Source of the DNA: an uncultured virus (IMG/VR IMGVR_UViG_3300022602_000055)
Lineage: Duplodnaviria; Heunggongvirae; Uroviricota; Caudoviricetes
Direction: 5' to 3' (one strand)
IMG/VR virus record: IMGVR_UViG_3300022602_000055
DNA length: 31,206 nt
In this document: positions 1 through 31,206 of the stretch, one piece after another
Numbering within the stretch: the stretch's first letter is position 1
How the letters are laid out: each line of letters begins with the position of its first letter
The notes under the pieces: model-generated
What the model saw: only the letters and a program-made list of their open reading frames with translations
What the model was told of the DNA's origin: nothing
Databases searched by the model: none
Position numbers and translations under genes: made by a program

Positions 1-115
1 CCTGTGCCGTTTGTGCCGCAGCCTCTTGAGCCGCAATCTCATCTGTCGTGAGGGGAACCATTGTTGTCTCCCCCGTCACGCAATCAACGATTAGGTGCAT
101 AGGTGTATCTGTCAT
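1..115 (-). CDS. Small fibre-associated protein, partial (runs off left edge)
   Basis: Manually read: ATG at 115 after GAAGGGGAAG RBS; MTDTPMHLIVDCVTGETTMVPLTTDEIAAQEAAAQTAQ...; follows the three paralogous fibre-head genes. Confidence 0.7.
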   Translation of the reverse strand, partial: MTDTPMHLIVDCVTGETTMVPLTTDEIAAQEAAAQTAQ

Positions 116-127
116 TTGCTTCCCCTT

Positions 128-652
128 CTAGGAATTTTTGATGCCGTATAAATAAAAATTGCTGTACTGAACAAAGTTGCCACTTGAAGGTGTCAAATCA
201 ATTCTTGTAATGCCAGATGCACCCCTATAAAGATGGGCATTGACTTGAATGTTGGCGTGTGCGGCAGTCGTGTCATTGGTTTCTGCAATGTTTGTCGCAA
301 AATAAGGCTTATTACCAGTGGATTGGTAATTAGGGATGTAAATTTCCATTGAACCAAAAGCGTTAGCAGTAGCGTTGGCACCAGTTACATAGTCATAACC
401 ACCAATACCATTTCCGTCCCGTAATGAAGAAACAGAAAATGAGTTACCAAGAAGTGATGTATAAGAATAGTTTGTTCCAGTATCGCTATTGAGTTTTACT
501 GTTACAAAAATTGCGTAGTTTGCATCATCCCCCCTCGCGCTCACAACCAACTTCAAGTCGTTATACGAGGTAGGAATCGAGGAGAAAGTTACGCTGGCAG
601 TTGTACCGCCGAGGGTTTGGGATGAGATGAGGGTCATTGTTGCGTTAGCCAT
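128..652 (-). CDS. Putative virion fibre-head/beta-sandwich protein, paralog 3 of 3
   Basis: Shares TLG...VTFSSIP..Y.DL.L, NxDTGxNY and terminal LYGI motifs with 663..1157 and 1161..1715. Confidence 0.7.
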   Translation of the reverse strand: MANATMTLISSQTLGGTTASVTFSSIPTSYNDLKLVVSARGDDANYAIFVTVKLNSDTGTNYSYTSLLGNSFSVSSLRDGNGIGGYDYVTGANATANAFGSMEIYIPNYQSTGNKPYFATNIAETNDTTAAHANIQVNAHLYRGASGITRIDLTPSSGNFVQYSNFYLYGIKNS

Positions 653-662
653 TTTTTACCGC

Positions 663-1157
663 CTAAATTCCGAAGAGTGTGGCGATAGTGCCAGTTGAAT
701 AAGTACCAGTAGATACAGTTATGGTTATTGAAGTAATTGCGGCGGTACTTCTCCAAAGACCAATTTCGACACCTACACGACCAGAGCCGTTGTAATCTTC
801 CGATGCGCTAGAAAGCATTACTTTATTAGTTGAGCCAGCATAAGACTGGACATCAATAATAAACATTGATGGAATTGTGGTTGAAGAACCTGCAAAGTCT
901 AAAGGAATGTTGTTTTGTGAAACTGGTGCGCCAGAGATAGCAGATGAACCTAGTCCAATTAAGTAGATTCGGGAATAATTTGTTCCAGTATCCCCATTGA
1001 ATGTTAAGTTTGAATCAGAAGATGCTCCACTTGTAATGATATTACTAATTACCAACCTCAAATCCGTATAAGTGCCAGGGATTGATGAGAAGGTGATAGA
1101 GGCGGCAGCAGAGCCGAGTGTTTGAGTGGCGATAGGAATGTAGGTTGCTGTTGCCAT
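663..1157 (-). CDS. Putative virion fibre-head/beta-sandwich protein, paralog 2 of 3
   Basis: ITFSSIPGTYTDLRL, FNGDTGTNYS, GLWRSTAAITSITI, LFGI. Confidence 0.7.
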   Translation of the reverse strand: MATATYIPIATQTLGSAAASITFSSIPGTYTDLRLVISNIITSGASSDSNLTFNGDTGTNYSRIYLIGLGSSAISGAPVSQNNIPLDFAGSSTTIPSMFIIDVQSYAGSTNKVMLSSASEDYNGSGRVGVEIGLWRSTAAITSITITVSTGTYSTGTIATLFGI

Positions 1158-1160
1158 GAG

Positions 1161-1715
1161 TTAATTACTCCCATACAAGGTTATGGTTCCCGTATAAGTT
1201 CCGCTTAGGACTAAGAGAGTTAATGAAGTAATCGCGGCAGTATTCATCCAAAGTCCCGAATCTAATTCGATTGTTCCTGCCGATGTGTTATTGTTTATGC
1301 CAGTAATAGACTTAAGGGTTTTATACTTATTGGTGTTTGCGTAATCAATAATGTCAATTATTCCTACTTCTGGGTAGGTTGGATAAGTTGAATTCTGGTT
1401 TATGTAAATGAATGCTTGGTTCGCGCCCCCACCATTTGCAGAAGTTGCAGTACCAGAACCAACGAGATTATGAAAAGCATAATTTGAACCAGTATCGCCA
1501 TTGAATTGAACTTTAAATATTGTGTTCGTTGATACAATTAAATTAAATCTCACCTGCAATGATTTGTAGGTGGAAGGGATACTAGAGAAGGTGACGGTGG
1601 AAACGGCAGACGGAGATAGTTGCTGAATTTGGTAGAAGTTACTTGTTGAGGCAGTAGCTCCTAAAAATCCATAACCCCACGCTGAAGCATCCGCTTTTGT
1701 TTGTAGTAATGGCAT
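1161..1715 (-). CDS. Putative virion fibre-head/beta-sandwich protein, paralog 1 of 3, with MPL- N-terminal extension
   Basis: VTFSSIPSTYKSLQV, FNGDTGSNY, GLWMNTAAITSLTL, LYG; immediately downstream of the collagen-like fibre. Confidence 0.7.
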   Translation of the reverse strand: MPLLQTKADASAWGYGFLGATASTSNFYQIQQLSPSAVSTVTFSSIPSTYKSLQVRFNLIVSTNTIFKVQFNGDTGSNYAFHNLVGSGTATSANGGGANQAFIYINQNSTYPTYPEVGIIDIIDYANTNKYKTLKSITGINNNTSAGTIELDSGLWMNTAAITSLTLLVLSGTYTGTITLYGSN

Positions 1716-1717
1716 TT

Positions 1718-3892
1718 TTACGCAAACTTTGTTTGAGAGGCGAAAATCGTATAAGTTGCTGAGGCGGTCTTGTAAATCGTGTAAGAATAAGCATCAATGG
1801 CTGAGGCGTTGCCAGCGGTAGGTGCGGTTCCACCTTGCCACTTAGGGGTGACTGAGGTTCCGTCAATGGTGATTGCTGAAGCGTAGTAAGGCGTTGCGCC
1901 GTTAGTGTTGAGAAATACGCAGGTGACTGATTGGTTATTAGCAAGAAGCGTGTTAAGGGTTGTTCCTGAGTTGCCTCGAAAGTTAAGTGTGAAGTTAGCG
2001 GAAGCCGAAGTCGTGTAATACCAAACGGATGAGGTAATCACATCAAAGTTAATTGTTCCCGTTGCGGCTGAGGCTACCGTGTTAGCACCTTCAAGAAGGC
2101 TGGTTACTACGCCACCGTTGATTACTGGAGATGTAAGGGTTTTATTGGTGAGGGTGTCGGTAGTTGCTCTACCAACAAGTGTGTCTGAAACTGATGGAAT
2201 TGTTGCACCGTTAATCGATGGTGCAGTTATTGACCCGTTGGCTCCTACCGCTACCAGCACCGTTCCCGCAGAGTTCTGCCACTCTTGAAGGTCTGCGGAT
2301 TGCCCTGCGGCCCCTTTAATAATTAGCCCCTTATTACCACTTGCAGAAATGTTTATGGTTTGAGGCGAATTAGTAAAAATGTTAGCATTAGCAAGATACG
2401 GGATAATTGTTGAATCTACTATGAGGTTAGATGCTGAAGTTGTGAGAGATGAGCCGATACCTAAACCGATATTTGCTGAGGTTGAAGTTCCTGAGTTTGT
2501 TATTGGCGCGGTTACGGATATGACACCTGAAGGGCCAGATACGCCTTGCAAGCCTTGAATACCTTGGCTTTGATTAAATCCGCCGCCTTGAAGGCCTTGA
2601 ACACCTTGAGCGCCCTGCGCTCCAGAAAATCCTTGTAAACCTTGAGCTTGATTGAAACCGCCACCTTGAAGACCCTGTAAACCTTGAACGCCTTGAAGAC
2701 CTTGAAGACCTTGAGCACCAATTAAACCTTGTAATCCTTGAGTACCTTGTGCACCTACAAATCCAGATGCTGACAACTCAGTCCACTCATAATGCAAATT
2801 GTCTAAAGTAATGTATGTGTACTCGCTACCAGAGTTTGCATCAATCCAGATGTCATTTTTGTTTGGGTAGGGCGGAGGAGTAGTTGAGAAAGTAACTGCT
2901 GGGTTACCAGTATTTCCCTGTAGACCTTGAAGTCCTGAAGCTCCTTGCAGTCCTTGAGTTCCTTGCATGGAACCAGCAGGACCTTGAATACCTTGCAGCC
3001 CACTACCCTGAACACCTTGCTGACCTTGCAATCCTTGGAGACCTTGAGTACCAGTACCTTGTGTTCCCTGAATACCCTGAACACCAGCGCCCTGCAATCC
3101 TTGAACACCTTGAGAGCCAGATAAGCCTTGACTTCCCATTAATCCTTGGAACCCAGTAGTTCCTTGAGCACCAGCGGGACCAACAGGTCCAGGGTTTCCT
3201 GTCACACCTGCAAAACCAGAGGCGCTGACTTCAACCCACGCGTAGTTAATGTTATCGGCAGTAATCCATGTGTACTCAGAGCCAGAAGTAGAATCTACCC
3301 AGCGGTCACCAATATTTGGCAAAGTTGGGGGAACTGGTCCAAAACTTAATGCAGCATTAGGACCTTGAACACCTTGAGTTCCCTGTACAGAACCTGCTGG
3401 TCCTTGAATACCTTGACCTGCAGGACCTTGAAGTCCCTGCGTTCCTTGGAAGCCTTGAATACCTTGAGAGCCAGACCCTTGGAGACCTTGGAATCCTTGA
3501 ATACCAGAAGAGCCTGTGTTTCCCTGTGTTCCTTGAAATCCTTGAATACCAATTCCACCAACTTGACCTACAGGACCCTGTGTTCCAGAAAAACCTTGTA
3601 CACCTAGAGAGCCTTGAATACCTTGAATGCCAGGACCGCCTTGAACGCCCTGAAATCCTTGAACTCCAAGCCCACCAATAGGACCAATCTGCCCTTGAAG
3701 ACCTTGAAGTCCTTGAGCGCCAATTAAACCTTGAGGACCGAGATTTCCTTGAATACCTTGAGCGCCTGAGCCTATCGGGCCTTGAGTACCTTGAGCACTC
3801 TGGGTTCCTTGGATACCCTGAATACCCTGCGCGCCCACGACAACTGGAAGCCATTGGCTTGAGCCAGTGTCGTAGTACATTAATTGGGCCAT
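1718..3892 (-). CDS. Collagen-like (Gly-X-Gln) tail/capsid fibre protein with C-terminal adaptor domain
   Basis: Long G-X-Q triplet runs; two copies of a P..GD/ND.W.D..SGSEYT domain; TDTLTNKTL fibre motif; C-terminus paralogous to 25467..25922. Confidence 0.85.
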   Translation of the reverse strand: MAQLMYYDTGSSQWLPVVVGAQGIQGIQGTQSAQGTQGPIGSGAQGIQGNLGPQGLIGAQGLQGLQGQIGPIGGLGVQGFQGVQGGPGIQGIQGSLGVQGFSGTQGPVGQVGGIGIQGFQGTQGNTGSSGIQGFQGLQGSGSQGIQGFQGTQGLQGPAGQGIQGPAGSVQGTQGVQGPNAALSFGPVPPTLPNIGDRWVDSTSGSEYTWITADNINYAWVEVSASGFAGVTGNPGPVGPAGAQGTTGFQGLMGSQGLSGSQGVQGLQGAGVQGIQGTQGTGTQGLQGLQGQQGVQGSGLQGIQGPAGSMQGTQGLQGASGLQGLQGNTGNPAVTFSTTPPPYPNKNDIWIDANSGSEYTYITLDNLHYEWTELSASGFVGAQGTQGLQGLIGAQGLQGLQGVQGLQGLQGGGFNQAQGLQGFSGAQGAQGVQGLQGGGFNQSQGIQGLQGVSGPSGVISVTAPITNSGTSTSANIGLGIGSSLTTSASNLIVDSTIIPYLANANIFTNSPQTINISASGNKGLIIKGAAGQSADLQEWQNSAGTVLVAVGANGSITAPSINGATIPSVSDTLVGRATTDTLTNKTLTSPVINGGVVTSLLEGANTVASAATGTINFDVITSSVWYYTTSASANFTLNFRGNSGTTLNTLLANNQSVTCVFLNTNGATPYYASAITIDGTSVTPKWQGGTAPTAGNASAIDAYSYTIYKTASATYTIFASQTKFA
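2530..3836 (-). repeat. 9-nt periodic coding repeat (CAAGGx) encoding Gly-X-Gln collagen triplets
   Basis: Recurrent ccttg at 9-nt periodicity on + strand; boundaries approximate; interrupted by two globular inserts. Confidence 0.85.
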
Positions 3893-3971
3893 ATCGGTTA
3901 CCCCCTATCCTTTTTAAGTGTATTTAAATATGAAAACGAGACTCTCATTATGACACTCTCCACTGTGATAT

Positions 3972-4124
3972 TTATTCTCCTGAAATAAGAGTTTGATTGA
4001 CTAGCTCGTACCCACCCTGCCCACATTGAACGCATACGGTATTAACCTGTGGGTCATTCTCATTGCGTGTTTCGATGTAGCCAGTATTACAACAGGTCGA
4101 AAGATATTCGTATCTGTAATTCAT
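3972..4124 (-). CDS. Small Cys-containing protein (50 aa), possible fibre assembly factor
   Basis: Manually read: GGAG RBS, MNYRYEYLSTCCNTGYIETRNENDPQVNTVCVQCGQGGYELVNQTLISGE. Confidence 0.7.
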   Translation of the reverse strand: MNYRYEYLSTCCNTGYIETRNENDPQVNTVCVQCGQGGYELVNQTLISGE

Positions 4125-4133
4125 TATTGCTCC

Positions 4134-4973
4134 TTAGTAATAAAGAAAGACAACGCCGTTACCACCATTGCCAGCAGTTCCGTTAGTAGAAGCACCGCCT
4201 CCACCACCTCCGCCAGAGCCGCCATTTCCACCGTTATTTGCTGAAGCATTGGCTCCTGCGCCTATGTAACCAGCACCGCCTCCGCCACCACCAAAAGTTA
4301 TACCAGTTCCAGTTGAACCAGTACCACCAGCGTAAAAATCGCCAGTTCCACCTGCTCCACCTGTGCCAACACCTGTTGTTCCTGCTGCACCGCCACCGCC
4401 GCAGATAAGTCCTCTGCCGCCACCATTAGCAGTTTGAGTACCTGTAGCACCTGCAAGACCGCCACCGCCGCCTTGTGAAACACCTGCTGAACCAGCAGTA
4501 CCTGAATTACCACCACCGCCTGCATAGCCAGTAACACCTGCGTTTGCAGCAGGTGCGCCAGTGTAAGAAATAGCAGAAGTGTTACCAGTTGGAGTTGTTG
4601 CACCGCCACCAGCACCGCCACCAGTTCCATTCAAGCCACCTGAACCGCCACCAGCCATCACCATTCCATAGATTGATGAGTTGCCATTATTCGCAGCACC
4701 AGCAGTTGAAGTTCCTGCTCCACCTGCTCCAACAGTTACCGTGTTTGAAATGTAAGTCCACCCTGCGGAATACCCACCTGCTCCACCGCCACCGCCACCA
4801 CCAGTAGTTTGAGTAGAACCTGCCCCACCGCCACCAATGCAGACTGCATAGACGCGCTGAACGCCAGCAGGAATTGTGACTGAGAAAGTACCAGCACTAG
4901 AAAAGGTTTGTTGTAGTTTTAGCCCATAAGGAGAATCACTAAATGATGAATTGTTATAAATAGATGTTGTCAT
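4134..4973 (-). CDS. Glycine-rich (polyglycine helix-type) adhesin-like protein, paralog 2
   Basis: VTIPAGVQRVYAVCIGGGGAG...GGGGGAGGY; ends GGNGVVFLYY. Confidence 0.75.
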   Translation of the reverse strand: MTTSIYNNSSFSDSPYGLKLQQTFSSAGTFSVTIPAGVQRVYAVCIGGGGAGSTQTTGGGGGGGAGGYSAGWTYISNTVTVGAGGAGTSTAGAANNGNSSIYGMVMAGGGSGGLNGTGGGAGGGATTPTGNTSAISYTGAPAANAGVTGYAGGGGNSGTAGSAGVSQGGGGGLAGATGTQTANGGGRGLICGGGGAAGTTGVGTGGAGGTGDFYAGGTGSTGTGITFGGGGGGAGYIGAGANASANNGGNGGSGGGGGGGASTNGTAGNGGNGVVFLYY

Positions 4974-4981
4974 TTTATCTC

Positions 4982-5890
4982 CTAATAGTAAAGGTAAAGG
5001 ATTCCTGCGCCGCCTGTGCCGTCATATGTAGAACCTGCTCCTCCACCGCCACCACCAAGACCGCCATTGCCTGCAGTTGTACCTGAAGCAGCCGAGCCGT
5101 TACCTGCTACGCCAGCACCACCGCCACCTGAGCCGTTTGCACTACTACCAGTTGAACCTGCGCCACCAGTAGTAATTGCCCCTGTGAGGATATTGACTCC
5201 ATTACCACCTGAACCACCTGTGCGAGTTCCAGTATTTGCTGCTTGAGCAGCGCCAGCGCCACCGCCTGCTAAACCATTGCCACCATTTCCTCCAGTGGAG
5301 TTTCCTGTACCTGCAAAGTTATTACGACCACCCCCGCCACCTGAGATTCCATTTCCACCGTTTCCTCCAGTTGCGCCAGCAGTTGTAGCGTCGTAACCGC
5401 CACCGCCACCTGCACCTACGCCTCCGTTTATAGAAGTTGCAGTTCCGACTGCACCGCTTGGAATTCCATAGTAGTTAGTTCCTGCAGAAACACTGCCTTG
5501 AGCGCCAGCCCCAAGTATGCTTGTTGCCGAACCACCGCCACCGCCAGCAATAATGTTTCCGTAACGAGTGTAACCGCCAGCTGTTGCTCCAGTTGAGCCT
5601 GCGCCGACTACACAAGTGCTATTGGCAAGAGTCCAACCCCACGCGATACCGCCAGCACCACCACCCTGTCCGAAGTAACCACCACCGCCACCACCAACTG
5701 CAATGGCATAGACCCAAGTAATTCCGCTAGGAATAGTTACAGATGTAGTACCTGCGTTGATTGTTTGTTGTAATTGTAATCCAAAGGGCGCGATTGAGGA
5801 AGTAAATCCGCTTGGTGTAACTGTGTTAGTAGATGGCATCCATGAATTGACCTGCGAGCCAACTTCTCCGCGACGAATCGGGTTGGACAT
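4982..5890 (-). CDS. Glycine-rich adhesin-like protein, paralog 1
   Basis: PFGLQLQQT..VTIPSGITWVYAIAVGGGGGG; ends GGAGILYLYY; same architecture as 4134..4973. Confidence 0.75.
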   Translation of the reverse strand: MSNPIRRGEVGSQVNSWMPSTNTVTPSGFTSSIAPFGLQLQQTINAGTTSVTIPSGITWVYAIAVGGGGGGYFGQGGGAGGIAWGWTLANSTCVVGAGSTGATAGGYTRYGNIIAGGGGGSATSILGAGAQGSVSAGTNYYGIPSGAVGTATSINGGVGAGGGGGYDATTAGATGGNGGNGISGGGGGRNNFAGTGNSTGGNGGNGLAGGGAGAAQAANTGTRTGGSGGNGVNILTGAITTGGAGSTGSSANGSGGGGAGVAGNGSAASGTTAGNGGLGGGGGGAGSTYDGTGGAGILYLYY

Positions 5891-6240
5891 TATGCGACTC
5901 GGTTTACATAGCCTGAGATGTTTACAACGCTTGCTACTGAGGCGTAAGCATAAACAGTTAATGCCGAGCCTGATGGGGCAAGGATTAGCCCAGGAATTAC
6001 AAGAGTCAGCCCTGAGTTAGCAGGGATTACTTGCTGAATCTGGTTGAGTGTTGCAGTTCCACCAAATTGAATAGTAAGTGTGCGAGCCACTGAATCGGTA
6101 TTGGTGGCATAGAGCCACACTTCGTCAATGGCTGATGTGCCTGTTGCGTGGATAGTCGTACCAGTTGAGGCGATAGCGACAACGGCGATTGGAACGCCTG
6201 TGGTTGCGGCTGATAACGCTACTTTGCTATAAGTTGCCAT
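5890..6240 (-). CDS. Small beta-rich virion adaptor protein
   Basis: AGGAG RBS; MATY start, TNT motif, IPAN motif, terminal ISG; related to 25922..26260. Confidence 0.65.
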   Translation of the reverse strand: MATYSKVALSAATTGVPIAVVAIASTGTTIHATGTSAIDEVWLYATNTDSVARTLTIQFGGTATLNQIQQVIPANSGLTLVIPGLILAPSGSALTVYAYASVASVVNISGYVNRVA

Positions 6241-6249
6241 GTGTTCTCC

Positions 6250-6843
6250 TTAACTAAACATCTGTTGAGATATAATGCCTTGGTCAGAATCATAAATTAC
6301 CGTATTGAGTAGCCCTTGCAGACCTTGTAGGCCTTGTAACCCTTGAGTTCCTTGAGAGCCCTGAGTTCCAAGACCTTGCGTACCTTGAGTACCTTGGGTT
6401 CCTTGAGTTCCAATAGTTCCTTGTACACCTAATGAGCCTTGAATACCCTGAGTTCCTTGTGCGCCCTGAGTACCCGTATTACCCAAATAGCCTTGCGCAC
6501 CAGCAGTACCTTGCGCTCCTTGTAATCCTTGAGCGCCTTGAGCACCTTGAATACCAGTTGTACCTTGAGCGGCTTGTGGTCCTTGTACACCTTGAATACC
6601 TTGAATAGAGCTTGAAGACAGCGTGGTGTTAACCCAAAGAACTCCTTGGTTAGCGGGAGCGGCCGCGCCGAATACGACACCTTGAACTCCGAGGTTTCCT
6701 TGAAGACCTTGAGTTCCTTGAGTACCTTGAGTACCTTGAGTTCCTGGAATTCCTTGAAGGCTATTGCCTACAGTGATATTAACTGGAGCAGGTGGAGTGA
6801 TGGTGATGTTTTGAATTTGCTGACAACCGCAATAGTTACACAT
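6250..6843 (-). CDS. Short collagen-like (Gly-X-Gln) fibre protein with N-terminal CxxCGC
   Basis: G-X-Q repeats; start re-assigned to ATG at 6843, overlapping the upstream stop (TAATG), giving MCNYCGCQQ. Confidence 0.8.
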   Translation of the reverse strand: MCNYCGCQQIQNITITPPAPVNITVGNSLQGIPGTQGTQGTQGTQGLQGNLGVQGVVFGAAAPANQGVLWVNTTLSSSSIQGIQGVQGPQAAQGTTGIQGAQGAQGLQGAQGTAGAQGYLGNTGTQGAQGTQGIQGSLGVQGTIGTQGTQGTQGTQGLGTQGSQGTQGLQGLQGLQGLLNTVIYDSDQGIISQQMFS

Positions 6844-7931
6844 TACCAACTACCTCCTAGAGCTCCAGGAGAATCAGTCACCTCTTGTGTAATAAATACT
6901 TGTCCCTTGATGTAAGTCTGACGCCAGTTTGAATTGACTGTGGATGTTGCGTGCAAATCCCAGAAAGCTCGAGTAGGAAGATATTCGGTATCTGAAGGAT
7001 TAAGAGAAAGCTGAATGACGCTTGATGTAGAAGATGTTGATAGCGTGGTTATAGTAAATGTCGCGTAAATGGAAGGTGACGCTGGGTAGGTACGAATCTG
7101 TGCATTGAATACAAGGTTTGTTACATCAAACGGGAACGTAAAGGTAGTTGCGTATGAGTCGCCTTGGTAAAGAACAATGTCGTATGTTTGAGCATAGCTT
7201 GGCATAGCTTCGTAGCCAGTAAGGTCGTTCTCCAAGTAGACGCGATTTGGTATACGGGAGTCGTCGATTTCTTGAGCGATATACACAGGGATAAGCTTGT
7301 TGGTAGTACGGGAGACGCGGCGTAGGGTTGCCATCTCAATCTTCCATAGCCCGATGTTGAGCTGTGCGCAGAGTGTCTTATATTGCTCAAAGCGCTGTTG
7401 AATGATTCCAGTAAGTTGAGCATAACGCTGAGCTCGTGGGATGACGACGCCATCTGGAGCAGTGATGTTGATGTCAAACGATGCGTCAGTGGCAAGAACC
7501 CATAGACCCTCGATAGCTGCAAGGATGGCAACTGGATACTCTTCTACAGGCTCAATCAGGCTGATAGTCATCTGAGAGCCATAAGAGTTGGTGCGGTTGT
7601 AGGTGTGCTGAGTGACCGCTGTGTTAACAAACTCAGTAATCGTGGAGTCTAGGAAGTAACGGTCCTGAATACCTGTAATTGAGATAGCAGCGTTGTTAGC
7701 GGGAGCTGTAGCAAAGGTGATAATTCCTGTGCTCTGCTCAACCGAATAGCCAGATGGGTATGGGATGGCTGTGCCGTTAACGGTGACAAGCATGTTGGTG
7801 AGTTCAACAGGCTTAGCGTTTACGGTGAACTGAGTACTGACCCCATCTCCTGCTGCAGAAAAGTTAAATTGGGTCTGTTCGTCTCCAAGCTCTAAGCGAG
7901 TTCTTGCAATCAAATCAGCTAATGCAGCCAC
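6843..7931 (-). CDS. Putative head-tail adaptor/neck protein with C-terminal fibre-anchoring (BppU-like) domain
   Basis: Position after capsid genes; LIARTRLELGD N-terminus; GDG..TQF insert; C-terminal YDIVLYQGDS...FWDL...YIKGQVFITQEV. Confidence 0.55.
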   Translation of the reverse strand: MAALADLIARTRLELGDEQTQFNFSAAGDGVSTQFTVNAKPVELTNMLVTVNGTAIPYPSGYSVEQSTGIITFATAPANNAAISITGIQDRYFLDSTITEFVNTAVTQHTYNRTNSYGSQMTISLIEPVEEYPVAILAAIEGLWVLATDASFDINITAPDGVVIPRAQRYAQLTGIIQQRFEQYKTLCAQLNIGLWKIEMATLRRVSRTTNKLIPVYIAQEIDDSRIPNRVYLENDLTGYEAMPSYAQTYDIVLYQGDSYATTFTFPFDVTNLVFNAQIRTYPASPSIYATFTITTLSTSSTSSVIQLSLNPSDTEYLPTRAFWDLHATSTVNSNWRQTYIKGQVFITQEVTDSPGALGGSW

Positions 7932-7956
7932 CCAATACTCCTAACGCTTCCCCTAC

Positions 7957-7992
7957 ATAGTGACATTAATTAATGAAAAAATCTCAATAAAC
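7957..7992 (-). promoter_or_regulatory. Predicted phage promoter GTTTA-N25-CACTAT
   Basis: One of eight sites with identical 25-nt spacing; upstream of the neck/fibre operon. Confidence 0.65.
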
Positions 7993-7993
7993 G

Positions 7994-8017
7994 AAAAAGG
8001 CGCCCAAGCAGGACGCC
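7994..8017 (-). terminator. Intrinsic terminator
   Basis: GGCGTCC-TGCTT-GGGCGCC followed by TTTTT. Confidence 0.75.
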
Positions 8018-8037
8018 CATCTCGCTTAGCTAATGCC

Positions 8038-8406
8038 TTAAATACTGGCAGCTAAATAACCTTTTTCCTTAAGGTGCAGAGCTACATTGCGTGTTACATA
8101 GTAAAGTTGCATAGCCTTAAAGCTGTAGTTATTTCCTTTACCAAGAGTCATGTTGTCAATATCTTGGATAACGCGAATTGGAACCTTATCTTCTTCTTCG
8201 TTAGTCAAATCGACAATATTGTCCACAATAACTGTCTCACGATTAGGTACTGTCGCATCAATAGGCTGGTCAAGAGCCACCTGAGCTTGTGCGCTAATCA
8301 TTGACATAGAAACTGCTTTTTCTTGTTGCTCTTTTTCAAACTTTTCGGCAAGAGCTGCACGAGTACGTCCTGTGACGTCAGTCGGGCTTGGTTGTTGCTT
8401 TGGCAT
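8038..8406 (-). CDS. Hypothetical head-associated protein
   Basis: AGGAG RBS; directly downstream of the major capsid gene. Confidence 0.7.
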   Translation of the reverse strand: MPKQQPSPTDVTGRTRAALAEKFEKEQQEKAVSMSMISAQAQVALDQPIDATVPNRETVIVDNIVDLTNEEEDKVPIRVIQDIDNMTLGKGNNYSFKAMQLYYVTRNVALHLKEKGYLAASI

Positions 8407-8436
8407 GTAAGTATTCTCCTAATTAGTATCTCGGTT

Positions 8437-8468
8437 AAAATAGAGCGAGCTCCGTAGAGCCCGCCCCC
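8437..8468 (-). terminator. Intrinsic terminator after major capsid gene
   Basis: GGGCGGGCTC-TACG-GAGCTCGCTC with cUACGg tetraloop, then TATTTT. Confidence 0.7.
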
Positions 8469-8483
8469 TCTGCTATTAAGTTG

Positions 8484-9557
8484 TTAGTTGGTTTCTGCAA
8501 TAACAACAGCCTGGTCAGTGATAAGACCGAGACCGAAGATTGAGTACCAAGCGATTGCGTGCTCACGACCGAAGTCCAAGATACCGCCATCGCGGAGCTC
8601 GACTGGGAGTGAGATAGCGTGACCGAATGCGTTATCTCCAATGAAGATAGCTGAGTAGCGGTCAGAACCACCGTTACCTGTGTAGGTAGCAGGAGTTGTG
8701 TAACCTCCACCAGGAAGAACTACAGGTGAAGCAACTGCAGTATCAGCGGTGTAGCTTGTACCAGCACCACCAGCAACCTTGAGAACCTGAGTGGTCTCAA
8801 TGAATACTGTGTCGTAGAGGCGACCGATTTCACCGAGCATGAAGTTACCTGGAGCAGCGTACTTTGTAACTTCGATGAACTCTGGGTTGTCGCGAAGTGT
8901 ACGGCTCTGGTGTGGGTGAACGAAAGCAACGTAGGTCTCGCCCAAACGTGGGATGTTCTTGGTAGCAAGGGTTTCGATGACGTCCTTGACAACGTGAGGT
9001 GTCAAGTAAGAGTTACCTGTCATTGAGGCACGTGATGTACCAAAGGTTCCGTATCCGTACCAGTTGTTAACTGCTGAAGATACTGATGAGCGGTCTTCAC
9101 CGTAAAGGGTTGAAGAAGCTGCATAGAGGGTGTCGCGTGAGAGCTGGTCAAGATAGACAGCCATGTTACGACCGAGAAGACGTGAAGCAGATGCCATCAC
9201 ATCGTCAAATGAGGCGTTGAGCAAAAGCTCTGAGATAGCAAGAGCATAACCATGCTCAGTAACAGTAATTGAGAACTGTTGTGCTGTAAGAGCGTTTGTC
9301 TGCATACGAACACCTTCGACGAGCGGTGAAGCAAAGCCGAGGTTGTTGTAACGCATGAAGTTAATCTGAAGACCAGGAGCTACTCCGAGCTCTGTCTTCT
9401 TTACTGCGAACTGCTCAAAGCGAAGGATAGGCATTGCTTGGAACAAGATTTCCTTGGACCAGATTGTCTGAATCGCTTGAGTCAGTTGGGTGTTAGTACC
9501 CGAATAAGCTGTTGGGGCTGCGGCGAGATTGCCAGAACCTGTAATTGCTGATGCCAT
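8484..9557 (-). CDS. Major capsid protein (HK97 fold, N4-gp56/P22-coat-like)
   Basis: 357 aa after scaffold; PGLQINFMRY, LVEGV, YVAFVHPHQ..TLR, GEIGRLYDTVFIET, DFGREHAIAWY; biased codon use; strong RBS. Confidence 0.92.
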   Translation of the reverse strand: MASAITGSGNLAAAPTAYSGTNTQLTQAIQTIWSKEILFQAMPILRFEQFAVKKTELGVAPGLQINFMRYNNLGFASPLVEGVRMQTNALTAQQFSITVTEHGYALAISELLLNASFDDVMASASRLLGRNMAVYLDQLSRDTLYAASSTLYGEDRSSVSSAVNNWYGYGTFGTSRASMTGNSYLTPHVVKDVIETLATKNIPRLGETYVAFVHPHQSRTLRDNPEFIEVTKYAAPGNFMLGEIGRLYDTVFIETTQVLKVAGGAGTSYTADTAVASPVVLPGGGYTTPATYTGNGGSDRYSAIFIGDNAFGHAISLPVELRDGGILDFGREHAIAWYSIFGLGLITDQAVVIAETN

Positions 9558-9600
9558 TTGGCTTTGACTCCTAAATTAGTCGTTGATGGATGAAGGTGGG

Positions 9601-10401
9601 TTAACTGAACATTCCCTGTGAACGACCTTGAGCGGTTTCGCTTAAGAGTCGTGAGCGGTATTTTGCGTATTCCGCCATTGGCATATTTGCAATCTCTTGC
9701 GGTGTCAATGTGCGTTGTTCCGAATTGGTTTCCAAAGGTCCAGCTGGGGGCGTAGTAACCCGTGTCCCCGTCATTTCGCGACGAATCTCTTGACGAGACG
9801 CCTTCGCATTGTTGAGAATAGAGTCTGTGCGAGCCTTCAAATCATTGATGCTTGCTTCAACTTCTTCTCTAGTATTTCCATTAACTAGGTCTACTAGCTC
9901 AGGTGCGATGTAATCGCGTTCCTGCTCAAGACGCTGGTTGCGGTAGTTTTGTAAATCAGACAACTGACGTTCTTTTTCCCAAAGTGAGAGGGCAGTTTCG
10001 CGAGCAAGACGCTCACGTTCCAACTCTTCCTTCCACTCTCGCTCCTTCAACTTAAGAAGGTCTTTAGCAGAAAGCTCTTCTTCAAGAACTTCGCGCTGTT
10101 TCTTATTAAGTTGTTCTAGCTCTTCTTGCTCACGTTTAGCTGCCTTAGCTGCGTCTTTGTCAGCTTCGCGCTTCTTTAGTGATTCAATCTCCGCCTTGAG
10201 CGAGTCAATTTGCGGATAGAGCTTTTCTTTTTCTTGCGAGCGTACTTTTGCTAAATCTTCCTCAGTGTAGAACTTCTGAGCATTAGCAGTTTTTGGAGTA
10301 GTAGTAAAAGCTGAGGCGTCAACGCCCTGGTTACCTACTACTGGGACTGTACCTGTCTCGGCTGCAAAGCCTTCAACAGCAACGTTGTTGATTTCTGACA
10401 T
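9601..10401 (-). CDS. Capsid scaffolding protein
   Basis: Charged coiled coil between portal and MCP; YTEEDL; C-terminal LTPQEIANMPMAEYAKYR. Confidence 0.8.
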   Translation of the reverse strand: MSEINNVAVEGFAAETGTVPVVGNQGVDASAFTTTPKTANAQKFYTEEDLAKVRSQEKEKLYPQIDSLKAEIESLKKREADKDAAKAAKREQEELEQLNKKQREVLEEELSAKDLLKLKEREWKEELERERLARETALSLWEKERQLSDLQNYRNQRLEQERDYIAPELVDLVNGNTREEVEASINDLKARTDSILNNAKASRQEIRREMTGTRVTTPPAGPLETNSEQRTLTPQEIANMPMAEYAKYRSRLLSETAQGRSQGMFS

Positions 10402-10412
10402 GCTTATATATC

Positions 10413-10441
10413 CTTATTCTCGGGGTCGTTTTCCAATGTAT
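10413..10441 (-). promoter_or_regulatory. Conserved 5' leader element, copy 1 (TTGGAAAACGACCCCG)
   Basis: 14/16 identity to 19272..19287; both flanked by ATACA upstream and TAAG downstream. Confidence 0.55.
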
Positions 10442-10476
10442 TTTCACGATTGACCTAACAGTTATTACAGTATTTA

Positions 10477-10512
10477 ATTTTTCTCCTACATTACGAAAAT
10501 GTCAGGCTAAAC
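10477..10512 (-). promoter_or_regulatory. Predicted phage promoter GTTTA-N25-AAAAAT (CTGACA -35, 17-nt spacer)
   Basis: GGTTTAGCCTGACA...AAAAAT upstream of scaffold-capsid genes. Confidence 0.7.
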
Positions 10513-10514
10513 CA

Positions 10515-12233
10515 TTATTTTTCGTAATCTTCTGGTACACGTCTTTGTGGGAGCTGCGTACCATAAGCTTCTGTTACTAGGCGGTTTCTGAGGTCCGCGT
10601 CACCTTGCTGAAGAATCATTTGAGCCTCATCTAGTACTGGAGTTGCTCCTCCAGCAGGGGATGGGGTTATTTGTTGACCCTCGCTAGTAGTTGGGAGAGG
10701 CACTGCGGTTCCATCTGGACCAGCCATCATTCCCGTTAATTGGGCAATTTCATTTTGAATCTCTGTCTGAAGCAGCTTAAGAGCGCCATCAGCCTTAGCG
10801 TCATCCATAAGTTCTTGACGGATTTCAGTAAGCTTTTCAGCAGGGAACATCTCTCCAAGCGTGCGCAAAGCACCTTCCTTAGACTCAAGCCCAAGGGTCA
10901 TCATGGTTTGAACTTCGTTCAAAAGGATGAGCTTGTCTAGAGGAAGTGGTGGTGGGAACTGGCAATAAGAGCGATAAGTAATAGGGTCTGAAGGGTCTAG
11001 CTGGGCTACCTGACCTGGCTTAAGAGGGGTAGTGCTTTCATTAGGGTTCCAGATAAAGGTCTCTGGTTCTTTAACTGCAAGGTTTAAAAGAATTAATTCG
11101 TTTACACGCTCTAGGGCATGTGCGTATTGAACAATCTTTTGGTGGTAACGCGCCATCAATGGTTGGAATTGAATGCTAAGAGCAACACCTGAAGTGTTAG
11201 AGATAGGCTGTGCTTGACCAAGAGCGGTCTCTGGGACACCCACCATCTCGTGCATGGCTTTCTTGAGCATGTCCATAAACTCAAGACCGCTTTTTAGACC
11301 CTGAGCACCGCCTTCAAGGTTTTCCACTTTGGCGTCTTTAGGAAGTCCACCCCAGACTTTATTAGCTCCTTTTTCGAGCTGGGAAGCTTTAGCTCCAATA
11401 ATAACTGTGACGGGAGCAGCGTGGTAATTAACAATATCGGCAATATCAGTAGCAACCTCGTTATAAGTGCGATTGATATTAATAATCTGGTCACAATCAC
11501 TGAGACCCCATGGACTACCGCTAATGCGAATATTAGGAGCATGGATAACAGGTATTGTGCCCAGCGGATTGGGGCGAGAATCGATGAGCTCGTCATTGAT
11601 ATATTCCTCGATGGTGTCGTCTGTCAAGATTTCAGTGTAGGTAAATACCTGACGTGTTCCTTCTAGTGATGTGCCCCAGAAACGATACTTGAGCTTAAAT
11701 CTAATTAAACGTTCACGGTCATGTGGGTGAAACTCTGGAAATGCAAACGACGCGTTCAGGGGAAGAATACGAACACGTCCTGGGTGAACGCGACCAGCAG
11801 AGTCTTCATAGGCTTCTTCATAAGCAACTTTGATAAAGCAGTCACCTGAAACCGTACCTTGCTGACCAATTTCCCAAAGCACAGTTGCCTTGTTGTTATC
11901 TACTTCCCATACACGCTCAAGAAGGTCTGGGACAATAGCTTCGGTCTCTTTAGGGCTACGGAAGTTAACGCCCTTGCCGAATGTAAAGTTAATGATGAAG
12001 TCTGAGAAAGCTCTAAAATAATTTAGAGCAATTTGAGGTTCGCCTGCTTGACGGCGATAAGAATAGTGGTGTCCAAGATACATTGCCCAGTTCAGGGAGT
12101 ATCTATTTAAGCGTGGACCATGTACTTCAAACTCTTCATCCGCTAGCTCTACAAGTCCGAGAGGAGAGATGGAGATAGTTAAATCGCTTGACGCCGCCCT
12201 GTAACTAGGGGGTGAAAAGTCAATTGAACTCAC
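10515..12233 (-). CDS. Portal protein (SPP1 gp6-like)
   Basis: 572 aa between terL and scaffold; FTFGKGV, GDCFIKV, NPLGTIPVIH, GLSD, SGVAL motifs. Confidence 0.9.
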   Translation of the reverse strand: MSSIDFSPPSYRAASSDLTISISPLGLVELADEEFEVHGPRLNRYSLNWAMYLGHHYSYRRQAGEPQIALNYFRAFSDFIINFTFGKGVNFRSPKETEAIVPDLLERVWEVDNNKATVLWEIGQQGTVSGDCFIKVAYEEAYEDSAGRVHPGRVRILPLNASFAFPEFHPHDRERLIRFKLKYRFWGTSLEGTRQVFTYTEILTDDTIEEYINDELIDSRPNPLGTIPVIHAPNIRISGSPWGLSDCDQIININRTYNEVATDIADIVNYHAAPVTVIIGAKASQLEKGANKVWGGLPKDAKVENLEGGAQGLKSGLEFMDMLKKAMHEMVGVPETALGQAQPISNTSGVALSIQFQPLMARYHQKIVQYAHALERVNELILLNLAVKEPETFIWNPNESTTPLKPGQVAQLDPSDPITYRSYCQFPPPLPLDKLILLNEVQTMMTLGLESKEGALRTLGEMFPAEKLTEIRQELMDDAKADGALKLLQTEIQNEIAQLTGMMAGPDGTAVPLPTTSEGQQITPSPAGGATPVLDEAQMILQQGDADLRNRLVTEAYGTQLPQRRVPEDYEK

Positions 12234-12292
12234 AACACATCCTTATCTATCCAGGCTAACAATACTAATAAGTCGATAAATCTACAGACGAC

Positions 12293-12601
12293 TCACGGTA
12301 ATTGATTTATGTTCTTTTTGACCTTTTTCCTAACAGGTCTAAGAACACGTTTCTTCTCTTCTTCTTCTTTTTTCTCAATAGCTTCATGTGCGTAATCGCG
12401 AAGACGTGGGTCCACTTCTCGCTTAGAAGCTACGAACTTTCCACCCATTTGTTGATACTTAGCGTGAATCCAGTGACCGCGTGCGGGGGAGTTTTTTGAA
12501 AACTTTGCGCTTGCTTGCGCAGCAATGGTGTTAAATAAACGTGGGTTGGAGGGCACTCCGATAGGACCTTCGGATACTTCTTTACCTCTGATAAGTGCCA
12601 T
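12293..12601 (-). CDS. Basic hypothetical protein
   Basis: AAGGA RBS; NPRLFNTI..QASAKF...KYQQMGGKF helical motif; Lys-rich tail. Confidence 0.65.
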   Translation of the reverse strand: MALIRGKEVSEGPIGVPSNPRLFNTIAAQASAKFSKNSPARGHWIHAKYQQMGGKFVASKREVDPRLRDYAHEAIEKKEEEEKKRVLRPVRKKVKKNINQLP

Positions 12602-12665
12602 TAATAATCCTTAGATAGGTCCCAGCCCCCAACCTTTAGGGTCAGGGGTTGGTCGTCTCTTTTAG

Positions 12666-13064
12666 TTAGTCGTTAACGACTGCTGGGTTAAGGCGCTTTT
12701 GATTTGAGCCGCTACGAGCTACCTCTTCAAAAGCCATCTCTGCTGACTTTCCGAAAGCTCCTTGTGAGAACTCACTCAAGGTGTTCTGTGCTTCTACCCA
12801 TGCTGCAGAACCAACGTGAGCGCGTTCGCGCATTGTCTCTTCAGCTGTCTTTGTGTGAACTGGGTTGTTGCAGTTTGGGCGACCCGCTGCTGCGATAAAG
12901 CCTTGTGAAGCTCCCTTTGAAAACTCTGCTGGAACATCTGTATCAGTTGCAATACCCTCTTCAAAACGAAGTGGTCCGCGCTGTCCTGGTGTTGCTGGGG
13001 ACATCTTGCGGTCATACATGTTTCCTGGAACTTCAGGGAATTTTGGTGTTGGTGCAATTGCCAT
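12666..13064 (-). CDS. Hypothetical protein in packaging module
   Basis: AGGAG RBS; own GTTTA promoter; RFEEGIATDTDVP and RERAHVGSAAWVEA motifs. Confidence 0.75.
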   Translation of the reverse strand: MAIAPTPKFPEVPGNMYDRKMSPATPGQRGPLRFEEGIATDTDVPAEFSKGASQGFIAAAGRPNCNNPVHTKTAEETMRERAHVGSAAWVEAQNTLSEFSQGAFGKSAEMAFEEVARSGSNQKRLNPAVVND

Positions 13065-13103
13065 TAGTTTAACTCCTAAATTAGGTTGAGGACCTCAGTT
13101 AAA

Positions 13104-13139
13104 AGTGTGCTACTTAATGGTAAGTAATACAGGCTAAAC
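13104..13139 (-). promoter_or_regulatory. Predicted phage promoter GTTTA-N25-CACACT
   Basis: GGTTTAGCC box at fixed spacing. Confidence 0.7.
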
Positions 13140-13144
13140 CTAGA

Positions 13145-14734
13145 TTATCTTTGGAAAAAGACATTTTGCGACATTTCTACCTGAGGCATGGTCAGGTCAA
13201 GCGTCAGGCTACAAGCAATAGCCAATGAGTCCGCATAGTCATCGTGAGCATGAGCCTCATCTGGGGCAGCAGCCAAAAAGTTAGGACCAGTGAACTTTGT
13301 TTCCAAATCAGTCATCTGTTGAACAAACCTCTTGTAGGTGCGAAGTCTGCGGGTTTTAGCGTGGGCAGGAAACCCAATTAAACGGCGGTCAATAAGAGCT
13401 TTAAGATGTTTCCAACGCTTAGACTGCTCAGGCTGACTACTACCGATAGCGTGAACCTCTGTTCTAGGTAGCAAGATTTTAAGGCGTTGAGCAACTGCGT
13501 CACCTACGCCGTTAGCGTCAACTCCAACAGCAAGAACATCGTAGTTACTCAAAAAGTTAACAATTTGAAAGTACTGGTCTTCCCAATCATCTCCCTGTAT
13601 CTCAAGCCAGTTAAGGATACGATGGTCGAAGTATCCAAATTCATCTGGTCTATCCCAATCAACCCAAACAACTGTGACTACCGTAGAGTCCATCTTTCTA
13701 GCAGGGTCAATGCCTACAACAACAGGAGTTCTTTGCCAAGCGCGAACAGTCTCTGCAGACTTATCTCCCAGCTCTTCCATAATGTTGCTGGTAACGAACA
13801 TTCCTCGTTCCAGTAACCATTTGTTACAGTAAGACATCTGAAACTCGTCTGAGTCTTCACCGATACGTAACTTTTCTTTTTTAATGAACTTGGCGTAATT
13901 AGGGTTGTACTTAGAAACTTCTCGCCAGTCCCACTCAAAGTGATTCTGTCTTTTTGCCCTAGCGGTCTGAACTCTTTTGTTCAGCTGAATGGAGCGGTAA
14001 AAATTATTTTTGTGCGTGGTAGGTGTACCTGTTTTAACCATAGTACCTGAGTAGTACGCAAGCATAGGAGAGATTGACTTGGAGACCACAAAGTCATCTG
14101 CCTCTTGACACTCATCAATAACAATGAGGTGAAAGGATTTAGATTCAATCTTTGCGCGAGGGTTAGCGGTCATCATCATTAAAGATGAGCCAGATTTCTT
14201 TAAACGAATTTGGCGAGTAACCCCTGGAACCTTACCAAGACTGTCATCAATCTCTGGGTCACCAAGAATCTCTAGTGCACGCTCTGAGGTAAGGCGGTTA
14301 ACAGTTCTACCAAATAGAGTTTCTACCTGACCTTCGACTGGGGCGAACATACCAATCCAGACTCCGTTAGAGAATTTGCCGAGTAAATCGGGATACATCT
14401 TAGCTAGGCGGGGGAGAAGAACCATGAGAGTTGCTACTGTATTAGCAATGGTTTCTGACTTACCTGACTGACGGGCTGCTAAAGCTGTTATTTCTTCACC
14501 GTCGTTAATTATTACTGACTCAATGATTCGTCTAGCCAAAGGCATTTGGTAGGGGTGGAGCTCATGCCCAACAAGAGCAGTTTGAAATTCAATGCAACGG
14601 TCTACTAGTTTTTTAACAAATTCTTTAGACAGCTCATCGAGCTCTTCTTCTTCCTCAACGGGGAGATTTTCTTCATCCTCGTCTTCAAGAAACTCATCTT
14701 CTTCAAAAAATTCTAGTTCTGTCATAATACCCAT
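13145..14734 (-). CDS. terL: Terminase large subunit
   Basis: Walker A ARQSGKS, Walker B LIVIDECQ, motif III GTP, nuclease VGIDPA and DDYADS; true start probably ATG at 14725. Confidence 0.95.
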   Translation of the reverse strand: MGIMTELEFFEEDEFLEDEDEENLPVEEEEELDELSKEFVKKLVDRCIEFQTALVGHELHPYQMPLARRIIESVIINDGEEITALAARQSGKSETIANTVATLMVLLPRLAKMYPDLLGKFSNGVWIGMFAPVEGQVETLFGRTVNRLTSERALEILGDPEIDDSLGKVPGVTRQIRLKKSGSSLMMMTANPRAKIESKSFHLIVIDECQEADDFVVSKSISPMLAYYSGTMVKTGTPTTHKNNFYRSIQLNKRVQTARAKRQNHFEWDWREVSKYNPNYAKFIKKEKLRIGEDSDEFQMSYCNKWLLERGMFVTSNIMEELGDKSAETVRAWQRTPVVVGIDPARKMDSTVVTVVWVDWDRPDEFGYFDHRILNWLEIQGDDWEDQYFQIVNFLSNYDVLAVGVDANGVGDAVAQRLKILLPRTEVHAIGSSQPEQSKRWKHLKALIDRRLIGFPAHAKTRRLRTYKRFVQQMTDLETKFTGPNFLAAAPDEAHAHDDYADSLAIACSLTLDLTMPQVEMSQNVFFQR

Positions 14735-14770
14735 AGTCTATGAGATGTCGGTTGCCTGGGTTACATAAAC
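14735..14770 (-). promoter_or_regulatory. Predicted terL promoter GTTTA-N25-TAGACT (near-leaderless)
   Basis: Same spacing as seven other sites; no SD before terL. Confidence 0.65.
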
Positions 14771-14816
14771 CCAGGCTAACCTTGTTACCACGACACGGAG
14801 AGAGGAAACACGCGGT
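14750..14816 (-). ncRNA. Candidate structured small RNA or leader with anti-SD loop
   Basis: TATAGT -10 six nt upstream; stem ACCGCG/CGUGGU with loop UGUUUCCUCUCUCCGUGU; second 13-bp stem GGUU(A)GCCUGGGUU/AACCCAGGCAACC. Confidence 0.5.
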
Positions 14817-14822
14817 AGCTTA

Positions 14823-14844
14823 ACTATACAGGTATTGTCGACAA
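14823..14844 (-). promoter_or_regulatory. Predicted -10 (TATAGT) with perfect palindrome TTGTCGACAA in spacer
   Basis: Seen directly in sequence. Confidence 0.5.
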
Positions 14845-14848
14845 AACG

Positions 14849-15097
14849 CTATTTGCGAATAAGCGTGTCGCGTACTTTGAGAGTGTCTACTACAGCGTGT
14901 AGAGCCTCAGCACCATTAAGGGCTTCTTCTAAGTAATAAGAATCGCGAGTTCTCATAAATGCGCTTAAGCACTTTCCTATCTCATTTACGCAGTTTTCTG
15001 CCCACATCTCCAGCTCTTGGCTAGGGATGCGTTGAATTCTTTTAGACACTTTTTCAGAGAACGGCTTAGTCCAAGGCTCTTTATTTCTTTTCAGCAT
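14849..15097 (-). CDS. Hypothetical helical protein
   Basis: GAGGA RBS; overlaps upstream gene. Confidence 0.65.
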   Translation of the reverse strand: MLKRNKEPWTKPFSEKVSKRIQRIPSQELEMWAENCVNEIGKCLSAFMRTRDSYYLEEALNGAEALHAVVDTLKVRDTLIRK

Positions 15098-15374
15098 TCC
15101 AGTCCTCTATGTCCTCTGTGCTTACAGGAATAGTTCTTGCCTTCATTGCTTGAGTAATTAGGTAAGCAGCATCGTCATCAGATATGTTTTCGTGGCTTTT
15201 GTAGAACCAACCAACATAGTAGCCTGGAATAGTTTTAGGAGCTCTAAAGATTAAACAACGACCTTTTCTAAAACGCTCTTCAGTTTCTTGCGTAGTCCCT
15301 AGTTCTATTACAGGGAAGAAGTTCTTATGGTAATAGTTAAGCTTTCCAGCATATAGTGGTCCAAATGATTTCAT
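15081..15374 (-). CDS. Hypothetical protein
   Basis: ATGA overlap with upstream gene. Confidence 0.65.
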   Translation of the reverse strand: MKSFGPLYAGKLNYYHKNFFPVIELGTTQETEERFRKGRCLIFRAPKTIPGYYVGWFYKSHENISDDDAAYLITQAMKARTIPVSTEDIEDWNAEKK

Positions 15375-15847
15375 TCGTTAAACATCACTCTCGTATTTTC
15401 GTCCATCTCTTCAGGGTCAAAATTAACATCCATGACATATTGAAGCCCGTTGGGACCCCTGCTGTCAAACCCCTCATTCCACAAAAACTTGCCTGTAGAT
15501 TGGGAAGTTTTCAGTCTAGTCCATACATCTGCTGGCACACCTCCCCACGACACCCAAGCACCATCAGGAAAACCCACTACAAGCTTTTGTTGGTCTCGGT
15601 TATAAGCAATCTTTTTAGCTCTAGGTTGTTTATGCTTCGCGGTAGGAGCTGTAGTTGGAGCAGTCTGCTGAGTCCAAGGAGTTGACCTAGCAATCTCCCA
15701 ACGCTCTTTCTTCTTTTCTTCAGGGAAGTAAATGTCATTGTAAGAAGGGACTACGTTGTTAGATGGTGTTTGACCTCGGTCAAAAAATATCTCTTCGGGA
15801 TTAAGCCTCGGTCTCTTCCTCGCCATAATCATCTCCTTCACATACAT
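15371..15847 (-). CDS. KTSC-domain protein
   Basis: IAYNRDQQKLVVGFPDG...GVPADVWTRLKTSQSTGKFL matches the KTSC pattern; start probably at a downstream Met after GAAGGAG. Confidence 0.7.
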   Translation of the reverse strand: MYVKEMIMARKRPRLNPEEIFFDRGQTPSNNVVPSYNDIYFPEEKKKERWEIARSTPWTQQTAPTTAPTAKHKQPRAKKIAYNRDQQKLVVGFPDGAWVSWGGVPADVWTRLKTSQSTGKFLWNEGFDSRGPNGLQYVMDVNFDPEEMDENTRVMFNE

Positions 15848-16139
15848 GGTCTTCGGTCTCTTCTTCGCGAACTCTTACAAAGCAGTTGGCGCAACGCAAC
15901 CATTTTATAGGTTTAAATTTATTTTGAGCGGTAGAGCCTAAAGGGGTGTCACTTCCATCTTCTGGAAACGCTGATTGATAATCCACAACAATCTTTGGTT
16001 CAGAGGCAGGATTACCCTGAGTCATCTCTGGTGGGAAAGGTCCCCTAGGAGCATGAGCATGTTTAGGAACTGGATGGGCTTGAGGAGCGTCAATTCTTTG
16101 GATTCTAGTAGCAAAGATACTCTCATCAAATGCTCCCAT
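15801..16139 (-). CDS. Hypothetical protein with C-terminal Zn finger
   Basis: CANC...HVC; TAATG overlap with upstream gene. Confidence 0.65.
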   Translation of the reverse strand: MGAFDESIFATRIQRIDAPQAHPVPKHAHAPRGPFPPEMTQGNPASEPKIVVDYQSAFPEDGSDTPLGSTAQNKFKPIKWLRCANCFVRVREEETEDHVCEGDDYGEEETEA

Positions 16140-16339
16140 TAGTTTTCGTCCGTCTTTTTCTTTCTAGTAGTCGTCTTCTTTACTGGCTCTTCTACGATAG
16201 GCGCAGGGATGTCGTAGTGACCTGCCATTGCCGTTGCGTGTAGGCGTAAAGGCAAGCATTTAGCGCAGTAGTAGATTGAGTTAGCGCCTTTATTCTCTAC
16301 TAAGTAGATTGCTTGGTTTTCGCAATTAGCACACTTCAC
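16139..16339 (-). CDS. Small Zn-finger protein
   Basis: AAGGAG RBS, GTG start; CANC...CAKC; basic tail. Confidence 0.7.
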   Translation of the reverse strand: MKCANCENQAIYLVENKGANSIYYCAKCLPLRLHATAMAGHYDIPAPIVEEPVKKTTTRKKKTDEN

Positions 16340-16355
16340 GATATCTCCTTATGGA

Positions 16356-16379
16356 AATGGGGGCATCTCTGCCCCCATT
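16356..16379 (-). terminator. Stable hairpin ending the lysis cluster
   Basis: AATGGGGGCA-GAGA-TGCCCCCATT perfect 10-bp stem, GNRA loop, short U tract. Confidence 0.65.
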
Positions 16380-16392
16380 AATTTGATTGATG

Positions 16393-16578
16393 TTACTTGG
16401 TTGTTGAAGCTGCTGAGAAGTGCTCGTAAGTGGACTTCAAAACAGGTCCGAAAACACCTATAAGTGCTGCCCATGCAACTTGCTTAAGGTGGTGGTTTCC
16501 ACCCTGCCAGATTGCAACTCCAGCGACTATGGTTGAAATAATGTAATGCTCAAATAGAGCCTTGGTCTTTGCGTTCAT
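16393..16578 (-). CDS. Small two-TM holin-like protein
   Basis: Two hydrophobic segments; GAGGAG RBS; lysis cluster. Confidence 0.6.
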   Translation of the reverse strand: MNAKTKALFEHYIISTIVAGVAIWQGGNHHLKQVAWAALIGVFGPVLKSTYEHFSAASTTK

Positions 16579-16580
16579 GT

Positions 16581-16808
16581 TTACTCCTCGATGTTGTTTG
16601 CGTATGGCGTTATGATGTGCGAATCAGCCTGCACGTTGGGTGAAGACGAATTCGACGTATGAGATGATACACCAGCTAGAGCCGCTGTGGCAACGGCTAC
16701 AAGGTGTTTCGGGTCAGTAGAATATCCTGTGGCAGCCCAAGTAGCCATTCCAGCGGAACCCGCTATAGCTAAGTGGGCTGGGCTACTGAAGTTAAGCTTT
16801 ATCCCCAC
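16581..16808 (-). CDS. Small membrane protein, holin-like
   Basis: Two Ala/Gly-rich hydrophobic segments; lysis cluster. Confidence 0.5.
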   Translation of the reverse strand: MGIKLNFSSPAHLAIAGSAGMATWAATGYSTDPKHLVAVATAALAGVSSHTSNSSSPNVQADSHIITPYANNIEE

Positions 16809-17118
16809 GGATGTGCTCCAATATCTCTTTTACGTGATGTCGGAGCTCCTCAATGTGATTGTGGGTCTCTTGGTCAAGTTTTAGGTCTTTAGTAATTATA
16901 CGCCTGTCTTCATCCCCTGAGCGGTTAGTCGCGTTCAAGAGAAGTCCTGACAAGAGGATAGATTCTAAAGATACGGTTAATGTGAGCAGATTAAATGGGT
17001 ACGGGTCAAAAGCCGCGAAGGTCATCCAAAAAGACCAAAAGACTAGATGGATAATTAAGAACCAAGGTGAGCCAAAAGCGGAGGAGCACCAGTCAGATAT
17101 TTTCTGAAAGTGTCTCAT
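16792..17118 (-). CDS. DUF1003-like membrane protein
   Basis: FGSPWFL...FDPYPFNLLTLTVSLE...NR...DR signature. Confidence 0.8.
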   Translation of the reverse strand: MRHFQKISDWCSSAFGSPWFLIIHLVFWSFWMTFAAFDPYPFNLLTLTVSLESILLSGLLLNATNRSGDEDRRIITKDLKLDQETHNHIEELRHHVKEILEHIRGDKA

Positions 17119-17984
17119 TCATTAGCCTTAGCCACCATAGACGTGTAAGTAGCCGCATCAATACCTTTGCCCTTTGAAGCTTTAAGCCCTGGGTATAGCC
17201 CTTGATAGACAGGGATTAGAGCAATCTCTTCCTCAGTCAAAACACTTGATACAAGGTTTGCAGGCATCAACCCAGCGTTAGCTAAAGCTTTGGCTACTAC
17301 TATCTCTACCTTGCCTTTTGCCCCCGCTTTAAACACAGAGGAGCCAGGGAACGGAGGAGCAACGATTACTGTAGGTTTAGTCGTAGGAATTGGGGCTGGA
17401 GTATTTGAAGTATGGATAGCTGCTACACCACCACCTGTAAGCGCTGTAGCTCCTGCCACACCTGCTGCAAGACCTTTATTCTGTCCAAGAGATTTAGTAG
17501 GAGTAGAGCTTCCAATATAGGCAGGACGAGCGATAGCCATCACATATAGATAAGGACGATGGCGCCTATAGCATCCATCCCCGTTTGCTTGGTTTCCTGT
17601 ATAAGACTCTGGACCTGTGTTGAAGCCTATTGTGGTTAGTCCGTCTTTAGAAGCACCTTCGACAATCTCTACGTGGTCCGCAACGCCATTTCCTGACCAG
17701 GAAAAAAATACAATATCCCCTGGAAGTGCAGAGTACTTGTCAACAATACGCTTGTTCTTTTGGAACCAAGTAAGACCCGCAGGGCAGTAGGAGAAGCCTT
17801 TAGGAGTTTGAGCAGCGACAAGGTGGGAGGCATTTGCTTGGGCAAATACCCAGCTAACTCCCATCGCGCAATAGCTCTCGTTAGGAATCCCATACCAAGA
17901 CCCGTATGGGTTCTCGTTATTAGGTCCTTCGACAAACCCAATCTGAGTACGAGCAATGTTTACGATGTCAACGCCAGAAGTCAT
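17115..17984 (-). CDS. Endolysin, CHAP amidase/peptidase
   Basis: ARTQIGFVEGPNNEN.YG.WYG, YCAMGVSWVF (catalytic Cys), PGDIVFF, HVEIV (catalytic His); C-terminal PFPG.. cell-wall-binding-like region. Confidence 0.85.
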   Translation of the reverse strand: MTSGVDIVNIARTQIGFVEGPNNENPYGSWYGIPNESYCAMGVSWVFAQANASHLVAAQTPKGFSYCPAGLTWFQKNKRIVDKYSALPGDIVFFSWSGNGVADHVEIVEGASKDGLTTIGFNTGPESYTGNQANGDGCYRRHRPYLYVMAIARPAYIGSSTPTKSLGQNKGLAAGVAGATALTGGGVAAIHTSNTPAPIPTTKPTVIVAPPFPGSSVFKAGAKGKVEIVVAKALANAGLMPANLVSSVLTEEEIALIPVYQGLYPGLKASKGKGIDAATYTSMVAKANE

Positions 17985-18421
17985 TATTCGCCATCCTTAA
18001 TTACCTCAGCTGCTGGAGCGGTACCAGCCTTACGAAATCTAAAAGTTTCCCACAGCGGTGCAGGAATCTCGTGAATACCAAATCTAGTTCTGTGATGTGC
18101 AGAACAAAGCACTTCAAGGTTTCCTGGGGACTCAATCCATTCTTGAAAATCTTCATCATTTTCAAAATGAAGACCAAATGCCTGTTCAATTTTATGCGGG
18201 TCCATATCGTTGATTTGACTGAACTCTACAAAACTGTGGTGCAGTTCTGGACCACCAGAGCATAGGTCATCATCAATAATGCACTTCCACAAACCTTGCC
18301 GTTTAATCCTTGCCTTAGCTTGATTGAATAAGTGATAGTGCGGGTCGCTCTCACGCGGCTCATGCTCAGGAACCGATACAGCGAGGTGAAGATTCATTTT
18401 CTGCTTATGCGCATCTGTCAC
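17984..18421 (-). CDS. HNH-like Zn-binding protein
   Basis: C.....C....ELHH ... NLEVLCSAHHR...GIH. Confidence 0.6.
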   Translation of the reverse strand: MTDAHKQKMNLHLAVSVPEHEPRESDPHYHLFNQAKARIKRQGLWKCIIDDDLCSGGPELHHSFVEFSQINDMDPHKIEQAFGLHFENDEDFQEWIESPGNLEVLCSAHHRTRFGIHEIPAPLWETFRFRKAGTAPAAEVIKDGE

Positions 18422-18921
18422 TGGTAAATCAATCTTTCAGCTAAGTCGCCTGGGACCACTAGGTAGTCAGGCTTGTCCAGTAAAGAGATTCCAGCTTTAT
18501 CGTAAGCTTCAGCAACAAGCTCAGAACAGATAAAGCCATCTTTCCTAGCTAAGTAAGTAAAGAAGGGTAGGTTTATCTTTAAGCCTAAGATTCTTAAAGC
18601 TAGCAAAGAAATAGTGAAGAAGTCGTAGGGACGCCCTACAAAAGACTCAGCCGCCTCTGCAATTTTGATTCGCTCAATAGGGGTAAGCATTTCGTGCTTA
18701 TTCCATGCTATGTTCTTGTAGTCAGAGATATTTACTATCTTTACCCCAGTAGGGTCGGCGCTAACGGCTTTGCCTTCTCCAATGTAGACAATAGCGTGGT
18801 TCCACCTGCTCGTCGTTCCTAGACGGATTAGCAGCCCAAAGAACCCATTAGTCTTTACAACGCCGTAATCTCCAATTCTAGGCTCATACGCGCTAAGCTC
18901 TTCTAACACCCTCTTCAACAT
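18418..18921 (-). CDS. Permuted papain-like NlpC/P60 amidase (YiiX/YaeF family)
   Basis: GD...IR..T.SRWNHAIVYIG; GRPYDF; FICSELVAEAY; PGDL. Confidence 0.85.
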   Translation of the reverse strand: MLKRVLEELSAYEPRIGDYGVVKTNGFFGLLIRLGTTSRWNHAIVYIGEGKAVSADPTGVKIVNISDYKNIAWNKHEMLTPIERIKIAEAAESFVGRPYDFFTISLLALRILGLKINLPFFTYLARKDGFICSELVAEAYDKAGISLLDKPDYLVVPGDLAERLIYQ

Positions 18922-19243
18922 GAGCCTGTACCCGCCCTTCTAGCCTAGATAAGTCCTTAACTACCTCAATTTGATGTGTTCGAAGTTCTTTGACATCTGC
19001 CTTAACTTCAGCAATATCTTCTTTTAAGCTTTTGACGATGGGAAGTATTTGTAGTTTAATCGCATCGCTGACAGAGCTGCCGTGATTAGGTTTGAGCTCT
19101 TCTAAGCTTGGGCGCATCTCTTCCATGTACTCTTTAAAGGCTTCTGTTGAGTGCTGTCTTACATACCAGCGAGCAATCCCACCAACAGTACCTGCAATAA
19201 ATAGAGATGATGAGGCTGTCGCCACAATTGTTGCTGCGTCCAT
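18893..19243 (-). CDS. Membrane-anchored coiled-coil protein (lysis-associated)
   Basis: N-terminal TM, ELKPNHGSSVSDAI motif, coiled coil; first gene of lysis operon. Confidence 0.65.
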   Translation of the reverse strand: MDAATIVATASSSLFIAGTVGGIARWYVRQHSTEAFKEYMEEMRPSLEELKPNHGSSVSDAIKLQILPIVKSLKEDIAEVKADVKELRTHQIEVVKDLSRLEGRVQAHVEEGVRRA

Positions 19244-19265
19244 TAGACCCCCGAAATAGTAGTTG

Positions 19266-19296
19266 CTTACGCGGGGTAGTTGTCCAAATAATGTAT
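19266..19296 (-). promoter_or_regulatory. Conserved 5' leader element, copy 2 (TTGGACAACTACCCCG)
   Basis: 14/16 identity to 10421..10436. Confidence 0.55.
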
Positions 19297-19317
19297 CTCA
19301 ATGCGTGTAATACACTA

Positions 19318-19353
19318 ATTTTTACACATAAAACAAAAATTATCAGGGTAAAT
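19318..19353 (-). promoter_or_regulatory. Predicted lysis promoter ATTTA-N25-AAAAAT
   Basis: ATTTACCCTGATA...AAAAAT parallels GTTTAGCCTGACA...AAAAAT at 10477..10512. Confidence 0.6.
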
Positions 19354-19366
19354 AAGTATTCTCAAG

Positions 19367-19397
19367 TTGACACGGGTATGTAACTCTGTGGTAACTT
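19367..19397 (+). promoter_or_regulatory. Predicted sigmaA-like promoter for SLT-whiB island
   Basis: TTGACA, 19-nt spacer, extended -10 TGgTAACTT. Confidence 0.5.
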
Positions 19398-19408
19398 AGA
19401 GAAGTGTT

Positions 19409-19432
19409 AAACCACCGTTAAGGTGGTTTTTT
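19409..19432 (+). terminator. Terminator-like hairpin in leader of SLT gene
   Basis: AAACCACC-GTTAA-GGTGGTTT followed by TTT. Confidence 0.6.
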
Positions 19433-19451
19433 CATTTTGAGAGGAGCAATA

Positions 19452-19985
19452 ATGCTTAATATCAGAATCAACGTCACTATCGACGTTAAAAAGTGGGCGA
19501 CTGCCCTTGCAACATTTGCACTAGTAATCGGACATATGATTACTCCAGCACAGGCTGTAGCACCAGAAGTATATAAGTTCAAGACTTCTTTTGATGCAAT
19601 TCCCGCAACTGTGCATCTTACATATTTAAATGTAACGGCAACTAAACAACAAGCAGCCGATGCTATTACAAGCCCTTATGCTAAATACTTTGACCCAGAA
19701 GCTCTGGCATTTTTAACTGTTTATGCAAAAGGTCAAACTTTGCAGGAATGGAAGTGCTTGGATACACTCTGGAACCATGAAAGCCATTTCAACCCTAAGG
19801 CTCTTAATATGGGTTCAAAGGCATACGGCATAGCTCAATTCCTACCTACAACGTGGGGAAACTATAAGTTAACTAAAACAAGTAGCGCTGCTTTACAAAT
19901 TAAATACGGATTACATTATATTAAAGCGAGATATGGAGACGCATGTAGTGCATGGGCTTTCTGGCAAAAACACAGTTGGTATTAA
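19452..19985 (+). CDS. Secreted lytic transglycosylase (SLT/lysozyme-like, actinobacterial type)
   Basis: GAGGAG RBS then ATG 19452; signal-like N-terminus; CL..LWNHES.FNP.A, AYGIAQF, QI.YGL.YI..RYG..C.AW...SWY. Confidence 0.88.
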   Translation: MLNIRINVTIDVKKWATALATFALVIGHMITPAQAVAPEVYKFKTSFDAIPATVHLTYLNVTATKQQAADAITSPYAKYFDPEALAFLTVYAKGQTLQEWKCLDTLWNHESHFNPKALNMGSKAYGIAQFLPTTWGNYKLTKTSSAALQIKYGLHYIKARYGDACSAWAFWQKHSWY

Positions 19986-20226
19986 CGCCCCTACATTTGA
20001 CGGTTCACAGTTATGCAGTCAAACAGACCCAGAAATATTTTTTCCAGAGATGGACACATCTCCAAGTATTGTCAGGGCTGCAAAGAACATCTGCCGTAGA
20101 TGTCACTTTCAAGAACCTTGTCTAGAGTACGCTCTACGGACAGTTCCAATAGGAATCTGGGGGGGTACTTCAGATAAGGAAAGGCAAGAGCTCAGAAGGC
20201 TTAGAAAGCAAAAAGCCGCCCTTTAG
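19933..20226 (+). CDS. whiB: WhiB-family Fe-S transcription regulator
   Basis: C...DPEIFFP...AK.IC..C....C; GIWGG turn; basic tail RRLRKQK; start uncertain. Confidence 0.95.
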   Translation: METHVVHGLSGKNTVGINAPTFDGSQLCSQTDPEIFFPEMDTSPSIVRAAKNICRRCHFQEPCLEYALRTVPIGIWGGTSDKERQELRRLRKQKAAL

Positions 20227-20238
20227 GGGCGGCTTTTT
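20210..20238. terminator. Bidirectional intrinsic terminator
   Basis: AAAAAGCCGCCC-TTTAG-GGGCGGCTTTTT between convergent genes. Confidence 0.9.
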
Positions 20239-20251
20239 GTTTGGGTTGGGA

Positions 20252-22057
20252 TTAACCAAAGACGTTGAATGTTCCGTCTTGAGTTCCTGCATTTTCACCA
20301 GTTGTTTGCTTGTAGACAACAATGTTTACAAGGGTTCCAAGGGTCTGTGAGCCTGTTAAAGCTTGGCTATAGACTGTTCCAGCGTTGTTAGCTGTAGCAC
20401 CAGTTGTACGGTAGGTGATAGTTCCAGTGTTGAAACCAACAACTCCGAGCTGACGGTCAGCTTCTTTAACTGTCAAACCAGTGATGGTTGGAACAGTTGC
20501 TGTTGAAGCAGAAGCTGCGATTGTTACAGTTGCGGTACCATTGACACCTGTAAGGGTTGTCAATGTTGGGTCAGATGTAATTGTGATGCTGCTTGCTGTA
20601 CCCGTGATGGTGAAGGTAGTTGATGTTGCAGCAGTAATAACATAGCTAGCGTTGTATTGTCCAAAGCCAGTTGTTGAGTTACCAGCTGCGTCAGTTACTG
20701 GGTAGTAAGTCTTCAATGGAGCATTGAAGTATGAAGGGTTAGTGAATGTAGGCGCGTAGTACTGGGTACCAATCGGCTGAGTTGAGCCAGCTGATACGTA
20801 GTTGTACAAACCTGTGATGCTAACGGTTTGTCCAGTGCTGAAGTTGTTGTTAGCGGTGAATACGAGAGTTCCGCCAGCAGCAGATGTATAAGTTACGCCA
20901 GTAATCTTAGCGACCAAGTATGAGCCTTGGTTGAAGTTACCTTGTGTACTAGTTGGTTTGTAAGATGTTTGGTTGTTAAGAGGGAACGCATCGTAGTTGT
21001 TCAAGAAGTTTTCTGCGTTACCATTTGGAACTGTGATAGGTCCAACTGGTCCTACGTTGAGTGTCAACTGGGTCTCTGTCAATGGAATTGAAGCAAAGTC
21101 AGTTGTCTTAGACCAGCCGTAGTCAGCGCCAATACCTGGAAGGGTATACTCGTTAACTGTTGCAGTACCAGTCTGAGTAGTAAGAGCTGCAGAAGGAAGC
21201 GTCTGGCTAGCAGTTACGACAGGGGTTACTGTGAACTGTGTCGCAGAAGATGATGCAACAGTACCTGTGAGGTTGTAACCAGAAGATACTGAAGCAGTTG
21301 CGCTACCGAATGATGGTGAACCAACAGTGATAGATGCTGGAGAAGCTACAGCAGCGGTGAAGCTGGTGTTAGCAACAACTGCGCTTACGTACCATACACC
21401 GTTAAGAGTACCTGTTGTTACGCCTGTGATACCAGCGATGGTAACAACAGAACCAACAACGATACCAGTAGTGTTTGCTGTGCTGAAGGTAACAGTTGTA
21501 GAAGAGCCAGAACCAGATGCAGAAGCTGCGGTAATGGTAGGTGTAGCGGTTGCACCAAGACCAGTGGTTGTAACTGTCTGACCTGTAAGGAAAGAGTTTG
21601 CAGCAGTGTATGTGATTGTTCCGCTTGAGTTAGACGCTGCTGTTACAGTAGCTGTCTCAGCGTCTCCATAAGCAGAGCCTGTGGTTCCGCCAGATAGATT
21701 GTAGGTAAAGCCAGAAGCAAGACCAGTGGTTGAGTTTGTTACTGCGGTTCCTACAACGGTGCTGGCTACAGTAAATTGGCTACCTGAAGCTGATGCGATA
21801 ACAGCATCTACGAGGTTAAAGGTGACTGTGGAAAGTCCGCTGACAGTAACCTTCTGTCCAGCGGTAAAAGAGTTAGTAGCTGTGTATGTGATGACGCTAC
21901 CATTGGAAGAGGCTGCTGTAACTGCTACAGATGCTGTTCCAGAACGGTCATCATTGGTTTGAGGAGGAACGTTACCCCAAACGAAATCGACGGCTACGTT
22001 ACCTGTTTGCTGTACGCCAGTATAGGTTTTATAGCCAGAATCGCGAATGACTGCCAT
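20252..22057 (-). CDS. Ser/Thr-rich putative virion protein with repeated beta domains and C-terminal PASTA domain
   Basis: Four ITA/VTA...F..GQ.V...GL...N...FT repeats; VPTITGLTVKEADRQL..GF...GTVYSQ...GTLVNIVVY PASTA pattern. Confidence 0.75.
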   Translation of the reverse strand: MAVIRDSGYKTYTGVQQTGNVAVDFVWGNVPPQTNDDRSGTASVAVTAASSNGSVITYTATNSFTAGQKVTVSGLSTVTFNLVDAVIASASGSQFTVASTVVGTAVTNSTTGLASGFTYNLSGGTTGSAYGDAETATVTAASNSSGTITYTAANSFLTGQTVTTTGLGATATPTITAASASGSGSSTTVTFSTANTTGIVVGSVVTIAGITGVTTGTLNGVWYVSAVVANTSFTAAVASPASITVGSPSFGSATASVSSGYNLTGTVASSSATQFTVTPVVTASQTLPSAALTTQTGTATVNEYTLPGIGADYGWSKTTDFASIPLTETQLTLNVGPVGPITVPNGNAENFLNNYDAFPLNNQTSYKPTSTQGNFNQGSYLVAKITGVTYTSAAGGTLVFTANNNFSTGQTVSITGLYNYVSAGSTQPIGTQYYAPTFTNPSYFNAPLKTYYPVTDAAGNSTTGFGQYNASYVITAATSTTFTITGTASSITITSDPTLTTLTGVNGTATVTIAASASTATVPTITGLTVKEADRQLGVVGFNTGTITYRTTGATANNAGTVYSQALTGSQTLGTLVNIVVYKQTTGENAGTQDGTFNVFG

Positions 22058-22106
22058 TATGTTTCCTGTTCTCTAGAGAAAATCCCCGTGCACTGGGGTT
22101 GTCTCT

Positions 22107-22142
22107 AGTATCCAACAGGATTATCTGACTGTCAGGATTAAC
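22107..22142 (-). promoter_or_regulatory. Predicted phage promoter GTTAA-N25-GATACT (CTGACA -35)
   Basis: One-mismatch box at the same spacing; contains palindrome CTGAC-A-GTCAG. Confidence 0.6.
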
Positions 22143-23112
22143 GATTGTATTCTTTAGGTATATACCATTCGAAATATGGTCCGTATTTAGGATGACATTG
22201 GGTATAAGCCTGAAACTTCTTTAGTTTCTCACTGTTGTCAGGATTATTGATGAATTCCGAGTAAGACTTAGATGTAGCCTTAGTATAGTTTTCCCTGTCC
22301 TTGGGGGTATCAGGCACGTTTCTAGCTCTCCAAGAAGGGTCGTCAGAGCCTACGTCATCCCTATCATGGACATCATTTACAAACAGGTGCGCCAATGGGA
22401 TGTACTGATTAGGGAATACCAAAGAGAAGCCATCGCTGACTAGGTTTATTGTTTGAAACAGCTCTTCTTCAAAGAAGACTGTGGTTTCAGGAAGACTGTT
22501 ACTCAAGGCAAAGTGTCTATTTCCAAATATGAACTGGGCGTTAACTTTGACGCAAGGGATGAACGGGTCGGTAGGGCGGAACCGCTCAGGCATACGCTTT
22601 ATCTCTGTATCAGTCCACATTGGCAGCTCTGGTATCTCCATCCAACGTTGGAACCAGAAGAATGGGTATTTGCCAAGACCTTCGTCAAACTGCAGACGAC
22701 CCTGCTCTTCAGTGTGGGTATATCTAGACAGGTATGAAGAGAGGACAGTTTTTTCATTATTTGTTTCTTTAAGCGCCTCGTCATACATCTTTACTAGGAT
22801 GGTGTCCCAGCTAGGAGCAAAAAATGTGTGGGAATCTACTTGAAGCACATAATCCTCATTGTCATAAAAAGACGAGGCTTTGTTTCTTCCGTAGCCTATA
22901 TTAAGACCCTCATCTATCCCCTTAAACAGCCCATGTCTAACATTGGGATAGATGCTTAAAAAGTCTAGATGGTCTTCATAAAACTTTGAGTTTGTCATAA
23001 ATGGTAAGCCGATATATACATCCTCTGGTTTATCAGCGTTATCAAACGCCTGCATTACTGTGTACTTAGTTTGATTATCAAGCAACGTTGGTAGTGCTAT
23101 GTAAATCGACAT
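22138..23112 (-). CDS. GT-A glycosyltransferase, GlcNAc/Skp1-Gnt1-like
   Basis: IYIAL; A..PE.VYIG; GR...YDNEDYVLQVDSHTFF..WD; AQFIFG; FFEEE; AHLF. Confidence 0.8.
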   Translation of the reverse strand: MSIYIALPTLLDNQTKYTVMQAFDNADKPEDVYIGLPFMTNSKFYEDHLDFLSIYPNVRHGLFKGIDEGLNIGYGRNKASSFYDNEDYVLQVDSHTFFAPSWDTILVKMYDEALKETNNEKTVLSSYLSRYTHTEEQGRLQFDEGLGKYPFFWFQRWMEIPELPMWTDTEIKRMPERFRPTDPFIPCVKVNAQFIFGNRHFALSNSLPETTVFFEEELFQTINLVSDGFSLVFPNQYIPLAHLFVNDVHDRDDVGSDDPSWRARNVPDTPKDRENYTKATSKSYSEFINNPDNSEKLKKFQAYTQCHPKYGPYFEWYIPKEYNR

Positions 23113-23387
23113 TATTCTCCAGGGTATTCGTTCCCGACAACAATGTCAGGCTTGTCAGTTATATCTACAAATGTTGGCTGAGCTAAAAACATAGCCGCGT
23201 ATTGGTTATTTGCCTGAATAGTCTCCATGACTCTTCCGTTCAAGATTACTCCTAAACGAACTCCTCCTGGAACATCTGCTCTGGACATTGCATCCTTAGG
23301 AGGACCATGACCCTCGACATCGTTATGGTGGTGATGACCATGTGCAGAGAGCTCTTCAAGCTTCTTATAGTTACGCCGTTTGAACAT
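23112..23387 (-). CDS. Small fibre-associated protein with His tract; paralog of 24326..24571
   Basis: HGHHHHND; RLGVILNGRV...AAMFLAQPTFVDI. Confidence 0.65.
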   Translation of the reverse strand: MFKRRNYKKLEELSAHGHHHHNDVEGHGPPKDAMSRADVPGGVRLGVILNGRVMETIQANNQYAAMFLAQPTFVDITDKPDIVVGNEYPGE

Positions 23388-23388
23388 T

Positions 23389-23619
23389 TTATTCCTTAAT
23401 ACTCACGTAGATTTGACCCCATTTTCCTTCAGGACACTCTGCATTAACAAGCTTGGTCTTTGCTGTCATAATGCACTTGCAAACCTTACACTGCTGAGTT
23501 AATTTTATGAACTTATCGCAGCTTCTGCAGATTTCCATGCGCTCATCAAAGGTCTCTTTAGGAATATTATTTAAGTTTTTATTAAAAATATCCCAAGGTC
23601 TGGCTGGGCGTTCTGACAT
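23389..23619 (-). CDS. Cys-rich small protein (DUF6171-like)
   Basis: ERMEICRSC...QCKVCKC...K......CPEGKW. Confidence 0.75.
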   Translation of the reverse strand: MSERPARPWDIFNKNLNNIPKETFDERMEICRSCDKFIKLTQQCKVCKCIMTAKTKLVNAECPEGKWGQIYVSIKE

Positions 23620-24302
23620 TAGAACTCCTTAACTTTTCTCCAAAGCTTCCTATAGACCCCATTTTCAGCCCTAAGAACTGGGCTTACATCTACCGCTCTA
23701 TCTGTGGATAGCCAATCTTGAACAAGACTCCATGTAGCTCTTTTAAATGGAATTAGCTGGGCGATGGGGGTTCCAGCAGGAATGACTCCTTCAAAACCTT
23801 CTCTAATAAAGAATGGGATGTTGCCCCAGTTGAAGAACTCGTCGGAGTCAACCACTCCAGACATTGTCGTAAAAGGAAGTTCAAACCTGTTTAATGGGTG
23901 AGTAACAGCAACACTGTATCCTTTAGGAACTTTCCAACCCCACTGACAATTCCAGACAAGGTGATTATTTAGATGACCTGAGGGTCTAGGAATGGTATGA
24001 CCGATTAGTCCTTTTCGTTCATTAACAACGTGGTAGTCGATTAAAGACTTATCCCAAGTTATAGACAGGTCACCATCTTCATTTTTAGACACTGTTACAT
24101 CTACAGGTACTACCAATGCGTATCCAAGAGTCATTGCATCTAAAAATGGCAGGCAAGTCTTCAGTCCAGAGATGTCTTTTCCATTTTCTTTGTAATACTT
24201 TTCCGCTCTTTTATACCACTCAGGAATTAGCTTCTTAAGGGGTATTGGCGCAGAGTGCTCTTTTTTTACTTGGGGACTAGGTATCACCTTGAATATCTTC
24301 AT
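23619..24302 (-). CDS. Conserved phage beta-rich protein (DUF6065-like/dUTPase-like fold), putative modification enzyme
   Basis: IPEWYK, KTCLPFLDAMTLGY, W..KVPKGYS...HPLN, SGVVDSD, IPAGTPIAQLIPFKR. Confidence 0.6.
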   Translation of the reverse strand: MKIFKVIPSPQVKKEHSAPIPLKKLIPEWYKRAEKYYKENGKDISGLKTCLPFLDAMTLGYALVVPVDVTVSKNEDGDLSITWDKSLIDYHVVNERKGLIGHTIPRPSGHLNNHLVWNCQWGWKVPKGYSVAVTHPLNRFELPFTTMSGVVDSDEFFNWGNIPFFIREGFEGVIPAGTPIAQLIPFKRATWSLVQDWLSTDRAVDVSPVLRAENGVYRKLWRKVKEF

Positions 24303-24325
24303 ATTATGCTCCGAATGTTTTAGTG

Positions 24326-24571
24326 TTACTTAGAAGTAGGTAAGGTGAACTTCTGTCCGTCGTACAAGAATCCTTCAGCTACATAGCTCTCTGGGTCTAC
24401 TTGGACAATTGTAGGGTTGCTTGTGATGATGGCTGCAGTACGACCATCAGTATTTAATACAAACACGACTACCCCATCAATAACATAAGCGAGGCGGTAA
24501 GGAAGAGCCTCAAAATCTGGAGGAGTAGACGGCTTTACCGTACTGATATCTGGAATTGGTTGAATTGCCAT
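24326..24571 (-). CDS. Small fibre-associated protein; paralog of 23112..23387
   Basis: RLAYVIDGVV...AAIITSNPTIVQV...GFLYDGQKF. Confidence 0.7.
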   Translation of the reverse strand: MAIQPIPDISTVKPSTPPDFEALPYRLAYVIDGVVVFVLNTDGRTAAIITSNPTIVQVDPESYVAEGFLYDGQKFTLPTSK

Positions 24572-24588
24572 AGTTTACCTAACTTCTG

Positions 24589-25467
24589 TTAATTAGCGGT
24601 AGCACTAAAAGAGCCTATAGTGTTACCTTGGTTTTGGACTGATGGAACTATAATAATACCATGCTGGTTAGCTGTCGCAGTAGACGTGGCTGAAGATGAG
24701 ATGCTACCAACGCTAGTAGTTTGTGTATTATCGCTATAAGCGGTAGCAGAGATTGATGGGGTTGACCCACTTCCAAGGATTACTTTAATAGAGCTTAAAA
24801 TTGCTGACAAAGTGGAGGATAACAGTACTGACGCTGTTCCCGATACTGACTGCCATAGCTGAATAAAGTAAGCGGCTGTGCTACCTGTGTATGGACCACA
24901 AGTTTGGCAGTTATAGTAGGTGCTCCAACTTGAGCAGCTAGCCGTGTAGTAATTTCCAGTTACTGTATAACCGCAGTTAAAGTGAGTTACAAAGTTTCCG
25001 CTGTACGCGTCATAAACACCGCAGTTGTAGCTTGTGCAACAGCTTACGTAGGTTGAGTATGGAAATGGACCGTTAGTTGTCCAACCCGCGCAGCTGTATG
25101 CTGGGGTGCAGTTACAGGAAGTGTAGTAGGTATAGCTGGTGTCATTCTCAATTCCCGCAACGCCAAACCAGTTATTGGCGTCTTGAACCCAGAAAGATAA
25201 CCCAGTACCTAGTTTTACGTTATTTGCTATTAAAGTTACGCTAGGGCTAGGCATGAGAACCGTAGCTATTGAGTGGTTAGTGGGTGCATCAGCTGTGGTA
25301 GCGACTCCATTAGCAGCTGTCCACGTACCGATAACGGCTCTCCAAGAGGTTCCTGAAGTTGATACGCCTAATCCACCTGTGGTTGCTCTGTTAAAGAGGT
25401 CTGATACAAATTTAACAAGACCTAGATAGTATTTTCTCCACACACCGCTACCAGCAAATAATGGCAT
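24589..25467 (-). CDS. Lectin-like putative receptor-binding protein with 10-Cys insertion
   Basis: SDLFNR..GLG...W....GTW and GLSFWVQDANNW beta-sandwich motifs; Cys/Tyr/Thr/Ser-rich insert aa ~110-200. Confidence 0.7.
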   Translation of the reverse strand: MPLFAGSGVWRKYYLGLVKFVSDLFNRATTGGLGVSTSGTSWRAVIGTWTAANGVATTADAPTNHSIATVLMPSPSVTLIANNVKLGTGLSFWVQDANNWFGVAGIENDTSYTYYTSCNCTPAYSCAGWTTNGPFPYSTYVSCCTSYNCGVYDAYSGNFVTHFNCGYTVTGNYYTASCSSWSTYYNCQTCGPYTGSTAAYFIQLWQSVSGTASVLLSSTLSAILSSIKVILGSGSTPSISATAYSDNTQTTSVGSISSSATSTATANQHGIIIVPSVQNQGNTIGSFSATAN

Positions 25468-25922
25468 TATGCAAACCTCGAAGGACCAGACGCTAAGACC
25501 TTATAAGTAGCATTACCAGTTTTTAAGATTGTAAAGTTATATATATCTATAGAGCTAGCGTTACCTGCAGTAGGGGCTGTTCCGTTAAACCATACGGGAG
25601 TTACCGCTGCTCCATCTATCTGAATAGCAGATAGGTAGTATGCGGTCGCGCCATTAGTGGCGAGAATAACTGCGCTAATAGACTGACCTGAAGAGAGCAT
25701 ACCGTTTAGAGTAGAGTTTGCTCCTCCTACAAAGTTTAAAGTAAAGTTTGCGGTAGAGGCAGTTGTGTAGTAAAAAACGCTTGAAGTAAGCATAGAAACT
25801 GAAGTAACTCCGTTTAGCGGAGAGCTGACTATGCTTGTGTTCTCAATCGGTGAGGAAAAATCTGGCGTAGGAGATGTTGAGCTAATCTGGTTTACATATG
25901 GTCCATAGACCGAAGTTCTCAT
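25467..25922 (-). CDS. Stand-alone fibre adaptor domain
   Basis: Closely similar to C-terminal ~115 aa of 1718..3892 (TSSV.YYTT...ANFTLNF, TNGAT.YY, GTAPTAGNAS.ID.Y). Confidence 0.8.
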   Translation of the reverse strand: MRTSVYGPYVNQISSTSPTPDFSSPIENTSIVSSPLNGVTSVSMLTSSVFYYTTASTANFTLNFVGGANSTLNGMLSSGQSISAVILATNGATAYYLSAIQIDGAAVTPVWFNGTAPTAGNASSIDIYNFTILKTGNATYKVLASGPSRFA

Positions 25923-26260
25923 TATGCGAACTCCACTCCTGAAATCATCACGGTAATGGATGAACCAGAGCCTGCAAATCCCCAGATGTTATCGCCGTTG
26001 TTCATTACCTGCGAAAGTGGGATGGCTATAAAAGAGTTTCCAGCGATAGATACGCCAGGAACCAATGTGTTAGACGCTCCTACAGAGCCTCCAGAAGGGA
26101 CTATGTAAATAGTGGCTGCGATTGGGTTAGCGGTAGTATTTGTTAATACAATTTCCTTAACAATACTGCTAGCTCCTGATGACGGAGTATATAAGCTAGC
26201 TGCAGCTGTAGCACCTAGTTGAACTGGTCCTACTAAACGCTTAGGTGTATATGTTGCCAT
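25922..26260 (-). CDS. Small beta-rich virion adaptor protein
   Basis: MATY start, LYT, TNT, ISG; related to 5890..6240. Confidence 0.7.
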   Translation of the reverse strand: MATYTPKRLVGPVQLGATAAASLYTPSSGASSIVKEIVLTNTTANPIAATIYIVPSGGSVGASNTLVPGVSIAGNSFIAIPLSQVMNNGDNIWGFAGSGSSITVMISGVEFA

Positions 26261-26284
26261 GATGTCCCTTCAGGAGTCTAATGG

Positions 26285-26419
26285 TTAGAGAACTGCTGGG
26301 TTACCAGCAACTTGGCAAGCAGCGCAGGTAAATTGGCTACCTTCATGCTCTGCTGCAAAAGCCTCTGGCACAACAATGTTAGCGGCGCACAAAGCGCAAG
26401 TTGTTTCGAAGTCTGACAT
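26285..26419 (-). CDS. Zn-ribbon/rubredoxin-like microprotein (44 aa)
   Basis: Manually read: GAAAGGA RBS; MSDFETTCALCAANIVVPEAFAAEHEGSQFTCAACQVAGNPAVL. Confidence 0.75.
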   Translation of the reverse strand: MSDFETTCALCAANIVVPEAFAAEHEGSQFTCAACQVAGNPAVL

Positions 26420-26446
26420 GACTTATTCCTTTCGGTTCTAGGTATT

Positions 26447-26482
26447 ACAGTAGAGTAATTGTATATAAATTAACGGCTAAAC
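26447..26482 (-). promoter_or_regulatory. Predicted phage promoter GTTTA-N25-TACTGT
   Basis: GGTTTAGCC box at fixed spacing; heads the adhesin/modification cassette. Confidence 0.7.
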
Positions 26483-26644
26483 CTAGTTTTGACTCTCCCC
26501 GTTCGGACCTTTTCCAGGGTTCTGCCAAGTGCGGATTCTTGGGCGCTCCTGAGTATTTAGGAATAAACGCCTAACCCCAAAGCGAGAATCATTGACGGTA
26601 ACTTGCTCAATCTTAGGTTGTTTAAAGTTATCTTTGCGCTTCAT
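26483..26644 (-). CDS. Small basic hypothetical protein (53 aa)
   Basis: Manually read: AGGTGG RBS, ATGA overlap; MKRKDNFKQPKIEQVTVNDSRFGVRRLFLNTQERPRIRTWQNPGKGPNGESQN. Confidence 0.65.
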   Translation of the reverse strand: MKRKDNFKQPKIEQVTVNDSRFGVRRLFLNTQERPRIRTWQNPGKGPNGESQN

Positions 26645-26829
26645 ACGTTCCACCTGTTCCACTGCAAGGCATTTACATCCTTGCCATCAATTACCTTGCC
26701 ACTTGCAGCAGCACGAGTAATCTCGTCCCTAAATTCTCGGTTACGCTGGTTCGATGAAAGTTGGTTTGAGGGAAGGTCCGCTATTTTTAGAGCGGGTTCT
26801 TTTTGGAGTTGACGCTTTAACTTCGGCAT
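26641..26829 (-). CDS. Hypothetical protein, start uncertain
   Basis: Fills gap and has ATGA coupling downstream, but overlaps upstream gene by 89 nt. Confidence 0.4.
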   Translation of the reverse strand: MPKLKRQLQKEPALKIADLPSNQLSSNQRNREFRDEITRAAASGKVIDGKDVNALQWNRWNV

Positions 26830-27400
26830 TCAAAGGGCTCGCTTTCACCGCTGCTTGAGAAACTTTAGGAAGATTATTAAAGATATTTTCTGCAGGGGCA
26901 GCTATTGGTAAAGGTGCTTCGCTGCGACGGTCAGGGTGCTCTCCACCAGGACCTGGGTTATCAGTAGCTATTGGGGTTTCTGCAGGCTTATCGGCAAAAT
27001 TAAAACTTCCAAGATTAGTTCTTACAGAGCCTAGATGTTGTCCTTGGTCTTTAGCAGTTTTACGAGCTGCCTTCATTACTTCACGGTGAGAAGTGATGCT
27101 GTTCTTTCCCTTTTGTGCCTCTACATCTACGCGACCTTGATTGCGCAGCCCTTCAACCTCTTTATTATGACCGTGCTTAAGAACAGCCATTTGCTGACCG
27201 CGAATGTGTGCGTTGTTAGCGGAGACTTCACCTAGTTGGTGTTGAAAGACAGATAGCTTGGCATGGTTTTCCCAGTCTCTTTTACTGGTCCCGCCCTTGC
27301 CTACTCCAGCTCCTTTTTTAAGACCTTCAACAAAAGCCCCACCACCAGACTGAGAACCACCTGGGAGAGCCGCAAACGGAGACTGATTAGGAGTAGCCAT
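26741..27400 (-). CDS. Low-complexity basic protein, leaderless
   Basis: ATG six nt after CATAAT; Gly/Lys/His-rich. Confidence 0.7.
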   Translation of the reverse strand: MATPNQSPFAALPGGSQSGGGAFVEGLKKGAGVGKGGTSKRDWENHAKLSVFQHQLGEVSANNAHIRGQQMAVLKHGHNKEVEGLRNQGRVDVEAQKGKNSITSHREVMKAARKTAKDQGQHLGSVRTNLGSFNFADKPAETPIATDNPGPGGEHPDRRSEAPLPIAAPAENIFNNLPKVSQAAVKASPLNAEVKASTPKRTRSKNSGPSLKPTFIEPA

Positions 27401-27406
27401 AAACCA

Positions 27407-27442
27407 ATTATGTAGTTTATGGCTGAATATTTAGTGCTAAAC
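27407..27442 (-). promoter_or_regulatory. Predicted leaderless phage promoter GTTTA-N25-CATAAT
   Basis: -10 followed by 6 nt then ATG, which fixes the register of the motif. Confidence 0.75.
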
Positions 27443-27445
27443 GCT

Positions 27446-27553
27446 TCACTCTTCTAAATGCCTATTTTCGCAACTCCTCGCTAGAGAGGGAACAACGTAT
27501 CCTTTGGAACAAATTTCGCATCTCCAAGGGTCTTTCTTAGGCTTTGGAAACAT
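27446..27553 (-). CDS. Zn-finger microprotein (35 aa)
   Basis: Manually read: MFPKPKKDPWRCEICSKGYVVPSLARSCENRHLEE (CxxC...CxxxH). Confidence 0.6.
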   Translation of the reverse strand: MFPKPKKDPWRCEICSKGYVVPSLARSCENRHLEE

Positions 27554-27576
27554 TTTTAGCCTTTACACTTATAGGC

Positions 27577-27684
27577 ATGAATATCGAGGAAGCTATGGCG
27601 GAGATTAACCGCCTCAGATTGCGGATATCTGATTTAGAGATGGCTCTTGACTATGAGCGCTCTAAGGCGATGACTTACAACTAA
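27577..27684 (+). CDS. Leaderless coiled-coil microprotein (35 aa)
   Basis: Manually read: TACACT 7 nt before ATG; MNIEEAMAEINRLRLRISDLEMALDYERSKAMTYN. Confidence 0.6.
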   Translation: MNIEEAMAEINRLRLRISDLEMALDYERSKAMTYN

Positions 27685-27872
27685 GAGATAAAGTTATCTG
27701 GGTCGTAAATACTTACAGCCTGCGCTACAAGTTTTGAGCCGAATTCTCTGGAGTGATGTCCGCAAAACATTAGTTCACCAGTTATTAAGGTGACAATAAC
27801 CCTAGCCTGCGCGTTGCAAGAATCACAACGGTCTGCCACTAGAAGTTCTCTCTGTATTGTCTCTGTATTCAC
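27681..27872 (-). CDS. Small actinobacterial-type Zn-binding protein (DUF7455-like)
   Basis: ADRCDSCNAQA.V......GELMFCGHH. Confidence 0.75.
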   Translation of the reverse strand: MNTETIQRELLVADRCDSCNAQARVIVTLITGELMFCGHHSREFGSKLVAQAVSIYDPDNFIS

Positions 27873-28072
27873 GCTACTCCACTCCCCGCTCCTGTCATTG
27901 ATGCGCCTGCTGCAGCACCAGAACCTGAAATTATTCCCTCATCATTCTGAGGAGTATCTAAAGTTGAATGTATCTGGTACGACGGAGTCGTGTCAACTGA
28001 AGTGCCTCCAAACTTAAGGGCTTGAGGTTGGTTAATAACCGTATTGCTAAGCTGTCTATGGGCATTAGCCAT
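27869..28072 (-). CDS. Hypothetical protein
   Basis: Tightly packed; GTGA overlap downstream. Confidence 0.6.
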   Translation of the reverse strand: MANAHRQLSNTVINQPQALKFGGTSVDTTPSYQIHSTLDTPQNDEGIISGSGAAAGASMTGAGSGVA

Positions 28073-28074
28073 GG

Positions 28075-28371
28075 TTACTTTTCGTTCTCTTTTTTACCAG
28101 CACGACGCTTGTTTTCCTTAGAGATATTATCTTTCTTAGAGATAACTCGTAGGTTTTTAGCAGAGTCGTTGTGCTTATTGTTATCTTTGTGGTCAACTTC
28201 TTGACCTTTCTTCAACTTCTTGCCTGTGCGCTCTTCGTGGTCAACGCGAGCTTTATCTGAAGAGGTTGTGTGCCACTTGCCGTCTTTGCCTTTTTTCTTA
28301 AAGACGTAGATAGGGCGACCACCGTTTTTAGCGGAACCCTTATAGGGTCCAAACTTCTTAGTTTCTGCCAT
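28075..28371 (-). CDS. Small basic HNH-motif protein
   Basis: EVDHKDNNKHNDSAKNLRVIS..DN. Confidence 0.75.
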   Translation of the reverse strand: MAETKKFGPYKGSAKNGGRPIYVFKKKGKDGKWHTTSSDKARVDHEERTGKKLKKGQEVDHKDNNKHNDSAKNLRVISKKDNISKENKRRAGKKENEK

Positions 28372-28673
28372 TATTTTTTACCCTTGTTTCTCTTAGAGAT
28401 TGCAGCAGCTTTTTTCTTAGCGTCAGCTTTTGAAGAAGCTCCCCATGCTTGGAGAGATAGAAGTAAACGTGTTGGCTCACCATTAGGCTTACGCTCAGGT
28501 CCTGGTGCACCACCCATGCGTGCTAGGAATGATGCACGACGTGGATTATCCCCAGATTTAACTGGAGCTTTAAGATTATGCCCTTCAGCTTTAGCTGATG
28601 CGCGACCCTTGGCGTTTAATCCGCCCTTAGGGTTCTTTCCTTCTTTGCGTTCCCACGCGGGTGTTTTAGCCAT
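28371..28673 (-). CDS. Basic protein, DUF6321-like
   Basis: KNPKGGLNAKGRAS...NLKAPV...RRASFLARM...PTR..LSL..W. Confidence 0.75.
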   Translation of the reverse strand: MAKTPAWERKEGKNPKGGLNAKGRASAKAEGHNLKAPVKSGDNPRRASFLARMGGAPGPERKPNGEPTRLLLSLQAWGASSKADAKKKAAAISKRNKGKK

Positions 28674-28905
28674 TTTTCACCTTCACATGTGCTTTTCCTA
28701 CAGGGGCATATTCACTAGGACCATGGGTAGGTATTCCAGCAGCTTCATTCTTAATAGATACTGATTCTTTAGCATCGTTAATAGCTGTGGTGTTACCCTT
28801 ATATTCTTGTCTGCTCCATCCGAGTGCTTTACCCATGTCGCCAAGAACATGTGTTTCATCGCGCTTAATAACGCGGTTCTTATTATGTGCTCTATCTTTC
28901 TTCAC
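28666..28905 (-). CDS. Small basic protein with N-terminal DRAH motif
   Basis: GTG start after AAGGGA; MKKDRAHNKNRVI. Confidence 0.6.
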   Translation of the reverse strand: MKKDRAHNKNRVIKRDETHVLGDMGKALGWSRQEYKGNTTAINDAKESVSIKNEAAGIPTHGPSEYAPVGKAHVKVKNG

Positions 28906-29014
28906 GTTCTAGTTCCCTTACTCTACATACACACGGACAAGCTGCTTCTTCGCACAGACCATAATCCATCCTATGGTCGCACTTTATGCAATACTGTTCT
29001 TCCAAATATGACAT
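28892..29014 (-). CDS. Cys-rich microprotein (40 aa)
   Basis: Manually read: MSYLEEQYCIKCDHRMDYGLCEEAACPCVCRVRELEREER. Confidence 0.55.
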   Translation of the reverse strand: MSYLEEQYCIKCDHRMDYGLCEEAACPCVCRVRELEREER

Positions 29015-29090
29015 CGTTATATATCCAATCTGCTGCATCGTCTATTGTTGGGTAATGCTCTGAGGAACAGCTACCACAGTTCTTACACAT
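28971..29090 (-). CDS. Cys-containing microprotein (39 aa)
   Basis: Manually read, TAATG coupled: MCKNCGSCSSEHYPTIDDAADWIYNDVIFGRTVLHKVRP. Confidence 0.55.
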   Translation of the reverse strand: MCKNCGSCSSEHYPTIDDAADWIYNDVIFGRTVLHKVRP

Positions 29091-29350
29091 TACTTCTTAG
29101 CGTCTTTTCTTGCAGGACCTTTTTTAAGGATATCTGTAGATGCCGAACCAACTTGATACCGCTGATATGCACCGCGTGGTCCAGACATAATTCCAGGATT
29201 AGTTACGCGCTTTTCGGTATTAGGGTTTCTTAGAGGCTTAACCTTTGCAACAGGCTTATTCTTCTTACCAGCCTTTAGCTTTTTAGTTGAGGGTGCGTGC
29301 TCACCAAGTGCGCGTTCTGCACGGGACTTACCTGTAGCTGCGTCACGCAT
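29090..29350 (-). CDS. Lys-rich hypothetical protein
   Basis: Overlap-coupled on both sides. Confidence 0.65.
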   Translation of the reverse strand: MRDAATGKSRAERALGEHAPSTKKLKAGKKNKPVAKVKPLRNPNTEKRVTNPGIMSGPRGAYQRYQVGSASTDILKKGPARKDAKK

Positions 29351-29489
29351 TTGGCTTCTCTTTCTTAGTAGGCTGTTGCTTAACTATACCTTTAAGAATA
29401 GGACCAAAACCAGTGAAGTCTTCTTCACCATCTTGGTGATTAGCAAGACTTACTACGCGCTTAGGGTCGTGCGCTCTATCCTCAGCCAT
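29343..29489 (-). CDS. Small protein with N-terminal DRAH motif (48 aa)
   Basis: Manually read: AGGAG RBS; MAEDRAHDPKRVVSLANHQDGEEDFTGFGPILKGIVKQQPTKKEKPNA. Confidence 0.65.
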   Translation of the reverse strand: MAEDRAHDPKRVVSLANHQDGEEDFTGFGPILKGIVKQQPTKKEKPNA

Positions 29490-29503
29490 ATCTCTATTAT
29501 CTC

Positions 29504-29734
29504 CTAATTATCTTCAGAAAAACTTCTTAGATACGTCACATATGACTCAGATAGCAAAATCATCATTTTAATAAATATTTTTTTATGGTGTAACTCAAAA
29601 TGCTTTTTCCACGCTACAGGGCTATGTAGCGTGGTAGTAGCACAACCATTATTTATATCTGCCCAGATAATTCTGGCGCAATCTCCAGTGGAGTCATCTC
29701 TGTCCTGCTGGTCTAAAATCCAAGATAGGTACAC
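29504..29734 (-). CDS. YozE/SAM-like small helical protein, leaderless
   Basis: WILDQQDRDD.TGD.AR.I..D pattern; TACCTT 7 nt before GTG start. Confidence 0.55.
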   Translation of the reverse strand: MYLSWILDQQDRDDSTGDCARIIWADINNGCATTTLHSPVAWKKHFELHHKKIFIKMMILLSESYVTYLRSFSEDN

Positions 29735-29739
29735 GAGGA

Positions 29740-29991
29740 TTAAGGTAGCAAGTTACCTGGGTTCTTTTCATGGTAATCAGCAATTTGCTTTTCAGTCTTT
29801 TCAATCTCAACCTCGATAGCATCCCTCTCCTCTTCAGAGAGCTGTTCTTTATCGCGCTCATAGATTTCCTTAGCCTGCTTAAAATTATGCTCAAAAACAG
29901 CGAATTGGAGAGCTCTACGCTCTGCTACAAAGGCTTCAGTCTCTTTCTGGCGTTCCATAATCTTTAGCTGCCTCTTGGATGGCTCGGTCAT
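29740..29991 (-). CDS. Acidic coiled-coil hypothetical protein
   Basis: GAAGGA RBS. Confidence 0.65.
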   Translation of the reverse strand: MTEPSKRQLKIMERQKETEAFVAERRALQFAVFEHNFKQAKEIYERDKEQLSEEERDAIEVEIEKTEKQIADYHEKNPGNLLP

Positions 29992-30427
29992 TTAGTATTT
30001 CCTTCTTTCTCTCTTTTATTCGGTCTTGTGTTCGCATTCTATGACAGTTAGCACAGACTACATCACATTTAGCAATCTCTTCTTTTATCTCTTCTAGCGT
30101 CTTGGTTTTTACTGCCATAGAGATGTTGAAGGACTTTTCTCCCCTAACATGGTCAAAATCCATAGCATAAGAGGGGAAACGATGACCGCAATCGGTGCAA
30201 GGAATATCTTTGACTGAAGCTACATAATCTTTTTTCATATTCCTAATCTTCCTATTACTAGCTCGTATCCTAATTAGTTCAATAAAATTACCGTCATAGA
30301 CGCTCTTCTGATACTCAGAGTTACACTTCTTACACATAGATTGAGGTTCGGTAGTTCCCCTGCGTTTTCTAATGTTGTACTCAGAAATATGTTTTGCCTG
30401 CTCACATTGAGGGCAAATCTTAAACAT
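29936..30427 (-). CDS. HNH endonuclease with N-terminal Zn finger (possible homing endonuclease)
   Basis: CPQC...CKKC; CTDCG...MDFDH...EIAKCDVVCANCHRMRT. Confidence 0.88.
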   Translation of the reverse strand: MFKICPQCEQAKHISEYNIRKRRGTTEPQSMCKKCNSEYQKSVYDGNFIELIRIRASNRKIRNMKKDYVASVKDIPCTDCGHRFPSYAMDFDHVRGEKSFNISMAVKTKTLEEIKEEIAKCDVVCANCHRMRTQDRIKERKKEILNDRAIQEAAKDYGTPERD

Positions 30428-30608
30428 GGTCCTCCCACACCTGCTGAGGAGTTGACTTATAGTTACTGCGACTGAAGTGAAAGAAACCGCAGTTTGCGCA
30501 TTTATAAATATACAGTTTTACTCCAGCATGGCGAAGACGCCTAATGCGCTTCGCCTCTGCGTTTGTAGCAAACCGTAGCTTATTGTGACATCCTGCGACA
30601 GTGGTCAC
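30420..30608 (-). CDS. Small Zn-finger protein
   Basis: C..K.RF.T..EA...YKCANCGFFH. Confidence 0.7.
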   Translation of the reverse strand: MTTVAGCHNKLRFATNAEAKRIRRLRHAGVKLYIYKCANCGFFHFSRSNYKSTPQQVWEDHV

Positions 30609-31063
30609 TTCACCTCCCTCAAAGTGTGGTAGTCGCAGGTCTTGTTAATTTTTTGATAGTTTAGATATATTTCATCTAACTTGACATTCTCCATGCCAGG
30701 AAGTCGCTCATTACAAGCACACACTTCTCTGTATCGGCGCTCTAGACGCTTAACCTCATCTTTGGCATTTCTTAACTCAGATAGAATCTCATAAGATTCT
30801 TTACTCATATCACTCTCCCGTATTAGATTTTTTACATTCCCTGCACCGACATGATGATGTGGCGCATGGACATTCTCTTTAGCCCAATCTAGGTAATAGA
30901 GAACAAATTCACCAATATCTAGGGGGTTCTCTACTGACTCTTCCTCTATGTACTCGAAGAGGTCATCGTCCACTACTACAGCAGGTAACTCGGGGGCAAG
31001 CCCAAACTCCTTCATACTCTCAGGAAACTCGTAGGTATCTAAAGGGGTTTTTAACTCATTCAT
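30605..31063 (-). CDS. Hypothetical protein
   Basis: Overlap-coupled; C-terminal CAC...CDYH. Confidence 0.65.
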   Translation of the reverse strand: MNELKTPLDTYEFPESMKEFGLAPELPAVVVDDDLFEYIEEESVENPLDIGEFVLYYLDWAKENVHAPHHHVGAGNVKNLIRESDMSKESYEILSELRNAKDEVKRLERRYREVCACNERLPGMENVKLDEIYLNYQKINKTCDYHTLREVK

Positions 31064-31206
31064 ATTCTTCTTCCTCTACTAACTCTTCTCCTGGGACAAA
31101 TATGATACGGGGAAGTTGACCCACATCTTTAGTTGCTTCAGCCCAGATAGCAGTCTTTTGTAGGTGTTCTCTATCTTGTGGGTAAAGGTCTTTTAACAAC
31201 TCTTTC
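31056..31206 (-). CDS. Hypothetical protein, partial (3' end)
   Basis: Open frame ...KELLKDLYPQDREHLQKTAIWAEATKDVGQLPRIIFVPGEELVEEEEYE*. Confidence 0.55.
   Translation of the reverse strand, partial: KELLKDLYPQDREHLQKTAIWAEATKDVGQLPRIIFVPGEELVEEEEYE

Follow-up and report, generated by a model that had tools for sequence, protein, structure and literature searches.

What, if anything, joins the head and lysis genes of an uncultured lake phage at the level of their leader sequences? The question arises from two 16-nt stretches in the window, that is, the whole 31,206-nt stretch of viral DNA analysed here. One, TTGGAAAACGACCCCG (10436..10421, minus strand; site 1), precedes a putative scaffold gene, and the other, TTGGACAACTACCCCG (19287..19272, minus strand; site 2), precedes the first gene of the lysis operon. 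Both lie on the minus (coding) strand and, as originally predicted, are identical at 14 of 16 positions, the mismatches falling at positions 6 and 10. The flanking motifs ATACA and TAAG are likewise near both sites, but not in a common register: at site 1, ATACA directly adjoins the 16-mer and TAAG begins 4 nt beyond it; at site 2, ATACA is 4 nt away and TAAG begins 2 nt beyond. Taken alone, a 14/16 match is weak evidence, as by our own estimate a few are expected in ~2 kb of intergenic DNA.

The genes that bear on the question are as follows.

8484-9557: capsid gene (phrog_1357)
9601..10401, minus strand: 266-aa putative scaffold gene, so called by position only (between the portal and capsid genes)
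10515-12233: portal gene (phrog_64)
15371-15847: KTSC-domain protein (PF13619, E = 8.4e-9), a candidate regulator
17115-17984: CHAP endolysin gene of the lysis operon, 3' of the first lysis gene
18418-18921: NlpC/P60 gene of the lysis operon, 3' of the first lysis gene
18893..19243, minus strand: first lysis-operon gene, 116 aa, with an N-terminal hydrophobic stretch; holin-like by position

The 266-aa product matched no PHROG or Pfam family. The source clade, uncultured and very abundant in lakes, consists of ~96-kb phages whose capsids are of the N4 type. Its capsid or portal protein is encoded on more than 600 IMG/VR stretches, and 3882 capsid homologues were found. There was no near match among GenBank phages. 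The sole match among genome contigs was a 36.7-kb contig in a metagenome-assembled genome labelled Chloroflexaceae, which we take to be a mis-binned phage contig.

Two promoter-like sites head the scaffold/capsid and lysis operons

The window contains just two occurrences of the pattern CTGAYA-N16-18-AAAAAT, both on the minus strand (10477-10505 and 19318-19346), in agreement with the proposed uniqueness of these two promoters. The expected count is 0.07 and none of 100 shuffles contained two or more, for a pattern that was picked post hoc. Both sites have the layout of sigma-70/sigma-A promoters, with hexamers 16-18 nt apart and A2 and T6 in the -10 (promoter score of 9/12 for CTGACA-17-AAAAAT), and this layout is kept in relatives. 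There the scaffold promoter recurs as TTTA-N4-GACA, a spacer of ~17 nt and nAAAAT, and the lysis promoters carry TAAAAT, TAAACT or TAGAAT ~31 nt 5' of the conserved box described below. If transcription starts ~7 nt past the -10, the predicted leaders are ~69 nt (scaffold) and ~68 nt (lysis) long, in line with the ~70 nt first proposed.

10477..10511, minus strand: promoter-like site of the scaffold/capsid operon, with TTTAGCCTGACA (-35 region), a 17-nt spacer and AAAAAT (-10, 10482..10477)
10402..10470, minus strand: scaffold-gene leader of ~69 nt, predicted from the promoter-like site
10445..10456, minus strand: invariant GGTCA then ..GTG, which reads GGTCAATCGTG in this phage and which a distant clade retains
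10421..10436, minus strand: site 1 element TTGGAAAACGACCCCG, of which TTGGAAAAC (10428..10436) is the shared box
10411..10415, minus strand: Shine-Dalgarno sequence AAGGA of the scaffold gene (ATG at 10401..10399)
19318..19352, minus strand: promoter-like site of the lysis operon, with TTTACCCTGATA, a 17-nt spacer and AAAAAT
19279..19287, minus strand: lysis-leader copy of the shared box, TTGGACAAC, which forms the 5' half of site 2 (19272..19287)
19243..19287, minus strand: hairpin predicted to sequester the ribosome-binding site and start, from the window fold and the covariation of the homologous hairpin in relatives

The scaffold leader is nearly invariant and apparently unfolded

Both leaders are kept in related phages, a conservation that the original prediction depended on. 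At site 1 the 16-nt copy is part of a ~55-nt near-invariant leader, GGTCA..GTG..TYGGAMAACGACC..AGRA (in short form, GGTCA..TYGGAAAACGACC). In our alignment of 59 site 1 sequences (A2), the GGTCA and GTG columns are invariant and AAGGA is nearly so. The pattern T[CT]GGA[N]AACGACCC[AC][TG] was present in 74 of 80 related loci, and the core in 137 of the 142 loci that cover the portal-scaffold gap; of the five loci without it, three hold a GGAAGAC variant and two were mis-placed. The core is kept even where the portal protein is 68% identical and the flanks have diverged. Invariance over ~55 nt, next to proteins that diverge to this degree, makes the leader a strong candidate for a previously undescribed cis-regulatory RNA motif.

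This leader appears to be selected against structure. In the window it folds worse than its shuffles (z +1.83), and among 91 unique relatives the mean z against dinucleotide shuffles was +0.79, with 78 of the 91 above 0. An insertion of 8, 10, or 12 nt is tolerated between GGTCA..GTG and the box. All 33 unique leaders with an insertion form a 3- to 5-bp tetraloop hairpin at the same spot, built from at least 12 different stems, in which the sole mismatches are G.U (five variants) and none is A.C; the hairpin is absent from 38 of 71 unique variants. The GGTC and GACC segments never vary, and a pairing between them is putative. Because the optional hairpin covaries and its G.U pairs lie on the sense strand, an RNA-level role is indicated, and the comparative data support the view that the scaffold leader acts as sense-strand RNA.

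Two other candidates were rejected. A leader peptide does not fit, as the ATG and GTG codons 5' of the box are unconserved and the insertions of three lengths break any frame. The hexamer AACGAC was dismissed as a general enhancer, being unconserved in the capsid-gene leader of 54 unique relatives.

The same data bear on the idea that the elements are DNA operators, bound by a late-gene transcription regulator on the initially transcribed region of both promoters. They do lie at +20 to +50 relative to the promoter-like sites; DNA that binds proteins typically has an invariant primary sequence; and a phage-encoded WhiB-type regulator gene adjoins the lysis promoter. A DNA-binding regulator would leave unaccounted for the 8- to 12-nt insertions 5' of the box, which form a covarying hairpin with G.U as its only mismatch, the variable distance from the -10 to the box among site 1 relatives, and the fusion of the lysis box to an RNA helix. 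We regard a DNA operator as improbable.

A covarying hairpin covers the ribosome-binding site of the first lysis gene

In the window fold of the lysis leader, CCCCG (19276..19272) pairs with CGGGG (19253..19249) and UUGGAC (19287..19282) with GUCUAA (19248..19243), the last A of which is the A of the ATG. The Shine-Dalgarno/start region, CGGGGGUCUAA(UG), is paired in this fold, and the box itself is partly so. The pairing of ACCCCG with CGGGGG over the ribosome-binding site, which had been proposed from the window sequence, is present in this minimum free energy (MFE) structure and is accompanied by compensatory changes in relatives. The MFE of -18.6 kcal/mol is not better than that of shuffles (z -1.0; 32 of 200 fold as well). 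Across relatives, the lysis leaders fold better than dinucleotide shuffles (mean z -0.97; 49 of 59 below 0), as opposed to the open scaffold leaders.

The covariance check suggested with the original prediction came out in favor of the hairpin. With a structure derived from the major class of the same alignment (A3), 69.8% of cells were paired, compared to 61.2% in shuffles and 34-46% in slid controls; 44 cells were changed on both sides, compared to 23.1 in shuffles; and the covariation score was 0.219, compared to 0.132. None of 500 shuffles reached the observed value on any of these three measures, and two-sided changes occurred at seven of the nine pairs. RNAalifold, applied to the whole heterogeneous lysis alignment, predicted 0 pairs. 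Leader by leader, the best stem stood more than 2 SD above shuffles in 28 of 64 cases.

The arms of the stem differ widely among relatives (CCATTCTGT/ACAGAATGG, CTATTCTGT/ACAGAATAG, AAAACTC/GAGTTTT, TATCGCT/AGCGATA, and ACCCC/GGGGT), and the loops, 13-40 nt long, are variable in sequence. For 54 of 64 leaders, the end of the 3' arm (AGAAUGG or a similar sequence) falls between -7 and +12 nt from the predicted start, with start codons set by an ORF rule rather than by annotation. One arm thus consists of the Shine-Dalgarno/start region and the stem is kept by compensatory changes, as in hairpins that sequester a ribosome-binding site.

Only the 5' half of the 16-nt element, WYGGAHAAY, is conserved in the lysis leaders; the other half varies and makes up the 5' arm of the covarying hairpin, the opposite arm of which lies over the Shine-Dalgarno region. 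The form [ACT][CT]GGA[ACT]AA[CT] was present in 44 of 68 unique relatives' lysis leaders, and a relaxed form, in constant position at the hairpin foot, in 63 of 67. It was missing from the other 4 of the 67, which include a 70-kb record (G006). In the distant clade that retains the site 1 motif, we found no counterpart of the lysis leader: there was no SLT homologue in its records G007 and G008, and no box-bearing gap within 16 kb upstream of site 1.

The two leader families share only a short box

The prediction of one and the same 16-nt element in both operons is correct for the window as a 14/16 match. It does not extend to relatives, in which only the 8- to 9-nt box WYGGAHAAY is common to both leader families. 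In the window, a global alignment of the two promoter-plus-leader regions scored 34, compared to 8.2 +/- 3.9 for shuffles (0 of 1000 reached 34), a score that takes in the promoter parts; every other intergenic region scored at most 19 against either. The site 1 profile matched the lysis leaders weakly (best E = 0.004, for L089; E = 2.7 for site 2 of the window), and 5 of 58 lysis leaders reached at least 3 bits to it, compared to 0 of 1160 decoys. Sequence 5' of the box gave no similarity signal between the families (p = 0.08), and in an unanchored 7-mer count the box was the only conserved word common to both. Homology of the whole leaders was accordingly rejected: the similarity is statistically weak and confined to the box. 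By our own estimate, the chance that a conserved word of 8-9 nt finds a match inside a conserved leader of ~50 nt is ~0.01-0.03, which is not negligible.

These numbers give some weight to the possibility that the leaders are functionally unrelated, with the lysis hairpin throttling translation by itself, the scaffold leader serving independently as an enhancer, stability element, or operator, and the box and 14/16 match due to chance plus similar late-promoter architecture or to an old duplication of a promoter module. Such independence would agree with the weak, box-confined profile similarity, the unconserved 3' half of site 2, the promoter parts in the window's strong pairwise score, and the absence of the box from some lysis leaders. 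It would also agree with the lack of a wider regulon: WYGGAHAAY was seen 8 times in the window against 5.6 expected, the box does not stand at its other operons, and in five long records neither GKG-N7-10-box nor YGGAHAACGACC was more frequent than its reversed-pattern controls, the two extra matches in G005 falling inside ORFs. No antisense partner of the box rose above control. Chance or duplication fits less well with a box held at the hairpin foot in nearly all unique lysis leaders, with its being the sole word in common with an otherwise invariant scaffold leader, and with the site 1-like extension of the lysis copy to GGACAACGACC or GGACAAAGACC in several lineages (L091, L089). On balance we consider functional independence a serious alternative, if an unlikely one.

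Antitermination and RNA processing

The original prediction had left open whether the element was an RNA operator or an antitermination site. The RNA-level role is backed by covariation; antitermination is not supported. In a nut- or put-like arrangement, the nascent leader RNA would modify RNA polymerase and let it pass the terminators of the two late operons, and as in lambda nutL/nutR (boxA plus boxB) and rrn boxA there are two copies, each just 3' of a promoter that heads a long operon, and the lysis leader is a linear box followed by a hairpin. The box, which is preceded by AU-rich or CAU sequence, lacks a boxA-type CUCUUU core in a by-eye comparison with the E. coli (UGCUCUUUA(ACA)) and B. 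subtilis (AUGAUCUUUGAAA) consensus, as given in two papers (PMC2724277 and PMC13753749), neither species belonging to the candidate host group, the freshwater actinobacteria. Nor is there a conserved loop of the boxB kind, since the lysis hairpin varies in loop and stem and covers the Shine-Dalgarno region, and the scaffold leader is unstructured and often free of a hairpin.

Terminator hairpins had been proposed in both operons. Among candidates of the intrinsic type, a U-rich tail on the coding strand occurs at just one hairpin, downstream of the capsid gene (8407-8483), in the form of AUUUUAA; the intergenic hairpins at 16340-16392 and 12602-12665 have no U-run there. An RNA-library contig (8125-8610) bridges the post-capsid hairpin, a point in favor of read-through; the tailless hairpins within the operons, and the promoter-like motifs that other sub-operons have of their own, speak against it. 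Neither leader resembles an intrinsic-terminator attenuator: the lysis hairpin is followed by CUAAUGGACG, with no U-run directly after it, the site 1 leader lacks a hairpin of this sort, and no minus-strand terminator-like site was called in either. Because the lysis hairpin hides the ribosome-binding site, control is probably translational rather than by antitermination, and we rate a nut-like site as the least probable of the readings considered here.

An Rfam search, proposed as a further check, yielded no relevant match. With the whole window as query, release 15 gave no hit close to either site at E <= 1, and three focused scans returned unrelated families far below threshold (the leaders' best was 20.9 bits, against the 82-bit threshold of a microRNA model), so neither leader shows a likeness to the families in that release.

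RNA-library contigs cover the scaffold leader (X3, 10003-10452; X4, 10242-10441) and a relative's lysis leader, box included (X6, at 19235-19264), and one continues through the scaffold promoter to 10549; such libraries can contain DNA. In two runs the capsid gene was deeply covered and the portal gene had a depth of about zero, uncovered stretches being unusable as evidence. That X3 and X4 end inside the leader, at 10452 and 10441, fits a further explanation, in which a ribonuclease enters or cleaves at the box and its flanks and so determines late-mRNA half-life. A conserved single-stranded A/C-rich stretch next to hairpins would suit such a site, and the optional 5'-proximal GC hairpin could protect a 5' end. 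Yet contig ends cannot show RNA ends, and processing leaves the pairing of the lysis arm with the Shine-Dalgarno region unexplained; we hold it to be a minor possibility.

A model for the two leaders

The reading we favor, though tentatively and at somewhat less than even probability, is that of two leader RNAs, one with a hairpin that sequesters the lysis ribosome-binding site and both with a single-stranded landing box, shared by a common factor or the 30S subunit. The conservation, the hairpin with its compensatory changes, and the contrast between an open and a closed leader are observed; from these we infer binding at the box, a binder, and a factor in common. Two host-type (sigma-70/sigma-A-like) late promoters would each drive an untranslated leader of ~70 nt that acts as RNA. 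In the lysis leader, the hairpin, with the Shine-Dalgarno region as its 3' arm (which in the window reaches the A of the ATG), would hold down translation of the first lysis gene, while the near-invariant scaffold/capsid leader, apparently selected to stay unfolded, would present an open ribosome site. The box, single-stranded and 5' of the ribosome site in both, would be a common landing site on the mRNA for a phage or host RNA-binding protein or for the 30S subunit (as a standby site with an SD-like GGA). As the lysis box lies at the 5' foot of the hairpin and partly inside it, occupation of the box should come at the expense of the helix and expose the ribosome site.

Several known systems resemble parts of this arrangement. 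In the mom mRNA of phage Mu, a hairpin hides the translation start and the binding site for Com lies 5' of, and partly in, that hairpin. The lysis box is placed in the same way, and binding would open the ribosome site; we identified no Com homologue, however, the box sequence is unrelated, and here a second box lies in a leader that is unstructured and leaves its ribosome site open. In the standby model of de Smit and van Duin, an unpaired stretch reportedly lies beside a stable helix that hides the Shine-Dalgarno sequence, much as the box with its SD-like GGA flanks such a helix. Ribosome standby sites are usually not sequence-conserved, whereas the box and the ~55-nt site 1 leader are nearly invariant. 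The scaffolding protein gene of phage P22 is under autogenous post-transcriptional control, and RegA of phage T4 recognizes one short unstructured RNA operator common to several mRNAs, at sites that overlap the AUG. Post-transcriptional control of a head-assembly gene, and a short RNA operator on several messages, would be putative parallels here, but the box lies 35-75 nt upstream rather than over the AUG and its binding protein is hypothetical. A more specific proposal along these lines makes the box the operator of a single late RNA-binding regulator acting on both leaders, with the KTSC-domain protein (15371-15847) or free scaffold protein as candidates, so that the state of head assembly would set the opening of the first lysis gene's ribosome site; this we consider a long shot.

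The hairpin that covers the lysis ribosome site, and covaries, would offer a concrete and testable means of delaying lysis. If one factor does read the box in both leaders, head assembly would be linked to the timing of lysis. Even if there is no shared factor, the analysis provides two defined leader motifs and their promoter layouts for a phage group that has no genetic system.

Results

Gene setting of the two leaders

Nearly all genes of the window are on its minus strand; PHROG and Pfam scans gave the names listed below. Two leaders on that strand carry the 16-nt elements compared here: site 1 (10421..10436) lies ahead of the putative scaffold gene and the capsid gene, and site 2 (19272..19287) ahead of a lysis operon that begins with a 116-aa gene (18893..19243).

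Features from the PHROG and Pfam scans
8484-9557, major capsid protein (phrog_1357, 1.6e-63)
downstream of the capsid gene, collagen-like tail fibres
9601-10401, putative scaffold gene (266 aa) in the portal-capsid gap, named by position only; no family match in PHROG or Pfam
10515-12233, portal (phrog_64, 5.5e-37)
13145-14734, large terminase
17115-17984, CHAP endolysin
18418-18921, NlpC/P60 peptidase
19437-19985, plus strand, SLT transglycosylase
19933-20226, plus strand, WhiB regulator (PF02467, 1.9e-17)

No GenBank phage was close to the window. Two complete relatives with direct terminal repeats measure 95.8 and 98.0 kb, and lake water is the source of the DNA and of some RNA-library contigs. 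In one source the capsid homologues are labelled "N4-gp56 family major capsid protein" and the related records considered with the window's capsid gene are G002, G005 and G007. The WhiB gene suggests an actinobacterial host; the N4-type capsid belongs to a likely actinobacterial lake phage. A 132-aa gene to which no function was assigned (12666-13064, minus strand) occupies the terminase-portal gap and is covered by RNA-library contigs in four of four runs.

The promoter and leader regions of the window resemble each other

Both 16-mers, in minus-strand reading, lie where the original prediction placed them and agree at 14/16 positions, a match that alone would not be significant. ATACA and TAAG flank both elements but are out of register between the two sites. 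The promoter-like sites proved as distinctive as proposed: CTGAYA-N16-18-AAAAAT occurs at these two places only (expected 0.07; two reached in 0/100 shuffles), and the extended pattern TTTA-N4-GAYA...NANAAT returned the same two sites. Global alignment of the promoter and leader regions scored 34, compared to 8.2 +/- 3.9 in shuffles (0/1000), and no other intergenic region scored above 19 against either; the two regions are therefore more alike than chance would make them.

Other sequences recur nearby. GTTTAGCCTG is exact on the minus strand in intergenic DNA at 10503-10512 and 13130-13139, with copies carrying one or two mismatches at 14772-14781, 12252-12261, 26473-26482 and 19344-19353. 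Allowing mismatches, this 10-mer showed no overall enrichment, though it recurs in coding-strand intergenic regions, perhaps as a motif common to promoter regions. In three runs, RNA-library contigs stop some 50 nt past the 13130-13139 copy, at 13084/13085. Near the window's end, TGGGTCAACTTCCCCG (31108-31123, minus strand) differs from the element by three mismatches; it lies within the possible end of an ORF running off the window and is probably a chance match.

The site 1 leader is conserved and open

Scans of IMG/VR gave at least 599 confirmed stretches with the capsid and at least 602 with the portal. We kept 80 loci from each; the sets come partly from the same contigs and hold 91 unique leaders. 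With at most one substitution, T[CT]GGA[N]AACGACCC[AC][TG] had exactly one match in 74 of the 80 capsid loci; five of the other six begin too near the capsid gene to hold the leader, and the sixth (L034) has TGGAAAACGACC. Among the matches listed, GGTCA-N10-45-box-GACC, where the box is WYGGAHAAY, was found in 137/142 loci covering at least 170 nt past the portal gene; three of the five misses have GGAAGACGACC and two have mis-placed portal ends. An alignment of 59 sequences showed invariant G-T-GGTCA, G-G and T..A..A.GACC..AG.A, then a Shine-Dalgarno AAGGA and ATG, with variable sequence upstream of GGTCA and at the start of the scaffold protein. The sole pairing predicted by RNAalifold was GGUC:GACC, whose bases are invariant. 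Pattern scanning added another clade, which carries GGTCA-TGTG-N8-TCGGAAAACGACC-N3-AGAA (11/73 unique matches); in a complete member of it the portal protein shares 68% identity with that of the window.

The spacer between GGTCA and the box is longer by 8-12 nt in 33 of 71 unique cases, and in all 33 a hairpin of 3-5 bp, in most cases capped by a tetraloop, forms at one and the same place. The stems are of at least 12 kinds (GCC/GGC, GCCC/GGGC, GCCA/TGGC, GAGC/GCTC, GAGA/TCTC, GGGA/TCCC, GGGC/GCCC, GGGG/CCCC, AGGC/GCCT, ATGC/GCAT and others), with a mean energy of -5.6 kcal/mol compared to -2.8 in shuffles. All five imperfect stems contain G.U and none A.C, a pattern that fits selection on the sense-strand RNA. 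The same pattern, like the length changes, argues against a DNA operator of fixed spacing, a reading to which we give little credence. Optional hairpin aside, the leader is unusually unstructured: against dinucleotide shuffles the mean z was +0.79 (above 0 in 78/91), +1.04 in the 58 leaders lacking the hairpin and +1.83 in the window's own.

Two features adjoin this region. In the distant clade (L260, L283, L324, L315, L286, L262), an inverted repeat of 6-7 bp lies in the scaffold promoter region, some 20-60 nt ahead of GGTCA, and is followed by TTATCT/TTGTTT; its arms differ per phage (TTCAGCA/TGCTGAA, GTTCAC/GTGAAC, TCAATC/GATTGA, others), and it may be a portal terminator overlapping the next promoter. 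The capsid-gene leader (9558-9600, minus strand), in the window and relatives, is a short C/A-rich, G-poor spacer whose 3' end is the strongly conserved AAGGAGTCAnAGCTAAATG.

The lysis leader folds over its ribosome site

The divergent layout of SLT gene and lysis operon is kept in relatives, and an alignment-based scan with SLT added 80 loci. In their leaders the 5' half of site 2 is conserved and the 3' half is not. The form [ACT][CT]GGA[ACT]AA[CT] occurs in 44/68 unique leaders and a relaxed form in 63/67, with nothing like the box in 4. The sequence 3' of the box differs by lineage and pairs with the stretch just before the start codon, as in CCATTCTGT/ACAGAATGG, CTATTCTGT/ACAGAATAG, CCATTCTAT/ATAGAATGG, AAAACTCTTAT/ATAGGAGTTTT, ATCTCAAT/ATTGAGAT, TATCGCT/AGCGATA, AGACCTC/GGGGTCT and, in the window, (A)CCCCG/CGGGG(GU). 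In 54/64 leaders the 3' arm has its end -7 to +12 nt from the predicted start, and in 28/64 the best stem exceeds shuffles by more than 2 SD. In a MAFFT alignment, the 9-pair hairpin had 69.8% of cells paired, compared to 61.2% in shuffles (0/500) and 34-46% when slid, and both-side changes in 44 cells compared to 23.1 (0/500). The pairing of ACCCCG with CGGGGG, first seen in the window alone, is therefore a genuine, conserved hairpin sequestering the ribosome site. Against this hairpin, RNAalifold predicted no pairs on the whole mixed alignment, because sub-lineages differ in register. Folding of the lysis leaders was better than that of shuffles (mean z -0.97, below 0 in 49/59). In the window's predicted fold, UUGGAC of the box pairs with GUCUAA, whose final A is that of the ATG; in several relatives the CAAC of the box is part of the stem.

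Across the divergent region, TTGACA-N7-8-GTAACTCT (19368-19392, plus strand) is the best-conserved sequence, with a spacing unsuited to a -35/-10 pair; TGTCAAG occurs in 41/66 unique relatives and AGAGTTA in 32/66. Also in this region, separating the SLT-WhiB genes from the conserved TTGACA and close before the SLT ribosome site, a hairpin of 8 bp (19409-19429, plus strand; AAACCACC..GGTGGTTT, then TTTTTCATTTT) resembles a plus-strand intrinsic terminator. Relatives retain the hairpin with very unlike stems (AGCCACC/GGTGGCT, GGCGCC/GGCGCC, AGACGCTA/TAGCGTCT, AAACAT/ATGTTT); its role in the divergent operon may be that of a leader attenuator or a 5' stabiliser.

The two leaders share a short box

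A core HMM of site 1, built without the window, recovered site 1 of the window with E = 1e-8 and lysis leaders weakly (L089, 0.004; L150, 0.17; window site 2, 2.7). In a leader-only search, its profile reached at least 3 bits in 5/58 lysis leaders and 0/1160 decoys; sequence ahead of the box gave no signal among lysis leaders, and p = 0.08 in an ungapped profile comparison. An unanchored count of conserved 7-mers found only CGGACAA, GGACAAC and GGAAAAC common to both families. With similarity thus confined to the box, the shared part, to judge from these comparisons, is this 8-9 nt box with G(T/G)G 8-9 nt before it; the remainder of the supposed common element is not shared. A few lysis leaders have a longer likeness to site 1 (GGACAACGACC in L091, GGACAAAGACC in L089). 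Neither the rest of the window nor five long records showed enrichment of the box, the extra matches examined lying inside genes. We consider chance coincidence of the shared box improbable but not negligible; that the leaders have unrelated functions and the box is coincidental is, as a whole reading, less likely than not.

Contigs of lake metatranscriptome libraries, which may include DNA and show neither RNA ends nor levels, give a weak hint that the leaders are transcribed. Contigs identical to the window cover 10003-10452 (library X3), 10242-10441 (X4) and 9748-10549 (X6), so that RNA libraries do contain the site 1 element; two of these contigs end 18-29 nt past the predicted start, and the third continues through the promoter. 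An X6 contig of an L089-like relative holds the lysis leader with its box (loose ends 19235 and 19264).

Discussion

The two conserved leaders act as sense RNA, one with its ribosome site open and the other with it closed, and have a short box in common. Tentatively, we infer that the box serves both leaders as a landing site, either for an RNA-binding factor acting in trans or for the 30S subunit, for which its Shine-Dalgarno-like GGA would be a standby site. The position of the box, at the base of the lysis hairpin and partly within it, means that its occupation would tend to open the lysis ribosome site. A role in RNA processing or stability seems improbable. The antitermination site originally offered as an option, of nut or put type, is more doubtful still: the box lacks the boxA core described in PMC2724277 and PMC13753749, there is no conserved boxB-like loop, and the terminator hairpins reported within the operons have no coding-strand U-tails there.

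A 158-aa protein (15371-15847, minus strand) has a KTSC domain (PF13619, E = 8.4e-9), with 36-48% identity over the domain across 30 related loci. Pfam suggests RNA binding for this domain; the protein is a possible candidate for a trans-acting factor.

The arrangement would by design resemble Mu mom/Com, an RBS-sequestering leader with an adjoining recognition site, as well as standby sites and T4 RegA, with its translational operator on multiple messages. The leaders fit no Rfam family in our search, and we regard them as candidate cis-regulatory leader RNAs of phage late operons.

Follow-up and report, generated by a model that had tools for sequence, protein, structure and literature searches.

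A conserved promoter, pyrimidine-rich loop and covarying hairpin upstream of terL in a group of uncultured tailed phages: a possible attenuator of terminase expression

What is the structured segment that lies directly upstream of the large terminase gene (terL) in an uncultured tailed phage? The segment occupies 14750..14816, minus strand, of a 31,206-nt stretch of DNA (IMG/VR record IMGVR_UViG_3300022602_000055), and the whole of that stretch is called the window here. From its letters alone, without database searches, it had been read as a small RNA with an exposed anti-Shine-Dalgarno loop, which could act as a translational repressor in trans or as an attenuator of terL. The attenuator option fits the evidence best. 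The element is read here, tentatively and with a probability of about 0.45, as a promoter-proximal leader or attenuator of terL, the short terminated product of which may or may not act in trans. It most likely throttles terminase expression rather than being a free-standing repressor RNA.

Locus, host and relatives

The ORFs of the window were compared with Pfam and PHROGs, and a tailed-phage gene set was recognisable. In the ORF list, the minus strand carries every long ORF at about 130-19243 and at 20252-31063. Collagen-like tail fibres and several HNH endonucleases are also encoded (Pfam/PHROGs). The genes and sites to which the text refers are as follows.

8484..9557, minus strand: major capsid protein (Pfam/PHROGs)
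10515..12233, minus strand: SPP1-type portal (Pfam/PHROGs)
13145..14734, minus strand: terL, large terminase subunit (PHROG 2, E = 3.2e-30; Pfam Terminase_6C, E = 3.2e-08)
14849..15097, minus strand: 82-aa ORF, predicted helical hairpin (AlphaFold pLDDT 90.9)
15371..15847: KTSC-domain protein, three genes upstream of the element (PF13619, E = 8e-09; syntenic in 68 loci)
17115..17984, minus strand: CHAP endolysin (Pfam/PHROGs)
19933..20226, plus strand: WhiB-family gene (Pfam)
20201..20271, between the convergent WhiB gene (plus) and 601-aa ORF (minus): bidirectional terminator made of an A run, a G+C stem and a T run
20252..22057, minus strand: 601-aa ORF, with no Pfam or PHROG match at E <= 0.001

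The sole plus-strand island of the window (19437..20226), an SLT-domain protein followed by the WhiB-family regulator, occupies a 1-kb gap among the minus-strand genes. The WhiB gene indicates an actinobacterial host, and so do the nearest cultured TerL proteins, which come from Streptomyces phages (54-55% identity). Two relatives are complete records of 98 and 100 kb, which indicates that the window represents about one third of a genome of about 100 kb. TerL begins with a very acidic extension of about 35 residues that varies in length among relatives; many tblastn alignments of TerL start at residue 36, and an acidic stretch also opens the TerL of Streptomyces phage BRock.

IMG/VR is rich in close relatives (TerL 84-100% identical), with at least 602 confirmed stretches. 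The terL-upstream regions were taken from the best 80 of these (at least 602) relatives. After removal of duplicates, of one locus that was too short (L030) and of one with a non-homologous upstream region (L077), 61 distinct sequences remained, the window included. All 61 belong to one fairly tight phage group, and counts of sequences given below are not counts of independent events.

The element sits on the coding (minus) strand within the 114-nt gap between the 82-aa ORF and terL, and it is kept at the same place in the 60 other distinct sequences. A pattern that spans the last part of the pyrimidine run and the 5' arm of hairpin 2 was matched by 41 viral contigs; a homologue of the 82-aa ORF lay upstream in 41/41 and terL downstream in 40/41, the 41st contig ending 196 nt past the match. 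A covariance model found one full copy per record in five long related records, and only terminator-like partial matches elsewhere. The loop 21-mer was also searched in species-representative genomes, and its one match, in a long ORF of a high-GC Pseudomonadota MAG with no hairpin, was set aside as chance.

The conserved gene order is a small zinc-ribbon-like ORF, a 112-aa ORF, the KTSC-domain ORF, a 97-aa ORF, the 82-aa ORF, the element, terL, two small ORFs, the portal promoter and portal. The proteins encoded upstream of the element are only 40-56% identical among relatives, so that the non-coding element seems conserved no less well than they are. For the 82-aa protein no PDB match was obtained at E <= 0.001, and its 131 homologous clusters bore no functional name save an isolated and discordant 'retron-type reverse transcriptase' label; it was considered as a regulator and dropped, since neither fold nor family comparison of this helical hairpin was informative. 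The KTSC domain has been suggested to bind RNA, and the KTSC-domain protein is a candidate partner of the leader RNA.

Promoter P1, the pyrimidine loop and hairpin 2

Across the 61 sequences the common order is an optional TTRTCGAC box, TAnnnT, 6-7 bases, (U)GCC, a pyrimidine run ending in CCGU, GGC(A), a short spacer, a long hairpin, a T tract, TA(G/A/C)A(C/A)T, an SD-like GG and the terL ATG. The corresponding features of the window, together with the second promoter of the same class, are listed here.

14835..14844, minus strand: upstream box of promoter P1, the perfect 10-bp palindrome TTGTCGACAA (TTRTCGAC class), sole perfect copy in the window
14823..14828, minus strand: P1 -10 hexamer TATAGT, with TG directly upstream at 14830..14829
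14816, minus strand: predicted transcription start (A), placed by spacing alone as the seventh base after the -10
14787..14816, minus strand: stem-loop 1, 6 bp (one G-U) formed by 14816..14811 with 14792..14787, loop at 14793..14810
14750..14781, minus strand: hairpin 2, 4 + 9 = 13 bp with a one-base bulge and a 5-nt loop
14735..14740, minus strand: TAGACT box, -10-like, just before the SD-like GG and terL ATG
14734 and 14725, minus strand: two in-frame terL ATGs, 9 nt apart, with GGG between them at 14730..14732
12259..12279, minus strand: second promoter of the P1 class, before the portal gene (TTATCGAC, 7 nt, TATTGT)

The placing of +1 at the base of stem 1 by the TATAGT hexamer agrees with the coordinates, in that TATAGT (14828..14823) is followed by six bases and then by A14816. 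Positions T1, A2 and T6 of the hexamer are invariant in 61/61, and TG at -3/-2 of the hexamer (TGn) is present in 42/61; across the relatives P1 thus has the TAnnnT and TGn of a sigma-A type promoter with an extended -10. The window copy has its TG immediately against the hexamer, without an intervening base. At the seventh position past the -10, the 61 sequences carry G (27), T (20), A (11) or C (3).

A TTRTCGAC box followed by 6-9 nt and TAnnnT stands at the P1 position in 38/61 sequences, about -110 from the terL ATG. The motif class is met again about 2.45 kb downstream (about +2450), before the portal gene, in 23/61, and it is rare elsewhere in the 61 loci (3 sense, 11 antisense). On the coding strand of the window TCGA(C/T), 6-9 nt and TAnnnT occur in this order twice, both times in intergenic DNA (before the element and before portal), and the other strand has no such site. 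Of the two complete relatives, one has exactly these two TTRTCGAC-class sites and the other has four. Because its class recurs essentially only before portal, P1 looks like a structural-gene promoter, and the palindromic box (perfect in the window) suggests a dimeric DNA-binding factor. The portal promoter is followed by a leader of about 25 nt, an SD and the start codon, with no hairpin. The difference between terL and the portal gene is the insert of about 75 nt that separates promoter from gene.

Three side observations concern possible regulatory sites. A related complete genome (G002, locus L090) has TTGTCGACAATT twice near sense coordinate 75345, about 30 nt apart and far from terL; the two copies may form an operator pair for whichever factor recognises the promoter box. 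The 9-mer GGTTTAGCC has three perfect copies on the minus strand of the window (10505..10513, 13132..13140 and 26475..26483), all intergenic and on the coding strand, where about 0.24 perfect copies are expected in 31 kb; two of them sit 1-5 nt past the stop codons of portal and terL. This 9-mer may be another promoter or operator box, and the 'GTTTA box' that the sequence-only reading assigned to the terL promoter may be the same motif. The terL-upstream region of Streptomyces phage BRock (TerL 55% identical; L081 1340..1415) has a TGTCAAC box, with TAGAAT 7 nt further on; the region has no pyrimidine leader and no hairpin, and an antisense small ORF region lies between the P1-like site and the homologue of the 82-aa gene. 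The resemblance of this TGTCAAC/TAGAAT pair to P1 is a lead, by motif likeness, for a possible ancestral promoter.

For 14750..14816 the ViennaRNA energy was -27.2 kcal/mol, where shuffles averaged -15.25 (sd 2.8; z = -4.27) and 0/200 of them folded as well; for the whole 114-nt gap z was -2.6. The predicted fold was exactly the two-hairpin structure described beforehand, with the 18-nt loop of stem 1 at 14810..14793 in the sequence then given, and with 13 bp in stem 2 at 14781..14750.

Conservation of the two stem-loops in homologous loci was unequal: hairpin 2 covaries and the loop sequence is kept, but stem 1 is weak. Stem 1 has two invariant C-G pairs in the relatives, an outer pair in 44/61 and a third pair that is G-C in 50, A-U in 7 and A.C in 4; the 7 A-U cases appear, from the sequences, to fall in three lineages. 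The 6-bp version is confined to the subclade of the window (window, L005, L002/L025), and stem 1 is absent from the RNAalifold consensus. The loop that it encloses is 16-26 nt long in relatives and always holds a long pyrimidine run. Folding of the 5' domain gave a median MFE of -3.7 kcal/mol and left most of the pyrimidine run (median 17 nt) unpaired. A short stem at the 5' end that presents the loop remains a fair description, but conservation lies in the sequence of the loop and not in the stem. The pyrimidine run remained unpaired in MFE folds and no alternative (antiterminator) pairing was predicted. On sequence grounds the loop looks like a site where a protein, Rho or another RNA may bind.

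Hairpin 2 is the best-supported part of the element. It was predicted by RNAalifold, with 98.0% of cells paired (55 distinct rows), changes on both sides in 8/11 pairs, and a covariation score that was reached by 0/500 shuffles. When the partners were slid by one to three columns, pairing fell to 33-59%. Two positions alternate between G-U and A-U (26/23 and 28/23), which argues that the pairing is selected in the sense-strand RNA and not in duplex DNA. The same positions bear on the proposal that the polypyrimidine/polypurine tract and inverted repeat are read as double-stranded DNA, either by the terminase as a pac-like site or by a regulator. The fixed position suits such a site, as does its place just before terL and behind the gene of a small conserved protein, possibly a small terminase subunit. 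However, the sense-strand G-U (26) and U-G (28) pairs would be mismatches on the other strand or in the duplex, the tract has no repeated boxes, and contig ends are not piled up at the element; a DNA-level site is very improbable.

In the 12 nt after the core stem, 52/61 sequences have at least 7 T, and a run of at least 4 T is found in 54/61. The typical form in relatives is five T, one G and four T, and an A-rich flank 5' of hairpin 2 is able to pair with this tract. The design of stem and T tract is the same as that of the convergent-gene terminator of the window at 20201..20271. Hairpin 2 with its T tract (52/61) would thus act as an intrinsic terminator in the relatives. Only the window stands apart, with 2 T in the 12 nt past the core stem: its copy has the G+C-rich hairpin of an intrinsic terminator and no U tract, whereas the relatives have both. 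The earlier caveat that there is no U tract is therefore right for the window copy and wrong for the relatives. A discrete species of 65-75 nt, which had been expected, is not predicted for the window copy, which is without the T tract that would yield one.

The box that follows the hairpin resembles, by its letters, a near-consensus -10 element. It reads TAGACT in 31, TAAACT in 24, TACACT in 4 and TAAAAT in 2 of the 61 sequences. A leader peptide ending at the TAG or TAA of the box was considered and dropped, as four sequences have TAC there. The spacing from box to ATG is 9 nt in 35, 10 nt in 13, 8 nt in 5, 6 nt in 3, 0 nt in 3 and 28 nt in 2, and an SD-like GG is found in this spacer in 54/61, 5-6 nt before the ATG. 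In the window the distance from the box to the second ATG (14725) is 9 nt, as in most relatives. This spacing suggests that 14725 may be the real terL start, and that the first ATG may have arisen via an A-to-T change in an SD-like AAGG. The same two-ATG arrangement is seen in L008 and L018. In L047 and L073 the spacing is 6 nt with no GG, and the box, if used as a -10, would give a leaderless terL mRNA.

A terminator followed by a promoter is a common arrangement at module borders, and the locus could be a plain module boundary, in which hairpin 2 ends the upstream small-gene cluster, P1 and TAnACT are ordinary promoters, and the pyrimidine run is merely a 5' stabilising structure. The terminator design, found elsewhere in this phage, agrees with this, and so does the lack of a loop partner in the phage scans described below. 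It is an unlikely reading, since P1 lies upstream of the terminator and not downstream in 61/61, sequence conservation extends over the pyrimidine run and the CCGT motif behind it, next to an 82-aa protein that is only about 56% identical (median), and the P1 hexamer and TAnACT box are held 72-83 nt apart in the 61 sequences.

Action in cis or in trans

The loop had been held complementary to two ribosome binding sites in the window. The sites themselves exist: AGGAAACA lies at 22067..22060, just before the ATG of the 601-aa ORF, and GAGAGGA precedes the SLT-domain ORF on the plus strand. Pairing with either is no better than chance, as foreseen in the accompanying caveat that short anti-SD matches can arise by chance, and the 'PASTA' label given to the 601-aa ORF has no Pfam support at E <= 0.001. 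When the loop was run with RNAduplex against the 51 translation-initiation regions of the window, the best energy was -18.8 kcal/mol and the two named sites ranked 8th and 6th. Composition-preserving shuffles of the loop gave -18.3 +- 2.0 kcal/mol, and 34.5% of 200 matched or beat -18.8. In mean energy over all sites and in the count of sites at or below -10, the real loop did not differ from the shuffles.

The search was carried to the relatives. An ungapped complementarity scan of +-3 kb in the 61 loci gave p <= 0.05 in 3 and p <= 0.01 in none (200 shuffles each), and a whole-genome sense-strand scan of the two complete relatives gave p = 0.94 and 0.06, the site at p = 0.06 being simply a very strong SD. 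No phage target proposed by these predictions beats composition-matched shuffles in the window, in the +-3 kb of the 61 relatives or in the two complete genomes. Two further candidates were rejected. For pairing in cis with the GA-rich codons of the acidic TerL N-terminus, the terL 5' region was among the top 5% of windows in 24/61 loci, but its median rank fraction of 0.078, where the best of 17 windows should reach about 0.04, shows no enrichment. An 11-nt perfect complement in an upstream DUF1003-like gene of a few relatives reached p = 0.03-0.065 against shuffles and is absent in the window.

The Rfam search that had been proposed gave 0 matches at gathering score over the window. With Rfam 15 at E <= 10 on 14650..14950 (301 nt), one 13-bit chance snoRNA match was obtained, outside the element, and there was no tRNA or tmRNA match to the element. 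Two lake-water metatranscriptome runs that contained 5% of the sampled words yielded three short contigs, in terL and an upstream ORF, none of them over 14735..14848. Literature searches on actinophage non-coding RNA, promoters and terminators, on freshwater actinophages and on phage leader or premature-termination RNAs brought up no description of the element.

An sRNA gene, in its textbook anatomy, likewise joins a strong promoter to a strong terminator close behind and exposes a conserved, unpaired C/U-rich loop. The element could accordingly be a stand-alone sRNA of about 70 nt that acts in trans, its C/U-rich loop pairing with SD regions of host or phage without a chaperone, and with terL transcribed separately from the TAnACT box. 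In favour of such a gene, a conserved promoter belongs to the unit itself and a canonical terminator closes it in the relatives, the loop sequence is conserved while stems drift, as in sRNA seeds, and the pyrimidine run is predicted to be unpaired. The invariant -10-like box past the terminator, and L047 and L073 with no SD, also agree with it. The host is actinobacterial, and the 6C sRNA of that phylum reportedly binds mRNAs via C-rich loops with no need of a chaperone (PMC6486639). Of the parts of a trans-acting repressor, the conserved promoter motif, the structured covarying RNA and the pyrimidine segment, predicted to be mostly unpaired, have support, but its targets stay at chance level: both named sites, all others in the window, the +-3 kb of the relatives and the two whole genomes were no better than shuffles. 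The window copy is without a T tract, the unit was never found away from terL, the upstream box is common to P1 and the portal promoter, and the SD-like GG after the box argues that the terL mRNA starts upstream of the box. A free-standing sRNA is, on balance, somewhat unlikely.

Several lines lead instead to the leader or attenuator. The P1 class, shared with the portal promoter, ties P1 to structural genes. Hairpin 2 covaries, is followed by a T tract in 52/61 and is designed like the terminator at 20201..20271. The position between the 82-aa gene and terL is strictly fixed. The window keeps its hairpins without the T tract, a loss that a leader can bear but that would damage an sRNA gene. 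In the phage scans, no target in trans exceeded chance. Since the SD-like GG immediately follows the box in 54/61, the translated terL mRNA should start upstream of the box, and since P1 is the only conserved promoter there, the terL message should pass through hairpin 2.

The attenuator would work as follows. P1, a promoter of the structural-gene class with its TTRTCGAC box and extended -10, would start transcription at about 14816. The first 30 nt or so of the RNA would form a short 5'-terminal stem that presents the loop with its long pyrimidine run. In nearly all relatives the covarying hairpin and T tract would then stop most polymerases and free an RNA of about 70 nt, and the weak Shine-Dalgarno and terL would be reached by read-through transcripts only. 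Terminase would in this way be kept low relative to the portal gene, which has the same promoter type and no hairpin. The pyrimidine loop is a likely handle by which some factor could modulate termination or mRNA fate. In the window phage, where the T tract is lost, the hairpin is probably a plain structured leader, and most P1 transcripts would enter terL.

Some points speak against the leader reading. No antiterminator pairing is predicted, so regulation would need a factor, and among the 51 ORFs of the window no Q- or N-type antiterminator, NusG-like factor or sigma factor was found with Pfam and PHROGs. The -10-like box and the leaderless terL that it would give in L047 and L073 suggest that the upstream unit may be independent of terL. 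Simple attenuation leaves the conservation of the pyrimidine run unexplained.

The leader and sRNA models are not exclusive, since a terminated leader can act in trans too. A late RNA of dual function would gate terL in cis, while in trans its loop would serve as an anti-SD-like decoy on purine-rich ribosome binding sites of the host or of early phage genes, in an actinobacterial host free of chaperones. This is a speculative extension to which we give a low probability. If true, the RNA would be a translational shut-off switch, co-regulated with the portal promoter, in a large and globally abundant group of lake actinophages.

Comparison with known systems

To our knowledge, gene regulation in the freshwater Actinobacteria phages of about 100 kb is almost uncharted, and none of these phages is a laboratory model. 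The locus offers a candidate class of structural-gene promoters with a TTGTCGACAA-type box, a covarying terminator, and a conserved pyrimidine-rich loop at the point where expression of the packaging genes begins. A new RNA family could be founded on the alignment and the covariance model.

In phage lambda, the unit formed by pR', 6S RNA and tR' is governed by Q-dependent antitermination; its default product is a short RNA, and the late genes need read-through. This unit is the closest in anatomy and position, with a promoter before the late and packaging genes and an intrinsic terminator within about 100 nt, and in the relatives a promoter-proximal terminator likewise stands before late genes. 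Unlike the lambda unit, the window (about 1/3 of the genome) has no Q-family gene among its 51 ORFs and no TAnnnT pause element in the first 25 or so transcribed bases, while a -10-like box follows the terminator; the leader carries a pyrimidine-rich loop, and the host is actinobacterial.

The HK022 put RNA is an antiterminator RNA that acts in cis. The element resembles it as a two-stem-loop RNA directly past a phage promoter and upstream of the genes controlled, and differs from it in that the second stem-loop is itself the terminator, stem 1 is weak and there is no Rfam match. Listeria SreA is a terminated riboswitch or leader transcript that also acts in trans. As with SreA, a promoter-proximal terminator would yield a short RNA with a possible second regulatory life; unlike SreA, no ligand-binding fold or alternative pairing is predicted, and a role in trans is purely hypothetical.

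Closest in loop chemistry are the C-rich-loop sRNAs of Gram-positive bacteria, such as actinobacterial 6C (Rfam RF01066). The likeness lies in an unpaired C-rich loop, a phylum without Hfq and a proposed pairing with G-rich ribosome binding sites. The element has one C/U-rich loop where 6C has two C-rich loops, is encoded by a phage, is fixed upstream of terL, gave no Rfam match even at E <= 10 (301-nt region), and has no target found.

The element is a new and well-conserved RNA motif of a known general kind, and is filed under neither the lambda unit nor the C-rich-loop sRNAs. If the loop is a regulatory handle, control of the late genes here would be unlike that by lambda Q, lambda N or HK022 put; should the short RNA act in trans, phages would have in it a counterpart of the C-rich-loop sRNAs.
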